A DNA stretch of 64,000 nt from Rhodospirillales bacterium (GCA_023898805.1 CP060260.1:715512-779511); one strand, 5' to 3'; positions 1-64,000 are shown, counted from the first letter of the stretch. Notes: generated from the sequence alone by a model not told the origin. A program made the numbers and translations.

Positions 1-2
1 GC

Positions 3-2465
3 CGCGACACGTCCCGCCGCTTCCTGCCCGAACCGGTCAGCCGCTTCCTCCGCGCCCGCACAACCGACGCCTGGGGCCTGATTCTGCTGTGCTCCGGCGC
101 CTATGTCCTGCTTGCGCTCGCATCCTATACGCCCGGTGACCCTTCGCTTAACAACGCCTCAGCCGCCATTCCCGCGAATCTAGGCGGGCGCTTCGGCGCG
201 ACAATTGCCGACGCCTTGGTCCAGACCATCGGCATCGCGGGCATCTTGCCCGCATTGATCGCACTTGGCCGCGGTTTTATGGTCCTGCGCCGGTCCGAAA
301 CTGTGTTCGGTCTGGGGCTGCGCCTGATCTTCGCCGTTTTCGCGACCCTTGTCGCCGCCATTGCCTGCGCCCGTATCGGCGCACCGGAATCATGGGCACC
401 CGTGCCTTACATGGGCGGCGTTGCAGGTACAGGCATGCTTTCGGGCATCGCGGGCGCGATCCAGCCATGGACGGGCGGGGCGGCCTTCCTGATCACCGCA
501 CTCCTCTCTGGCGTCGCCGCCCTGATTCTGGCTGGCCTCGCGCTTGGAATGCCTGCATCCAACTGGGGCGATGCCGGGCGCATCGCCTTGTCTTTCACCG
601 CATGGGTCACGATGGGCACTGCCGCCATTGTCGCGCGCATCCACGGTTGGTTTTCATCCGGCGATGCGGACGACGATCTCTCGCCGCGCCGCCGCGCAAC
701 CACCGCGCGCAACATGCGCCGCGCCCCAGCCATCGCAAGTAGTGACGAAGATGAAGACGACGAGGAAGACGACATCGTCGACGCCGATGACGAGGATGAG
801 GACGCACAAGAAGATGAGGATGAGGACGATGACGACGGGGAAGAAGAACGCGGCGGCGGCTTGCTGCGGGCGATCAGGCCGAGCAACGATTCCCTTGTCC
901 GAAAACTGAAAAAACCCATCAAGAAAAAGAAGCCGCGCCAGAACGCTCTGACCCTGCGCGAGGATGAATGGGAATTTCCGGATATTGAAATCCTGCAAGA
1001 GGAACCGGACGAAAACGCGGGCGAGGAACACGACGAAAAAATCCTGACCCGCAACGCCGAGTTGCTGCAACAGGTGCTGGAGGATTTCAACATCAACGGC
1101 GAAATCGTGAAAATCCATCCCGGCCCGGTGGTCACACTGTATGAACTCGAACCCGCGCCGGGGACAAAATCCAGCCGCGTCATCAGCCTGTGCGATGACA
1201 TCGCGCGTTCCATGTCCGCCGTGTCCGTGCGTGCCGCCGTGGTGCCGGGACGCAATGTCATCGGCATCGAGATTCCGAACAAAAAACGCCGCATGGTATA
1301 CATGCGCTCGCTGCTCCAGACCGACGACTACGCCGAATCGAAATGCAAGCTGCCGCTGGCGCTGGGCAAGGATATCGGCGGCGCACCGATCATCGCCGAC
1401 CTTGCGCGCATGCCGCACCTTCTGGTCGCCGGGACCACCGGCTCGGGCAAGTCGGTCGCGGTCAACACCATGATCACCTCGCTGCTGTATAAGCTCAGCC
1501 CGGAACAATGCCGCTTCATCATGATCGACCCCAAGATGCTGGAGCTTTCGGTCTATGACGACATTCCGCATTTGCTCAGCCCCGTGGTCACCGAGCCCGG
1601 CAAGGCGGTGGTAGCCCTGAAATGGACGGTGCACGAGATGGAGGAGCGCTACCGCGCAATGTCCAAGCTCAGCGTCCGCAACATCGACGGCTACAACCAG
1701 CGCATCCGCGAGGCGCGCGGCAAGGGCGAGGTCCTGACCCGCAAGATCCAGACCGGCTTCGACCCCGAAACCGGCAAGCCGATCTACGAGGAACAGCCGA
1801 TCGAACTGGTCGAATTGCCGCATATCGTCGTCATCGTCGACGAATTCGCCGACCTGATGCTGGTCGCGGGCAAAGAGATCGAAAACGCGGTCCAGCGCCT
1901 GGCGCAGATGGCGCGCGCCGCCGGCATTCACATCATCATGGCGACCCAGCGCCCGTCGGTCGACGTCATCACCGGCGTGATCAAGGCGAACTTCCCGACC
2001 CGCATTTCCTTTCAGGTCACATCCAAAATCGACTCGCGCACCATTCTGGGCGAAGGCGGCGCGGAACAGCTTCTCGGCCAGGGCGACATGCTGTACATGG
2101 CTGCGGGCGGGCGCATCCAGCGCGTCCACGGCCCGTTTGTTTCCGACGACGAAGTCCAGCAAATCGTCGAACACCTGCGCGCGCAGGGCGAACCGGATTA
2201 TGTCGAAAGCGTCACCGAAGGCGGCGACGACGGCGAAACCGGCGACATGTTCGGCGGCCCCGGCGGCGGGTCCGGCGACACCCTGTACGATCAGGCGGTC
2301 GCGATCGTCGCGCGCGAAGGCAAGGCATCGACCAGTTTCATCCAGCGCCACCTCCAGATCGGATACAACCGCGCGGCAACGCTGATCGAACGCATGGAAA
2401 AAGAAGGGGTCATCAGCCCCGCCAACCATGTCGGCAAGCGGGAAGTGCTGGTTGGAAACCGCTGA
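3..2465 (+). CDS. ftsK: DNA translocase FtsK (5' end cut by window edge)
   Basis: Reading frame is open from nt 3; the track ORF 216..2465 begins at an internal TTG. N-terminal membrane part ([28 protein letters not shown]), acidic D/E linker, motor domain with Walker A GTTGSGKS and Walker [13 protein letters not shown]-terminal gamma winged helix ([22 protein letters not shown]). Confidence 0.95.
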
Positions 2466-3240
2466 CATCCGGCCTGTCACCCGCTTCGCGCCCTCGCCCA
2501 CCGGCTATCTGCACCCCGGCCATGCCTACAGCGCGATCCTGAACGCGCACGCGGGCGCGCGTTTCCTGCTGCGGATCGAGGACATCGACAACACGCGCTG
2601 CAAACCCGAATACGAAACCGCGATTTACGAGGATCTGGCGTGGCTGGGCCTTGCGTGGGAACGGCCGGTGCGCCGCCAATCGGAACGCCTTGCGGTCTAT
2701 GAGGCGCAGCTGCGCGAGTGGCACGCGCGCGGCCTTGTCTATCGCTGCTTTAAAACCCGCAAGGATATCGCGGACAGCATGGGCGCCCCACACGCGCACG
2801 CACACGCGCAGGCATTTACCGGCGCACCCGACCCGCGCGAGGACGAAAAACTGGCGCGCGGCCTGCCTTTTTCCTGGCGCCTGAACATGGCGCGCGCGAT
2901 CGAAATCACGGGCGAACGCGCCGCCGCGCGTCATGGTGACGTCATTCTGGGCCGCAAGGATGTCGGCACGTCCTATCACCTCGCCTGCGTGATGGACGAC
3001 GCCGATCAGGGCGTGACCCAAATCATTCGCGGCGAGGATCTGGCCGACATCGCCGATCTGCATATCCTGATTTTTCGCCTGCTGGGCCATACACCACCTG
3101 AAATCACGCATCACAAAATGATTCTGGACCCGAAAACCGGCAAGCGTTTCGCCAAGCGCGACCATTCCATCACACTGCATGCGCTGCGCAAACAGGGCTG
3201 GACGCCTGCGGATATACGCGCCTATGTCGGGTTGGACTGA
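2428..3240 (+). CDS. gluQ: tRNA glutamyl-Q(34) synthetase (GluRS catalytic-domain paralogue)
   Basis: [18 protein letters not shown] (HIGH-type motif) and LLRIEDID. About 270 aa with no anticodon-binding domain. Overlaps the ftsK stop; the true start could be a downstream TTG. Confidence 0.85.
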
Positions 3241-3304
3241 AAAGGTCACGACCCGCCATTTCAGCGCCTTCCCAAGGCCGCAATGCGCGCTTATGCTGGC
3301 AACC

Positions 3305-3997
3305 ATGAAAAAAATGATGAAAAACGTCCCGTTTTCTTTCGCCGCCGGAATTCTTGCGGTTCTGCTCGCATGGCCCGCCTGCGCGCAGGACGCCCGCCGC
3401 TCCTATCCGGAAACAGCCGCGCAGCGGCAAGTCGCGACTCAGGCTACGCAAATCGACGCCCGTGAATATGTGCGCAAGGCCGAAGACTGGCTGCGCAACC
3501 TGAAAACCGGCCGCGCCCGCTTCGTCCAGCAAGCCTATGACGGCAGCACGGCCGCCGGCACCTTTTATATCTCGCGCCCCGGCCGTTTGCGTTTTGAATA
3601 CGACCCGCCAGCCAAGGATTTCGTGGTCGCGGACGGCGTGTTCATCTATTTCTACGATGCGCAGCAGCGCCAGACCTCGACCGCGCCGATCGGCACCACG
3701 CTGGCCGATTTCCTGCTGCGCAAGAAGGCAAGCCTGAGCGGTGACGTCACCGTGCGCGCCGTGCGCGAACATGACGGCGTGGTGTCGATTGCCATGGTCC
3801 AGACCAAAAACCCGGACGCGGGCCAATTGACCGTCGATTTCACCCTCGATCCGTTCATGCTCCGGTCGTGGAGTGTCGTCGACGCGCAGGGCCTGACCAC
3901 CCGCATGACCTTAAGCGATCTGCAGCTCGGCGTACCCGTCCCGCCGCAATATTTCGTCTACAAGGACCCGACGGGCCGTACGCGCCTCAACAACTAG
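3305..3997 (+). CDS. lolA: LolA-like outer-membrane lipoprotein carrier
   Basis: Signal peptide MKKMMKNVPFSFAAGILAVLLAWPACAQ followed by LolA-like core (ARFVQQ, GTFYISRPGRLRFEYDPP, VADGVFIYFYD). Start moved to internal ATG 3305 (track start 3179). Confidence 0.8.
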   Translation: MKKMMKNVPFSFAAGILAVLLAWPACAQDARRSYPETAAQRQVATQATQIDAREYVRKAEDWLRNLKTGRARFVQQAYDGSTAAGTFYISRPGRLRFEYDPPAKDFVVADGVFIYFYDAQQRQTSTAPIGTTLADFLLRKKASLSGDVTVRAVREHDGVVSIAMVQTKNPDAGQLTVDFTLDPFMLRSWSVVDAQGLTTRMTLSDLQLGVPVPPQYFVYKDPTGRTRLNN

Positions 3998-4009
3998 GCC
4001 GTACGCACC

Positions 4010-4711
4010 ATGGTTTCCTCTGATACGCAACATGAACCCGGCACCATCGAAGCGAAAATCGTCGCGATCGAGGACCGGGCGGAAGATGTACGTGTCCTGG
4101 CCCTGCACCCGCAGGCGCATTTTCACTGGCGCGCGGGGCAATACGCACTGATCCACAGCGACGGTTTTGAGCCGCGCCCGTTTTCAATGGCCGCCGCCCC
4201 CTCGATGGACGGAAACATGTGTTTTCACATCCGCGACACAGGTGGTGGATTGAGCCGCCATCTCGCTAAATCCGTCAAGTGCGGCGACAGGGTATTCATC
4301 CAAGGCCCGTTCGGTGAAATGATCGCCGATCACGCAACGGCACGCCCAGTTCTGATGGTCGCGGGCGGCACAGGTATCGCGCCGATGCTGGCGCTGGCCT
4401 ATGACATCGCCCGCCGCGGCCTGACCGAGGAAGGCCTGACCTTGATCTATGGCACACGCGATGCGCAAACTCTGTACTGCGCGCGCGAACTCGACCAGTT
4501 GCGCGCGACAGGTGAATTGACCCTGCATCTGGCCTCCGGCCACATCACACCTGACCGATTGATTCAGGATCTTGCCCCCGACCTTGCGAATCATGCGATT
4601 TATATCAGCGGGCCGCACGCCATGATGCCGCCGGTCTATGCCACCCTGCGTGCGCAAGGTGCAAACCCGGCCTTCATTTACACCGACATCGAAATCCCGG
4701 AACCCGCATGA
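4010..4711 (+). CDS. FNR-family FAD/NAD(P)-binding oxidoreductase
   Basis: RPFSMA (RxYS-type FAD motif) and GGTGIAPM nucleotide-binding motif; no Fe-S domain. Stop overlaps recR start (ATGA). Confidence 0.7.
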   Translation: MVSSDTQHEPGTIEAKIVAIEDRAEDVRVLALHPQAHFHWRAGQYALIHSDGFEPRPFSMAAAPSMDGNMCFHIRDTGGGLSRHLAKSVKCGDRVFIQGPFGEMIADHATARPVLMVAGGTGIAPMLALAYDIARRGLTEEGLTLIYGTRDAQTLYCARELDQLRATGELTLHLASGHITPDRLIQDLAPDLANHAIYISGPHAMMPPVYATLRAQGANPAFIYTDIEIPEPA

Positions 4712-5310
4712 CCAGCCCCGACATCAACGATCTGATCCGCATACTCGCGCGCCTGCCGGGCGTTGGTCCGCGTTCGGCAAGACGTCTGGCCCTGACATTG
4801 CTGGAGGATCGCGAAGGGATGATGAAACCGTTGATGCTCCAGATGGAAAAGACATACGGCAATGTTCGGACATGCCATACGTGTGGGAATCTGGATGCCA
4901 GCGACCCCTGTATGATTTGCGCGGGACCACGCCGCAACCACGAAATCGTCTGCGTCGTGCAGGGCATCGCTGACATCTGGGCCATCGAGCGCACCCGTGC
5001 CTATGACGGCGTCTATCATGTGCTCGGTGGCGTGCTTTCCGCGATTGACGGAATCAAACCCGACGATCTGCGCATCGCCGAACTTTTGGAACGCGTGGCG
5101 GCAGGCGGAGTCGGGGAAATCGTGCTTGCGCTTTCCGCAACCGTCGACGGCCAGACCACCGCGCATTATCTGACCGATCGTTTGACGCAGATGAATGTCC
5201 GCATCACCCGGCTGGCCCATGGCATGCCTGTTGGCGGTGAACTTGACTACCTGGACGACGGCACGTTGACCACCGCGCTGCGCTCCCGCACTGCGGTTAA
5301 AAACGCCTGA
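4708..5310 (+). CDS. recR: Recombination protein RecR
   Basis: Helix-hairpin-helix LARLPGVGPRSARRLA, C4 zinc finger CHTCGN..CMIC, Toprim-like C-terminal half. Confidence 0.95.
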   Translation: MTSPDINDLIRILARLPGVGPRSARRLALTLLEDREGMMKPLMLQMEKTYGNVRTCHTCGNLDASDPCMICAGPRRNHEIVCVVQGIADIWAIERTRAYDGVYHVLGGVLSAIDGIKPDDLRIAELLERVAAGGVGEIVLALSATVDGQTTAHYLTDRLTQMNVRITRLAHGMPVGGELDYLDDGTLTTALRSRTAVKNA

Positions 5311-5312
5311 AA

Positions 5313-5651
5313 TCAGGCCTTTTCAGACACGTACACCATGCAGTCGCTGGCGTCCGCGCGCAACACGGCCAAATTTGAAAATTGCCCGATCTTGCCGCCG
5401 CCGATCGCGAAATCATAATACACGCCTGCTGGAAAAAAGTGATCGCCATTCGTCGCCGCAACACTGGCCCCGCCGAAGCGCAAATAGACATTCCCGGTCG
5501 CATAGACGGAAACCACGCGGGTATTCGCGTCAAACGTGGTGCCGTTGCGCGCGCTGGACGTGGAGGCGGCAATGGCGTGCGCGCCACCTGTGGGTTTAAG
5601 GCGCAGCGCTGGAATCGGAAACTGGTCGGAATCGAGTGGAAGTGTGGTCAT
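5313..5651 (-). CDS. Hypothetical small Gly/Ala/Ser-rich protein (112 aa)
   Basis: Start moved to ATG 5651, which has AAGGAGA 8 nt upstream. GC3-rich frame, no recognisable motif. Convergent with recR. Confidence 0.5.
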   Translation of the reverse strand: MTTLPLDSDQFPIPALRLKPTGGAHAIAASTSSARNGTTFDANTRVVSVYATGNVYLRFGGASVAATNGDHFFPAGVYYDFAIGGGKIGQFSNLAVLRADASDCMVYVSEKA

Positions 5652-5684
5652 GGAAAAAATCTCCTTGAAACGGGTTTCGGACAT

Positions 5685-5716
5685 AAAAAAACCCGGGCCG
5701 CAGCAGCGGTCCGGGC
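5685..5716 (-). terminator. Rho-independent terminator downstream of wzc-like gene
   Basis: Minus strand reads GCCCGGACCGCTGCTGCGGCCCGGG followed by T7, about 50 nt after the stop at 5768. Confidence 0.65.
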
Positions 5717-5767
5717 AGAGTCCTCCTAGGACAATATACCTATAATACGGAATTCACATGCCGTCTG

Positions 5768-7933
5768 TCAAGCCGGAGCCAGAGAGCCGTCTTCGCCACC
5801 TTCCTGTCCATAGCGATAAACAACCCCTGCTGCGGAATCGCGGCAATAGGCGTCCAGATCGACTTTGTTGAGCACCAGCGACAACCCGGCATACCCCATA
5901 TCGGCATAGGGCTTGAGCGCGGCAAGCACGGTATCCCGACGCGTACGGTTCCACGCAACGACATACAGCGTCTGGTCGACCATGCGCGCCAGCACGCGTG
6001 AATCCACGAAGGCCAGTGACGACGGCGCGTCAAGAATGACCAGATCGTATTGCTCGCGCAACGTTTCGATCAGCGTTTCCATCCGGCCCGATGTCAAAAG
6101 CGTAAGCGAATAGGACGGCACGGCTTTGGCCGCCAGCAGATGCACGCCCGAAGGATCCTTGCGATAGATCGCATCATCGATATCCAGCCGCTCGCCAAGG
6201 TAATCGGTCAATCCCCGTGCGTTGCCGATACGAAACGCCTTATGCACGCTAGGCCGACGCAAATCGCAATCGACCACGCACACACGCTCGCCCGCCTTGG
6301 CGGCAATCATCGCCAGCATCACGGCAAGCGACGTCTTGCCTTCGTCCGGCAGTGTCGAGGTAAACGCGATCACCCGCGCCCGCCGCCCCAGCCTGCCGCC
6401 CGCCTCGTTGTTCATCTCACTGCGCAAGCGCAGACTGATGCGCAAGCCGCGCAAGGACTCGGCAAGAATGGCGGCAGGATTTTGCATTACGCTGTGATGT
6501 ACGCCATCAGGCGTACGGGCACTAGCCAACGGAACCGCAGCCAGTACGGGATATCCGGTCATCGCCTCAAGCTGGTCGGCGGTGGTGAAACCGCGCGCCA
6601 GTAAAATGCGCGAAAGCACGAACAAAAACCCACCAGCGAAGCCAACCGCGGCAAGCAGCAAAACCAGCCGCGCCCGCACTGCATTGTCGGGACGCTCCGG
6701 CACCGTTGCCATGCTGATGACCCGGATATCCGCACCCGCCAACTCGCTTTGTGCCATTTCTTCCTGATATTTCATCATAAAATCGGCATAAAGCCGGTCA
6801 TTCGCCGCGATCTGGCTTTCCAGCGTCCGCGTCTGTTCCTGCAAACGGCTGTCAAAATCGATATTGTCGTCTATCGTGGCGACCTGCGATTCCAGAGCCG
6901 AAAGCTTGGCCTTCGCGGCCTCCAGATTCTGTCCGATCGCGGTGACCGCCAGTTGCGTTTCGCGCACGATCGCGCGGCGCATCCGTGTGATTTCGGCTTT
7001 CTTGGCGATGATTTTCGGATGCAGATCGCCGTAACGCTCGCTCATCTGCGCAAGCTCGTCCTCAAGCCTGCTCTCGCTTTTTTTGAGCGCGCTAATGCGC
7101 GGCGATTTCAGAACCTCGACAAGCGTCGCGGGCCCGCTGCCGCCATCCTTTTTTATTGCGCCTAATTGTGCCGACAGTGTCGCGATATCGTTTTGCGTGC
7201 GCGCGATGTCGCCATTCAAAAGCGTGATGCGCGCACCCGACAGATCGGCGCCGCCCGGCGCAAGCCGTACATGCGCAACACGAATATCGCCAAGCGCTTG
7301 CCGCGCCGAATCGCCTTCCGCCTTGATGCTTTCAAGCCGCTTGCCCATCCACGCACCGATCTGGCGCGACTGTTCGAAACGCTCGTCCACCTTGCGCTCT
7401 TGATACGATGCCAGCAGCGCGTTCGCAATCTGCGCCGCGCGCGCCGGATCCGCCGCACGCGCATCCATGTCGATGATACTTGTGCCGCCATGCACGTGGA
7501 CGCTGATCATCCTCCGCAGTCGCCCCATCACGCGCGCGGCCGCCGCGCTTTCGTCACGGTCATGTCTGAATATGCGGGCAAGAAAGCCCGTGCGCGCGAA
7601 CACCGGGTCGCGATATAAATTCAGCCGCCCGGCGACCTTGGAAAGCACCGGCACCGACTGCGCGATCGCAACTTCGGATTCCAGCAATCCGCCTAACAAC
7701 CTGTCTTGCCGCGCCCCGTCCGCGATCATGATCTGCGCGCGTGCGTTATAAACCGGTGGCAGCGCCAGCCACAGCGCCAACCCAAGCCCCGCGCCCACAG
7801 TCATGCAAAGCAGCGGTATACGCCGCGCGCGCCAAAGCGCGTCGGCCAGCCGCAACCACGCATGCCCCGCATACGCGCCGCGCGCGCGCAAAACCGCGCC
7901 GTCACGCACCGGAACCTCGCTGAACATGCTCAT
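5768..7933 (-). CDS. Polysaccharide co-polymerase / tyrosine autokinase (Wzc/ExoP/GumC-like)
   Basis: N-terminal Wzz-type region with two TM segments and a long coiled coil. C-terminal BY-kinase-type P-loop ATPase (TSTLPDEGKTSLAVMLA, VVDCDLRRP, DLVILDAPS). Confidence 0.85.
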   Translation of the reverse strand: MSMFSEVPVRDGAVLRARGAYAGHAWLRLADALWRARRIPLLCMTVGAGLGLALWLALPPVYNARAQIMIADGARQDRLLGGLLESEVAIAQSVPVLSKVAGRLNLYRDPVFARTGFLARIFRHDRDESAAAARVMGRLRRMISVHVHGGTSIIDMDARAADPARAAQIANALLASYQERKVDERFEQSRQIGAWMGKRLESIKAEGDSARQALGDIRVAHVRLAPGGADLSGARITLLNGDIARTQNDIATLSAQLGAIKKDGGSGPATLVEVLKSPRISALKKSESRLEDELAQMSERYGDLHPKIIAKKAEITRMRRAIVRETQLAVTAIGQNLEAAKAKLSALESQVATIDDNIDFDSRLQEQTRTLESQIAANDRLYADFMMKYQEEMAQSELAGADIRVISMATVPERPDNAVRARLVLLLAAVGFAGGFLFVLSRILLARGFTTADQLEAMTGYPVLAAVPLASARTPDGVHHSVMQNPAAILAESLRGLRISLRLRSEMNNEAGGRLGRRARVIAFTSTLPDEGKTSLAVMLAMIAAKAGERVCVVDCDLRRPSVHKAFRIGNARGLTDYLGERLDIDDAIYRKDPSGVHLLAAKAVPSYSLTLLTSGRMETLIETLREQYDLVILDAPSSLAFVDSRVLARMVDQTLYVVAWNRTRRDTVLAALKPYADMGYAGLSLVLNKVDLDAYCRDSAAGVVYRYGQEGGEDGSLAPA

Positions 7934-8343
7934 GACGCCCCGCGGCTTTTAAGTTCGACCGTGACGTTTGGATTTTTAAGGTAACCGGCGCGATACGCCC
8001 CGGCGATGTCGCCGGGCAGGGATTCCAGCGTCTGTCCCGCCGCCTCCACCGCGCCGATCAACGGCATGGCGATTTCGCCATCTTCCCCGACGATGTAATC
8101 GCCGCTCAAATCGCTTTCACCGAAAACCGTGACCTTAAGCACGTCGCCCGTGACAATCACATGTGGCACGCTGGAAACGGGTTGTGGCTTGTGGAGCGCA
8201 TCAACCGCCATCGGCGCGGCGGGCGCGCAGGCATGGTTACAGCATCCGGCCAGCACCAGCACGCCGAATATCATCAGATATTTTGAAACACGGTGGATAA
8301 AAATTGACATCATGTTGGAATCGAAAGGGGAAAAGCTGACCAC
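7930..8343 (-). CDS. Short polysaccharide export lipoprotein (Wza-type Poly_export domain only)
   Basis: Lipobox LVLAGC; GDVLKVTVFGESDLSGDYIVGEDGEIAMPLIGAVEAAGQT and YLKNPNVTVEL. Track start is GTG 8343; ATG alternatives at 8313/8310. Stop overlaps wzc-like start (ATGA). Confidence 0.7.
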   Translation of the reverse strand: MVSFSPFDSNMMSIFIHRVSKYLMIFGVLVLAGCCNHACAPAAPMAVDALHKPQPVSSVPHVIVTGDVLKVTVFGESDLSGDYIVGEDGEIAMPLIGAVEAAGQTLESLPGDIAGAYRAGYLKNPNVTVELKSRGAS

Positions 8344-8434
8344 TTATCCACAATTGTGCCGTATTCGCGAATGATTACCAAGTCCGGCATAAGAAATTTT
8401 ATGCCGGAAAACCAGGGTCGTACGGCCGTACGTC

Positions 8435-8551
8435 ATACCGATTCTCATTCATTATATGAGAATCGGTATGAGGGTTGCGACTGCAACCCGCGCGATAGCG
8501 CGAAGCCTCTCGTGGCGTCTGAACGCTTTCGTCATCGCATGATGACGAAAC
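8435..8551 (+). repeat. Structured intergenic repeat, copy A (~117 bp, several hairpins)
   Basis: Near-identical by eye to 20643..20758 over the 3' ~90 nt (aatcggtatgagg.ttgcgactgcaa..cgcgatagcgcgaagcc..gcgtctgaa.gctttcgtcatcg..gatgacgaaac). The 5' hairpin ataccg..cggtat is kept by compensatory changes. Confidence 0.6.
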
Positions 8552-8555
8552 AATA

Positions 8556-9911
8556 TCAGCGCGTTGCCACGGTCATGCCCATGACCAGAAGCGAAGGGGA
8601 ATCGACGCCATCGCGGAATTCGAGGTCGTCCGCCGGAACCATGTTGAGAAACATGTCCTTGAGGTTTCCCGCAATGGTCATCTCGGCGACGGGATGGACA
8701 ACTTTACCGCCGCGTATCCAGAATCCAGATGCACCGCGAGAATAATCCCCTGTGGAAAGCGAGATGCTCGCCCCCATCAGCTCGGTCACCAAAAACCCCT
8801 CGTCGATACCCGCGATCATGTCGTCACGCGTGACGGTACCCGCCGCGATCCAAAGATTGGACGGGTTTGGTCCCGGCGGTGACGAAAGCCCGCGCGAAGC
8901 ATGACCGCTCGGCGTAAGACCAAGCCGCCCCGCCGAACGCAAATCGAGGTATAGCCCGTTCAACACCCCGTTTTCGACCATCGCCCGCCGCGCGACCGGC
9001 AAGCTTTCCGCGTCGAACGGCACCGACCGCAGGCCGCGCGGCTTAAGCGGGTCGTCAATCACCGTGATCGCGGATGCGCACACTGCCGTACCGATACGTT
9101 CCTGCCAGAAACTTGTACCTTTGGCCTGGCGCGGCCCGGAAATCGCGCGTGAAAGCGTCCGCAAAAGCGATGCCGCGATCCGTCGATCGAACACCACCGG
9201 AAACGCACCAGTTTTTCCCGGTCTGGCACCCAGCCGCGCCAGTGTACGTGTGGCGGCGCGTAAGCCCACCGATTCTGGTTTTTCAAGATCCGTGGCATAG
9301 GTGGCCTGAGCCGAGGCATGATCGGTTTCCATCCCGTCGCCCTTGCCAGCGATCACGCCCAACGAAACATGCGTGCCGCCATGCGCATAACCGCCGCTGA
9401 AACCCGTACTGGTCGAAAGCCCGATCCAATGCACGGATTGTCCGGCCCCGGCACCATCGGAATTGGTGATGCCAGACTGTGCCAGCGCCGCATCCTCGGC
9501 TGCGCGCGCAAGATCGCCAAGCTGCGCGACCGAAAGTGCGGGCGCGGCATCGTACAGGTCTGGAATAATCCATCCGCGCGCCATTTCCGCAGGTTCCGCC
9601 AGTCGCGTGAAAGGATCTTCCGGTACCGCGCCGCACATCGCGCTCACCTGCTCGGCCAGCCGTTGCAGGCCTTCAGGGCTGGTGTCCGCGCTCGACCCAT
9701 AGGCCTGCCGTTTGCCCTTGAACACGCGCAAACCAACGCCGAAACTTTCGGCCCGCGCTGCATCCTCAAGCGCACCTTTGCGCACGCTGACATCCAGCGT
9801 CTGCGCGCGCATGGCCACGACGTCCGCCGCTTCGGCCCCTGCCGCGCGGGCAAGACGCAAAAGCTGTTCGCGAATGCCGCGATCCGGGTCTGGCTCGTAA
9901 GACATCAGCAT
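8556..9911 (-). CDS. pmbA: TldD/PmbA-family metalloprotease
   Basis: Full-length (451 aa) match in length and motif pattern to the PmbA/TldD family, including the Gly-rich C-terminal half (GDYSRGASGFWIRGGK, MTIAGN). Confidence 0.85.
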   Translation of the reverse strand: MLMSYEPDPDRGIREQLLRLARAAGAEAADVVAMRAQTLDVSVRKGALEDAARAESFGVGLRVFKGKRQAYGSSADTSPEGLQRLAEQVSAMCGAVPEDPFTRLAEPAEMARGWIIPDLYDAAPALSVAQLGDLARAAEDAALAQSGITNSDGAGAGQSVHWIGLSTSTGFSGGYAHGGTHVSLGVIAGKGDGMETDHASAQATYATDLEKPESVGLRAATRTLARLGARPGKTGAFPVVFDRRIAASLLRTLSRAISGPRQAKGTSFWQERIGTAVCASAITVIDDPLKPRGLRSVPFDAESLPVARRAMVENGVLNGLYLDLRSAGRLGLTPSGHASRGLSSPPGPNPSNLWIAAGTVTRDDMIAGIDEGFLVTELMGASISLSTGDYSRGASGFWIRGGKVVHPVAEMTIAGNLKDMFLNMVPADDLEFRDGVDSPSLLVMGMTVATR

Positions 9912-9919
9912 GAAATGTG

Positions 9920-10741
9920 TCAGGAATCGCGTCCGACAATATGCTCGATCGGCGTTTCGCCCGAAGGAACGGAAAGAAGCGAAATCTTTAGAATCGCGCG
10001 CGTCGGCGTGGTCGAGATCAGGTCGTGATTCTCTTTAAGCGACTCGGCAAAACGGTTGGCGGCCAGAAATGGCTCGTCCTCGCGCGATGGCCGTGACAGC
10101 AAAAGGCAAAATTGCGCGGACCTGATATGCCCGGCGATATCAGACGTACGGCGCGTACGGCTAATTGTCTTGCGCAGATTGCCGGCGACTTCCGCCGCGG
10201 CCTCAGCCCCATCCTTGGCGGCGATCTGGTCGAGATTTTCAACCTCGATGAAAATAAAGAATGATTCCTCGCCGTGCCGGTCTGCACGGTCAAGAGAGGT
10301 GATCCAGAGCTGGTTGAACGCGGATTTCGCGATGATCCCGTTTTTGGAGGGGAAATCCTCCGACTCGTCGGCCATCAACCGTGAGATTTTGGAAATCGAG
10401 GCCGCATCGCGCGCGGCCTTGAGCGCTTTCGCATCGTCGATCGGCTTTTGCAGTATGGCATTTCCGCCCGCCGCCAGCGCCTGAGCCCGGGTAAGATTGT
10501 GCGTAATCAGCACGAACGGCGGAAACGCCCCGGTGCTGCGCCGCACGCCGACGATGAAAGAGCGCATTTCGTTCTGCGGTACGGGGTCATAAAAAATAAC
10601 GTCGAAATCTTCCTTGCGGATCAGTTCGATGGCGCTGTTCTTGATCGGCTCCACCGCAACGCGGTTGCGCCCCTCGTCTTCCAGTAGACCGCGCAGGTGC
10701 TCGCAGGAATCACGGTCACGGTCGATAATCAGGATGTTCAT
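9920..10741 (-). CDS. Response regulator with degenerate GGDEF-like output domain
   Basis: N-terminal REC (IIDRDRD, DVIFYD, LITH, LQKP). C-terminal GGDEF fold in which the GGDEF position reads RSAQF (DIAGHIRSAQFCLLL). Confidence 0.7.
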   Translation of the reverse strand: MNILIIDRDRDSCEHLRGLLEDEGRNRVAVEPIKNSAIELIRKEDFDVIFYDPVPQNEMRSFIVGVRRSTGAFPPFVLITHNLTRAQALAAGGNAILQKPIDDAKALKAARDAASISKISRLMADESEDFPSKNGIIAKSAFNQLWITSLDRADRHGEESFFIFIEVENLDQIAAKDGAEAAAEVAGNLRKTISRTRRTSDIAGHIRSAQFCLLLSRPSREDEPFLAANRFAESLKENHDLISTTPTRAILKISLLSVPSGETPIEHIVGRDS

Positions 10742-10895
10742 GGTGCGGGCATCCGGCAGGAAAGGGTTGTTTCGGCCACGGCAGGACCGGCAATCCCGCT
10801 ATTCTATCAGCCAATTGACAGGCCTGACAATGCAGGTTAAGGAAAGGGCGCATTTTTTAACGGACGGTTTGGTAAGTAAGCCGACCAAATAGAAT

Positions 10896-10980
10896 GCCCA
10901 GATGGCGGAATTGGTAGACGCGCAGGTTTCAGGTACCTGTGCCGCGAGGCGTGGAGGTTCGAGTCCTCTTCTGGGCACCA
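10896..10980 (+). tRNA. tRNA-Leu (anticodon CAG), type II with long variable arm, CCA encoded
   Basis: Manual cloverleaf. Acceptor gcccaga/tctgggc; D arm gcg-gaattggtaga-cgc; anticodon stem caggt/acctg with loop ttCAGgt; variable arm; T arm ggagg-ttcgagt-cctct; discriminator A plus CCA. Confidence 0.95.
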
Positions 10981-11017
10981 TACTTCAAGGCCACCCGAAT
11001 ACGATTGGAAACATCCC

Positions 11018-11632
11018 ATGGCCATTCATCTGCATCACGGCGACCTGCCCGACGGATTATCCTTCGGCCCCGCGATCGCGGTGGACACCGAAACCTTGGG
11101 CCTGAAGCCAAAACGCGACCGGCTGTGCCTGGTTCAGATCTCGGGCGGTGACGGTGACGCGCATCTGGTCAAGCTAGGCCCCGACGATTACGAGGATGCA
11201 AAAAACCTCAAGGCCGTACTGGCAAGCCCGCGCCTGCTCAAAATCTTTCATTTCGCCCGCTTCGACATCGCGGTGATACAACATTATCTGGGCGTGCGCA
11301 CCACGCCCGTCTATTGCACCAAACTAGCGGCTAAACTGACCCGCACCTATACCGAGCGCAACGGCCTTAAGGAGCTGCTACGCGACCTTTTGCAGGTTGA
11401 AATCAGCAAGCAGCAACAGACTTCGGACTGGGGTGCGGACACGCTTTCCGACGAACAGTTGCAATACGCCGCCAACGACGTCCTGCACCTCCACGCGCTT
11501 AAAGAAAAACTCGACGTGCTTTTAAAGCGCGAGGAACGCGACCGTCTGGCGCAGGAATGTTTCGACTTCCTGCCCACCCGCGCCGAGCTTGATCTTCTTG
11601 AATGGGAAGATCCGGATATTTTCGCGCATTGA
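11018..11632 (+). CDS. RNase D-like 3'-5' exonuclease (DEDDy, short form)
   Basis: Exo I AVDTETLGL, then FHFARFDIAV and YAANDVLHLHAL (Exo III with Tyr). No HRDC domain (204 aa). Confidence 0.8.
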   Translation: MAIHLHHGDLPDGLSFGPAIAVDTETLGLKPKRDRLCLVQISGGDGDAHLVKLGPDDYEDAKNLKAVLASPRLLKIFHFARFDIAVIQHYLGVRTTPVYCTKLAAKLTRTYTERNGLKELLRDLLQVEISKQQQTSDWGADTLSDEQLQYAANDVLHLHALKEKLDVLLKREERDRLAQECFDFLPTRAELDLLEWEDPDIFAH

Positions 11633-11640
11633 TACCCCCG

Positions 11641-12612
11641 ATGAAAGACGCCCTCGATACCGCCCGCGCCGCCATCCTCGCCGAACGCGACGGGTTGGGT
11701 GCGTTGGCGGATGCGCTTGACCGACGTTTTGTGCACGCGATCGAAACACTGGAAAAGGCGCTCAAAACAGGCGGTCGCGTCATCATCACCGGCATGGGAA
11801 AATCCGGCCACATCGCGCGCAAGATCGCCGCGACCATGGCATCGACCGGCAGCCCGGCGCAATACGTCCACCCCGCCGAGGCCAGCCACGGCGATCTGGG
11901 CATGATCACCGAACGCGATGCGGTGATCGCGATTTCCAATTCCGGCGAAGCGCCTGAGCTTTCCGACATCATCGCCTATACCCGCCGTTTCGGTATTCCG
12001 TTGATCGGCATAAGCGCGAAACCGGCATCGACTCTGGCCCAGCATTCCGACGTTGTGCTGGCCCTGCCCGACATGCCCGAGGCCTGCCCCAACGGTCTGG
12101 CCCCGACCACTTCGACCACCACCGCTATGGCGCTGGGCGACGCGCTGGCGGTCACGCTTTTTGAACGTCGCGGCCTGACTCCGGAACAGTATCGCGTCTT
12201 TCATCCCGGCGGAAAGCTGGGCCAACGCCTGAAAAAGGTTTCGGACCTGATGGACCCGCTGGCCGATCTTCCGGTCATTGCCGCCGCCACCACAATGGAC
12301 AGGGCGTTATTGGTGATGACGGAAAAGAATCTAGGTTGCGTCATCGTCGAGGACGAAAAAGGCACGGTCGCAGGCATCATCACCGACGGCGACCTGAAAC
12401 GGCATATGTCACCGACGCTGCTCACCCAAACCGCGGGCGCGGTGATGACGGCCAACCCGAAATCCATCGCCCCCGACGCGCTGGCGGCCGAGGCGGTGGA
12501 CATGATGCTCAGGACCTTCAAAACCCCAATCACCAGCCTTTTGGTGATGAAGGATGGCCGCCTTGCGGGCCTGATCCGCCTTCAGACCTGCTTGCAGGCT
12601 GGCGTTCTGTGA
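11641..12612 (+). CDS. kdsD: Arabinose-5-phosphate isomerase (KpsF/KdsD; SIS + tandem CBS)
   Basis: SIS domain (GRVIITGMGKSGHIARKIAATMASTG, ISNSGE) followed by two CBS motifs. Start moved to ATG 11641. Confidence 0.9.
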   Translation: MKDALDTARAAILAERDGLGALADALDRRFVHAIETLEKALKTGGRVIITGMGKSGHIARKIAATMASTGSPAQYVHPAEASHGDLGMITERDAVIAISNSGEAPELSDIIAYTRRFGIPLIGISAKPASTLAQHSDVVLALPDMPEACPNGLAPTTSTTTAMALGDALAVTLFERRGLTPEQYRVFHPGGKLGQRLKKVSDLMDPLADLPVIAAATTMDRALLVMTEKNLGCVIVEDEKGTVAGIITDGDLKRHMSPTLLTQTAGAVMTANPKSIAPDALAAEAVDMMLRTFKTPITSLLVMKDGRLAGLIRLQTCLQAGVL

Positions 12613-12633
12613 CCGCCGCGATATAACAGGGTT

Positions 12634-13386
12634 ATGGCCGAATCCACCGAAAAAGGACCACAAAGCGATGCCCCCCCGCCCATACGGCTGGAGGCACTGA
12701 CCGATCGCCGCCGCAATATTCGCTTTGCCCCGGCCGAACGCGCCTATTCGCGCTTTGTCCACCATTTGCGCCGCATCCTCCCGATGACAGCATTGGGCAT
12801 CCTGGGCGTTGTCATGATCTGGCCCAAAATCGAAACCGAATTGGCACAGCGCCGCTTCGCGCCCTCCAGACTGGACAAGGCCGCGCTGGAAAAGGCCGCA
12901 TCCGAAAACCGGCTGATCGGGGCGGATTTTTCGGCCCTCGACTCCAATGGTCGCCCGTTTAGCATTATTGCGAAACAGGCGATTCAAAAGAACGACGACC
13001 CGGATACAGTGATTCTGGAAGACCCGCGCGGTACGTTGCGCCTAAACGCGGATACCACCCTCTCCGCACAGGCGAAACAGGGTCTGTACGCGCAGGAAAG
13101 TCGGCACCTGACCCTTGAATCCGATGTCGTGCTGACCCGTTCCGACGGCACGACTATGACCACGCAAGAGCTTTTCGTGGATCTGATGACCAATGATTCC
13201 CACACAAACATGCCGGTTGCGATCGACGGGCCGCAAGGCCACCTGACCGCGCAGGGTATGGATATGACCGATGGCGGTGCGGTGACGATCTTTGCCGGCC
13301 CGGCGAAACTGATTTTATATTCCACTGGCGACACGCCAAACCCGGCGCCAAGCCAGACCGCCACTGAACCGAAAGGCAAGCCATGA
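12634..13386 (+). CDS. lptC: LPS export protein LptC
   Basis: Single N-terminal TM anchor plus beta-jellyroll-like periplasmic part. Position immediately upstream of lptA/lptB; stop overlaps lptA start. Confidence 0.75.
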   Translation: MAESTEKGPQSDAPPPIRLEALTDRRRNIRFAPAERAYSRFVHHLRRILPMTALGILGVVMIWPKIETELAQRRFAPSRLDKAALEKAASENRLIGADFSALDSNGRPFSIIAKQAIQKNDDPDTVILEDPRGTLRLNADTTLSAQAKQGLYAQESRHLTLESDVVLTRSDGTTMTTQELFVDLMTNDSHTNMPVAIDGPQGHLTAQGMDMTDGGAVTIFAGPAKLILYSTGDTPNPAPSQTATEPKGKP

Positions 13387-14204
13387 CCGTGATGCCGTTC
13401 CGTATTGCCTTGATCGTGCTGACCCTGCTGTACGCAGGCGCGGCGGGCGCGCAGGATTTCAAGCCCTCGAAGGAACCGATCGAGGTGACGGCGAAAAAAT
13501 CGCTGGAATGGAACCGCAACAAGAAACTTTATATCGCACGCGGGCTTGCGGTCGCGAAACAGGGTACGAGCGAACTGCACGGCGACACGCTGACCGCGAA
13601 ATACGTCGATGGCAAGACCGGCAAGGGATCGACCATTACCCGTATCGACGCGGCGGGCAATGTCACCGTCGTCTCCGACGGCTCCACCGCCACCGGCGAT
13701 CAGGGCTATTACGACGTCGCGAGCGGCTATGCCGAATTGACCGGCAGCAATCTGAAACTGACCTCGAACGGCGGCGATACCGTTACCGCCCGCGACAAAC
13801 TCACCTATGAAGCCGGCGCAAACCAGGCGAATGCGTACGGCAACGCGCGTGCCACCCGCGGCAGCGACGTCATCACCGCCGACCGTCTGATCGGCCGCTT
13901 TGAAAAAGCCTCGGACGGCACCTCGAAAATGAAGGAGATGGAGGCCATAGGCAACGTCGTTATCACCACGCCGACCGATGTACTGCATGGCGATCGTGGC
14001 ATCTATTACGCCGCCAGCAACACTGCGACCGTGACCGGGCACGTACGCATCGACCGCGGCCCGAACGTGATTACCGGCGCACGCGGCGAAATCGACATGA
14101 ACACCAATATTTCCAAAATATTCGGCGGCCCGGCTACGACCGGAACTGGCGCAACCAGCGACGATGGCCGCGTACGCGGGGTATTTTACCCCGACTCGCA
14201 ATGA
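13383..14204 (+). CDS. lptA: LPS export periplasmic protein LptA (OstA-like)
   Basis: Signal peptide, then repetitive OstA-type beta strands (GDTLTAKY, GNVTVV, GDRGIYY, TVTGHVRI). Confidence 0.85.
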   Translation: MTVMPFRIALIVLTLLYAGAAGAQDFKPSKEPIEVTAKKSLEWNRNKKLYIARGLAVAKQGTSELHGDTLTAKYVDGKTGKGSTITRIDAAGNVTVVSDGSTATGDQGYYDVASGYAELTGSNLKLTSNGGDTVTARDKLTYEAGANQANAYGNARATRGSDVITADRLIGRFEKASDGTSKMKEMEAIGNVVITTPTDVLHGDRGIYYAASNTATVTGHVRIDRGPNVITGARGEIDMNTNISKIFGGPATTGTGATSDDGRVRGVFYPDSQ

Positions 14205-14253
14205 ACCGCATGAAAGTTGACGGATTTCGGGTCCTGATCTATCCCTTAAGGCG

Positions 14254-15030
14254 ATGAACGCAAGCGCGAACACACAAGCGAAAAACAAGGCGCGTCTGCG
14301 CCCGGTCGAACCCGGCCTGTCCGCCCTGCATATCGCCAAGTCATACAAGAAGCGCCCGGTGCTGCGCGACGTGTCCGTGCGCGTTGAACGCGGCGAATCG
14401 GTCGCGCTGCTTGGTCCTAACGGCGCGGGCAAGACAACGCTGTTCTACATCATGACCGGGCTGATCCACGCCGATGGGGGCAACATCCTGATCGACGGAC
14501 AGGACATCACCCGCCTGCCGATGTACCGCCGCGCCCGTTTGGGCATCGGTTATCTGCCGCAGGAAGCCTCGATCTTTCGCGGCCTCGACGTCGAAGACAA
14601 TATCCGCGCGGTCCTTCAGGGCGGCGACCTGAGCGACGCCGACCAAAACCGCTTTCTTGAAGAATTGCTGGAGGAATTTTCGATCGCGCATTTGCGGCAC
14701 ACCCCCTCGGTCGCCCTCTCCGGCGGCGAGCGGCGGCGGCTGGAAATCGCGCGCGCGCTGGCCTGCCGCCCGAAATTCATGCTGCTTGACGAACCGCTGG
14801 CGGGCATCGATCCGATCGCGGTGGGCGACATCCGTATGCTGATCGCCTATCTCAAGACACGCGGGATCGGCGTACTGATCACCGACCACAACGTGCGCGA
14901 GGCGCTGGATATCGTCGACCGCGCCTATATCCTGCACGATGGCCAGGTACTGACCGAAGGCAGCCCGCACGAAATTGTCGCGCATGACGAGGTCAAGCGC
15001 GTCTATCTGGGTGAAAAATTCTCGCTCTGA
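14254..15030 (+). CDS. lptB: LPS export ABC ATPase LptB
   Basis: Walker A GPNGAGKTT, signature LSGGERRRLEIARAL, Walker B MLLDEP. Conserved position before rpoN. Confidence 0.95.
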   Translation: MNASANTQAKNKARLRPVEPGLSALHIAKSYKKRPVLRDVSVRVERGESVALLGPNGAGKTTLFYIMTGLIHADGGNILIDGQDITRLPMYRRARLGIGYLPQEASIFRGLDVEDNIRAVLQGGDLSDADQNRFLEELLEEFSIAHLRHTPSVALSGGERRRLEIARALACRPKFMLLDEPLAGIDPIAVGDIRMLIAYLKTRGIGVLITDHNVREALDIVDRAYILHDGQVLTEGSPHEIVAHDEVKRVYLGEKFSL

Positions 15031-15062
15031 TTCCGGGCCGTGCGGTGCTATCCTTGCGCCGC

Positions 15063-16556
15063 ATGGCCGATTTCAAGCCCAAGATCACGCTGGAACTGAA
15101 AAACGCGCAGGCGCTCGTCATGACGCCGCAACTGCGCGAGGCGATTTCGCTGCTTCAGCTCAATAATATCGAGCTTGCCGGTTATCTTGAAAACGAACTG
15201 GCCGAAAACCCTTTCCTTGAAAAAGACGAAAAATCCCCGGATGGCGAGGATGGCGGTTCAGACGACGTCGCACCGGAATCCGCACCCGAAGGCGGCGAAA
15301 GCGACCCGATGGATGAAGCCTTCGCCGGCGAAGGCTTCGACACCGGATCCGACTGGGCGAATGTCGGCAAGGGCGGCAGCGTCAGTTTCGATGAAAACGA
15401 CGAAAGCTTCACCGACCGCGTCTCGGAAAAAAAGACCCTGCGCGCGCATCTGATCGAACAACTGACGATCATGGCCGACCAGCCGGCGGATCGTATGATC
15501 GGCACGCTTTTGATCGACCGTCTGGATGAAGCCGGCTATCTGCGCGAGGACATCGAAATTCTGGCCCAGCAACTGGGTTGCCCGAAGGCGCGGATCGACG
15601 CGCTGCTCAAGCGCATGAAGGCCTTCGATCCGTCCGGGGTGTTCGCGCACGATCTTTCCGAATGTCTGGCCCTGCAACTGGCCGAACGCGACCGCCTCGA
15701 CCCCGCGATGCAGGCCTGCCTTGCCAATCTGCAGAAAGTGGCGGACGGCGATCTCAAGGGACTGGCCCGTATCTGTGGGGTGGAGGTCGAGGACGTGGCC
15801 GACATGATTCGCGAGATTCGCGAACTCAACCCAAAGCCTTCCGCCAGCTTCGATCACAGCATAGCCCAAACCGCCCTGCCAGACGTGGTGATGCGCCCGA
15901 TCCCGAAACACCTGGGCGGCGGCTGGAAAGTCGAACTCAACCACGACACGCTGCCGCGCGTGCTGGTCAACCGTGAATACGCGAACATCGTGATGAACGC
16001 GCATGTGGGACAGGCCGACCGGCTCAAACACATGGACAAACAGGACAAGACCTATCTGAACGACCGGCTGGCCTCGGCCAACTGGCTGGTCCGCGCGCTG
16101 GACCAGCGCGCGCAGACGATCCTCAAGGTCGCCTCGGAAATCATCGAACGGCAGGACGGGTTTTTCCTGTTCGGCGTCGAATTCCTCAAACCCTTGACCC
16201 TGCGCGACATCGCCGAAACGGTGGGCGTCCACGAAAGCACGGTCAGCCGCGTCACCATGAACAAATTCATCGGCACGCCGCGCGGGCTTTTTGAACTCAA
16301 ATATTTTTTCGATTCCGGCGTCGGCGCCGCGGGCGGCACCGAACTGGCGGCCGAGGCCATCAAGGCCAAGATCAAGACCATGATCGACGCGGAAACGCTG
16401 GATACCGTGCTGTCTGACGATGACATCGCCGAAAAACTCAAGGCCGAAGGAATCGACATCGCCCGCCGCACGGTCGCGAAATACCGCGAGGCGGTAGGCA
16501 TCGGCGCGTCGTCCGAACGCCGCCGCCGCCTGAAAAACAAGTCCGCCCTCGGCTAA
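15063..16556 (+). CDS. rpoN: RNA polymerase sigma-54
   Basis: Region I (QALVMTPQLREAISLLQL), acidic region II, C-terminal HTH and RpoN box ARRTVAKYR. Start moved to ATG 15063 (track start is GTG 15045). Confidence 0.95.
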   Translation: MADFKPKITLELKNAQALVMTPQLREAISLLQLNNIELAGYLENELAENPFLEKDEKSPDGEDGGSDDVAPESAPEGGESDPMDEAFAGEGFDTGSDWANVGKGGSVSFDENDESFTDRVSEKKTLRAHLIEQLTIMADQPADRMIGTLLIDRLDEAGYLREDIEILAQQLGCPKARIDALLKRMKAFDPSGVFAHDLSECLALQLAERDRLDPAMQACLANLQKVADGDLKGLARICGVEVEDVADMIREIRELNPKPSASFDHSIAQTALPDVVMRPIPKHLGGGWKVELNHDTLPRVLVNREYANIVMNAHVGQADRLKHMDKQDKTYLNDRLASANWLVRALDQRAQTILKVASEIIERQDGFFLFGVEFLKPLTLRDIAETVGVHESTVSRVTMNKFIGTPRGLFELKYFFDSGVGAAGGTELAAEAIKAKIKTMIDAETLDTVLSDDDIAEKLKAEGIDIARRTVAKYREAVGIGASSERRRRLKNKSALG

Positions 16557-16671
16557 GTTAAAATCTTCTTAAAGAATAAAGACCAGACTTGAAATAAGGG
16601 GGCTTCAGGCCCATGTCTAAACCGGCTATATTGCCCCTTGTCCCATAAACAAAAATTCAGGAGTGCAATCC

Positions 16672-17316
16672 ATGAATCTGTCCGTCAAAGGCCAACACGT
16701 GGATGTCGGCGAAGCTTTACGCGCCCATATCGAAGAAAAGATGGAAAATCTGAAATCCAAGTATTTCAACCGCGTCACGACCGCGACCGTCTTTTTCAGC
16801 CGCGAAGGGCACTATCTTTTCCGCTCTGCCGTAACTTTCCATGTCGGTCACGACATCAAGGTGCAGGCGACATCGGAAAATGCCGATGCCTATGCCGCCT
16901 TCGATGACGCGCTTGAACGCGTGGGCAAGCAGTTGCGCCGTTACAAGACGCGCCTGCGCGACCACCATGAGCGGCTGGAAAAGACACCGGAAAGCGCCTA
17001 TCTGCAAGCGCGCGACTACACCCTCCAAACCGACGAGGCGGATCTGGAGGAAAACGAACAAACCGCCCAGATGAACGAGCCGCAACAGCTATCGGGCAGC
17101 GAAGACCACGTAATCATCGCCGAAACCACGACCCAGATTCCCGCGCTCAGCGTTTCCGAGGCGGTGATGCGCATGGATCTGGCCGATCAGGATTTCATGC
17201 TGTTCAAGAACGCCAAATCCGGTGGGCTGAACGTTGTCTACCGCAGACCCGACGGGCATATCGGTTGGGTCGACCCCTCGATGACCGAAGGGGCCTCTTC
17301 GACCCGCGCCGCCTGA
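16672..17316 (+). CDS. hpf: Ribosome hibernation promoting factor (long form)
   Basis: MNLSVKGQHVDVGEALRAHIEEK N-terminal S30AE domain plus C-terminal dimerisation domain. AGGAG 8 nt upstream of ATG 16672. Confidence 0.9.
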   Translation: MNLSVKGQHVDVGEALRAHIEEKMENLKSKYFNRVTTATVFFSREGHYLFRSAVTFHVGHDIKVQATSENADAYAAFDDALERVGKQLRRYKTRLRDHHERLEKTPESAYLQARDYTLQTDEADLEENEQTAQMNEPQQLSGSEDHVIIAETTTQIPALSVSEAVMRMDLADQDFMLFKNAKSGGLNVVYRRPDGHIGWVDPSMTEGASSTRAA

Positions 17317-17338
17317 ACCGGCCTGAACCCAACACGGA

Positions 17339-17371
17339 CAGCGGAATGGTTTCCATTCCGCTGTTTTTTTT
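17339..17371 (+). terminator. Rho-independent terminator after hpf
   Basis: cagcggaatgg-ttt-ccattccgctg followed by T8. Confidence 0.85.
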
Positions 17372-17438
17372 ACCCGCTAAAAGCCCTGATTTGAATTATG
17401 GAATGGACAAATGCCATAACATAAATTAAAGAATACCA

Positions 17439-18071
17439 ATGTTCTGGAAACATCAATTCAGGCACATACTTGTATCACTGGGCATGCTGGCATCACTTGT
17501 GCCGTATAGCGTCACGCATGCCATGCAGCCAACCGACCCATGGGACCGCCCCGTAGGCATGATCCCCATGGGCGCCAGCGTAAGCGCGCCCGCTGGCTTT
17601 CTCGATTTCTGCCGCCGCCACCCCGAGGATTGCCTGCCCGCCGCGCCATCCTATGCCCGCCCGCAACTGACCACGCGGCGGATGCGCGAACTCAACGACG
17701 TCAACCGCGAGGTCAACGAGGACATTTTCTTTAACTCCGACCTCGTCGATCACTGGGATTATCCGCAAGACAATATCGGTGATTGCGAGGACATCGTGAT
17801 CGAAAAGCGCCGCCGCCTGATGGACCTGGGTTGGCCTGAGGAATCACTGCTGATAACGATCGTGCGTCTGAAACAGGCCGACTTCGCCGACCGCACGACC
17901 CACGCCGTATTGACCGCACGCACCGCGCAAGGCGATTATATCCTCGACAACGAAATGCGCTTTGCTGTGCCGTGGACGCGCGCAGCCGAACTCTTTGATT
18001 ATGTGATGATTCAAAGCGAACAGAATCCAAAGCGCTGGGCGCTGGTTGATTCCGCGCCGCGCACGCCCTAA
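17439..18071 (+). CDS. Periplasmic transglutaminase-like cysteine peptidase (BTLCP / LapG-type family)
   Basis: Signal peptide; Cys-His-Asp arrangement GDCEDIVIEKRRRL .. HAVL .. LDN, typical for BTLCP. Confidence 0.75.
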   Translation: MFWKHQFRHILVSLGMLASLVPYSVTHAMQPTDPWDRPVGMIPMGASVSAPAGFLDFCRRHPEDCLPAAPSYARPQLTTRRMRELNDVNREVNEDIFFNSDLVDHWDYPQDNIGDCEDIVIEKRRRLMDLGWPEESLLITIVRLKQADFADRTTHAVLTARTAQGDYILDNEMRFAVPWTRAAELFDYVMIQSEQNPKRWALVDSAPRTP

Positions 18072-18080
18072 ATTCACGAC

Positions 18081-18530
18081 ATGCTCAAGACCATCATCGC
18101 TCTCACCGTGCTTGTCGCACTGGCCCTTTTCCTGTCGCCCTACTACACCGTCACGCGCCTTGCCGCCGCGCTGGAGGATGAAAACCCGAAGGCCGTCGCC
18201 ACCTATGTCGACGTGCAGGCGGTACAGGCCTATCTTCAACGCGATCTGGCCGCGCGCGGACAGGCCGAAGGCGGCGGGCTTGGAAAAATGATCGGCAACT
18301 TGGCGGGCGCGGCGGCGGGGTCGCTGGTCACCCCGGATACGATGGTCGCCGTTCTCAAGGACCGCCAGCCGCGCGAGGCGCTGGGCATCAGCGATTCATG
18401 GAAACGCGTGCTGCGCGACGGCCACTGGATTTCAACGGATCAGTTCGTGCTGACCAGCCCTGAAGGCAAACCCGCAGCCTTGCTTACCCGTCACGGCGTA
18501 AACTGGCAGGTCACAGGCATCCGCCTGTAG
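18081..18530 (+). CDS. Membrane-anchored hypothetical protein (DUF2939-like)
   Basis: N-terminal TM helix MLKTIIALTVLVALALFLSPYY followed by a soluble domain; family assignment from memory only. Confidence 0.5.
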   Translation: MLKTIIALTVLVALALFLSPYYTVTRLAAALEDENPKAVATYVDVQAVQAYLQRDLAARGQAEGGGLGKMIGNLAGAAAGSLVTPDTMVAVLKDRQPREALGISDSWKRVLRDGHWISTDQFVLTSPEGKPAALLTRHGVNWQVTGIRL

Positions 18531-18531
18531 C

Positions 18532-19893
18532 CTATTCAGCATACCATTCCGTACCGCCCGGCCCGTCCTTGAGCGTCACGCCCATCGCGGCCAGCACGTC
18601 ACGCAACCGGTCCGATTCCGCCCAGTTTTTCGCGGCCCGCGCGGCGTTGCGTTCGGCCACCAGTTTCTCGACCGCCTGCGCATCGACGCGGCGCACGCGC
18701 CCCGTACGTTCAAGCGCCGCGCGCCACTCCGCCGGTGTCTCGGCAAGCAACCCCATGATCTGCGCCGACGCGCGCAAAGCCGCGCCGTCCCCGGCCTTGG
18801 CCAGCGCATGCAGCCGCGCGATGGCCAGCGGCGTGTTCAGATCGTCACACAACGCGTCGATAAAGGCCGCGTCCGGTTTGCCGCCTTCCGCCGCCTGCCC
18901 CGCAGCCTCGATGACCGCGTAAAAACGCGAAAGCGTGCGGACCGCTTCCTCCAGCCCCGCCTGCGTCCAGTCGAAGGGCTGGCGGTAATGCGTGGCCAGA
19001 AGCGCAAAGCGAATCGCCTCGCCCGGCGCGTGCGCGATCAAATCGTGGACCAGCAGCACGTTGCCGATCGACTTCGACATTTTTTCGCCCTCGACCGCCA
19101 AAAACCCGTTATGCAGCCACACCCGCGCGAAACCTGTATCGTCGTGCGCGCATACGCTTTGCGCGATTTCGTTTTCATGGTGCGGAAAGGTCAGGTCCAG
19201 CCCGCCGCCGTGAATGTCGAAATCGCGGCCCAGGAATTTTTCCGCCATCGCCGAGCATTCGATATGCCAGCCCGGCCTGCCGCGTCCCCACGGGCTTTCC
19301 CAACCCGGCTGGTCGTCGGAAGACGGCTTCCACAAAACGAAATCGGCGGGATCCTTTTTATAGGGCGCGACATCGACCCGCGCGCCCGCGATCTGCTCGT
19401 CGCGATTGCGCCCGGACAGGCGCCCATAATCCGGAAACGACGGCACGTGGAACAGCACATGACCTGTTGCTTCATAGGCGTGCCCGCGCGCGACAAGGCT
19501 TTCGATCAACGCGATCATCTCCGGGATCGTGTCTGTGGCGCGCGGCTGGCGATCCGGCGCAAGTACGCCCAACGCAGCCATGTCGGCGTTATAGATATCG
19601 GTGTATTTGCGCGTGATCGCATCGATCGGCTGGCCCGTTTCCTGCGCCGCGGCCATGATCTTGTCGTCGATGTCGGTAATGTTCGAAACATATTCGACCC
19701 GCCCGTACAACAAGGTCAAAATCCGTCGCAGCACGTCGAACACCACCGCGGGCCGCGCATTGCCGATATGCGCGTAGTTATAGACCGTGGGGCCGCAGAC
19801 ATAGACGCCGATGCGCGCGGGATCAAGCGGCTCGAAGACCTGTTTGCGGCGGCCGAGGGAATTGGTGAGCTTCAGCGTATGTGTCGTATCCAT
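18532..19893 (-). CDS. cysS: Cysteine--tRNA ligase
   Basis: HIGNARP (HIGH) and KMSKS motifs, WHIECS zinc-site motif. Start moved to ATG 19893 (MDTTHTLKLTNSLG). Confidence 0.95.
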   Translation of the reverse strand: MDTTHTLKLTNSLGRRKQVFEPLDPARIGVYVCGPTVYNYAHIGNARPAVVFDVLRRILTLLYGRVEYVSNITDIDDKIMAAAQETGQPIDAITRKYTDIYNADMAALGVLAPDRQPRATDTIPEMIALIESLVARGHAYEATGHVLFHVPSFPDYGRLSGRNRDEQIAGARVDVAPYKKDPADFVLWKPSSDDQPGWESPWGRGRPGWHIECSAMAEKFLGRDFDIHGGGLDLTFPHHENEIAQSVCAHDDTGFARVWLHNGFLAVEGEKMSKSIGNVLLVHDLIAHAPGEAIRFALLATHYRQPFDWTQAGLEEAVRTLSRFYAVIEAAGQAAEGGKPDAAFIDALCDDLNTPLAIARLHALAKAGDGAALRASAQIMGLLAETPAEWRAALERTGRVRRVDAQAVEKLVAERNAARAAKNWAESDRLRDVLAAMGVTLKDGPGGTEWYAE

Positions 19894-19925
19894 GATCGGG
19901 AGTAAACCCGATGCGGCGGGGTTTT

Positions 19926-20330
19926 TCAAACCACAAACGCCTTGAAGTCGGAAACCTGCCCGCTGCGGACATGGACGGGCACCGCGGTGCACCCTTCCAG
20001 CACCAGCAACGCCAACACATCCGACCCCGCGCCGATCTCGACATTGTCGAATATACCGATGCCTAGGATTGGCTTTTCCAGCGCCGCGCCGGAACGCAGC
20101 CTTGCGCGCGCCGCTTCGCGTTTTTCAAGACGCGTTTCCGACAGGTCTTCGTCGCCCTTGACGCGGCCGTCCGCGTCCAAAAGTTCGTGTGCGAACAAGC
20201 TGCGCCGCCAGTCCGCCAGCACGCGCGCGGCATCGACGCAGATTTCGGCATACCGGCCAGCCTGCGCCAACGCCACGGGGTTATCCGTAAAAACGGGCAA
20301 GGGCAAGGATGCGGATGACGGAACGGACAT
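19926..20330 (-). CDS. Hypothetical protein (134 aa)
   Basis: GC3-rich frame. Start moved to ATG 20330, because the track N-terminus would overlap the convergently placed zinc-finger gene region. No motif recognised. Confidence 0.45.
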   Translation of the reverse strand: MSVPSSASLPLPVFTDNPVALAQAGRYAEICVDAARVLADWRRSLFAHELLDADGRVKGDEDLSETRLEKREAARARLRSGAALEKPILGIGIFDNVEIGAGSDVLALLVLEGCTAVPVHVRSGQVSDFKAFVV

Positions 20331-20409
20331 GACCAAAAAGCCTTGAAAACAGGGCAGGTTACCCTCAATGTATAGCCCGTAACCCGTAAGCAAAGCGTTA
20401 ACCCTCGCC

Positions 20410-20583
20410 ATGACCGCCGCCCCCAAAACCGCACCGACCCACATCCAGGTCCCCAAAGGCGCCGACGAAGTCGCCTGCGATGGCGGCAACGGCGCACTTG
20501 GCCACCCGCGCGTCTATTACAGCTTTGATAGCGCGGACACCGTGACCTGCGGTTATTGCGACCGGGTTTTCAGCAAAAAATAG
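20410..20583 (+). CDS. Zinc-finger (CHCC-type, NDUFS6-like) small protein, 57 aa
   Basis: Not in the ORF track (<60 aa). [57 protein letters not shown] has the C..H..CxxC pattern of zf-CHCC proteins common in alphaproteobacteria. Confidence 0.75.
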
Positions 20584-20642
20584 ACTCGCCCTTCAAGATT
20601 ATAATCCTATATACTCCCCCTGCCGGTGCCATCGGGCCGGTG

Positions 20643-20758
20643 ATACCGGTTTTTATTTCTTGATAAAAATCGGTATGAGGATTGCGACTGCAAGCCCGCG
20701 CGATAGCGCGAAGCCTGCGTTGCGTCTGAATGCTTTCGTCATCGAACGATGACGAAAC
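20643..20758 (+). repeat. Structured intergenic repeat, copy B
   Basis: Same orientation and architecture as 8435..8551. Lies between the zinc-finger gene and hsp20. Confidence 0.6.
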
Positions 20759-20767
20759 GGCATGAAT

Positions 20768-20798
20768 TTGTCGCTTCTTTGCAAAGGACAAGAAAATG
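20768..20798 (+). promoter_or_regulatory. ROSE-like RNA thermometer hairpin sequestering the hsp20 Shine-Dalgarno
   Basis: UUGUCGCUU (20768-20776) pairs with AAGGACAA (20784-20791). The UCGCU motif opposes SD AAGGA with G20773 bulged. 7-nt loop; ATG at 20796. Confidence 0.45.
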
Positions 20799-21263
20799 AC
20801 GCGCCTGACACTTTTTGATTCCCCGCTTTTTTTGGGCTTTGAGCATTTTGAACGCTCGCTCGACCGGTTGAAGAAATCCGGCGGCGACGGATACCCGCCC
20901 TATAACATCGAACAAATCGGCGAAAACGGCCTGCGCATCACGCTGGCGGTCGCCGGGTTTTCGATGGACGATCTCGACGTCGAGATCGACAACAACCAGT
21001 TGACGATTCGCGGCAGACAGACGGAAGAACCGGCGCGAATCTTCCTGCATCGCGGCATCGCCGCCCGCCAGTTCCAGCGCGCTTTTGTACTGGCCGACGG
21101 AATCGAAATCGGCGAAGCGACGCTGGACAACGGCCTGCTCCATATCGACCTGCGCCGCATCGTGCCGGAAAGCCAGGTCCAGAAAATCCGGATCCAGAAG
21201 GCAGGTACGAAAACGGCCAAACCGGCCGAAAAGATCATCGAGGTGGAAGGAAGACAGTCATGA
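20796..21263 (+). CDS. Small heat-shock protein (Hsp20/IbpA family)
   Basis: Alpha-crystallin domain (YPPYNIEQIGENGLRITLAVAGFSMDDLDVEIDNNQLTIRGRQ, GLLHIDL). Confidence 0.9.
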   Translation: MTRLTLFDSPLFLGFEHFERSLDRLKKSGGDGYPPYNIEQIGENGLRITLAVAGFSMDDLDVEIDNNQLTIRGRQTEEPARIFLHRGIAARQFQRAFVLADGIEIGEATLDNGLLHIDLRRIVPESQVQKIRIQKAGTKTAKPAEKIIEVEGRQS

Positions 21264-21496
21264 ACCGCATCACCGCGCCGCACAACGCCGCCGATATGAT
21301 CCGCACCATGAACGCATCCGAATTCCAGGCCCTTGGCGTGCCTTTGGTCGCCTATGTCCGGCGCATCGACATGGGCGGCATTCCCGCCTATGCCCTGCAC
21401 GGTGCCGATGGCACAAAGCTGGGGCTGGAGGCCAGTGAGGATCTGGCCGCGCTGGCCGCGCGCGAACGCGATCTGCTGCCGGTGATGGTGCAGTAG
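21260..21496 (+). CDS. DUF1150-family protein (Hsp20-associated)
   Basis: 78 aa, start overlaps hsp20 stop (ATGA). Motif LVAYVRRIDMGGIPAYALHGADGTKL is typical of the family that follows sHSP genes in alphaproteobacteria. Confidence 0.75.
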   Translation: MNRITAPHNAADMIRTMNASEFQALGVPLVAYVRRIDMGGIPAYALHGADGTKLGLEASEDLAALAARERDLLPVMVQ

Positions 21497-21522
21497 GCTT
21501 TAAAAAGGCAAATTACAAAAAA

Positions 21523-21996
21523 TCAGGCCGCGCGGGTAAGCGCCATGTCGCGCGCGCGAAACAGATTGGCGACGCGCTCCGGCGTGTCGGCCTCGCGCAG
21601 CCGGGCCACGAAATCACGATCGCGTAAGGCGCGGATGATCGCCGAAAGATCGCGCAGATGCGCCTGCGCCTCGTGCTCCGGCGTCACCATCATATAGACA
21701 ATGTCGCAGGGATGGGTTTCAACCCCACGAAACGCCAGCGGACGTTCCAGCCGCGCGAAAGCGCACAGGCGGCGCGGCGCGACATCAACCGGCACCCGCG
21801 CGCTGATCACGGCGATCCCGTCGCCGATCGCAGACCCGCCAGTGGTTTCCGCGTCCATCAGCAACTGGGCCATCGCCGCGGAATCGACCGCATGCGTTTT
21901 TTCCAGCATTCCGGTCATCTGGCGCAGCACATCCCGCACCTGAGCGGCGCGTACGGCAGTCAAAGTAATATCGGGAAGCGGGAACGGAACGGTCAT
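21523..21996 (-). CDS. PTS EIIA-Ntr (PtsN)-like protein lacking the phospho-histidine
   Basis: PTS_EIIA_2-like length and pattern, but the site corresponding to G.GIAIPH reads GDGIAVIS. The distal HL..L motif (AQAHLRDLSAIIRAL) is retained. Confidence 0.7.
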   Translation of the reverse strand: MTVPFPLPDITLTAVRAAQVRDVLRQMTGMLEKTHAVDSAAMAQLLMDAETTGGSAIGDGIAVISARVPVDVAPRRLCAFARLERPLAFRGVETHPCDIVYMMVTPEHEAQAHLRDLSAIIRALRDRDFVARLREADTPERVANLFRARDMALTRAA

Positions 21997-22180
21997 GGTC
22001 GAATCAATCCTATACCGGTTCTACGGACGCAAACCTTAGACAAACTGCCGCACCGGAATCAAGAATTCTTTATTTTTTCCAAACTTCAGGCAAAAAGCTG
22101 AACTTGTACTTTTTGTTTCGGAAACTTTGCGCCCATGCGACTTCGCAGTTGCGAAATCGCGCCATATCCTTACGCGACAA

Positions 22181-23194
22181 TCAAAGATATTTTTGCGCAA
22201 GGATCTCCGCGATCTGGACGGCGTTAAGCGCCGCGCCCTTGCGTACGTTATCCGCGACGCACCAGAAAGCCAGCCCGTTATCGACGCTGATATCCTGCCG
22301 GATACGGCTGATGAACACGTCGTCTTCGCCCGCGATTTCGGCGGGCGTCACGTATTCCATCTCGCTTTCGCGCTCGATCACCGTGATGCCGGGCGCCTTT
22401 TTCCAGGCCGCACGCGCGATTTTCGGCGTCATTTCGTCCGCGAATTCGGCGTGCACCGCCTCAGCATGACCGATAAAGACCGGCACCCGTACGCAGGACG
22501 CGGATACCTTGATGTCGGTACCCATGATCTTTTTGGTTTCCACCATCATCTTCCATTCTTCCTTGGTGCTGCCGTCGTCCATGAACACGTCGATCTGCGG
22601 AATGACGTTGAAGGCGATCTGCTTTTGGAAGATTTCCGGCTTCACCGCGTCGGAAACGAAGAATTTGCGCGACTGCTCGAACAATTCGTCCATCCCGTCC
22701 TTGCCCGCGCCCGACGTCGATTGATAGGTCGCGACCACCACGCGTTTGAGCGTCGCGATATCGTGCAGCGGCTTGAGCGCGACCACCATCTGGATGGTCG
22801 AACAATTGGGATTGGCGATGATATTGCGCTTTTTATAATCCGCGATCGCCTCCGGATTGACCTCGGGCACCACCAGCGGCACGTCCGGATCCATGCGAAA
22901 ATGCGAAGTATTGTCGATGACCACCGCCCCTGCCTGCGCCGCCAGCGGCGCGAATTCCGCCGACACCTTTCCGCCAGGCGAGGACAGGACGATGTCGGTG
23001 CCACGAAAATCATACCCGTCCAGCGCCTCGACCTTCAAAACCTTGTCGTCCCCGAACGACACCTCGCGCCCCGCCGACTGACGGGAGGCCAGCGCCACCA
23101 CCGTATCCGCCGGAAATTGCCGCGCCGCCAGCGTCGCCAGCATCTCACGCCCGACCGCGCCCGTGGCCCCGACAACAGCTACCTTCAAACCCAT
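22181..23194 (-). CDS. asd: Aspartate-semialdehyde dehydrogenase
   Basis: VVGATGAVG NAD-binding motif, active-site NPNCSTI. Start moved to ATG 23194. Confidence 0.95.
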   Translation of the reverse strand: MGLKVAVVGATGAVGREMLATLAARQFPADTVVALASRQSAGREVSFGDDKVLKVEALDGYDFRGTDIVLSSPGGKVSAEFAPLAAQAGAVVIDNTSHFRMDPDVPLVVPEVNPEAIADYKKRNIIANPNCSTIQMVVALKPLHDIATLKRVVVATYQSTSGAGKDGMDELFEQSRKFFVSDAVKPEIFQKQIAFNVIPQIDVFMDDGSTKEEWKMMVETKKIMGTDIKVSASCVRVPVFIGHAEAVHAEFADEMTPKIARAAWKKAPGITVIERESEMEYVTPAEIAGEDDVFISRIRQDISVDNGLAFWCVADNVRKGAALNAVQIAEILAQKYL

Positions 23195-23370
23195 GCAAAT
23201 CTCCAAAAAAACGTCTTTGAAAAGTCATAAGACCACGCCCGGGTTTTAGCGTCCATCCTTTTGAATTTAAAAAATTTTCATATTTTGCAGGTATCTTGGG
23301 GCGATGCCGAAAATCAGATAGAATCAACAGCGTCCATGACGTCCATTATGGTTAAAAAGGTCGAACACCA

Positions 23371-25698
23371 ATGATTCAGGGCCTGCAGGCTGATTTCCTC
23401 TCGGTGATCGACACCGCGCCCTTCGGCTTCTGTCTGGTCAACGGCCGGGATTATTCGATCACCTATGCCAACCCGGCCTTCGGACCGCTGATCGGCTTTC
23501 GCGGAATCGTCAAAAACCAGCTTCTGGCCGAATTCTTCGGACCGGAAATCGAGATGGCGCTGTACAACCATCCCCGGTCCTTCGAGCACGAAATCGCGGT
23601 CCATATCGCGGAAATCAAGCAGGACCGCTGGATGCGGGTCAAGGGCGAGCTTCTGACCTACAAGGGCGTGCCGTCCTACGCCCTGTGGTTCCTCGACACC
23701 ACCACGACCAAGATGTACGAGGAAAAACTTCTCGAAGCGATCCGCGCCTCCGAACGCGCGGCGGAGATGAAATCCAACCTGCTCGCGACCATGAGCCACG
23801 AGATCCGCACCCCCATGCAGGCGGTGTTCGGTTTTCTGGAGTTGATCGGACAGGAAAAACTCTCCCCCGCGATGGAGGAGATGATCAACACCGCCAAGGC
23901 TTCGGCCTCCGGCCTGCTTGAAATTCTCGACGACGTCCTTGATCTCGCCAAACTCGACGCCGACAAAATGGAACTCGACCAGTTCGAGGTGCCGGTGCGC
24001 ATGCTCGCGCGCGGCACGGTCGAGGCGCTTTCGGTCAAGCGCCACGGCAATGTCGCGCTGCTCGACGATATCGAACAGGGCGTCCCCTTCGTCATCAAGG
24101 GCGACCCCAAGCGCCTGCGCCAAATCCTGATCAACTTCATGAGCAACTCGCTCAAATTCACCAAGGAAGGCTCGGTGACGCTGCGCGTCACCACGAACGC
24201 GAAGCACGTCAAGCCCGTCGACCCCGACGGTATCGTCATTCGCTTTGAAGTGGTCGACACCGGCATGGGCATGAGCGAGGAAACCTGCGCGCGCCTGTTC
24301 CAGTCCTTCACCCAGGCCGACAGCAGCACCACGCGAAAATTCGGCGGCACCGGCCTTGGCCTGTCCATCTGCAAAAAACTCGTGACCCTGATGGGCGGCG
24401 AGATCGGCGTTTATTCCGAAATCGGCAAGGGATCGACCTTCTGGTTCGAGATCCCGACACTTGCCATCCACACCTCCGACAACACCGTCAGCCTGCCCAA
24501 GCTCGACGGTCTGGCCGTGCTGGTGGTCGAGGATCATCCACAAGGACGCAAGGAAATCGTCTCCTCCCTCAAATCCATGGGCGCGGATGTCGAGGCATGT
24601 TCATTCTATCAAGAGGGTCTCGACCTCATCAAACGCCGCCCGTTCGACGTCGCGGTCATCGACCACGGCTTGCCCGACGGCAACGGGCTGGAGCTGATGC
24701 GCGAAATCAACGACCTGCGCCCGTCGACCGGCCTTGTCATGTACACGGTCCACGATGACTACGCGTTGCAGCACCAGATCAGGATGCTGGGCGCGACCTA
24801 TCTTTCCAAACCGGCCAGCCGCCTCGGCCTTGGCGAAGCGGTCAAGGACAACGCGCGCCGCGGCTCGGAAATGCTGACCGGACCGCGCCGCCTGCTGATC
24901 GCCGAGGACACCGACATCGTGCGCAACATCCTGCAAAAGCAGATCGAATCGCTGGGCGGGGCGGAGGTCGATTTCGTGATCAACGGGGCGGAAGCGCTGG
25001 AAAAACTCAAGACCGGCGCATACGGCATCCTTTTCACCGATCTGCACATGCCGGAAATGGACGGCTACATGCTGGTGCGCGCGATCCGCGAACAGGAAGA
25101 GGCGGACCCGTCGCGCCCACGTCTGCCGGTGATCGTGCTGACTGCGGACGTCCAGATGGCGCAACGCCAGATCTATCTCAAGGAAGGCTTCGACGAATGC
25201 CTGCTTAAACCCGTAAGTCTGGGCCAATTACGCCACCTGCTGGTGCGCTGGGGCCTGATCTCGGAAAATCAGGGCATCGCCGCGTCCGAAGCGATGAAAA
25301 CCCCGGATCCAGAACCCGCAGCGGCGGAACCGTCCGCGCCCGCCGCCAACGCCGACACGGGCCCGGCTATCGACCTTGAGGCCATGGCCGCGCAGATGGG
25401 CAGCGTCGATGCCGGTACGCTGGAAATGGTGGGTATGTTCTGCGACATGACCGAACCCGTGGTCGCCCGCATCCGTGCCGCCTATGATTCCGGCAATGCC
25501 CACGACCTTGAGGAAGCGGCGCACAGCCTGAAAGGCGCGGCACGTTCGGCTTGTTGCATGGTTTTGGGCGATATCGCCGCCAAGCTTCAGGACGACGCCA
25601 AGGATCTGGCGAAAAGCGCGCCACTGGTCCCCGCGATCGAACAGGAATTCGCCCGCGTGCGCGAGGAAGCCGCAAGGCTTCTCAAGCAATACGCCTGA
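23371..25698 (+). CDS. Hybrid sensor histidine kinase (PAS-HisKA-HATPase-REC-REC-Hpt)
   Basis: H box SHEIRTPMQAV; G2 box GTGLGLSICKKLV. Two receivers (VVEDH..VIDHGLPDGNG and IAEDT..FTDLHMPEMDG). C-terminal Hpt motif HSLKGAA. Confidence 0.9.
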   Translation: MIQGLQADFLSVIDTAPFGFCLVNGRDYSITYANPAFGPLIGFRGIVKNQLLAEFFGPEIEMALYNHPRSFEHEIAVHIAEIKQDRWMRVKGELLTYKGVPSYALWFLDTTTTKMYEEKLLEAIRASERAAEMKSNLLATMSHEIRTPMQAVFGFLELIGQEKLSPAMEEMINTAKASASGLLEILDDVLDLAKLDADKMELDQFEVPVRMLARGTVEALSVKRHGNVALLDDIEQGVPFVIKGDPKRLRQILINFMSNSLKFTKEGSVTLRVTTNAKHVKPVDPDGIVIRFEVVDTGMGMSEETCARLFQSFTQADSSTTRKFGGTGLGLSICKKLVTLMGGEIGVYSEIGKGSTFWFEIPTLAIHTSDNTVSLPKLDGLAVLVVEDHPQGRKEIVSSLKSMGADVEACSFYQEGLDLIKRRPFDVAVIDHGLPDGNGLELMREINDLRPSTGLVMYTVHDDYALQHQIRMLGATYLSKPASRLGLGEAVKDNARRGSEMLTGPRRLLIAEDTDIVRNILQKQIESLGGAEVDFVINGAEALEKLKTGAYGILFTDLHMPEMDGYMLVRAIREQEEADPSRPRLPVIVLTADVQMAQRQIYLKEGFDECLLKPVSLGQLRHLLVRWGLISENQGIAASEAMKTPDPEPAAAEPSAPAANADTGPAIDLEAMAAQMGSVDAGTLEMVGMFCDMTEPVVARIRAAYDSGNAHDLEEAAHSLKGAARSACCMVLGDIAAKLQDDAKDLAKSAPLVPAIEQEFARVREEAARLLKQYA

Positions 25699-25710
25699 TA
25701 AGAAATTCCG

Positions 25711-25956
25711 CTAAGCCGCGTACGGATGCTTGGTCGAAGACAGGACGACGCTATCGCCCTCCGATACCGTGGTCTTGATTCTGCCATCGGCATAGACCGT
25801 GACGGTCGTCACCTGACCAGTGACACTGGTGGTCGAAGTCTGACTGACAATCGTGGTCGACGCGACAGTCGAATTCCCCGTCGACGATGTGGTCGAAACA
25901 TTCTGCAGCGAAGCGGAAGCGCCCGGCAGGATGGAAGTGATAGCGCCAATGGCCAT
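25711..25956 (-). CDS. Small Ser/Thr/Val-rich protein (81 aa)
   Basis: GGGAGG 5 nt upstream of ATG 25956. Composition is dominated by S/T/V (STTSSTGNSTVASTTIVSQTSTTSVTGQVTTVTV). Last gene of the pilus-like block. Confidence 0.45.
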   Translation of the reverse strand: MAIGAITSILPGASASLQNVSTTSSTGNSTVASTTIVSQTSTTSVTGQVTTVTVYADGRIKTTVSEGDSVVLSSTKHPYAA

Positions 25957-26093
25957 TTGCCCCTCCCATGACTGGTTATCAATTACCAGAACGGGTTCAC
26001 GCTACGCCCAGGACAGGGACCATGACACAAAAAAATGGTTAAGCCCCGCATCTGCGGGGAAAACATTTCACAACCTGTTAAAATAATTGAATT

Positions 26094-26756
26094 TTATGGA
26101 CAGGACGGCGCCACGCGTTTGATCCAGATACGCAGGCATTTCGACCCGTTGGTACAGCCATTCGTGCCATCGCCTTCGATATAATCCGACTCGCACTGGG
26201 TGAATTGCTCGTCGACCTTCTGCATTGCCTCGGCCAGATAGGGGTCGGTCGCGGTGGTCGAAATCTGGAAGAACACGCCCGTCACGTTCTGGCCGTCGAT
26301 GGTCATGTTGGTGCCGTTGCGATAAATCCATGGCGTGAATAGCGCAGGCGTCGCAGGCATGAACCGGCCTGTATCGCCGCCGAACATCGGTTGGTGCTGA
26401 TCGGTGTTGGCGCCGCCCGGATTGTTGCCGGGACAGCGCAGCCCTGCCACCGATTTGTCGGACGCGGCGTAACCGCTGGGCAAATAGGATGAATCCGGCT
26501 CAAGCGGATAATTGGCGTGATACCCGACGACGTTGATGTGATTGTCGCCTTCCGGGTATTGCAAGATGCAATCCTGAATTGCGGCGCGGATCAACTGCAC
26601 CTGCCCGTTCAGCTCCGCCGCCAGCTTGAAACTGTTCTGGGTTTGCGCCTGCTGCGAGGCGGGCTGCATGAACACCGCCGTCAGCGCCGCGATCAGCGCG
26701 ATCGCGATCAGAATGTAGATCAGCGCGCTGCCGCGCTGCGAACCGTGCCTGTTCAT
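26094..26756 (-). CDS. Atypical pilin/pseudopilin-like protein (220 aa)
   Basis: Start moved to ATG 26756 (GGAG 6 nt upstream). MNRHGSQRG-SALIYILIAIALIAALTAVF is a class-III-signal-like N-terminus without Glu5. Six Cys in the globular part. Confidence 0.6.
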   Translation of the reverse strand: MNRHGSQRGSALIYILIAIALIAALTAVFMQPASQQAQTQNSFKLAAELNGQVQLIRAAIQDCILQYPEGDNHINVVGYHANYPLEPDSSYLPSGYAASDKSVAGLRCPGNNPGGANTDQHQPMFGGDTGRFMPATPALFTPWIYRNGTNMTIDGQNVTGVFFQISTTATDPYLAEAMQKVDEQFTQCESDYIEGDGTNGCTNGSKCLRIWIKRVAPSCP

Positions 26757-26805
26757 GCGAATCTCCCCGCTAATGCCCATATGATCATGACAGACAAACC
26801 CGGCG

Positions 26806-26836
26806 AAAAAAAGACAGGCCCGAAGCCGGGCCTGTC
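26806..26836 (-). terminator. Rho-independent terminator after the 240-aa pilin-like gene
   Basis: Minus strand reads GACAGGCCCG-GCTT-CGGGCCTGTC (10-bp stem) followed by T7, 25 nt after the stop at 26862. Confidence 0.85.
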
Positions 26837-26861
26837 GAAAAGGAAAAGATGGCGGATAACC

Positions 26862-27584
26862 TTACCGCTCGGCCATCACGTAATAGAACACGTAACTGCC
26901 GCTCGACCCGTTCTGGAAGCAGCCGAACGCCTTGTTCGAGAACCAGTTGGGCGACGCCGGCGTATCCGAGGTCAGAACCGCGGTCTCGGTCGTCGGGTTT
27001 GTCGGCGCGGCGGTCGTGGCCGTCCGGTTGTTGCTGATGGTCAGCGCGGTATTGATGACCGGGATCGTCTCGTCCGAGTGAAGCTCCTTGTTCACGCGCG
27101 CGCAGATGCTTTGCGTGATGCCGTCGCCGAAGGCGATCAGCTCGTTGCCGCTGCCCGATCCGGTCTGGGACAGACCCAGAAGCGGAATTTCGAAATCCGC
27201 GTTGAACTTCCAGTCGATCGGTGTACCACCCGATGTCAGGTTGGCCGGAATCTGCTGATACGCCGCGCCCCCGCCCTGCGGGTGGAAGACGCCGCGCGAT
27301 TCTTTGCCGACGAAGAAAGTATTACCGACGCCAGAGAATTCGTCCGGCCGGTTGAAATAGATGTCCAGCGGATCGATGCCCGAAATGATCAGGCGCAATA
27401 CCGCCGTCCGCACCGAATTCGGATACTGAGTAAGCGACGCGGTGTTGATCACGTTGGTTTCCTTGGAAGCATCAGAACCCGATCGCGAAGATTGCGTGAC
27501 CGCATAGGACAGCGCCGCGAACAGCGCCACCGCGATCAGGATCAGGAACAGCACGTTCCCGCTTTGTTGTCTGTGTTTTACCAT
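26862..27584 (-). CDS. Atypical pilin/pseudopilin-like protein (240 aa)
   Basis: AAAGGAG 9 nt upstream of the start. MVKHRQQSG-NVLFLILIAVALFAALSYAV is paralogous at the N-terminus to the 220-aa protein. Confidence 0.65.
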   Translation of the reverse strand: MVKHRQQSGNVLFLILIAVALFAALSYAVTQSSRSGSDASKETNVINTASLTQYPNSVRTAVLRLIISGIDPLDIYFNRPDEFSGVGNTFFVGKESRGVFHPQGGGAAYQQIPANLTSGGTPIDWKFNADFEIPLLGLSQTGSGSGNELIAFGDGITQSICARVNKELHSDETIPVINTALTISNNRTATTAAPTNPTTETAVLTSDTPASPNWFSNKAFGCFQNGSSGSYVFYYVMAER

Positions 27585-27656
27585 TGTTTAACGCTCCTTT
27601 GTGTTGTCCGGGGCGGAAAAACCGCACCCACTGAATCCATTACTTCCATTAGGCCC

Positions 27657-28205
27657 TTACCCGGCGGGTTTGTCCACCCGCAAACGGTTAACGCTAAACG
27701 CCCCGAAAAGCCCCAGATTGTTTTTGCACTCGCGTCCGACGCATAAGGACTCGACCTGCAGACGCCAGCCGCGCCCGCCGTTGAACGCATGGCCGACTGC
27801 CTCGCGGAACGCGCCATATTTCGCGGTATCGGCGCTGCGCATCTCGATCCGGTTGGCCTGACCGACGAAATTGATTTGCGGATACAGGTCGGAAAGTTTT
27901 TTGGTGAAATCCTCCACCTCCGTGCCCGGAACCGGCACCTTGGTGATCACGGGCACGGTGGGAGTCAGGCTTTCGGCCTTCAGGATATCGGCACGCAGAT
28001 GCAGGATGTTGCTGGCCTGCATGGTGACGTAGACGACGCAACACCCGGCCGCCAGCCACGCCGCGACTCCGGCGATGATGATGCCCTGTCCCGCGCGCAT
28101 CGGCAATTGCTCAAGGAATACGTCAAGATCCTTGTACGCATTGGGCGAGAGATAGCGTTTGATGGTATCTTTATCGAATTTCAAGCGAATCGGGCCTCCG
28201 GGCAC
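27657..28205 (-). CDS. Bitopic membrane protein, GspM/PilO-like architecture
   Basis: Short cytoplasmic N-terminus, one TM (GIIIAGVAAWLAAGCCVVYVTM), ~120-aa periplasmic domain. GTG start, so the start is uncertain. Call based on architecture and context only. Confidence 0.45.
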   Translation of the reverse strand: MPGGPIRLKFDKDTIKRYLSPNAYKDLDVFLEQLPMRAGQGIIIAGVAAWLAAGCCVVYVTMQASNILHLRADILKAESLTPTVPVITKVPVPGTEVEDFTKKLSDLYPQINFVGQANRIEMRSADTAKYGAFREAVGHAFNGGRGWRLQVESLCVGRECKNNLGLFGAFSVNRLRVDKPAG

Positions 28206-28264
28206 CGGGGGAGTCAGCGCATATTGTCCCCTATAATCATAATCTTGTGAAGATTAAAACCGCC

Positions 28265-29227
28265 TTATTGCGTGCCGCGGATGCGAACACGCCCGTCTTT
28301 TTCGACCCCGCCAACGGGGGCAGACCCACGCAGCGCTTCCGACGATCCGGCCGTATAGGCGGGGGGCACCAGCGCCTCCCATTCCACGGAACCGTCTTGC
28401 TTGACTTCATACCGCACCAGCGTGCCCTTAAGGCCGTACAGCGCGTCCAGAAGCTCCTGTATCCGGTTGAAATGCTTGAAAACATCGGATTCCAGCGCGG
28501 TCGAGGCGTTGGTCATCAGGTTGTTGGTGGCGGTATCGACCTTCGAACGCGCGTTTTCAAGCTGCGGTTGCAACAAAGCCGCCGCCAGATAGGTCACGAT
28601 CATCAGTGCCAACGCGATCAGCGTCACGCTCAACCCGCTGTATAAAAGGATCCGGCCGGCCGCGCGCGACAGCTGGTCGGTGCGCAGATCCTTGTTGCGC
28701 CACGGCACCAGCTGGGCCATCAGCGGATTGATGGTCACGAAATTGGCGTCCAGCGATTGGACCCGCGGCAGGATCGTCCGCGATGGGCCTAAAAACAGCT
28801 GCATCCGCCCCGTTTCCGGGTCCCAGCGCAGGGCGCCCGCCTGCCCCTCATGCTCGTAAAGATAGACGGTTTCCTTATCCCAGTATTCCGAATTGCCCGG
28901 CAGGGCCGCGGCCAAAGGGCACCACGAATCCGGATCCGACGCCAACGCCGCGGACGGCACCGCCAGATACCAGCACCGCCCGGATTCGACCGTGAACACA
29001 TAATGCACGCGCTCGGTCCCGCAGGCCTGCACGGCGGCATTCCACACCGCGCTTTCTTCAAGCCCGATCACGGCGGGCACCGACCCGGCGACCAGCTCGT
29101 GCGGCAACACCGGCGTCAACGTTGCAGGTACACGAGCGGTATCGCCCGCCGCCCGGTCAAGCATGGAAGGCTTGTTCGGCCTTTGGGCCGGCGCACCGGC
29201 ATCAACAGCTGCAACGCTATCGCTCAT
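28265..29227 (-). CDS. Bitopic membrane protein, GspL/PilM-N-like architecture
   Basis: ~195-aa cytoplasmic domain, one TM (ILLYSGLSVTLIALALMIVTYLAAALL), then a coiled-coil and a small alpha/beta periplasmic domain. Start ATG 29227 (or GTG 29230) overlaps the platform gene stop. Confidence 0.45.
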   Translation of the reverse strand: MSDSVAAVDAGAPAQRPNKPSMLDRAAGDTARVPATLTPVLPHELVAGSVPAVIGLEESAVWNAAVQACGTERVHYVFTVESGRCWYLAVPSAALASDPDSWCPLAAALPGNSEYWDKETVYLYEHEGQAGALRWDPETGRMQLFLGPSRTILPRVQSLDANFVTINPLMAQLVPWRNKDLRTDQLSRAAGRILLYSGLSVTLIALALMIVTYLAAALLQPQLENARSKVDTATNNLMTNASTALESDVFKHFNRIQELLDALYGLKGTLVRYEVKQDGSVEWEALVPPAYTAGSSEALRGSAPVGGVEKDGRVRIRGTQ

Positions 29228-30441
29228 CACGTCCCCATCAGGTCACTGACCATGCTGTCCATCGACATGTTCATGACGGTCAGCGCGAAAATCGCCGAAC
29301 CGAATGCCAGCAACAGGTAAAGCGCGGTCAGGCCGAAAGCCAGCCAGACGATCAAGCTGTGCTTGGTTTTGGCCGCCTCCGTCCGCATTTCCGCGATGGA
29401 CTCCATGATTGTAGCCACTTGAGCCAGGTCGGACAAGGTGGCGAGTTCCAGACGCTCGCCTCTTGAAAGCGGTTCGCGGTCAAGGGCGATGCCCAGACTG
29501 ACGCCGCGCTGCAATTCCTCGTAACAGGTCAGCCAGTACTGCGTGACATCAGGCATCGACGTCGCCTGCGATGCCTGCTTGAAGGTTTCACCGATCGGCA
29601 CGTTGCCGCGAATCATCCTTGCGCCCGCCGACATCGAATCGGCGAAGCCCAGATCACGCATGTAAGCCCCGATCAGCGGGATTTTGCGCACGATGCGCGC
29701 GGTCGGAAAGTCGGTTTTGCCGCGGTTGTACCAAAAAGACAGCAAGCACCAGATCATGAACGCGGCCATGCCGATGGCGATGACGATCAGCGCGTTCCAG
29801 GTCAATTCCAGATTGTGAACGACGCGGTTGAATTCCTCTAGTTTGGACGGGTCCTTGGGCGCATGGCCATGGAAATAGCCCAACACCATGTCTTTGCCCC
29901 AGATCATACCCTGCAGGATCGAAAACACGTCGAAGCCAAGCCACGCCATGGTCCCCTTGATCTTGGCCGAATTACGCCGTTTTTGCGTGATCGACTCGAT
30001 CGCGTAGGGTATCCCTTCCGAAAGCTTGTTCGCCTTTTCCGACGCGGCAAGGATGGCCAGCGTGTTGTGCTCGAAGATGTTCAGCGATTTAAGCGCGTCC
30101 ATCACGCCCAGACCTTGCGAAAGCGCCTCGCGCGCGGGGGCAAGGATGTTCTGGCGGCGCGGATTGGTTTCGGCGCTGATCATCTTCCACAGCGCGACGC
30201 CGGGGCTGGTCATGCCCGCGCGGAACTGGATGCCGCGCAAAAGCTGCACCTGCCACCAGCTCGACCGCGCCAGCATCCGCTCCATCGGGCTGCGCTGGTA
30301 AGGACGGATGGAAAGCGGGAACGCGCCCTTTTTGGTGATCTCGCGCCGCACATCGGCCAAAGTGGGCAGGAAATAGGCTTCGGTGACACGCTTGGTGCCC
30401 GAACGTGTCTCGTACGCGACTTCAGCCAGCCATTGCTGCAT
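29227..30441 (-). CDS. Type II secretion / type IV pilus platform protein (GspF/PilC family)
   Basis: 404-aa polytopic protein of GspF size, with cytoplasmic helical domains alternating with TM segments. Lies immediately downstream of the GspE-type ATPase. Confidence 0.75.
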   Translation of the reverse strand: MQQWLAEVAYETRSGTKRVTEAYFLPTLADVRREITKKGAFPLSIRPYQRSPMERMLARSSWWQVQLLRGIQFRAGMTSPGVALWKMISAETNPRRQNILAPAREALSQGLGVMDALKSLNIFEHNTLAILAASEKANKLSEGIPYAIESITQKRRNSAKIKGTMAWLGFDVFSILQGMIWGKDMVLGYFHGHAPKDPSKLEEFNRVVHNLELTWNALIVIAIGMAAFMIWCLLSFWYNRGKTDFPTARIVRKIPLIGAYMRDLGFADSMSAGARMIRGNVPIGETFKQASQATSMPDVTQYWLTCYEELQRGVSLGIALDREPLSRGERLELATLSDLAQVATIMESIAEMRTEAAKTKHSLIVWLAFGLTALYLLLAFGSAIFALTVMNMSMDSMVSDLMGT

Positions 30442-30489
30442 GTCCTGTTTCCTTCAAAACCCCGGCCCGGTTTTTCAATCGCGCGCGGA

Positions 30490-32223
30490 TTATTCGTCGA
30501 TATACAGGATGCCCGCGCGCGGATCGACCAGACCGCTGGTCATCAATTCGATCACGCCTTCGCGGCGCGAGCGGAAAATCACGCCCGGTTCGTCCAGCAC
30601 ATCATTCACGTTTTGTCTTAACGATTTGTAAACACCGTTGCGTTCGCTGACCGGCGCGGTAATCAAAAGCGCATCCAAAAGCAACGTCCGGCCAAGGATG
30701 CCTGTGCGGTTGCACAGATCGCACCCCGCCTGATTGTGCTTGGCCACCCCGGTATTGCCGGCAAGACCCAAACGAGCAAGCTCGACCTCGCTCAGCAATT
30801 CGTCCGCGCGCGTCTTGTGGGCGCATCCCTGACACAGGGTTTTGACCAGACGCTGGTTCAGGACAGCCTTGACCTGCTGCGCCAACGTATAGGTCGATGC
30901 CCGTTCGCGCTCGTGCGGCATCAGGGAGCGCAGACGCTCGAAAGTCTGCAACGCCGTGTCGGCGTGAATGGTCGAAATCACGGTGTGGCCGGATTCGGTC
31001 GCACGCAAGGCGGTTTCGACCGTTTCGCCGTCCCGCATCTCGCCGATGATGATGTAATCCGGGTCGTGACGCATCGATGCGCGGATCAGGTCGGCGAATT
31101 CCCCGCCCCGCATGCCGGGGCGCACCTGCCATTGTGTGGCATAGCGCAGCTCGTATTCGATCGGATCCTCGATGGTCAGCACGTGGCGCCGCCGCCGGTC
31201 GATCTGCTGGACGCAGGCGTAAAGGGTCGTGGTCTTGCCCGACCCGGTGGGACCGGACAAAAGGATCAACCCGCCGCCACCCTTGATTTCCGGCGAAAGC
31301 AGTTTTTCCAGATAATCCGAAACTTCGCCGTGGCGACGGAACAGTTCCTCGAATCCTTTAAGCCCGGCGCGGTCAAGCAAACGCAAGGTCAGCTTCTCGC
31401 CGTCCTGCCCCTGCGGCCCCGCCGCGACACGGACGTCGATCTGGCGCGCCTGCCACACAAACCCGAAACGCCCGTCCTTGGGCGTCGTCCGGTCGCCGAA
31501 ATTGAGCCCCGCGTCGCGCTTGAGCAGCGTGGTCAGACGCGCCATCGCATCGGCGGGCAAAAGATGCATCGGCATAAGATCGCCGTCGATACGGTATTTG
31601 ATCCAGTTCGGCGCATCGGGGTTGTTGTCCTGCACCAGATGGATATCCGATGCGCGCATCTGCAACGCCTCGGCCAGCATGTCGCGCAGAAACTGGTTGA
31701 GCATCAACCCGTTGTCGATGTCGGAAAGCCATTCCGCCAACGTCTTTTCGCAGCGGTCGGCCGAAAGATCGTGCACCGTGCGCAGCGTTTCGATCAACTC
31801 CGCCCGGTCCCAGATTTCCGTCTCAAGGCTTTCGACCCGGAACCCTGTGCGGCGCACGACCGAAACCAGCGTTTCCTTCTGCCGTTCGTTCATGTCGTGC
31901 AGAGGCGCGACCTTGAGCATGCCGCGATCAAGCCCGATCAGGTGGATCGACAAGGGCAGCCATGCCTGCACCGGCAAAATCGAACGCAACTGGTCGCCCG
32001 TCGCCGTGTCCTTGGCCCGCGCCTGCGTTTCTTCCTGCGTCAGGTTCAGCGCGCCGGCGGCGTCCAGCAATTGTTCGGTGGACCGGCTGATGCCCTGCTG
32101 CATCAGCATCTGCCGCTCGCGCGTCACCATGTCCAGATAACGCTCGCGCCCCTCGCCGGTGCGGCGCTGCCGGATGGTTTTTTCGCTGGCCTTTTCGGCC
32201 TGCCTGCCTTCGCTTTCGCCCAT
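30490..32223 (-). CDS. Type II secretion / type IV pilus assembly ATPase (GspE/PilB family)
   Basis: Walker A LLSGPTGSGKTTT, Asp box VLTIEDPIEY, Walker B DPDYIIIGEMRD, His box SGHTVISTIHA, tetracysteine CQGC..CDLC. Confidence 0.92.
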   Translation of the reverse strand: MGESEGRQAEKASEKTIRQRRTGEGRERYLDMVTRERQMLMQQGISRSTEQLLDAAGALNLTQEETQARAKDTATGDQLRSILPVQAWLPLSIHLIGLDRGMLKVAPLHDMNERQKETLVSVVRRTGFRVESLETEIWDRAELIETLRTVHDLSADRCEKTLAEWLSDIDNGLMLNQFLRDMLAEALQMRASDIHLVQDNNPDAPNWIKYRIDGDLMPMHLLPADAMARLTTLLKRDAGLNFGDRTTPKDGRFGFVWQARQIDVRVAAGPQGQDGEKLTLRLLDRAGLKGFEELFRRHGEVSDYLEKLLSPEIKGGGGLILLSGPTGSGKTTTLYACVQQIDRRRRHVLTIEDPIEYELRYATQWQVRPGMRGGEFADLIRASMRHDPDYIIIGEMRDGETVETALRATESGHTVISTIHADTALQTFERLRSLMPHERERASTYTLAQQVKAVLNQRLVKTLCQGCAHKTRADELLSEVELARLGLAGNTGVAKHNQAGCDLCNRTGILGRTLLLDALLITAPVSERNGVYKSLRQNVNDVLDEPGVIFRSRREGVIELMTSGLVDPRAGILYIDE

Positions 32224-32238
32224 GGCGTCGTACGTCCG

Positions 32239-33777
32239 TTACTGCGTCGTGGTCGTGGTTGTCGTCGTCCCCGTCGAGGCCGCGCCGCTGTCGCTGCCCG
32301 AGCTCGTGACCGGCGCCGCGAGCGACCGGTCGAACACCAGAAGTACCTTGTTCTTGCCGCTGGTCATCGAAACGCCGTCACGCGTCACAGTAACCACCCA
32401 TTCACGTCCCGCCAGCCGGATGGTCTGGCCGTCGCGCACCATGCGCGATCCGCCGGGACCGGAAATGATCGCGCCGCGCGTCGCCAGCGAGGTGATGGAA
32501 TATCCGTCCAGCACCGGCGGCGAATTGTCGACCGTGGTCTGCTTCACCACTGTTTCCTTGGTGCCTTGCGGTGTTTCCACGGTTTCGACCACGCTCACGA
32601 TCGGCTTGCTGTCGACATTGACGGTGGCGGTCGACGTGCCGCGGATCGGCAGCACCAGAACCCCGCGCGCGCCGGAATGGGAGATCTTGACGTCGTCGAT
32701 GACCGTACCGCTTTTGGTCGGAAGCCAGCTGATGGTCAGGGGGCAGGCCTCGGTCGGCTCCAGCGTCATGCCCTCGATGCAGCCGTCATGCAAAATTTTG
32801 AGACCCTGCTCCGAACCCGAAAGCTCGATCTTGCTCAGCGTCAGCGGCGCATCGCCGATATTGACCAAACTGACCGCGATCGAGGATTGCGAAGCGATGT
32901 CCGCGCCGAAATTGATCTCCTCCTCCGACGCGACCAGCAACCCCTTGCCCGGCACGGGTTCAGGGAATTTCTTCGCAGCCTCGGTCGTCGCCGGGCTGAA
33001 CGTGCCGGTGATGTTGGCGGTGGCGACGCCGGTCGCGCCCGTATGCTGGACCACCAGCGCGCCGGATGTCGGCCCGCGGGTCAGCGGCGACCACACGATC
33101 GAGGCGATGCACGACGCCCCGGCCTCAAGCCTTTTGCAATCGGTCTTGAGCGAGAAGCCCGACCCTTCAGGCGCGTCGATGAACAGATCGTTGACCGCGA
33201 TTTCATCGGACGTGATGTTGCGCAGCGTGACTGAACGGATGATCGGGCGGCTGTCCTGCAGCTGGCCGAAATCGACGGTGGATGGCGTAATCTCGATGTC
33301 GCTGGCCTTGACCTGATTGTCGGCGCCCTGCTGCACCGTGCCATTGACCGAGGCGGTGACAAGACGCGAACGCCCGGTATGCCGCGCCAGGACCTCGACC
33401 CGGAACGGGCCGGATTGCAACCCCTTGACCTGCATCACCACCGCGCACTGCGCGCCGGTCGCCAGCGGCTCGGCCGAGCATTGATCGGAAAACATCTGCG
33501 CGGTCACGTTCGACGACGGGAACAGTTTGACGTCGCGGAATTCGACTTCCTGCCCGGAATCGTTGCGGAATTGCACGATCATGCTGGTATTGGTGCCCGG
33601 CTCGATGGTGCCCGCGTCGACCTTGGGATCGACCGCGACCAACCCGCCCGCCGTGCCTTGCTGGGCATCCATGCCCGGATCGCTGAATGCGTTTTGCGCG
33701 CGCGCGGAAGTCGGAGCGAAAGCCCCGCACAGCAACGCCGCCAGCAGCAGAATGTATGAAGCGCGAATCCGGATCAT
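32239..33777 (-). CDS. Secreted protein: three Ig-like Cys-pair repeats + PilP/GspC-HR-like C-terminal domain + poly-Thr tail
   Basis: Signal peptide ending SARAQ. Three ~100-aa repeats (aa 47-147, 160-260, 281-381), each with a Cys pair (C100/C111, C214/C223, C333/C345). aa 421-483 (LDGYSITSLATRGAIISGPGG..VRDGQTI..W.V..V..DGV) is PilP-like. C-terminus is GTTTTTTTTQ. Confidence 0.55.
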   Translation of the reverse strand: MIRIRASYILLLAALLCGAFAPTSARAQNAFSDPGMDAQQGTAGGLVAVDPKVDAGTIEPGTNTSMIVQFRNDSGQEVEFRDVKLFPSSNVTAQMFSDQCSAEPLATGAQCAVVMQVKGLQSGPFRVEVLARHTGRSRLVTASVNGTVQQGADNQVKASDIEITPSTVDFGQLQDSRPIIRSVTLRNITSDEIAVNDLFIDAPEGSGFSLKTDCKRLEAGASCIASIVWSPLTRGPTSGALVVQHTGATGVATANITGTFSPATTEAAKKFPEPVPGKGLLVASEEEINFGADIASQSSIAVSLVNIGDAPLTLSKIELSGSEQGLKILHDGCIEGMTLEPTEACPLTISWLPTKSGTVIDDVKISHSGARGVLVLPIRGTSTATVNVDSKPIVSVVETVETPQGTKETVVKQTTVDNSPPVLDGYSITSLATRGAIISGPGGSRMVRDGQTIRLAGREWVVTVTRDGVSMTSGKNKVLLVFDRSLAAPVTSSGSDSGAASTGTTTTTTTTQ

Positions 33778-35546
33778 GGCGTGCCCCCCAGCGAGGGGTC
33801 GAGCATATTGCTCGGCAACGTCCCCATCGGCAGGTCGCTCGCCTGCCCCGATGGTTTGGGCGCCTTGCCGACCACGACGGGTTCGGGCGATACCGGTGCG
33901 ATCACGGGCTTGGCACCGGTGTCGAGCGCCTTGCCCTTGTTGTCGATGGCGACCGTGCCATCATCCTTGATCGACGGATCGGGATTATACGGCTTTGGCA
34001 CCACGACCTTGCGCGCAAGAACGGAACTCGGCACGCCGTCCGGCCCTTCATACTGGACCGCGTTGGGTAGCGGCGCGTTGGCCAGCGTAAGCAGTGCGCG
34101 CTCCTTCGCGTCTTTTTCGATTTCCTCGATCGGCTGATAGACGATGACGCGCGGCCGCAACAGGAACACCAATTCGGTATTCGACGTGGTGCCGGTGCGT
34201 GAAAATGGCAGGATCGGCTTGTTCATGCCGAGGCCCGATTTGTCGTACTGCTGACGTTCGCGCACCAGACCCGCGATCAGCACGCTGTCCCCGGGACGCA
34301 CGCGCACCTGCGTCTTAAGCTGACGTTCCGCGGTTTTCGGCAAACGCAGTGTGCCGGTGCCCGCCGGGAAATCCTGGAATTCAAGCAATTGCTGCAAGTC
34401 GATGTCGATATCGCCGTAAACGGTGCCGTTATCCCACGACGATCCGATCTTGAGCGTAAAGCCGGTATCGACCTGCCCCGTGGTCGTCGACACGGTTTCG
34501 GAATTGTTGGTGGTGTTTTCGGTCCGGGTCAGCGAGGCGACATAGGCCTCGGTCTCCGCGACGCGCAATTCCGCCTCAGACCCCGAAAGCACGGTCAGTT
34601 GCGGCTGCGAAATCGTCTTGACCGAACCTTGCGTCGAAATGAAGCGCAACACGTCCCCGGTGGCGAGGTTGAGCACGCCGCGCGTCGGCAGACCGATCGA
34701 AATTGGCGTACCGAGATCCGAAAGCGTCGTGTTCTGGTCGAGCGAAAAACCGATATTATAGGCGCCGAGTTTCTCGCCCAGCTGGCTCCAGCGGATGCCC
34801 GCCGAATTGCCGCCGTCCAGACCGACCTCCCAGATATAGGTTTCATACACGATCATCGCGGTCGATTTGCGCAGACGCTCGAAATACTGCTCGGCCTTTT
34901 TCGCGGTCCGCTCGGTCGCGGTATAGATCATCGTGCGCGTGGTGGTATCGACCGTGCCTTCGGCCCCGGTGAACGCCTTGAGCCCCGTAACGATGGAATC
35001 ATAGGTTGTATCGGCAGGCAGTGGCGGCAACGAAACGGTGAAGGTCTGGTTTTCCTTCACGGTCAGCACGCCATCGTCATACAGGCAGTACATATTGGCC
35101 AGCGAACAAACCTTATCGACCACCTTGTCGAGCGGACCCTTAAGGTTCGACACAGTAATCCCGGTCTTCATCCCCTTGTCGCTTTCAAACGCAAGCGGGA
35201 TGTCGTAATCCGACAAAATCAGTTGCAGCGCGCCCGCCAGGTTTTCCGAACGCAGCTCGAACGGCCCGACCTCCTTGCTCGGCAGCGGGTCGCCCTCGTC
35301 CATCGCGGGCACCAGCACATCCTTGCCCAGCGGCACGATCATCACCCCGTCCGGCGTTTCGTTGAGCGCGTGGCGGCGTTCTTCCGGCGGCGTCGGCGCG
35401 GGAATCGACACGCCGCGTGGATCGGGCGCCTGCATCGGCGCGCAGGACGCAAGCACAAGCCCGCATGCCGCCGCGGCCGCCATCAGGGCGGTACGAAGGA
35501 GATGCGTTTGTGCGTTGATCCCTGTGCCTTTTCCCATGCGCGTCAC
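33774..35546 (-). CDS. Lipoprotein secretin (GspD/PilQ superfamily; PilN-R64/MshL-like lipidated type)
   Basis: Lipobox LVLASC. C-terminal secretin domain (VRVRPGDSVLIAGLVRE.. TELVFLLRPRVI). GTG 35546 overlaps the regulator stop (GTGA); alternative ATG at 35537. Confidence 0.85.
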   Translation of the reverse strand: MTRMGKGTGINAQTHLLRTALMAAAAACGLVLASCAPMQAPDPRGVSIPAPTPPEERRHALNETPDGVMIVPLGKDVLVPAMDEGDPLPSKEVGPFELRSENLAGALQLILSDYDIPLAFESDKGMKTGITVSNLKGPLDKVVDKVCSLANMYCLYDDGVLTVKENQTFTVSLPPLPADTTYDSIVTGLKAFTGAEGTVDTTTRTMIYTATERTAKKAEQYFERLRKSTAMIVYETYIWEVGLDGGNSAGIRWSQLGEKLGAYNIGFSLDQNTTLSDLGTPISIGLPTRGVLNLATGDVLRFISTQGSVKTISQPQLTVLSGSEAELRVAETEAYVASLTRTENTTNNSETVSTTTGQVDTGFTLKIGSSWDNGTVYGDIDIDLQQLLEFQDFPAGTGTLRLPKTAERQLKTQVRVRPGDSVLIAGLVRERQQYDKSGLGMNKPILPFSRTGTTSNTELVFLLRPRVIVYQPIEEIEKDAKERALLTLANAPLPNAVQYEGPDGVPSSVLARKVVVPKPYNPDPSIKDDGTVAIDNKGKALDTGAKPVIAPVSPEPVVVGKAPKPSGQASDLPMGTLPSNMLDPSLGGTP

Positions 35547-35929
35547 GTCGATCGTTGTCGCATCTGGATCGCGCGCGCGACCATCGCGAGAAGCCGGTCT
35601 TTCTGCACCGGTTTCATCAAAATGGTCGCGACCTTGAAACGCGACGATTTTTCAAGGATGTCCGGGTTCTGGTCGCCGGTCACCAGAATCACCGGCTGCT
35701 GGAAATTGCGCGCGCGCAGGGCCGAAATGAACTCAAACCCGTCCGCCGGTTCCATGCGCACGTCGGCGATGATCACGTCGACAGATTCCGTCATCTGCTC
35801 GATGCCCTGATCGGCGCCCGACGCCTCAAGGCATCGATGCCCCGCATCGGTAAGAAATCGAACGATCTGCATCCGGACAAAATCATTATCCTCGACGACG
35901 AGTACGCTGTGAGAGACTGTATTGGACAT
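35543..35929 (-). CDS. Single-domain CheY-like response regulator
   Basis: Start moved to ATG 35929. VLVVEDND, IIADVRMEPADG, ILVTG and LMKPV show all receiver signature residues present. Confidence 0.85.
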   Translation of the reverse strand: MSNTVSHSVLVVEDNDFVRMQIVRFLTDAGHRCLEASGADQGIEQMTESVDVIIADVRMEPADGFEFISALRARNFQQPVILVTGDQNPDILEKSSRFKVATILMKPVQKDRLLAMVARAIQMRQRST

Positions 35930-36059
35930 AAGTGTTTGGTCGGGCCGACTGGATGGTGTGTGACCCCTGCGCGAGTAAAACGAATCACGCAAGGTATTCG
36001 TTAAAAGGTTATCATAAATCGCCCCCCCGTCTATACCCGTGTGTGGACATCGCTGTGCG

Positions 36060-36086
36060 CAAGAGTCTGGAAGCGCCTGACTCTTG
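36060..36086. promoter_or_regulatory. Perfect 8-bp-arm inverted repeat upstream of the regulator-secretin operon
   Basis: caagagtc-(11 nt)-gactcttg. Lies between the ssrA terminator and the regulator start; a C7 run is nearby at 36022-36028. Confidence 0.35.
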
Positions 36087-36133
36087 TATGAAAAATGAAA
36101 CGGCTGACGGAGGGGGAACAGCACAAAAGACGC

Positions 36134-36470
36134 AAAAAAGAAAATGGGCCGGTTCTGTTGCTAGGTCGGCCCGCACCCCACCTCAGGCGGCTAAGCCAAA
36201 GGGATTCTACTGAGTGGTCTTTCGCACCGCTTAGGCGGCGAGAGCAACCGGAGCATAGTTGTCGTTGGCAACTACTTGTATGGCCCGTTTAAAGGCGGAC
36301 ACCATTCCTGACACCGCAAAACGCCTTTATTACCCATGTCGATCCTAAATCGGCCCCACAAAAATCCCCACATATGGGGGACTTGTGGTGGAGCCGCCGG
36401 GCTCTGCCCCCGGGTCCATTAGGCCTATTCCGCATCCGCGTGTAGCGTCATAGCCGGATCGAAACCCGGC
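36134..36470 (-). ncRNA. ssrA: Two-piece (circularly permuted) tmRNA
   Basis: Minus strand. Acceptor piece ends GGAC-CCGGG-GGCAGAG-CCCGG-CGGCTCC-ACCA (CCA at 36388-36386). Coding piece starts GGGGCCGAUUUAGGAUCGAC at 36357; acceptor pairing gives G3:U70. Tag frame 36269-36231 encodes ANDNYAPVALAA-stop. Terminal stem plus T-run at 36134-36172. Confidence 0.9.
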
Positions 36471-36476
36471 ATGTTC

Positions 36477-36504
36477 AATATACCACAAATGCGCTGATTT
36501 TCAA
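36477..36504 (-). promoter_or_regulatory. Sigma-70-type promoter for ssrA
   Basis: Minus strand TTGAAA (36504-36499), 16-nt spacer, TATATT (36482-36477). Predicted start near 36470. Confidence 0.55.
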
Positions 36505-36534
36505 GAAAACACAGGAGGTTTTACATGACCGGTT

Positions 36535-37053
36535 TTACATGACTGGCCGGGGGGCGGGCGGCGGATCATAGGCGAAGGGTACACCCCACGCCGCCATGGT
36601 CGCATACATGCGCCGGTCGTTGGCTCCCCACTGGCGCGGCGCGCTGGAAAGATACCCGCCGCCATGCTCGTCGTCGATGGTCATGAACGCGGCCGCGCTG
36701 TTGGTGTCCTGCTTGTGCAGGATGGGCTCGAATTCCGGATCGCGAGTTTCCACGAACGCCTTGAATTGCGTATTGCGCATCATCACCAGCGGCAACACCA
36801 GGGACATGTTTTCCTCCGGCTTGGAGGAATGGAGCAAAACCCTGTATCCGCGTTTTTCAGCTTCGGTCAGGAACTCAAACAACTCCAGATTAAGCCCGCG
36901 GCGGTGGTTGGCGTCGATCAGCGTGCCGTTGATATCGACCAGAATGGTCTGCTCCGCGCCGTTTTCGGGCAGCACATCGCCCATCCCGATATCGGGGAAA
37001 GCCTGTTTTAAAAACTGGTCGGTCAGTTGCGCCATGGCGCCATTAAACCCCAT
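36535..37053 (-). CDS. Hypothetical protein, possibly HAD-like
   Basis: LVDINGTLID resembles HAD motif I with Asn at the second Asp position. Start uncertain (ATG 37053 or 37035; the track GTG 37245 would run into thyA). Confidence 0.45.
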   Translation of the reverse strand: MGFNGAMAQLTDQFLKQAFPDIGMGDVLPENGAEQTILVDINGTLIDANHRRGLNLELFEFLTEAEKRGYRVLLHSSKPEENMSLVLPLVMMRNTQFKAFVETRDPEFEPILHKQDTNSAAAFMTIDDEHGGGYLSSAPRQWGANDRRMYATMAAWGVPFAYDPPPAPRPVM

Positions 37054-37166
37054 CTTTATAATTATGTCAAATATATAGATGGGGATGAGCGCGAAGGTTT
37101 CGTCACGCCACCGCCGGCGGTTGCCTATAATAATGTTCACGCTGAAACAATCCGGAGCCGCCCGCC

Positions 37167-37961
37167 ATGAAACAATATCTCGACCTGATGCGCCACGTGC
37201 TGGAAAACGGCGCGAAGAAAGAGGACCGCACCGGCACCGGCACACTTTCGGTTTTCGGCTATCAGATGCGCTTTGACCTCTCGAAAGGCTTCCCGCTGGT
37301 CACGACCAAGAAACTGCACCTCAAATCCATCATTCACGAATTGCTGTGGTTTTTGGCTGGCGATACGAACATCAAATACCTGAAGGACAACGGCGTGCGC
37401 ATCTGGGACGAATGGGCCGATGAAAACGGCGACCTTGGACCCGTCTACGGCTATCAATGGCGCTCGTGGCCCGCGCCGGACGGAGCGCATATCGACCAGA
37501 TCGCCAATCTGGTGAACATGATCAAAAAAAACCCGGATTCCCGCCGCCTGATTGTTTCCGCCTGGAACCCGGCCCTGATCGAGCAGATGGCCCTGCCGCC
37601 CTGCCACTGCCTGTTCCAGTTCTATGTCGCGGACGGCAAACTCTCCTGCCAGCTATACCAGCGTTCCGCCGATATTTTCCTGGGCGTGCCGTTCAACATC
37701 GCCTCCTACGCCTTGCTGACCATGATGATCGCGCAGGTCTGCGGCCTCAAACCCGGCGATTTCGTGCACACCTTCGGCGACGCGCATTTGTACAGCAACC
37801 ATCTCGAACAGACGAAGGAACAGCTTTCGCGCGATCCCAAACCCCTGCCCGAAATGCACCTGAACCCGCACGTCACCAACCTGTTCGACTTCAAATTCGA
37901 GGATTTTGAACTGGTGGGTTACGAATCGCACCCCCACATCAAGGCGGCGGTCGCGGTCTGA
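37167..37961 (+). CDS. thyA: Thymidylate synthase
   Basis: [22 protein letters not shown], active-site [11 protein letters not shown], 264 aa. Confidence 0.97.
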
Positions 37962-38455
37962 TGCCGGTGCCCATCGCCCTGATCGCGGCCATGGCCGAAA
38001 ACCGCGTAATCGGCGCGGACAATAAACTGCTTTGGCATATTCCGGCAGATTTCAGGCATTTCAAGGCCACAACCATGGGCAAGCCGGTGATCATGGGCCG
38101 CAAAACCTATGATTCCATCGGCAAACCCCTGCCCGGTCGCACCAATATCGTCATCACCCGCAATGCCGCATGGACGGCGGAAGGTGTAAAAACCGCCACG
38201 ACGCTGGAACAGGCCATCGAAACGGCACAGGCCGAAAACCCGCCCGAAATCATGATCATCGGCGGCGCGCAGGTCTATGCGGCGGCGTTACAGTTTGCAA
38301 CACGGGTTTACTTGACCCTGATACACAGGGTTTATAATGGTGATGCGTTGTTTCCCCTTTTGTCCCCGGACGAATGGACGGAAACCGCGCGCACCAACAA
38401 TGATTCCGACCCCGCCTTCGATTTCATCACCTATCAACGAAAGTCCGCCGTATGA
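37961..38455 (+). CDS. folA: Dihydrofolate reductase
   Basis: LIAAMAENRVIGADNKLLWHIPADFRHFK, GRKTYDSIG, IIGGAQVY. Start overlaps the thyA stop. Confidence 0.93.
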   Translation: MPVPIALIAAMAENRVIGADNKLLWHIPADFRHFKATTMGKPVIMGRKTYDSIGKPLPGRTNIVITRNAAWTAEGVKTATTLEQAIETAQAENPPEIMIIGGAQVYAAALQFATRVYLTLIHRVYNGDALFPLLSPDEWTETARTNNDSDPAFDFITYQRKSAV

Positions 38456-38625
38456 CCACGAACGCCACGCCGAAATTCTATAAACCTGTTTTCGGCAACG
38501 ACAATTTTCTGGGCCCGCGCGACGCCGTCGATATCACAAATTTCGCAAGCCCGGCGATGACCGCCGCCGACCCGGCACTTGGCCAGCCCGTGCAGCAACC
38601 CGCGCGCAAAACCGAAAAGGCCTGA
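38452..38625 (+). CDS. Possible small ORF (57 aa) translationally coupled to folA
   Basis: ATG overlaps the folA stop (ATGA). MTTNATPKFYKPVFGNDNFLGPRDAVDITNFASPAMTAADPALGQPVQQPARKTEKA; ends 20 nt before the terminator. No homology recognised. Confidence 0.3.
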   Translation: MTTNATPKFYKPVFGNDNFLGPRDAVDITNFASPAMTAADPALGQPVQQPARKTEKA

Positions 38626-38644
38626 TCCACAGGAACCGGCACAA

Positions 38645-38673
38645 AAACAAAGGCGCCCATGGGCGCCTTTTTT
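38645..38673. terminator. Bidirectional Rho-independent terminator between folA unit and yciI-like gene
   Basis: aggcgcc-catg-ggcgcct flanked by an A-rich run upstream and T6 downstream. Confidence 0.75.
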
Positions 38674-38688
38674 ATCCTTCGCCGCAAT

Positions 38689-39000
38689 TCAGTTTTTTGC
38701 AAATAAAGACTCGAAACTCGGCCCGATTCTGCACGGGATGATTTCGATGTCCTGCCATACTTTTCCGGTTACATACGGCTCGACACGCAGCCACGCATCC
38801 AAAGTCGCCCGGTCGGGAAAATCGACGATCATGACCGAACCCTTCATTGCCCCATCCTCGTTCAACATAGCTGCGCCAAGCAGTTGTTCGCCGCGTTTGA
38901 TCGCTTCGTTACTCAAGGCAATATGCTGTTCGCGTACGGCCAACCGCCGCTTCAACGCATCTGCGTCCCCACCGTCCCGGGCAATGACAAGAAACTGCAT
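38689..39000 (-). CDS. YciI-family protein
   Basis: MQFLVIARDG...REQHIA...G..L..GA...DG...GS..I.DF.....D.W...PY is the YciI pattern. The ATG overlaps the aminotransferase stop by 1 nt. Confidence 0.8.
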   Translation of the reverse strand: MQFLVIARDGGDADALKRRLAVREQHIALSNEAIKRGEQLLGAAMLNEDGAMKGSVMIVDFPDRATLDAWLRVEPYVTGKVWQDIEIIPCRIGPSFESLFAKN

Positions 39001-40169
39001 CACGCGCTCTTTCTGTTCCATCCACGCATGAAATCATGGATCCGCGCGCAGGCTTTTTCAATGTCCTCGGTCGATCCGGCGAAACTGATGCGCAACGTCT
39101 GGTGCCCGCGCTTAAGATCGAAATCCGTCCCCGGCGTGGCCGCAACCCCCGCCTGATCGAGCAACCCGCGGCAGAACGCCTCGGAATCGTCGGTCAGATC
39201 CGAGATGTCGGCATACAGATAAAACGCCCCCTCGACATGCGACAGGCGCGTGATCCCCGCCTTGGGCAGTTCGCGTTTCAATATCTCCAGATTGCGCTTG
39301 TACCGCGCGACATAGCCGTCAAGCACGTCCAGATGGTCGAAGCATTTAAGCGCGACATGCTGCGCCAAAGTCGGCGGCGCGACGAACAGGCTTTCGCACA
39401 GGCGCTTGACCCGGTCGACCACGTCTTCGGGCAGCACCAGCCACCCGATACGCCACCCGGTCATCGCGAAATATTTGGAAAAGCTGTTGACGCTGATCGC
39501 CTCGTGACTGGTACGCAAAACAGTATCCGCCGGTTCGCCATAGGTAATGCCGTGATAAAGCTCGTCCGCGAACAGGCGTACCCCGTGCGACTGGCACCAA
39601 TGCGTCAGCGCCGCCAGATCCTCGCGTCCGATCATCGTGCCGGTGGGGTTGGACGGGTTGCCGATGATCAAGCCCTGCGGCTTATGCGGCAACGCCTCCA
39701 GCCGGGCGATGGTGGGTTGATAATTTTCCTCCAGCGTCGCGGGAATTTCGAGCGCCTTGCACCCCAGCGCGGTCAGGATGTTGCGATAGGCGGGATAGGC
39801 CGGCGCCGCCATCGCCACATGATCGCCCGCATCCAGCGTGGCGAGGAAAGAAAGCATCAGCCCGCCCGATCCGCCGACGGTGATGACCACGTTTTTGGGA
39901 TCGACCTGCACGCCGTAACGGTCGGCGTAATGCTGGGCGATGCGCAGCTTGAGCGCGGGGATGCCCGTGGCCTCGGTATAGCCGAGATTGCCGGAGCGCA
40001 GAATTTCGGCGGCGGCATCAAGCGCGGCCTGCGGCGCGCCGACCGAGGGTTGCCCCGCCTCCAGATGCACGATGTCCTCGCCCGCCGCCACACGCTCGTT
40101 AACGGCGCGCAGGATATCGAGAACGCGAAAAACAGGAATGTCGGAACGGGAAGACAGCTTGATGGACAT
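39000..40169 (-). CDS. Class I/II PLP-dependent aminotransferase
   Basis: 389 aa; PLP-lysine motif SFSKYFAMTGWRIGW; GNPSNPTG. Confidence 0.9.
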   Translation of the reverse strand: MSIKLSSRSDIPVFRVLDILRAVNERVAAGEDIVHLEAGQPSVGAPQAALDAAAEILRSGNLGYTEATGIPALKLRIAQHYADRYGVQVDPKNVVITVGGSGGLMLSFLATLDAGDHVAMAAPAYPAYRNILTALGCKALEIPATLEENYQPTIARLEALPHKPQGLIIGNPSNPTGTMIGREDLAALTHWCQSHGVRLFADELYHGITYGEPADTVLRTSHEAISVNSFSKYFAMTGWRIGWLVLPEDVVDRVKRLCESLFVAPPTLAQHVALKCFDHLDVLDGYVARYKRNLEILKRELPKAGITRLSHVEGAFYLYADISDLTDDSEAFCRGLLDQAGVAATPGTDFDLKRGHQTLRISFAGSTEDIEKACARIHDFMRGWNRKSA

Positions 40170-40410
40170 GATGAAAACCGTGGCGTTAAGGGTTTGGGAA
40201 AATCGTGACGGCGCGTGGGGCCGGTGACGATTTCAGGAATCGGAAAGAAGGGGAGAGATCAGGCGCGGCGTAGCCTGACGGCTCGCGCGTCAAGAAGGGA
40301 TGCGGCGAAGACGGCCGCGCTGTTTTGAAGGATGTAACCCCTGTACATGCGACAAGCACAGCACATAAAGGCGTTGCCACGCAAGGGGTTTACGGCTTTT
40401 ATCGGCAATC

Positions 40411-41445
40411 ATGAAGATTCTTCATATCATGGCCGGGTCGGCCGCGGGTGGCGCGGAAAACGCCTTCGTCGAACTGGTCGCCGCGCAAAAAGCCGCCGGG
40501 TTCGACGTCCGCGCCGCATGCCGCCCCAATCCGCGCAACGCGCTTTTGCGCGATGCTGGCGTGACGCTGACCGAACTGCCCTTTGGTGGTGTCTTCGATT
40601 TCCGCACCACCCCGGCCCTGCGCGCACTGATCCGCGAAACCCGGCCCGCCGTGCTTGTAAGCTGGATGAACCGCGCCGCGAAAAAACTGCCCAGGAATAC
40701 GGGCACAGCTTGGGTCGCGCGGCTGGGCGGTTATTACGACTTGAAATATTATCGCGGCGTCGACCGTTTCGTGGTCAACGCGCCCGACATCGGCCGCTGG
40801 ATGACCGATCAGGGCATCCCGGCGGAAAAAATCGCCTTTATCCCGAATTTCGCGGAAATTCCGGCGCGGGCCGAACCCGTCCCGCGCGTTGATTTGCAAA
40901 CGCCGGATGACGCCTTTGTCGTCCTGACCCTCGCGCGGCTGCACCCGAACAAGGCGATCGACACATTGCTGCGCGCCTTTGCCGGAACGCCGTCCCGCGC
41001 CGTACTGTGGATCGCGGGCGAGGGGCCGGAGCGCGCAAAGCTGGAAACCCTTTCCCGCGACCTCGGCGTGGCGGAGCGCGTCCGCTTCCTTGGCTGGCGC
41101 GAGGACCGCTGGAACCTGCTGGCCGCCTGCGACGCCTTCGTCTTGCCTTCGCGCCACGAACCTTTCGGCAACGCCTTCATGCAGGCATGGGCTGCCGCGC
41201 GCCCGCTGGTTACCACCGCGACCGCCGGTCCCGCATATTACGCCCGCGACGGTGAAAACGCGCTTGTCGTGCCCATCGACGACGTCCCGGCACTGGCAGC
41301 GGCGCTCACACATCTATATGAAGACCGGAATTTGCGCGAAAAACTGGCCGGCGCAGGCCGCGCGACTTACAACCAAGCCTTTGATAAAGAAAAGATTTTA
41401 AGCCAATGGCAGGGATTGTTTGAAATCCTGGCCCGTCAGGCGTAA
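40411..41445 (+). CDS. Glycosyltransferase family 4 (group 1)
   Basis: MKILHIM..GGAE N-terminal domain and C-terminal LPSRHEPFGNAFMQAW (E-x7-E-type) motif. Confidence 0.85.
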   Translation: MKILHIMAGSAAGGAENAFVELVAAQKAAGFDVRAACRPNPRNALLRDAGVTLTELPFGGVFDFRTTPALRALIRETRPAVLVSWMNRAAKKLPRNTGTAWVARLGGYYDLKYYRGVDRFVVNAPDIGRWMTDQGIPAEKIAFIPNFAEIPARAEPVPRVDLQTPDDAFVVLTLARLHPNKAIDTLLRAFAGTPSRAVLWIAGEGPERAKLETLSRDLGVAERVRFLGWREDRWNLLAACDAFVLPSRHEPFGNAFMQAWAAARPLVTTATAGPAYYARDGENALVVPIDDVPALAAALTHLYEDRNLREKLAGAGRATYNQAFDKEKILSQWQGLFEILARQA

Positions 41446-41472
41446 GAAACTGAAAAAAAGCTTAATAAATTC

Positions 41473-41501
41473 TTGCATTAGCGTTATGAAAATATTAATA
41501 T
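41473..41501 (+). promoter_or_regulatory. Candidate sigma-70 promoter in AT-rich island upstream of the 96-aa/2040-aa gene pair
   Basis: TTGCAT (41473-41478), 17-nt spacer, TAATAT (41496-41501). Confidence 0.4.
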
Positions 41502-41561
41502 CCTGTCGCTAGGATGGGCGCCGTAGCTTGTCCCATTATATGGCCATAAAAGGTTTAACAG

Positions 41562-41852
41562 ATGTTTGATAGCGCGCTTCTTGTCATCGACGAACAGGCA
41601 CGGCCCGTTCTGATCATTCCCCAGGAATTACCCGAAGGAAACACCTTCGTGAACATCGTCGAGGGCGGCATCGACATCGGCGTGGGCAACAAGGTTTATG
41701 GCGCGGTGCGCGAAATGCACGACACATCCCTCGCGCTGCTCGGTCTGCAGGATGAACTCGGCCTCGCCACCTTTCGGGGCGAAACGCCGGACGAACAAAT
41801 GCCCGACGAAATCCAGTATGTCGCGACCGTAACCGATACCCGCACCCAATAA
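41562..41852 (+). CDS. Small acidic hypothetical protein (96 aa)
   Basis: GC3-rich frame, Asp/Glu-rich, no signal peptide. Lies 60 nt upstream of the giant ORF. Confidence 0.45.
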   Translation: MFDSALLVIDEQARPVLIIPQELPEGNTFVNIVEGGIDIGVGNKVYGAVREMHDTSLALLGLQDELGLATFRGETPDEQMPDEIQYVATVTDTRTQ

Positions 41853-41912
41853 CGACAAAAGCGAAATAACTAAGGACACGCCGGACAAACGGCCAAAGGA
41901 ATAGAGGATAAA

Positions 41913-44900
41913 ATGAACGAGCTGACCAACCCCGCGAATTTTGAACTGGCCGCGCTTCTGGGCGATGTCGAACGCCGCAAAGACATGCTCCCCACCGGCC
42001 ACGATCTTCGCACCGCCATGGATGCGCTCGAATCCTGCCTGCGCAAAATGATCGACGCGAACCCGAACACGAACACCGACCAGGACCTCGATCGTGCCAC
42101 CGTTCAGATCAAGTCCGACGCCCGTACCGTTCTGGCCGTGATCGACCATCAATTATCCGGCCTCGATTCAATTGCTGCCGGCACGCTTAAATCGATGGTC
42201 GAAAACGCCTACACGGCGTTCGGCATATCCCAAAGGCAGAACAAGCCCGACGACATAAGCAGGCTTATGGGCATAGTACGCCTGATTGCCGAAGAAAATA
42301 TCAAACCTGCGGCATCTGAAGTATCCGCACCGCAAGGTGAACCTGATCTGCTGGCAGTGCTTAAAGAAGCTCTGTACGCACCCAACCCCACACAACCCGC
42401 CGCGCAACCGGCGGCGAAAGGCGATGCGTTAGCAGAACTGGCTGCCTTGATCGCCGGAAAAACAGCCGAGCCCGAGCCCGCTATCGCCGCCGAACCCGTG
42501 CAACCCGAACTGCAAGCTGAGCCGCAAGCCGAACCCCAACCCGAACCGATCGACAGTTTCGGCGCGGAAGGTGTGCGCCAGTACGTCCTCGACGAACTTC
42601 AATCTTTTGGCGACAACGTCCGCGACGCCTTTGAATTTATCGCAAATCGCCAGCCGGAACTTTATGTCTCCATGGCCCGTGCTTTTGATGCGGTGGGCGA
42701 ACTGGCCGAGCTGGACCCGGAGCTGCACCGGGCGCTCTATGATCGCATCCCGGCCCTCATAATTGACGAGGCCGATTCGAATTCAAACGCATACAGCCCG
42801 CTTCTCGACTCCACCTATCTCGACGGTGTCAAAGGCAAAATCGACGAGGTCGGAAAAACCACATGGCTGAAAAACAACGCTGACGCGTCTATGACACTGA
42901 AGGACCTGCTGGCCTATGGTCAGGCCGTGTACATGCTGAATGCAGAAAGGTCCGCACGCCTGCAGGCCGAACAAACACCCGCCGAGCAAACCCCTGCCGT
43001 TGAACCCGAAGACTTCTCTTACGTGTCCGCATCGTACCAGACCGAAAGACTGGACATTGCGCGTAACGAGCTTTTTGAACGCCTTGATACCATTCAGAGC
43101 GGACTGGTGAACGACCCGCATCATAAAAGAATCGGCCAGCTTGTTGAACTGGGTGTCGACGCCGGCGCTTTCTTTTCGCTTTTGTCACCCAGAGATTTTA
43201 ACGAAGCCCTGTCCCGCCTGAAGGACGCGGCACTGGAAGATCACAGCGACAGCACGCTTGTCGATATCGGGAAAAATCGCGATGTCATGCGCAATGTGAT
43301 CCAGAGTATCGTCCGCAATCCGCTTGAAGCCATTAACGCCGCTGACGAAAAAGTACTTGAGCAGAAGGGGAAAGATAAAAAAGAAGCAGACGCGCTCCTG
43401 AACAAGCATCTTGATCTGACCGGTTTTGCATCAGTATTCCAAAACGCCGTCACCGCCTTCAGCGAGTTTCTGAAGGTCCAGGCGGAAAACAACGCGGCAT
43501 TGAACAAGGCACGAGAATCGCTTTTGGCACCGCTTGAAAAGGCCGTTGCCGGCACCGCGAAAAAACAGGGCACACCCCTCGACCGCGACTCATCGAACAT
43601 GGCCGCCTCCGAAATATTGTCGCGCACCGCGCTCGAACCCGGGGCCGCAGAAATCCTGACCAGCATCCAGACCGGGCTGAATTACAGCGTGTTACGCCCG
43701 TGGGAATGGGGCGCGCCGCGCATGGCGCACGCTGCCCTTCAGTCCCTGATTTCGACCCACATTGAAATGCAAGTAAAGTGGAATAGAAACAAGGCAAGGG
43801 TGAATGCAAGGGTAGATGAACGCAAGGATTCATCAGGCACAAGCGATGCGGGATACACGCTTACCGACAAACTCGACCTGGCTGCCTCTTTGGGTCTGAT
43901 CAGAGAAGAATACGCTGGTCCGGAACAGGAAGCCTTGGATCAATTGACGAAACTTGGCGCCGAAACCCTGAAATCGCGCCCACGTATTTTGGATGCCGCC
44001 CCGGCGGCTTCGGTCGCGGAAACCGCCGCGCCCGCCGCGCCTGTTTTGGCCGAAGCAAGCGAAGCCAAAACGGATATCCCGACGGATTTCGCGGAAAAAC
44101 CGGCTGCCGAAAACCAACTGCGTCGCCTGAAAGCCAAGGTCAACGCCACGCTGGAAAGCGCTGCCGCCTTGATCAAACAAAACCCGGATACGTTGATCAC
44201 CGCTGCCGAAAACCTGCTAAACGCGGCAGCTTATGCCTCATTGTCCCGGGCGATCGACCGTGTGAATGCAATCGGCGATGACGCGAGGCAAGCCGGTGAA
44301 AACAACGACTGGACCAAAGGGTATGTCCGCATGGATATACTCTCTGCGCTGGCGCGCGACATTTTAGCGGATGGGCGCAGAACTATGACGCCCAAAGAAA
44401 ACGATGGCGTTATTAAAAAAATCGTCGAAAACGGCGACCGCGCATGGCTGGAAGCCAACGCCCAGAGCATGACCCTGCACGACATGCTGACCTTCGGCAA
44501 CACGACGGACGATACCGGCATGGCTGCTTTCCTTGAACAGGGCGTGGCCCGCCTGGTGGATGAGGAGCATTTCAATCCGAAAGCCGCGCAGGATGCCACC
44601 GACCTCCCGTCCTTCCTCAACCGCGCCGACAAACCGCGTGACCTGCGACTGGCGGGTGCCAATCTGGTCAACAGCATGATCAAGTTTGCAAAGACCACCG
44701 CCCAGCAATCCGAAGACGATCTGCGCGCGGGCGGCATGACATCGCAAGCCGCGATCGAAACCCTGCTCGACAAACAAGGTCTGCGCGATTTCATCCATGA
44801 CATCGGCATCAGCCTTTCGGAAGATACCACCGCGCTGGATCCGTATGAAACCGCCGTCCTGCGCCGCGAATTAAGCGACGCAATCGGCCAGAAATTCGCG

Positions 44901-47900
44901 CCGGTCTATTACGACCGCGAACAGGCATACAGCAAGGCCGAAGCGGAACTGGATGCGGCGCGGAAGACCGGCGCGGACGCAACAGATCAAAAACGGTCGA
45001 TAGACCGCATCGCCGAACTGGGCGGGCAATCCAATGCCCTGCGCAAGATTTTCCGCGATCTTGAAACCGTCATGCTCGCGCACGCGCAAAATAACGTGGC
45101 ATTGACGACCAAACGCAGCCAGATTTTCACTGCGCTGGAAACCCGTTTCAGCAACGTATCGATCAAGGCGGGCATGCCCGCCGGCACCGGGCCGAACGTC
45201 GCCCGCGACCTTCTGAACGAAACATTCAAAAGGGCCGACGCCTATGAAATCATGACCGGCATCGAAGCCGAGCTTGCCGGCGGCATCTTCAGCAGCCGCA
45301 GATCACTGCGCGCAATGATCAAAAACTCGCTTGAGATCCAGAAACTGGAGGATAAGGCAAACGCACCGGAGAACAGCAGCGTAAAACGCGCTGAACTGAA
45401 CGGGGCGGCCGACGCGCTGTTTACCGAAAAACTTCTGCCCGTTCTCGACCGTTTGGCCGAAAAGGGCGGTAAAATCATGCAAGCGCAGCTTAAAAAGGCG
45501 CATTCGCAACGCGCATCCAAAGCCAGCGCGGCGAAGGCCGACACGGCCCCGGAACGTATCGCCACGGCACCAACGCCTGTTGACGCTCCTGTGGCAGCTC
45601 CAGCCGGGCCTGTACCAGCCTTCCTGTTGCGTCAAGGTACGCAGGCACCGACGCCGGGACCGCGCCGCAGGCCCAAGGCCCCGCGCCGCGCCGCACGTGC
45701 AATCGGGCGCGAAATGCTTGCGGCTATTTCGGAAGCCGAACAACGGGAAAAACTCTCTGCCCGCGAACGTGGCTATGCCCACAAACCTGCGGCCAAGCAG
45801 CCCGGGAAAGAGCCGACAACCCGGCCTTCGGTTGAACAACAGGCGCACGAAAGCCGGGCGCGCTGGGCTGACTATGCCGAAAAACTTGCAAACAAGACCA
45901 TACTCATACAAACCAACGCGGCGTTGAAGGAAGCCGCACGCAAAGAAAAAATCGCGCAAAAACGCGAAGCATGGAAAATGGCCCGCGCCCAAAAAGTCAT
46001 CGAATCCGGAATCGATGCGGTCAACAAACAAAATGCCAAGGAAGCAAAACGCGAAAAAAGCGCCGCGCTGCGCGCGCAACGCAAGGCCGCATGGTCCGCG
46101 CGTTTCAATGGCTGGAAAGAATGGCTTGGACAAACCGCCAGCGCACTGACGATGGCGCAGGCGGCACAACCGGCCCTCGCCGGCGGATCGCCGGAATTTC
46201 TGCCCGCCTATGACGCGCCCTATCAGGCGCCGGTCAAAGGCCAGAGATTCAACGCCGTTGGTATCGAAGGCCTGGGTAAAGGCGCAACACAACTCGCCGC
46301 AAGCACCGCGCGCGGTGTGGCATTGATCGCCAAAACCGGCACGCGATGGAGCCTTGCCGCCACGAAAGCTGCCTATGACCGCTGGCCCAGCATTATTCTG
46401 GGTATCGGCTTCGGCATTTATGCCGCAGCCCCGATCAAGGCCGCCGCCGCCGCAATGTTCGCCGGCACCGCCATACCGGTTGTCACGCCCGTCCTAACCA
46501 CCGCCGCGCCGATTATCGCGGCGGGTGCGCTGGCCGCGCTGACGACCGCGCAGATTCAGCGTCGCTATACCAACCTGCGCGCTGAATGGACGCAAAATCA
46601 GGAAGCCGCTCCGTCATGGCTGAAGGAACAGGGCCTGAAGATCGGCGCGACTGGTCTTGCGATTGGCGAAACCATCTTGAATACGGGCTTGCATGCTGCA
46701 GGACGTATCCTTTGGAACGGCGTTGCCGAAGCTGGCGACATGTTGCGCCTGAGCGGACGCAATAAATCCGAGCGCATTCACGCACGGCAACATCGAGACA
46801 ACCGTCTGCGCGAAGCGATTTTTGACGACAATTTCGTGCAGGCCGGGATCATGCTGGCCAAGGCCGCGCCGCTTCTGGCGCATGGCTACCGTGCACAGCG
46901 CGCAGCCCGCGCACAGGCCGCCGAAAAAGGCCTGAATCTGCGTATGTCCGAACGTCTGGGCACGATGGTCGCGGCCATGAAGGCGCGCGACGCTGTCAGC
47001 ACCGAACTGATGTTTGGAACAATGGCGGCCATGTTTGGTGCAGCCGTCGGCATGGCGGGAAGCTCCGCGTATCACCATTATCTCGATACACAAACACCGA
47101 CTGCCGCCCCTGTCAGGGCGCCAGACACCACCCTGCGCACACCGACGACGATAATACCCGCCGATCAGACGCCGCAGGGTCAAATTCCGGGCAGCGCGGC
47201 ACCGGTCGATGCCGCCGCGCATAACAACAACCCCGCCGGCGGATTGGATCAGGTATTGCCGTCCACAGGTGCGGCCGCGATCATGGGCCAACACCAACCG
47301 CTCTTTATCGATGGCCACTCGTATATCGCCCAGATGCAGCACGGCGACACCCTTGTCTGGAACGACGGCGGCGGCGACAGGTTGCGCGACGTGACCTTCA
47401 AACAGCCGCACGCCCCGACAAAAAGTCATGTGGCACATAACGGCGGCGGCAGGGCGCATGGCGCGGCGCACGCACACGGCAAACCCGCCGCGCACAGCAC
47501 CGCGCACGGGGCAAGACATGCCCATGCCGGCACGCGCGCGCATACGGGCACGCATGCCGCCCCGGCACGTCCCGTCGGTGCGCCAATGGATCTGGGCCCG
47601 TACAGTCAGCACACAGCATCCGGCAATCCGCTGGAACGCGCGGTGAAAGGCGTCGGCAACGGTATCGGCGATGCTTTCAAGGCTGCCGATGGTTTCTTCT
47701 CGGACAAGATCGGCAATCCGCTGCGCAAACTGTTCGATGGCGCCGCCCATATCGGCCACCATGCAGACACGGTGGTGACACCGTCTGCGCACACGCCGCT
47801 GGGCAAGTTCAACGCAGCCTTTGGCGAACGCATCGTTCACGCCGGCGGCTGGAACCGCGCCTCGCTCAACGCGATGCTCGATCAGGCGGGTAAAGGTAAT

Positions 47901-48035
47901 CAAAGCGCGCTTGACAGCGTCAAGGCCTGGGCCAGCGCCTTCAAGCACGAAGGCCACCTGACCGCCGCGCAGAAAGCCGCGATTCACGACGTGATGCGCA
48001 TGGGCGGCCACCGCCCGACCCTGCGTCATTCATAA
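41913..48035 (+). CDS. Giant orphan protein (2040 aa): helical repeats, basic coiled-coil region, C-terminal hydrophobic helices, His-rich tract
   Basis: GAGGA 6 nt upstream; uninterrupted GC3-rich frame. No signal peptide and no enzymatic motif recognised. Strong terminator directly after the stop. Confidence 0.8.
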   Translation: MNELTNPANFELAALLGDVERRKDMLPTGHDLRTAMDALESCLRKMIDANPNTNTDQDLDRATVQIKSDARTVLAVIDHQLSGLDSIAAGTLKSMVENAYTAFGISQRQNKPDDISRLMGIVRLIAEENIKPAASEVSAPQGEPDLLAVLKEALYAPNPTQPAAQPAAKGDALAELAALIAGKTAEPEPAIAAEPVQPELQAEPQAEPQPEPIDSFGAEGVRQYVLDELQSFGDNVRDAFEFIANRQPELYVSMARAFDAVGELAELDPELHRALYDRIPALIIDEADSNSNAYSPLLDSTYLDGVKGKIDEVGKTTWLKNNADASMTLKDLLAYGQAVYMLNAERSARLQAEQTPAEQTPAVEPEDFSYVSASYQTERLDIARNELFERLDTIQSGLVNDPHHKRIGQLVELGVDAGAFFSLLSPRDFNEALSRLKDAALEDHSDSTLVDIGKNRDVMRNVIQSIVRNPLEAINAADEKVLEQKGKDKKEADALLNKHLDLTGFASVFQNAVTAFSEFLKVQAENNAALNKARESLLAPLEKAVAGTAKKQGTPLDRDSSNMAASEILSRTALEPGAAEILTSIQTGLNYSVLRPWEWGAPRMAHAALQSLISTHIEMQVKWNRNKARVNARVDERKDSSGTSDAGYTLTDKLDLAASLGLIREEYAGPEQEALDQLTKLGAETLKSRPRILDAAPAASVAETAAPAAPVLAEASEAKTDIPTDFAEKPAAENQLRRLKAKVNATLESAAALIKQNPDTLITAAENLLNAAAYASLSRAIDRVNAIGDDARQAGENNDWTKGYVRMDILSALARDILADGRRTMTPKENDGVIKKIVENGDRAWLEANAQSMTLHDMLTFGNTTDDTGMAAFLEQGVARLVDEEHFNPKAAQDATDLPSFLNRADKPRDLRLAGANLVNSMIKFAKTTAQQSEDDLRAGGMTSQAAIETLLDKQGLRDFIHDIGISLSEDTTALDPYETAVLRRELSDAIGQKFAPVYYDREQAYSKAEAELDAARKTGADATDQKRSIDRIAELGGQSNALRKIFRDLETVMLAHAQNNVALTTKRSQIFTALETRFSNVSIKAGMPAGTGPNVARDLLNETFKRADAYEIMTGIEAELAGGIFSSRRSLRAMIKNSLEIQKLEDKANAPENSSVKRAELNGAADALFTEKLLPVLDRLAEKGGKIMQAQLKKAHSQRASKASAAKADTAPERIATAPTPVDAPVAAPAGPVPAFLLRQGTQAPTPGPRRRPKAPRRAARAIGREMLAAISEAEQREKLSARERGYAHKPAAKQPGKEPTTRPSVEQQAHESRARWADYAEKLANKTILIQTNAALKEAARKEKIAQKREAWKMARAQKVIESGIDAVNKQNAKEAKREKSAALRAQRKAAWSARFNGWKEWLGQTASALTMAQAAQPALAGGSPEFLPAYDAPYQAPVKGQRFNAVGIEGLGKGATQLAASTARGVALIAKTGTRWSLAATKAAYDRWPSIILGIGFGIYAAAPIKAAAAAMFAGTAIPVVTPVLTTAAPIIAAGALAALTTAQIQRRYTNLRAEWTQNQEAAPSWLKEQGLKIGATGLAIGETILNTGLHAAGRILWNGVAEAGDMLRLSGRNKSERIHARQHRDNRLREAIFDDNFVQAGIMLAKAAPLLAHGYRAQRAARAQAAEKGLNLRMSERLGTMVAAMKARDAVSTELMFGTMAAMFGAAVGMAGSSAYHHYLDTQTPTAAPVRAPDTTLRTPTTIIPADQTPQGQIPGSAAPVDAAAHNNNPAGGLDQVLPSTGAAAIMGQHQPLFIDGHSYIAQMQHGDTLVWNDGGGDRLRDVTFKQPHAPTKSHVAHNGGGRAHGAAHAHGKPAAHSTAHGARHAHAGTRAHTGTHAAPARPVGAPMDLGPYSQHTASGNPLERAVKGVGNGIGDAFKAADGFFSDKIGNPLRKLFDGAAHIGHHADTVVTPSAHTPLGKFNAAFGERIVHAGGWNRASLNAMLDQAGKGNQSALDSVKAWASAFKHEGHLTAAQKAAIHDVMRMGGHRPTLRHS

Positions 48036-48055
48036 ACATATGAATTGAACACGAT

Positions 48056-48084
48056 AAAAAGGCCCCCGCACGGGGGCCTTTTTT
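48056..48084. terminator. Bidirectional Rho-independent terminator between giant ORF and rne
   Basis: aaaaa-ggccccc-gcac-gggggcc-tttttt. Confidence 0.85.
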
Positions 48085-48119
48085 ATTCAGAGTTGGTCAA
48101 GGCTGGGTTGAGAGCGGGA

Positions 48120-50855
48120 TCAGCCCGTCAGTTTTTTCCACCAGCCTTTTTTCTTGTCGCCGCTGACCGCGTTCACGGTCTCGTAATCGCGCGGACGCGA
48201 TGCTTCTTCCGCAACCGGCGCGGCCGAAGACGCCCCGCGCGAATCATAGGAAACACGTGTTTCCGTGGCTTTCGGCGTATCGACCCGGTTGCCGATATTA
48301 TCGTCGACCGGCCTTGAATCGCCCTTGCGACCGTTACCCCGCGCACTGGATTTGTCGCCGCCGTTTCCACCGCGGCTGCGCCCGCGCCCGCCGCGCGTGC
48401 GGCGGCGCCCGCCTTCGGCACGGACCTGCGCCTCGGCCCCCATGACGTTGCCGTCGAACTCTCTTCCGTGTTCGTCGGTCAGGCGGTTGCCGATATTGTC
48501 GTCGCTTTCCGCGCCTGCGTCCTGCGCCCCGGCATTCTGCATTTCGGCGCCTTCACCGGCATCATTGCCCGGCGCGGCGCTTTCGCTCCCGTCCCGGTCA
48601 CGATTCCGGTTGCGTCCGCCGCGACGCCCGCGGCGACGGCGGCCGTTTTCACCGCGTTCGCTGTTTTCGCCCTCGCCGCGATCACGGCGTCCACGTGCCG
48701 GAGGCGCGTCGGCGACAATCGCGTCGTCCGCATCCGCCGTGTCGTCTTCGTCGTTCAGGTCCGGATCGACCGTGGCATCGATCGCCGCCATGCGTTCCGC
48801 CCGGCGCGAGCGCGCGATGTCGATGACAAATCCCTGATCGTCTTCGATCACCGGCACGATGCGGATCGTGACCGCGATATCGTACCGTTGTTCCAGCATC
48901 GCAAGGCTGGCGCGCTTGGCGTTAAACAGGAACAGCGCCACGGTTTCGGGCACGCTGACCTCGACCTCGCCCGCGCGGCCTTCCATGCCGGCTGTTTCAA
49001 CAGCGCGAAGAACGGCAAGCGCCAGCGCCTCGGTGGTGCGGACCAGCCCGGAACCCCGGCAATGCGGGCAGGTCTGGAAATGCGTTTCGGTAAGCGAGGG
49101 CCTGAGCCGCTGACGGCTGAGCTCCAAAAGCCCGAAGGTGGAAATCCGCCCGACCTGGACCCGCGCACGGTCGCCGGAGAGCGCATCGCGCATCCGTTTT
49201 TCGACCAGCGCGTTGTTGCGCCGCGATTCCATGTCGATGAAATCGATGACCACAAGCCCGCCAAGGTCGCGCAACCGCAATTGCCGCGCCACCTCCTCGG
49301 CCGCTTCAAGATTGGTCTTGAGCGCGGTTTCCTCGATATGCCGTTCACGCGTCGCGCGGCCCGAGTTGATGTCGATGGACACCAGCGCCTCGGTCGGATT
49401 GATGACGATATAACCGCCGGATTTGAGCGTCACGACATTGGAATGGATCGCGTCGATCTGCGGTTCCGCCCCGTACTTGATGAACAGCGGCACGCTGTCT
49501 TCGTAAGTACGGATGCGCCCGGCATGATCGGGCATCATCATGTCCATCATCTCGCGCGCGGTTTCGGCGCCCTGCGCGCCTTCGACCACGATTTCCGAGA
49601 TATCCTGACTGTACAGGTCGCGGATCGCGCGCTTGACCAGCGAGCCTTCCTCGTGGATCAGCGCCGGCGCGGTCGACTGCATGGTCGTTTCGCGCACCTT
49701 GTCCCACAGACGCATCAGGTAATCGAGATCGCGCCGGACTTCTTCACGCGGACGATCGACGCCCGCGGTACGCAGAATAACCGACATGCCATCCGGCACC
49801 TGCAGATCGTCGAGCATTTCACGCATTTTCTTGCGGTCGGCATGGCTGGCCACTTTGCGCGACACCCCGCCCGATTGCGGCGAGTTGGGCATCAGGACGC
49901 AGTACCGGCCCGGCATGGTGATATAGGTGGTGACCGCGGCGCCCTTGTTGCCACGCTCCTCCTTGACCACCTGGATCAGCATGATCTGGCCGCGCTTGAT
50001 GACTTCCTGAATCTTGTACGACCGGCGCATCCGCTTCCACAGCGGGGTCATGCCACCCTCGTCCTCTTCGCCGCCGTTTTCCCGCTCGACCAGTTTTTCC
50101 GGCCGACGCTCCAGCCCGCGGCTGCGTCCGCGACGCCCACGGCGTCCGCGGCGTCCGCGGCGTCCGTCACGCTCCTCGCCATCTTCCTGTGCCTGGGCGG
50201 CCTCGCCCGGTTCGGCGATGGTTTCGCCCTCGGCGGTAGCGTCGACATCGACGCCATCCGCTTGCGGCGCATCGTCGTTGACCGAACCGACCGCGCCCGC
50301 ATCGACCGAATGCGTTTCGTCGTCCTCGCCTGCGAAATCGTCTTCGTCCTCGGCGTCTTGCGCCAAATCTTCACCGGCGTCTTCCGCGGCATCGTCCTCT
50401 GCCACGACTTTTTCGACTTGTTCAAGCACCTCGGCCTCGATCGCGGCCAGCGCCTCGTCGCTCAGGTCTTCCTCGTCCTCCTCGGCTTCGGGCGCGCGCG
50501 CACGCGCCTCGGCAGCGGCGGCTTCGGCGGCTTCGCGCGCCTCGGCCTCCGCCTGCATGGCGCGGCGCAGTTCTTCCTGTTCGGCCAACAGGCGTTCGCG
50601 ATCCTCGACCGGAATGCGGTAATAATCGGGATGGATTTCGGCAAAGGGCAAAAACCCGTGGCGGTTGCCGCCGTAATTGACGAACGCCGCCTGCAGCGAC
50701 GGCTCGACGCGCGTCACCTTGGCCAGATAGATGTTCCCTTTAAGCTGTTTTTTGGAAACGCTTTCGATATCGAAATTTTCCAGACGTTTCCCGTCCATGA
50801 CGGCCACGCGGGTTTCTTCGCTCTGCGCGGCGTCGATGAGCATGATTTTAGGCAT
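48120..50855 (-). CDS. rne: Ribonuclease E
   Basis: N-terminal S1 domain plus catalytic core (MLIDAAQSEETRVAV, GNIYLAKVTRVEPSLQAAFVNYG, DINSGR, CPHCRGSG zinc link). Acidic and Arg-rich low-complexity insertions and tail. Confidence 0.95.
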   Translation of the reverse strand: MPKIMLIDAAQSEETRVAVMDGKRLENFDIESVSKKQLKGNIYLAKVTRVEPSLQAAFVNYGGNRHGFLPFAEIHPDYYRIPVEDRERLLAEQEELRRAMQAEAEAREAAEAAAAEARARAPEAEEDEEDLSDEALAAIEAEVLEQVEKVVAEDDAAEDAGEDLAQDAEDEDDFAGEDDETHSVDAGAVGSVNDDAPQADGVDVDATAEGETIAEPGEAAQAQEDGEERDGRRGRRGRRGRRGRSRGLERRPEKLVERENGGEEDEGGMTPLWKRMRRSYKIQEVIKRGQIMLIQVVKEERGNKGAAVTTYITMPGRYCVLMPNSPQSGGVSRKVASHADRKKMREMLDDLQVPDGMSVILRTAGVDRPREEVRRDLDYLMRLWDKVRETTMQSTAPALIHEEGSLVKRAIRDLYSQDISEIVVEGAQGAETAREMMDMMMPDHAGRIRTYEDSVPLFIKYGAEPQIDAIHSNVVTLKSGGYIVINPTEALVSIDINSGRATRERHIEETALKTNLEAAEEVARQLRLRDLGGLVVIDFIDMESRRNNALVEKRMRDALSGDRARVQVGRISTFGLLELSRQRLRPSLTETHFQTCPHCRGSGLVRTTEALALAVLRAVETAGMEGRAGEVEVSVPETVALFLFNAKRASLAMLEQRYDIAVTIRIVPVIEDDQGFVIDIARSRRAERMAAIDATVDPDLNDEDDTADADDAIVADAPPARGRRDRGEGENSERGENGRRRRGRRGGRNRNRDRDGSESAAPGNDAGEGAEMQNAGAQDAGAESDDNIGNRLTDEHGREFDGNVMGAEAQVRAEGGRRRTRGGRGRSRGGNGGDKSSARGNGRKGDSRPVDDNIGNRVDTPKATETRVSYDSRGASSAAPVAEEASRPRDYETVNAVSGDKKKGWWKKLTG

Positions 50856-51217
50856 ATGTATAAATCTCCATAGCGAGGCTACGGATCAGGCATCCGATTG
50901 CAATTCACGGCGCAAGCGACCAACACGGGGAATTACAAGGGGACGCTGCTCCGCGCCCGGCTGTAAGTCGTTGATCGTTCTTTCCAGTGGGATTACCGCT
51001 TTGCGTGGAAGCAGCGCCTATCGGCGCCAGCACGCATTGGGTCGATCCCCGGCGATCCGGTCCGTCCGCCCTTGAAGCCGGGGCGTGGCGAACCAATCCT
51101 TTAAAACCTTTTTTCCCGCCGTCCGGACCCGTTAAATATTGTCTTTCCCTTTGGGTCGTTGGATAAAGGGGGCCGGCGGCGTATCGCTTGAGCATGACCA
51201 TAGAACCAGTTTGCGGA

Positions 51218-52645
51218 ATGTACAATCGAAAATTCCTGAATTCTTTATTTATCGCTGTTTTTACAGGGTTTTTCGCGTTGTGCCTGCGTTCGGCGCCGGC
51301 CGCCGATACGCTGGACATGACGGCCATGCGTTTCGGCGCCCATGGCGCCAATGCGACAAGGGTGGTGATGGAGCTTAACCGCGAGGCGGATTTCCGTGCC
51401 ACCGTCATAACCGCCCCCCCCGAAGACAGGCCCGCCATCACGATCGATCTGCCGCTTCTGGGCGTGACCCCGACCATCGGCCGCACCGTCCTGCCCAAAT
51501 TGCTGCGCGACATCCGTATCGCCCCGCTGCCCGACGGCTACAGCCGCATCACACTGATCCTGAGCGCCCCCGCCACGATCCGCAGCGCCTTCCTGATCCC
51601 GGCGGCGGGCAAACAGGCCGCGCGGCTGGTCGTCGATCTGGGCGCGGCCACGCAAGCCGCCTTTGCCGCCGCGAAGGACCGCCCCTACGGCACCTTGCGG
51701 ATCAAGCCGGATACATCCGCCGACACCTTGGCTCTCGCCGCCCCGGCATCCGTTCCGGCAGGCGCGCTGCCCTTTGCTGCCCCCGGCGGCGCAAGGCTAG
51801 AACCAATCGGCAAGCCCGATACGCCCAAGATTGCCGCCCCCGAAATCGCCGTCCCCGAAATCGCCGTCCCCGAAATCGCCGGTGTAACGCCGCCACCCGA
51901 TCCGAAAAACCGCCCGCTGGTCATGATCGACGCGGGCCATGGCGGCGCGGACCCCGGCGCATCCGGTGCGGGCGTGCGCGAAAAGGACGTGACGCTGGCA
52001 ACGGCCAAGGCCCTGCGCACCCGGCTTGAAAAAACCGGCAAATACCGGGTCGAACTCACCCGCGAACGGGATCTTTTCATTCCACTGGCGCAACGGGTGA
52101 AAATCGCGCGCAACGCGGGTGCGGCGCTGTTCATATCGCTGCACGCCGATTCCGTACCGGAAAACGGGGATAAGATCTCCGGCACCTCGTTTTATACCCT
52201 CTCCCAAAAGGCGTCGGACGCCCAGACCGCCGCGCTGGCCACGCGCGAAAACAACGTCGATATTCTGGGCGGGGTCGATATCCCCTCGGACGACCGCGAC
52301 GTGGCGCAGATCCTGATCGACCTGACCTTCCGCGAAACCGCGGGCGCATCCCGCCGTTTTTCCGGCGATCTGGTCAAAAGTTTCGGACACGACGAAATGC
52401 CGTTGCTGTTTTCCCCGGACCGGCACGCGGGGTTTGTCGTCCTCAAGGCGCCCGACATCCCCTCGGCCCTGATCGAGCTTGGCTTCCTTTCCAACCCCGA
52501 CGAGGCGCACAAACTGGCCGACCCCGCATGGCGGGAAAAACTGGCCGGCGCGATCGCGGGAGGAATCGACGCATGGTTTACCGGACAGGGGTTTGCCGGA
52601 CAGGGGGGGCAACAGGACGTGGGAAGCGCCACCCCCCGTCCATAG
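51218..52645 (+). CDS. amiC: N-acetylmuramoyl-L-alanine amidase (AMIN + Amidase_3)
   Basis: Signal peptide from ATG 51218, AMIN-like domain, catalytic VMIDAGHGGADPGA and LFISLHADS. Confidence 0.9.
   Translation: MYNRKFLNSLFIAVFTGFFALCLRSAPAADTLDMTAMRFGAHGANATRVVMELNREADFRATVITAPPEDRPAITIDLPLLGVTPTIGRTVLPKLLRDIRIAPLPDGYSRITLILSAPATIRSAFLIPAAGKQAARLVVDLGAATQAAFAAAKDRPYGTLRIKPDTSADTLALAAPASVPAGALPFAAPGGARLEPIGKPDTPKIAAPEIAVPEIAVPEIAGVTPPPDPKNRPLVMIDAGHGGADPGASGAGVREKDVTLATAKALRTRLEKTGKYRVELTRERDLFIPLAQRVKIARNAGAALFISLHADSVPENGDKISGTSFYTLSQKASDAQTAALATRENNVDILGGVDIPSDDRDVAQILIDLTFRETAGASRRFSGDLVKSFGHDEMPLLFSPDRHAGFVVLKAPDIPSALIELGFLSNPDEAHKLADPAWREKLAGAIAGGIDAWFTGQGFAGQGGQQDVGSATPRP
51833..51877 (+). 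repeat. In-frame 15-bp tandem repeat (x3) in amiC linker
   Basis: gccg(c/t)ccccgaaatc repeated three times, encoding APEIAVPEIAVPEIA. Confidence 0.8.
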
Positions 52646-52853
52646 CCCCCGTCCATACCCCGGCAGACAGGCCAGCCCCGGCCCCACCCCCGGTTTTGTT
52701 GCTTTTTTGCATCACTTGTCCCCATTTATTTAAGCCGACTTCGGGCGGGGCCTTTACAAGCTTTAAGAGTGCGGTTAGGTTGTAGGCCGTTGTCCGGATT
52801 ATAAAAAGCCTGACAGTTCAAACGTTTGACACTTTAGACAAGAGGTAGTTCAC

Positions 52854-53042
52854 ATGAAAAAGTTCGTCGCGCTGATGGCCGTCGTCGCCACCGCCGGTCT
52901 GCTCGCTGCTTGCCAGCCGGGCAAACCGATCCAGTCCACCGCTTATGAAGGCCACATGACCTCGGCCGAAAAAAGCAGCATGAACACCAGCGCTGCCCCG
53001 ATGGCTGCCGATAAATCCGGCCGCACCTTCAAAGCCCAGTAA
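52854..53042 (+). CDS. Small lipoprotein (62 aa)
   Basis: MKKFVALMAVVATAGLLAAC has a lipobox. AGAGG upstream and a terminator downstream. Confidence 0.6.
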   Translation: MKKFVALMAVVATAGLLAACQPGKPIQSTAYEGHMTSAEKSSMNTSAAPMAADKSGRTFKAQ

Positions 53043-53068
53043 TCACAGGGCTTCAAGGCTTGAATACA

Positions 53069-53105
53069 ACCGCTGTCCGTGCGAACGGACGGCGGTTTTT
53101 CTTTT
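53069..53105 (+). terminator. Rho-independent terminator after small lipoprotein gene
   Basis: accgctgtccg-tgcgaa-cggacggcggt followed by a T-rich run. Confidence 0.75.
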
Positions 53106-53162
53106 ATCGCGCATAATATTTTCATCCCTTGAATTTTTGCCAAAATTTCCATCTCATTGCGC

Positions 53163-54125
53163 ATGACTGAAATTACCGCCCCGCGCACATTCGACCCCGC
53201 CAACGCACTGCAATTCGACGGCCTCACGAAAGTTTACAAAGGCGTGCGCGCCACACCCGAAAAACGTGCGCTTGATGCCGTCGACCTCGACATTCCGCGC
53301 GGATCGCTTTTCGCGCTGCTCGGCCCCAACGGCGCGGGCAAATCGACGCTGATCAACATTCTCGCGGGCCTTGTCACCAAAACCGCGGGCAAGGCCTGGG
53401 CATGGGGTTACGATCTCGATACCGATGCGCGTGCGGTGCGCTCGGCCATCGGCGTAGTGCCGCAGGAACTCAACTTCGATCCGTTCTTCACCCCGGCTCA
53501 AATCCTCGACATTCAAGCGGGGCTTTACGGCGTGCCGACACCCAGACGCCGCACCATGGAATTGCTCGACCTCGTCGGACTTGCCGACAAGGCCGATGCC
53601 TATACCCGCCAGCTATCGGGCGGGATGCGCCGCCGCCTGATGGTCGCCAAGGCAATGGTCCACAACCCGCCAATCCTGATTCTCGACGAACCCACCGCGG
53701 GCGTCGATATCGAACTGCGCCAGCAACTCTGGTCCAATGTCCGCGCGCTTAACCGCGCGGGTACGACCGTGATCCTGACCACGCATTATCTGGAGGAGGC
53801 CGAGGAGCTTTGCGACCGCGTCGCGATCATCAACAAGGGAAAAATCGTCGCCAACGATTTCAAGGAAAACCTGCTGGGCCGCATCGAAGGCAAGGACATC
53901 GCCTTCCGCGTCGACCGCGACGTCGCCGAAATTCCGCAAAGCCTTGCGCAATATAACGCCCGGGCCGAAGGGCGGCGCACCATCGCGATGACCTATTCGC
54001 CCAGGGATATCAGTGTCGGCGCCCTGTTCGACCTCGTGCGCGGCGCGGGCTTCGGAGTCGAGGACGTGACGACACGCAATTCAGACCTCGAGGACGTATT
54101 CCTCCAGCTCACCCGCGCGGCCTAG
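53163..54125 (+). CDS. ABC transporter ATP-binding protein (ABC-2/DrrA-type)
   Basis: Walker A GPNGAGKST, signature LSGGMRRRLMVAKAM, Walker B ILILDEPT. Start moved to ATG 53163. Confidence 0.9.
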   Translation: MTEITAPRTFDPANALQFDGLTKVYKGVRATPEKRALDAVDLDIPRGSLFALLGPNGAGKSTLINILAGLVTKTAGKAWAWGYDLDTDARAVRSAIGVVPQELNFDPFFTPAQILDIQAGLYGVPTPRRRTMELLDLVGLADKADAYTRQLSGGMRRRLMVAKAMVHNPPILILDEPTAGVDIELRQQLWSNVRALNRAGTTVILTTHYLEEAEELCDRVAIINKGKIVANDFKENLLGRIEGKDIAFRVDRDVAEIPQSLAQYNARAEGRRTIAMTYSPRDISVGALFDLVRGAGFGVEDVTTRNSDLEDVFLQLTRAA

Positions 54126-54594
54126 GAAATTTGCGCCTCATCGTTCGGATGGGCTACAACACCCGCATGGGAAATTCCGCGGACACCTGTTTAACACGAC
54201 ACTTTTACGAATCCGTATGCGGCGGCCGTGCCGTTTCCGGCGACATGCTGCGCACCGCTTCCGATCTGGCGCAACGCGAACCCATGCGGCTTGAAACCGC
54301 GCTCAGGATCGTCACCGGCCAGACCCGCCCGGCCTATGGCACACCGTACACCGTGACGAAACGGGCTCGCAGACCCACCTCGCCCGACGAATTCTGAAGG
54401 ATCGGGTCCGTCAATTTCCGCCTTGCCCTGCCCGGTAAAACCGTGCTTTTGTGAACATATGCACAGGCACCCTGCCCTGATCCTTCGACTTATGCACCCC
54501 TGAAACGACGACGTTTTAGGGGTCATCGCGCGCCACGCGCAACCAATCCAGCCATCAAAAGACAAACGAAGACTTTTTATAAGGACAGTGACCC

Positions 54595-56190
54595 ATGTCA
54601 TCCCTGATCGATGAAATCAAAAAGGACAACGCCCGTGTCGTGATTTTCGACACCACCCTGCGCGATGGCGAACAATCGCCCGGCTGCTCGATGAATCTGG
54701 ACGAAAAACTCAAAATGGCGGCGATCCTGGAATCGATGGGCGTGGATGTGATCGAGGCGGGTTTCCCCGTGGCAAGCCCCGGCGATTTCGAAGCGGTAAG
54801 CGAAATCGCCCGCAGATCCAAAAACAGCGTCATCGCCGGCCTGTGCCGCGCCGTGCAAAAGGACATCGACGCCGCGATCGAGGCGACGAAACCCGCCGCC
54901 CGCTCGCGCATCCACACCTTCATTTCCACCTCTCCGCTGCACATGAAATACAAGCTGCAGAAAGAACCGCACGAGGTGCTGGAAGCCATCGAATGGTCGG
55001 TCGCATACGCGCGCAAACATTGCGACGACATCGAATGGTCGGCCGAGGACGGATCGCGCACCGAACCCGATTTCCTGTGCCGCGCGGTCGAAACCGCGAT
55101 CGCTGCGGGCGCGACCACCATCAACATTCCGGACACGGTGGGATATGCCGTGCCCAGCGAATACGGCGCGCTCATAAAAATGCTGTTCGATCGCGTGCCC
55201 AACATCAACCGCGCCATCATCTCGGTGCACTGTCACAACGATCTGGGCCTTGCGGTCGCCAATTCGCTGGCCGGGGTCGAAGCGGGCGCGCGGCAGATCG
55301 AATGCACGATCAACGGAATCGGCGAACGCGCGGGCAACGCCGCGCTTGAGGAAGTGGTGATGGCCCTGCGCACGCGCGCCGACCGCATGCCCTTCACCAA
55401 CAAAATCGAAACCGCGCACATCACCAACGCCTCGCGCACACTTTCGGCGATCACCGGCATGCCGGTACAGCACAACAAGGCGATCGTGGGCGCCAACGCC
55501 TTCGCGCACGAATCCGGCATCCATCAAGACGGCATGCTCAAGAACGCCCAGACCTATGAAATCATGACCCCGGAATCCGTGGGCATGAGCCATTCCAATC
55601 TGGTGCTGGGCAAACATTCTGGACGGCACGCCTTCAAGAAAAAACTGGAAGGCCTCGGCTACGCCCTCTCGGACAAGGATCTCGACGACGCCTTCGCGCG
55701 CTTCAAGACGTTGGCCGACCGCAAGAAGGACGTGTTTGACGAGGATCTGGTGGCATTGGTCGACACCGAACTCGCCCACGCCGCCGACCGCATCCGGCTT
55801 GTGGCGATGGAGGTCTTTTCATCGACCGATGCGCCCCAGCGCGCAAAACTGACCCTGTCGGTCGACGGCGCGCAAAAAACCGCCGAACTCGAAGGCAACG
55901 GCGCGGTCGACGCCATCTTCAAGGCGATTGCGGCAATCGTTCCGCACGAAAAAGCGAAACTTTCCCTGTTCAACATCAGCGCTGTCACCGGCGGCACCGA
56001 CGCGCAGGCCGAAGTCACCGTGCGGCTGGAGGAAGACGGCAAAACCGTCAACGGTCAGGGCGCCGATACCGATACGCTGGTCGCTGCCGCCCGCGCCTAT
56101 GTCCACGCCCTTAACAAATTGATGGTCAAGCGCGCCCGGCAAAGGCCGGAAGATCAGGTCACGACCAAAAATCGCATCGCGTCGATCTGA
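54595..56190 (+). CDS. leuA: 2-isopropylmalate synthase
   Basis: FDTTLRDGEQSPG, HCHNDLGLAVAN, C-terminal LeuA regulatory domain. Confidence 0.95.
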   Translation: MSSLIDEIKKDNARVVIFDTTLRDGEQSPGCSMNLDEKLKMAAILESMGVDVIEAGFPVASPGDFEAVSEIARRSKNSVIAGLCRAVQKDIDAAIEATKPAARSRIHTFISTSPLHMKYKLQKEPHEVLEAIEWSVAYARKHCDDIEWSAEDGSRTEPDFLCRAVETAIAAGATTINIPDTVGYAVPSEYGALIKMLFDRVPNINRAIISVHCHNDLGLAVANSLAGVEAGARQIECTINGIGERAGNAALEEVVMALRTRADRMPFTNKIETAHITNASRTLSAITGMPVQHNKAIVGANAFAHESGIHQDGMLKNAQTYEIMTPESVGMSHSNLVLGKHSGRHAFKKKLEGLGYALSDKDLDDAFARFKTLADRKKDVFDEDLVALVDTELAHAADRIRLVAMEVFSSTDAPQRAKLTLSVDGAQKTAELEGNGAVDAIFKAIAAIVPHEKAKLSLFNISAVTGGTDAQAEVTVRLEEDGKTVNGQGADTDTLVAAARAYVHALNKLMVKRARQRPEDQVTTKNRIASI

Positions 56191-56398
56191 AAAAGTCGTC
56201 AAAACTTCGCAAAGCACTTGCTGCGCCCGCGCCACGACATGCGGGCGCACTCATTATTCATAATTCACTTTAACATATTGAAAACAATGCGCTTTTTTGT
56301 CGCGGTTAACGAATTCTTCATTCACTTTTTGTTTACTTAAGTTAACATTCACACAGCGTTTTGCTGCCTTTTAGCCCTTTTTTTCGGAGAACCCGTCA

Positions 56399-58564
56399 AT
56401 GGTTTCGCTGTCCAACGTCAAGATTTCCAAGAAATTGCCGGTAATCATGGTCCTGATGGCCCTTCTGGGCGTGGGGGTTTCGACCGGCATCAGCGCCTAT
56501 CTCTCCACGCAATCCGCGCTCAAACGCGCCGAGGCCAGCCTGTCCACCGTGCTTGATGAAAAAGAGCATGAACTGAATGCCTATCTCAAGACGCTCGACG
56601 ACGACCTTAACGTCGTCGCGACCAGCGAAAATACCCAAACCGCCTTCGCCGATTACGGCACCGCATGGGACGAGCTTACGGCCAACCAGACCGAAAAACT
56701 GCAAAAACTTTATATCGAGGACAACCCCAACCCGACCGGCCATAAGGAAGACCTTGATTACGCGCGCGACGGCTCGGCCTACAGCCTCGCCCACGCCAAA
56801 CACCATTTGTGGTTCCGTCAGTTTCTGCGCGCCAACGGCTATTACGACATTTTCCTGATCTCGCCCGAGGGCAACATCCTGTACACCGTGTTCAAGGAAC
56901 TGGATTTCGCCACCAATGTTCAGAACGGACAGTGGAAAAACGCCGATATCGGCAATATTTTCCGCGAGGTGATGGCCAAGGCCAAGGCAAAAAGCGACGA
57001 CACCATCGTCTTCGAAGACTTTAAACCCTACGCGCCCAGCCATGACGTCCCCGCCGGTTTCATCGGTCGCGCGGTCTATACGCCGTCGGGCGCGCTGCTC
57101 GGCGTTCTGGTATTCCAGTTGCCGATCGACAATTTCATCCATCTTCTGAAACCGAATAAAAATCTGGGCGACACCGCCAAATTCTACCTTACCGCCGGCG
57201 ATCGCCTGCTGCGCAACGACCCCGACGGCGCCAGCGCCGATCCGATTCTGCGCGATAAAATCGATCTTCCCGCAGTAGACAGCGCAGTCAATGACGACCA
57301 GGCCGGTGTTGCGCTCGATCACAACGACAAGGGCGTCAAACTGGTCACGGCCTATGAACCCGTGGCATACCCCCGCGTCAAATGGGTCTTGCTGCTCAAT
57401 CAGGATTATGACGAGGTCATGAGCGTAATCGTAAAAGATACGATGAACGTCATCTATATCTCCATCGTCGTCCTGTTGGCCGTGGCCCTGATCTCGGCTC
57501 TGTTCGCCCGCTCCCTCACACGTCCTATCGCCGGCCTGCAAAAGGCGATGGCCGATCTGGCCGGCGGCAACAAATCGATCGCGATTCCGGGGCTTGAACG
57601 CGGCGACGAAATCGGCGACATGGCCAAAACCGTGGGTGTGTTCAAGGAAAACGCGCTGGAACTCGACCGCATGAACGCATCCGCCGAGGAACAGAAAAAA
57701 CGCGCTGAAATCGAAAAGAAAGAAACCATGCACAAAATGGCCAACGATTTCGACAATCGCGTCGGCGGGGTCATCCGCACCCTGTCCTCCGCGGCGGAAA
57801 GCATGACCACGACCGCGCAACAGATGAAGCACGCTTCCGACCAGACGGCGCATGTCAGTTCCATGGTTGCCAGCGGCGCGACCCAGGCGGATTCCAACGT
57901 CCAGACCGTGGCCGCCGCGGCAGAGGAACTGGCCGCGAGCTCGTCCGAAATCGCGCGTCAGATCGACTCGGTCGCGAAAAAGGCCAACATGGCCGCCAGC
58001 GACGCGCAGGCGACATCGGCCTCGGTACAGGAACTGGTGACTCTGGCCGAAAGCATCGGCGAGGTCATCGGCACCATCAAGGATATTGCTGACCAGACCA
58101 ACCTGCTGGCCCTCAACGCGACCATCGAGGCCGCGCGTGCCGGCGAAGCGGGCAAGGGCTTCGCGGTCGTCGCGGACGAGGTCAAAAAACTGGCCAACGA
58201 AACCGGCCAAAAGACCGAGGAAATCGACCAGCGCGTTACCCGCATTCAGGACGCGATCCGCAATGCGGTCGGCGCGATGCAAAAGATCATCGACAATGTC
58301 AGCCAGATAGACTCGGCCACGACCTCGGTCGCGGGCGCGGTGGAGGAGCAGAACGCCGCCACGGCCGAAATCGGCCGCAACGTGACCGAAGCCTCGACCG
58401 GCACGCAGCAGGTATCCAGCTCGATCGTGCAGGTCCAGCAGAACGCCGCCGAAACCGGCCAGTCGGCCAACATGGTGTTCTCGGCCGCGTCCGACCTCAA
58501 GGATCAGGCGGAAATGCTGCAACGGGAGGTCACGAACTTCCTTCAGGAAATCCGCGCGGCCTGA
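56399..58564 (+). CDS. Methyl-accepting chemotaxis protein (Cache-like sensor, HAMP, MA domain)
   Basis: Two TM segments flanking a ~300-aa periplasmic domain, a HAMP domain, and the conserved signalling hairpin [37 protein letters not shown]. Confidence 0.92.
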
Positions 58565-58587
58565 TAAGAAAAAGTCCACGAAGCGCA

Positions 58588-58624
58588 CGAAGGACACGAA
58601 GGAAAAACCCCTTCGTGTCCTTCG
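58588..58624. terminator. 15-bp-stem hairpin between convergent MCP and HEXXH genes
   Basis: cgaaggacacgaagg-aaaaacc-ccttcgtgtccttcg. No adjacent U-run on either strand, so terminator function is uncertain. Confidence 0.45.
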
Positions 58625-58645
58625 TCATTACCCGCATCCATGGGC

Positions 58646-59575
58646 TTACGCCATGCCCGGCTTGGGCGCGCCGGCCTGAAACGGGGTAACAAGCCCGCAT
58701 TCCTGCACCGCGCGCCGCATCAGATTGCCCGTATAACGCCCTGCGGCATAAAAATCATCAGGCCGCGAAAAGCCGAACGTCTGCATTATTATGGGCAGCT
58801 TCGCGCGCGTCGCGCCGCCAAACAGCACACCCAGCGCGTCTTCCCGCGCCTGTGCGGACATGCCCCAAAAATTACGGTACATCGCGCTTGCCAGCACGCC
58901 CGCAAAGCCGTGTCGGTGCAAATAAATGACACCCCTGCGCTGCTTACCGTCCACCGACCTCATGCGCATGACGTCCGCTTTTAAAAGCCAGACATTCATA
59001 TCGATTTTGCACGCTATGGTGAACAAGTCGTAAAGCCGCTGCACCCACGCGGCCTTGCTGTACGCGCACACACCCTGCAAGCGGTTGTAAGCCGCTTCCT
59101 GCACAAAAAACGCCTGCAATTCATTGACGTTTGCGTCACAAATTCCATCGCGGACGGCAACCAGATGCCCACTTTCATGCGCCATATAAACCGGATCCAG
59201 AATACTTTTATTGGCACGAAACCTTATGCCGTTTTCGTCGCAATCGCCGCCGCTTTTCATATGCGGCGATTGATCGGCCGGATACGCGCGCATGGGTTTT
59301 TCGGCAAGACGCGTTTCAAACAACGCGCGATACGCTTGCCCGCCGACGTCATCCCAAACCTGGGTGACGAATTCCAGCGTTTTCTCCCACGGCCAGCCAC
59401 CCGCCGCCTCAAGCCCGGCTTGCATAGAAGACAGTGCCTGATGATTGAATTTAAACCCCGCACTGCGCAGACCGGCGAACAGCGGCTCAAGCATCGCGTC
59501 GGGCACGAGGGTTTCGACCGGGTTGCACAGTCCTTCCCAGCAGCGGAAACTATGCTTGCGATAGGCATCCCACAT
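58646..59575 (-). CDS. Putative zinc metallopeptidase (HEXXH)
   Basis: YMAHESGHLV motif, no signal peptide. Start ATG 59575 (the track start is TTG 59584). Confidence 0.55.
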   Translation of the reverse strand: MWDAYRKHSFRCWEGLCNPVETLVPDAMLEPLFAGLRSAGFKFNHQALSSMQAGLEAAGGWPWEKTLEFVTQVWDDVGGQAYRALFETRLAEKPMRAYPADQSPHMKSGGDCDENGIRFRANKSILDPVYMAHESGHLVAVRDGICDANVNELQAFFVQEAAYNRLQGVCAYSKAAWVQRLYDLFTIACKIDMNVWLLKADVMRMRSVDGKQRRGVIYLHRHGFAGVLASAMYRNFWGMSAQAREDALGVLFGGATRAKLPIIMQTFGFSRPDDFYAAGRYTGNLMRRAVQECGLVTPFQAGAPKPGMA

Positions 59576-59613
59576 GCCGGGCAAGTTATATAATTATGAA
59601 AATAATTGCAAAT

Positions 59614-61407
59614 TTAGAAATTCGCCGCCTGCAATTCCATCAACGCCGCCTTGCCTGCCATGACCATGCGGAACCGCGCTTCGTATTCAGGTAACATGCG
59701 GGTCATGTAAAACCGTGCGGTTTGCAGCTTGGAATCGTAAAATTCGTCCCGCCCGTCGCCGCTGCCCTTTTTCGCAAGCGCCACCTTCGCCATCCGCGCC
59801 CAGCAAAAACCGATGGCGCTTAACGCGAACATGCGCAGGTAATCCACGCTCGCGGCGCCGGCCTCCACCGGGTCTTTCAAGCCTTTAAGGGCGATGGTCG
59901 CCGTCGCCTGTTGCAGCTTGGCCACCGCCTTGGCAAGCGGCATCACGAATTCGCCCATCGCGTCGTTTTCCATCTCGGCCTCGATGAATTGCGTGACCGG
60001 GTGGAAGAACCGGCGCAACAACCGCCCGTATCCGACGCCCATCTTGCGGCCCACGAGATCGAGCGCCTGAATGCCGTTGGTGCCTTCGTAAATCTCGGCG
60101 ATCCGGGCGTCGCGCGCATATTGCTCCACCCCCGTGTCCCAGATATACCCCATGCCGCCATGCACCTGCACGGACAGATTGGCGACCGTGCTGCCCATGT
60201 CGGTCTGGTACGCCTTGACGATCGGAGTCATCAGCGCGACGAAATCATCCGCCTCCTGCCGCTCCGCCGCGTCCGGGTGGTGCCGCGCGATATCAAGCGA
60301 CAGGCCGACAAGATAGGACAGCATCCGTGCCCCCTCGCAAAACGCCTTGCCGGTCAAAAGCATGCGCCGAATGTCCGGATGCACGATGATCGGGTCGGCA
60401 GGCAGATCCGGGTTTTTCGCGCCGTCCAGCGCCCGCATCTGCAACCTGTCCTTGGCGTATTGCACGGCGTTCTGCTGCGCGACCTCGGCGATGCCAAGCC
60501 CCTGCATCGCCACGCCCAGCCGCGCCGCGTTCATCATCGCGAACATCGCGCGCAGACCCTTGTGCGCCTCGCCCACCAGCCAGCCGCGCGCACCCTCATA
60601 GGCCATGACGCAGGTCGCCGAGGCCTTGATGCCCATCTTGTGTTCGATGCTCGCGCACTGCACGCCGTTGCGCGCGCCCAAAGACCCGTCCTCGTTGACC
60701 AGGAACTTGGGCACCACGAACAGCGAAATGCCTTTCACCCCTTCTGGCGCGTCGGGCAACCGCGCCAGCACCAGATGGATGATGTTTTCGGTCAAATCGT
60801 GTTCCCCGGCCGAAATAAAGATCTTCTGCCCCGTGATCGCATACGACCCGTCGCCGTTGTCGGCGGCCTTGGTCTTGATCAGGCCCAGATCGGTGCCGCA
60901 ATGCGGCTCGGTCAGATTCATCGTCCCCGACCATTCGCCGGAAACAAGTCGCGGCAGATACATGGCTTTTTGTTCCGGCGTGCCGAACTGGTGCAGCGCC
61001 TCGTACGCGCCCTGCGAAAGGCCGGGATACATGCCGAACGACATGTTGGCAGAACAGATCATCTCCTGCATCACGCAGTTGAGCACATGCGGCATACCCA
61101 TGCCGCCGTAATCGGGGTCGCAGGCAAGGCCCGTCCACCCGCCTTCGATGAAGGTCCGGTATGCCTCCTTAAATCCGGCGGGGGTGGTGACTTCGCCCGC
61201 GTTGAACCGGCACCCATCCTTGTCGCCGGACTGGTTGACCGGGAACAAAACTTCCTGACAGATCGTGGCCGCGCCCTCAAGGATCGCGTCAACGGTATCC
61301 GCGTCCGCCGTATCGAATCCCGGTAACTGTGAAAGCGTATCCTGAACCTTCAAAACGTCGTTCAGCACGAAACGGATATTTTCAAGCGGCGCGGCATAGC
61401 TGGGCAT
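59614..61407 (-). CDS. Long-form acyl-CoA dehydrogenase
   Basis: ACAD N/M/C domains (WSGTMNLTEPHCGTD, IYEGTNGIQALDLVGRK) plus a C-terminal extension domain. Confidence 0.92.
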   Translation of the reverse strand: MPSYAAPLENIRFVLNDVLKVQDTLSQLPGFDTADADTVDAILEGAATICQEVLFPVNQSGDKDGCRFNAGEVTTPAGFKEAYRTFIEGGWTGLACDPDYGGMGMPHVLNCVMQEMICSANMSFGMYPGLSQGAYEALHQFGTPEQKAMYLPRLVSGEWSGTMNLTEPHCGTDLGLIKTKAADNGDGSYAITGQKIFISAGEHDLTENIIHLVLARLPDAPEGVKGISLFVVPKFLVNEDGSLGARNGVQCASIEHKMGIKASATCVMAYEGARGWLVGEAHKGLRAMFAMMNAARLGVAMQGLGIAEVAQQNAVQYAKDRLQMRALDGAKNPDLPADPIIVHPDIRRMLLTGKAFCEGARMLSYLVGLSLDIARHHPDAAERQEADDFVALMTPIVKAYQTDMGSTVANLSVQVHGGMGYIWDTGVEQYARDARIAEIYEGTNGIQALDLVGRKMGVGYGRLLRRFFHPVTQFIEAEMENDAMGEFVMPLAKAVAKLQQATATIALKGLKDPVEAGAASVDYLRMFALSAIGFCWARMAKVALAKKGSGDGRDEFYDSKLQTARFYMTRMLPEYEARFRMVMAGKAALMELQAANF

Positions 61408-61478
61408 GGTCGGGAAAGCCTTTTTACGGAATCAAACGGAATCACAGATTACCATTTTATCATAAAAACGCGGACGGG

Positions 61479-61778
61479 CTAATCGTCCTCGCGCACGGAC
61501 AGGCGGATTTCGTCGATCAGCCGGTCGCGCTTGCGCGGATCGTGGTCGATATCATGCCGGACTTGCTTTTTCAGGTCTTCAAGCTTCAGCTTTTTGACCA
61601 GCTCTTGCAGGTTTTCTTCGCCAATTTCGGCGCGCAGGCTGCGCATCTGCGCCATCAAGGCCTGGGTTTTTTCCTGTTTGGACGTCATCGGCGCGCCCGG
61701 AACGGACGGGACTTTCCCCGCATCCCCCGGCGTCTTGCCCTTTTTGCTTTTGTCTTTGTCCTTGCCGAAAAACCACAT
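61479..61778 (-). CDS. Hypothetical charged coiled-coil protein (99 aa)
   Basis: Lys/Glu-rich, GC3-consistent frame, no motif recognised. Confidence 0.4.
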   Translation of the reverse strand: MWFFGKDKDKSKKGKTPGDAGKVPSVPGAPMTSKQEKTQALMAQMRSLRAEIGEENLQELVKKLKLEDLKKQVRHDIDHDPRKRDRLIDEIRLSVREDD

Positions 61779-61845
61779 GACGGGAATCAGTCTACCTCAA
61801 CCCGCCCGCATGGGCGATACAAATCCCGCCTGTCCGGCCCCACTT

Positions 61846-62223
61846 CTATCCAGCAAGACGCCGGACCGTATCCTCGAACTGGGTCATGTTGATCGGCTTG
61901 GCCAGCGCCGCGTTGCATCCGCAAAGCGCGGCTTCCTCCAACAGGTCGCCCGCGCGTTCGCGCCCGCCGCCTGAAATCGCGATGATCGGAACGCGCGGAT
62001 AGACCGCGCGAATGTCGCGGATGGTTTCAAGCCCTGTCTTGCGCGGCATGATGATGTCGGTGATAACCAGATCCGGCGGCCCTTCCAGCGTGATCCGGTC
62101 AAGCCCCGCCACCCCGTTGGCCGCGCAGGACACGGCATAACCAAGCTCGGTAAGTGTATCCCGCATCACCGCGCATACAGCCGCCGTATCGTCGATGATC
62201 AAAATCCGTTTGCGTTCAGGCAT
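61846..62223 (-). CDS. Single-domain CheY-like response regulator
   Basis: ILIIDD, LVITDIIMPRKTG, IIAISG, LAKP. Start overlaps the upstream kinase gene by 8 nt. Confidence 0.85.
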   Translation of the reverse strand: MPERKRILIIDDTAAVCAVMRDTLTELGYAVSCAANGVAGLDRITLEGPPDLVITDIIMPRKTGLETIRDIRAVYPRVPIIAISGGGRERAGDLLEEAALCGCNAALAKPINMTQFEDTVRRLAG

Positions 62224-63787
62224 GTTCCGGCACCTTGTCGAATATGGCGCGCAGCCGCGCCGCCAGCGCCTCGCGGCGATAGGGCTTGCTGATCACCGGT
62301 TCCCTGACAAGGTCAAGCGGCAATGCCTTTTCGCTGTAACCAGAGGTAAGCAGGATTTTCACTTGTGGAAAATGCCGGCGCACCTGTTCCGCCAGTTCGA
62401 CGCCGTTCATCGGCCCCGGCATCACCACGTCGCTGAACACAAGATCGATGCGTTCATGTTCGCGCCGCAGGATTTCAAGCGCGACCCGTCCGTTTGGCGC
62501 CTGTAAGGTGCGATACCCCATACGTTCAAGCAGGTGCACGACAAAGCCGCGCAGTTCGGTGTCGTCCTCCACCACCAGAATCCGCTCGCGCCCAGACTGC
62601 GACACCATCATCATGTCGTCATCCCCCACATCCTGCGCTGCCTCGGCACTCGCGGCGGGCAGGTACAGGCGAAACACCGTGCCATGCCCCTTTTCGCTGT
62701 AGACCGTGATATGCCCGCCCGATTGCCGGACGAAACCGTAAGCCATGGCCAGCCCAAGCCCCGTACCCTCGCCCGACGGCTTGGTGGTGAAAAACGGCTC
62801 GAAAATCCTGGCCGTAACCTCCGGCACCATGCCGCACCCCGTGTCGGAAATCGCGATCATCACATACCGCCCCGGCTGTGCCGCGCCATGCCGCATGACA
62901 TAGGAATCGCCCAGTGTGACGTTTTCGGTTTCGATGGTCAGCCGCCCGGTTCCCTCCATCGCGTCGCGCGCATTGACCGCGAAATTGATCAACGTATTCT
63001 GGAATTCCACCACGTCGACCGCCACCGGCCAGATATCCGCGCCCAGCGGGGTTTCGATCTCGATCCCGCCGCCCAGCGCGCGTTCCAAAAGCGCCATCGT
63101 GTCGCGGATCACCGCGTTGACGTCGGCAACGGTCTTTTCCAGCGCGCGCTGGCGCGTGAACACCATCAACCGGCGCACCATCTCGCTGCCGGATTCGCAG
63201 ACATCGGAAATGGCGTCGAATTTCTCGGCGATGTCCTCCGGCCCGTATTTCTCCACCCCCGCCTCGAACCGGCGGCGCAAAAGATGCGCGTTGCCGATGA
63301 CCACGGTCAAAAGATTGTTGAAGTCGTGCGCGATGCCGGAGGTCAGTTGCCCGATCGCCTCCATCTTGCGGTGCTGCATCAACTCGACCTCCGCCGCCGC
63401 GTGGGCGCAGCGCAGTTGATGTGTCTCGCGCACCTTGTGCAGCGTCAGGGCCAACCCCTCGCCATTCGTTTCGCCGCGCATCACGTAATCCTGCGCACCC
63501 AGCCGCAGCGCGTCGACCATGGCGGCTTCCTCGCCCCGCCCCGCCAGCATCACGACCGGACATGCGGTGATGCCGCACCGTCCCTTGTAAAACGGCCGTA
63601 TCGACGCGGCCAGATCCCCATCCGGCAGTTGCGTTGCCAAAAACGCCGCATCATAAGGGGCCGCGCCTTGCATCGCATCCGCCTCGGCGATATCGGCGGC
63701 GATATCCACGATTACATCTTCATTTGCCAAAAGGCCGCGTAAATGCGCGGCTTCAGTGACATCGGCGTCCACGATCAATATCCGCAT
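62216..63787 (-). CDS. Hybrid histidine kinase (pseudo-receiver - HisKA - HATPase - REC)
   Basis: N-terminal receiver-like fold with Ala at the phospho-Asp position (DAAFLATQLPDGD). H box GIAHDFNNLL; GTGLGLAMAYG. C-terminal intact receiver (LVFSDVVMPG, LLTSG, ISKP). Confidence 0.9.
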   Translation of the reverse strand: MRILIVDADVTEAAHLRGLLANEDVIVDIAADIAEADAMQGAAPYDAAFLATQLPDGDLAASIRPFYKGRCGITACPVVMLAGRGEEAAMVDALRLGAQDYVMRGETNGEGLALTLHKVRETHQLRCAHAAAEVELMQHRKMEAIGQLTSGIAHDFNNLLTVVIGNAHLLRRRFEAGVEKYGPEDIAEKFDAISDVCESGSEMVRRLMVFTRQRALEKTVADVNAVIRDTMALLERALGGGIEIETPLGADIWPVAVDVVEFQNTLINFAVNARDAMEGTGRLTIETENVTLGDSYVMRHGAAQPGRYVMIAISDTGCGMVPEVTARIFEPFFTTKPSGEGTGLGLAMAYGFVRQSGGHITVYSEKGHGTVFRLYLPAASAEAAQDVGDDDMMMVSQSGRERILVVEDDTELRGFVVHLLERMGYRTLQAPNGRVALEILRREHERIDLVFSDVVMPGPMNGVELAEQVRRHFPQVKILLTSGYSEKALPLDLVREPVISKPYRREALAARLRAIFDKVPEHA

Positions 63788-63796
63788 CTCGCCCTC

Positions 63797-64000
63797 CTAC
63801 ACCGCGACCTTGGCGTTGGCCTGACGCAAAAGCCCGCCGATCTTGGCCGAAAGCTGCGCCGGGGTGAACGGCTTGCGGATATAGGCGGTGACGCCCGCGT
63901 CCCGTGCCTCGACCACAGAATCGACGTCGCTGCGCCCGGTGATCATCAAAAACGGCAGGCGCGGAAAGATGGAGCGCACCTGCTTGAGAAAATCGATGCC
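63797..64000 (-). CDS. Response regulator receiver protein (5' end beyond window)
   Basis: Frame open to the window edge. GIDFLKQVRSIFPRLPFLMITG...AGVTAYIRKPF is the C-terminal half of a REC domain. Confidence 0.8.
   Translation of the reverse strand, partial: GIDFLKQVRSIFPRLPFLMITGRSDVDSVVEARDAGVTAYIRKPFTPAQLSAKIGGLLRQANAKVAV

Follow-up and report, generated by a model that had tools for sequence, protein, structure and literature searches.

A small multi-hairpin repeat in two intergenic spacers of a Rhodospirillales genome, one of them within an hsp20 leader

Is a hairpin-rich sequence that occurs in two intergenic spacers of one genome a conserved RNA, or a block of DNA that was inserted more than once? 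A preliminary description of a 64,000-nt stretch of a Rhodospirillales bacterium genome (CP060260.1:715512-779511; the whole stretch is hereafter called the window) raised this question with two copies of a ~116-bp unit, for which it proposed either a REP/MITE-like element or a small RNA family. A discrete, non-coding block of low GC content that occupies two unrelated spacers and is absent from relatives fits an insertion element better than a conserved RNA gene. The block is probably an intergenic insertion element that is specific to the lineage, low in GC, built of several hairpins and comparable in function to REP/BIME, RIME or BOX repeats. It looks like a small structured intergenic repeat of a new sequence family and not like a new kind of RNA gene.

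We located two copies of the element in the window, in the same orientation and ~12.2 kb apart:

8435..8551, + strand: copy A, 117 nt; 145 bits in the covariance-model scan
20643..20758, + strand: copy B, 116 nt; 137 bits; the block may be 1-3 nt longer at either junction

These are the positions and the shared orientation first described, and the earlier estimate that roughly nine in ten positions agree over the 3' ~90 nt is borne out by blastn, which gives 91.3% identity over 92 nt (8461-8551 vs 20668-20758). Overall, the copies differ at 9-15% of positions. A 25-mer of the element has two sites in the window, namely copies A and B, and none in 100 dinucleotide shuffles. We also built a covariance model from copies A and B (35 base pairs) and scanned the window with it, filters off. 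Next to the 145 and 137 bits of the two copies, the best further independent match scored 11 bits, reverse-strand echoes of the palindromes aside. Copy A has the same sequence in two independent assemblies (L032 and L033), as does copy B in L001-L003. Across all assemblies examined, both copies are fixed without sequence change, and we saw no sign of excision or of presence/absence polymorphism. No further intergenic repeat families were found in the window.

The element is a chain of four hairpins that are unrelated to each other in sequence:

A 8435-8469 and B 20643-20676, + strand: hairpin 1, 14-bp stem, with a 7-nt loop in A
A 8472-8489 and B 20679-20697, + strand: hairpin 2, GGGTTGC-GACT-GCAACCC
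8491-8502, + strand: hairpin 3, CGCG-ATAG-CGCG, with no difference between the copies
A 8527-8550 and B 20734-20757, + strand: hairpin 4, 10-bp stem TTTCGTCATC/GATGACGAAA

Hairpins 2, 3 and 4 are present in copy A as the preliminary description gave them. The predicted fold of the + strand is strongly stable in both copies (-58.7 kcal/mol, z -8.3 vs shuffles for A; -53.0 kcal/mol, z -7.0 for B), and the - strand gives -56.5 and -46.0 kcal/mol, respectively. The stems of hairpin 4 (TTTCGTCATC-N4-GATGACGAAA) are the same in both copies and two of the four loop bases differ (GCAT in A, GAAC in B). The interval between hairpins 3 and 4, ~24 nt, is mostly unpaired in copy A's predicted fold.

Hairpin 1 is the most diverged part of the element, with differences at 9 of 35 positions (26%) vs 8 of 83 elsewhere (Fisher p=0.04). 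Its base, ATACCG/CGGTAT, is kept in both copies; its interior is hypervariable, and all nine differences fall in the inner 23 nt. As had been noticed from the sequence, this interior differs and yet still pairs. In the two-copy alignment, all 14 pairs are kept: 11 are invariant, two show C-G to U-A double changes, and one shows an A-U to G-U wobble change. A shuffle control based on pair counts is uninformative with two sequences (137/500 shuffles), and we used a direct simulation instead. When five random substitutions were placed in the hairpin 1 stem, 14/14 pairs together with at least two double changes arose in 0.07-0.5% of trials, a range that depends on the transition bias. We also considered diversity-generating (adenine-specific) mutagenesis as a source of the hairpin 1 differences and rejected it, since they are mostly C>T and G>A transitions and not specific to A.

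The original claim that selection acts on structure is therefore supported statistically for hairpin 1 alone, and it does not carry over to the whole element. Hairpin 2, perfect in copy A, is decaying in copy B, where it is interrupted by one A.C mismatch and a 1-nt bulge; helices 3 and 4 never vary and so are silent on structural selection. Compensatory changes are reported as common in REPIN hairpins, and the fold of these hairpins is presumed to be recognised while the DNA is single-stranded (PMC3116915). The covariation in hairpin 1 is thus compatible both with mobile DNA and with RNA, and alone it is no argument for RNA function.

Copy B lies between a zf-CHCC gene (20410-20583, + strand) and an HSP20 gene (20796-21263, + strand; USO08330.1). 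It is sense-oriented and lies within the hsp20 5' leader, between a first stem and the stem that masks the Shine-Dalgarno (SD) sequence:

20600..20612, + strand: promoter-like box ATAATCCTATATA, a putative promoter; present in three of four relatives (L022, L025 and L023), CCCCCATATAAT in L027
20623..20640, + strand: ROSE-like stem I, CCGGTGCC-ATCG-GGCCGG, directly 5' of the copy B insertion point
20770..20789, + strand: ROSE-like SD-masking stem, GUCGCUU...AAGGAC, kept despite the insertion

A UCGCU anti-SD sequence (20771-20775) pairs with the SD sequence AAGGA (20784-20788), leaving a bulged G, and the SD sequence lies 7 nt before the ATG at 20796. This pairing is conserved in four relatives and occurs in every predicted fold; the predicted fold of the 195-nt leader, with copy B in it, retains the SD-masking stem. 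The hsp20 leaders of all four relatives have the same predicted two-hairpin fold with the bulged G in the SD stem. A U(U/C)GCU sequence opposite the SD in the 3'-proximal hairpin is a hallmark of ROSE-like thermometers (PMC3669281). Short two-hairpin ROSE-like versions are found in Pseudomonas, where the second hairpin alone is enough for thermosensing, and in ROSE1 the upstream hairpins help the sensing hairpin to fold properly (PMC3669281). The best Rfam match to a relative's intact leader is ROSE (RF00435; 21.6 bits vs a gathering threshold of 45, E 0.22). This match is good at stems I and IV (the SD stem) and skips 31 positions in the middle of the model; the leader falls below the gathering score because the two middle hairpins are missing. 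A permissive Rfam scan of the window's own hsp20 leader, with the insertion, gave no ROSE match. From these predicted folds, the hsp20 leader of the clade appears to be a short two-hairpin 'mini-ROSE' thermometer variant in uncultured Rhodospirillales, at the following positions:

20600-20795, + strand: mini-ROSE leader in the window
3405-3478: mini-ROSE leader in L022
9925-10000: mini-ROSE leader in L025
9930-10000: mini-ROSE leader in L027
9925-10000: mini-ROSE leader in L023

Judged from the alignment with these leaders, copy B is at the exact joint between the two putative hairpins. If the conserved box is a promoter, copy B must be transcribed within the hsp20 mRNA. We rejected copy B itself as the hsp20 thermometer, since the thermometer parts are its flanks, which are conserved in relatives without the element. 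Two promoter/terminator sites reported at copy B are artefacts that span the element junctions.

Comparison with relatives bears on how this arrangement arose. In the nearest sampled relatives, PmbA is 67-72% and Hsp20 77-84% identical to the window's proteins, and gene order is conserved at both loci in four relatives. The zf-CHCC-hsp20 spacer measures 94-100 nt in L022, L025 and L027 vs 212 nt in the window. By alignment, the window's spacer equals the relatives' leader plus one uninterrupted block of ~117 nt. The parts common to the window and its relatives are ATAATCCTATATA (three of four relatives), CCGGTGCC-N4-GGCCGG and GTCGCTT...AAGGAC. At the junction, the window reads GGGCCGGTG, then the block ATACC...GAAAC, then GGCATGAATTTGTCGC, whereas L022 reads GGGGCCGGAT followed directly by GCATTTGTCGC; against this empty site in the relatives, copy B shows no duplicated bases. 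On this alignment, an insertion at hsp20 is well shown.

The pmbA-wza spacer is also longer in the window (212 nt vs 53-138 nt in relatives), and it is alignable only over a motif adjoining wza. We did not find the element in the pmbA-wza or zf-CHCC-hsp20 spacers of the four relatives, and a covariance-model search of the relatives' loci returned no copy. At the pmbA site, gain is not formally separable from loss, because the spacers are unalignable and the relatives distant.

Copy A lies between the PmbA/TldD gene (8556-9911, - strand; USO08316.1) and a Poly_export (wza-like)/Wzc gene pair, antisense to pmbA and wza, so that the gene context first described holds for both copies. The conserved Arg-stop end of pmbA, CGC TGA (stop codon 8556-8558, - strand), is followed by 4 nt and then by the element. 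In the minus-strand pmbA transcript, the stem of hairpin 4 begins ~5 nt after the stop codon. Scans for promoter and terminator consensus sequences flanking copy A (sigma-70-type promoter, intrinsic terminator) found none on either strand. By its position, copy A's 10-bp hairpin could act on the pmbA transcript, either stabilising its 3' end or hindering termination. Liang, Rudd and Deutscher are said to have reported in 2015 that E. coli REP hairpins near a stop codon affect the upstream gene.

A second palindromic feature adjoins copy A on its other side:

8420..8431, + strand: GC-rich 12-nt perfect palindrome GTACGGCCGTAC, 3 nt left of copy A

At each of the two insertion sites, the element thus follows a GC-rich hairpin after 2-3 nt. 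A target preference for GC hairpins 5' of the insertion point is a speculative reading of these two cases (n=2). A 9-bp hairpin, CCGGCATAA-N6-TTATGCCGG, is also present left of copy A at 8384-8407. Neither this hairpin nor the palindrome at 8420-8431 has a T tail on either strand.

We also observed a conserved motif, CGAATA(C/T)GG-N5-6-TGTGGATAA, a short distance before the wza-like/wzc genes of the window and three relatives. Its sites are 8341-8369 in the window (minus strand; TTATCCACA at 8345-8353 on the + strand), ~1733-1762 in L018, ~11398-11427 in L019 and ~11274-11302 in L021. TGTGGATAA is the reverse complement of the DnaA-box consensus. The motif may serve the polysaccharide-export operon as an operator or promoter element. 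As for the wza-like gene itself, its start is probably near 8312 (MMSIFIH...) and not at the GTG at 8343.

The composition and the ends of the element characterise it further. Its GC content is 0.48-0.51, below the 0.60 of the whole window and the 0.57 of other intergenic DNA. Indels between the copies disrupt all reading frames, and six-frame translations of both copies had no match at E<=10 among 5.8 billion predicted proteins; the statement that the unit encodes no protein therefore stands. Both copies have the same sharp ends, without co-transferred flanking sequence. These ends are not terminal inverted repeats (TIRs): when the first 25 nt are compared with the last 25 in reverse complement, 7/25 positions agree in A and 9/25 in B, which is chance level. 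The preliminary description had suggested looking for target-site duplications (TSDs). Neither copy has a direct repeat longer than 3 nt within a few nucleotides of either junction, and the two sites have no target motif in common beyond GT-N before the left end. With no inverted repeats, no target duplication and no common motif beyond GT-N, the ends point to no particular mobilisation mechanism. GC skew is negative across the whole window, placing both copies in one replichore.

We searched for further copies and for an enzyme that could move the element. No third copy is present in ~80 kb of the same genome (the 64-kb window and ~16 kb of flanks, ~4% of 1.94 Mb), and none in ~100 kb of distinct relatives' sequence. 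Searches of plasmids and phages by blastn gave no match, and viral contigs scanned with two blocks of the element gave none. In JGI metagenomes, a 25-nt 5' block had no matches and the 3' hairpin had one (L028), which covers the hairpin only and lies in an unrelated low-GC context. The source species is absent from the pattern-searchable collections, so the empty scans there are weak evidence. Across the window and its ~16 kb of flanks, Pfam searches and scans revealed no gene for a transposase, an integrase or a Y1/RAYT-type protein.

A scan of a genome collection with the central 19-mer returned 14 matches, mostly in Acidobacteria MAGs, that share only a 19-20-mer with the element. We rejected these as copies of the element, regarding them as chance matches or an unrelated repeat. 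In the Acidobacteria MAG contigs, each locus contains several occurrences of the 19-mer GCGCGATAGCGCGAAGCCT and its close variants:

2196-2355 and 4109-4199: recurrences of GCGCGATAGCGCGAAGCCT in L005, an Acidobacteria MAG
34-5133: recurrences of GCGCGATAGCGCGAAGCCT in L006, an Acidobacteria MAG
1762-4529: recurrences of GCGCGATAGCGCGAAGCCT in L014, an Acidobacteria MAG

Three of the L005 copies are spaced ~36 nt apart. This arrangement suggests that the Acidobacteria copies belong to an unrelated repeat family or array that has a GC-rich palindromic core in common with the element by chance.

Comparison with Rfam had also been proposed, and no family matches the element. At the gathering threshold, the whole window yields only a tmRNA and a tRNA. 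A permissive scan of both loci adds generic hairpin matches to miRNA models (15-24 bits vs thresholds of 67-83). The tmRNA gene (36143-36508, - strand) is of the alphaproteobacterial two-piece (permuted) type, scores 233.9 bits and precedes genes for thymidylate synthase and DHFR; we saw neither an integrase nor an island adjoining it. A tRNA gene lies at 10896-10977 (+ strand).

Several other features of the window are recorded here in their own right. A 2040-aa open reading frame at 41913-48035 (+ strand), which adjoins glycosyltransferase and RNase E genes, has no Pfam match at E<=0.001 and could encode a large uncharacterised protein, perhaps a surface or repetitive one. An N-acetylmuramoyl-L-alanine amidase gene (51188-52645) contains three tandem 15-nt units (CCCGAAATCGCCGTC) at 51824-51881 (+ strand), which encode a short in-frame peptide repeat. 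At 25726-28250 and 30736-33730, around a T2SS-F/secretin (pilus or secretion) cluster, several open reading frames have no Pfam match. Some of these calls, for example 30736-33234 (+ strand), are probably wrong-strand artefacts of high GC, because relatives have a T2SSE ATPase gene on the opposite strand at the same position.

In the reading that we favour, the element would have inserted into at least two intergenic spacers after this lineage split from its nearest sampled relatives. It would be a member of, or be left over from, a family of dispersed repeats like REP/BIME, RIME or BOX. Its mobilisation may have been in trans, through an enzyme that is encoded elsewhere and recognises single-stranded DNA in folded form. 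Such recognition would explain why inverted repeats and target duplications are absent and why hairpin 1 kept its pairing despite drift. The wider family and the mobilisation mechanism are what we infer here. Placement shows both surviving insertions in what should be harmless positions, 4 nt past the end of pmbA and at a leader's hairpin joint that leaves the predicted SD stem intact. The 9-15% divergence between the copies, with 26% in a hairpin 1 that nonetheless pairs, suggests different master copies or long constraint, and hints that further copies exist or once existed. Against this reading stand the number and spacing of the known copies (two, 12 kb apart) and the lack of a nearby mobility gene, TIRs or a TSD.

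These last points would be expected if the sequence had been duplicated or patched just once from one locus into another nearby, through template switching or illegitimate recombination for instance, with no dedicated mobility and no family. The two known copies have the same orientation, are 12.2 kb apart and lie in one replichore; TIRs, a TSD and (in the window and its flanks) a transposase are all absent, and no copies were found in the collections searched. However, those empty searches weigh little given the absence of the species from the pattern-scanned collections. Both sites look like gains, so a source copy would be needed from elsewhere; the sharp ends carry no flanking sequence along; and the pattern of divergence, with hairpin 1 fully paired, fits different masters or long constraint better. 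We regard a one-off event as decidedly unlikely. A functional cis-acting RNA module, kept by selection on RNA structure, is unlikely as well. It would serve at hsp20 as a thermometer extension or buffer or as 5' protection, and at pmbA as a 3' stabiliser, insulator or termination modulator. Copy B does lie in sense in a 5' UTR, at the place where canonical ROSE has internal hairpins (the 31 skipped positions), the SD stem persists in the full-leader fold, and the ROSE1 precedent has upstream hairpins aiding the sensing hairpin (PMC3669281). The compensatory changes in hairpin 1 are improbable by chance, its A-U to G-U change pairs on the + strand and gives a C.A mismatch on the other, and copy B folds 7 kcal/mol better as the + strand than as the - strand. 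The strand preference, however, comes down to a single wobble pair, and helix 2 is decaying in copy B. Moreover, four relatives use the same hsp20 leader without the element, and in Pseudomonas the second hairpin suffices for thermosensing (PMC3669281). The copies are also opposite relative to local transcription, and the known genes therefore cannot yield the same RNA at both sites.

Opposite orientations also count against the small RNA family that was one of the two original candidates. Cast as paralogous genes for an independently transcribed, trans-acting small RNA, it is highly improbable. A length of ~117 nt, several hairpins and a strongly negative z are typical of small RNAs, and the ~24-nt unpaired stretch between hairpins 3 and 4 could be a seed, but this putative seed holds four of the eight differences outside hairpin 1. 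Consensus scans found no sigma-70-type promoter or intrinsic terminator at copy A, hairpin 4 has no U tail in either copy, and copy B sits within the span from the hsp20 promoter-like box to the SD. None of the relatives compared has the element, and it has no Rfam match. A bolder version of the insertion reading, which we think quite improbable, is a new family of hairpin-defined mobile elements of uncultured Rhodospirillales that insert directly 3' of GC-rich hairpins, leave no TIRs or TSDs, use single-strand-specific machinery and remodel RNA leaders. If true, a two-hairpin ROSE-like thermometer would have become a six-hairpin leader, with measurable consequences for heat-shock control.

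The finding that we favour, an insertion element, is modest: it adds one small structured repeat from the intergenic DNA of an uncultured lineage that is poorly sampled. It does offer a clean natural case in which a putative RNA thermometer leader tolerates a foreign structured block at its hinge, a case that bears on the modularity of ROSE-like thermometers. It is also a caution for the prediction of small RNAs and riboswitches, as dispersed copies with compensatory changes mimic a conserved RNA and relatives reveal the insertion. If the genome holds many copies, they would constitute a new repeat family, which would help in strain typing and in the search for its mobilising enzyme.

Several known families resemble the element in part. 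Its REP/MITE-like side, the other original candidate, survives in that a discrete block occupies two unrelated sites and is absent from the relatives' spacers, and fails in the strict sense of a MITE. Like the MITEs Correia/NEMIS, ERIC and RUP, the element is ~100-150 nt long, non-autonomous, intergenic and strongly folding, and such elements are often co-transcribed with their neighbours. TIRs and TSDs were tested for and not found, so the element is not a MITE; a parent insertion sequence and plasmid or phage matches are likewise lacking. Pneumococcal BOX elements offer another likeness, as modular chains of distinct structured units. An IS200/IS605-type derivative (PATE) was considered because the element has end hairpins and no TIRs or TSDs. 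We rejected it: the end hairpins are unrelated, the 5' flanks have only GT-N in common and no Y1 transposase was seen in the window or its flanks, which leaves a PATE-type origin as speculation.

REPs carry a conserved 5' GTAG-type tetranucleotide, and the REPINs of gamma-proteobacteria are mobilised by RAYT tyrosine transposases. The element resembles REP, BIME and REPIN sequences in being extragenic and non-coding, with stable hairpins and no TIRs or TSDs, and in its location, close behind stop codons and between genes that share an operon. As in REPINs, compensatory changes keep hairpin pairing (PMC3116915). It differs in architecture: a REP is one imperfect palindrome of ~20-40 nt and a REPIN an inverted REP doublet, whereas the element consists of four unrelated hairpins, does not form one long hairpin and is therefore not a REP or REPIN. 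The GTAG-type tetranucleotide is not evident in it. Genomes with REPs have tens to hundreds of them and a RAYT gene adjoining them, vs two copies and no RAYT in ~80 kb here.

Likeness to ROSE (RF00435) concerns only the host leader of copy B, in which the GC-rich stem I fits the consensus and UCGCU is imperfectly paired with the SD. The element itself is a foreign block in that leader and is also found at pmbA-wza, where there is no thermometer. In architecture, the element resembles RIME1/RIME2, the Sm-repeats and the AB/C palindromes of Sinorhizobium, which are likewise alphaproteobacterial, intergenic, ~100-200 nt long and palindromic. Rhizobial genomes of the Alphaproteobacteria contain dozens of structured intergenic repeats of unknown function, and the RIME and Sm-repeat families have both sequence and secondary structure in common (PMC2573895). 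RIMEs differ from the element in having dozens of copies and in their host order, Rhizobiales vs Rhodospirillales here. RIME and Sm-repeats also mislead small RNA predictions, as this element did.
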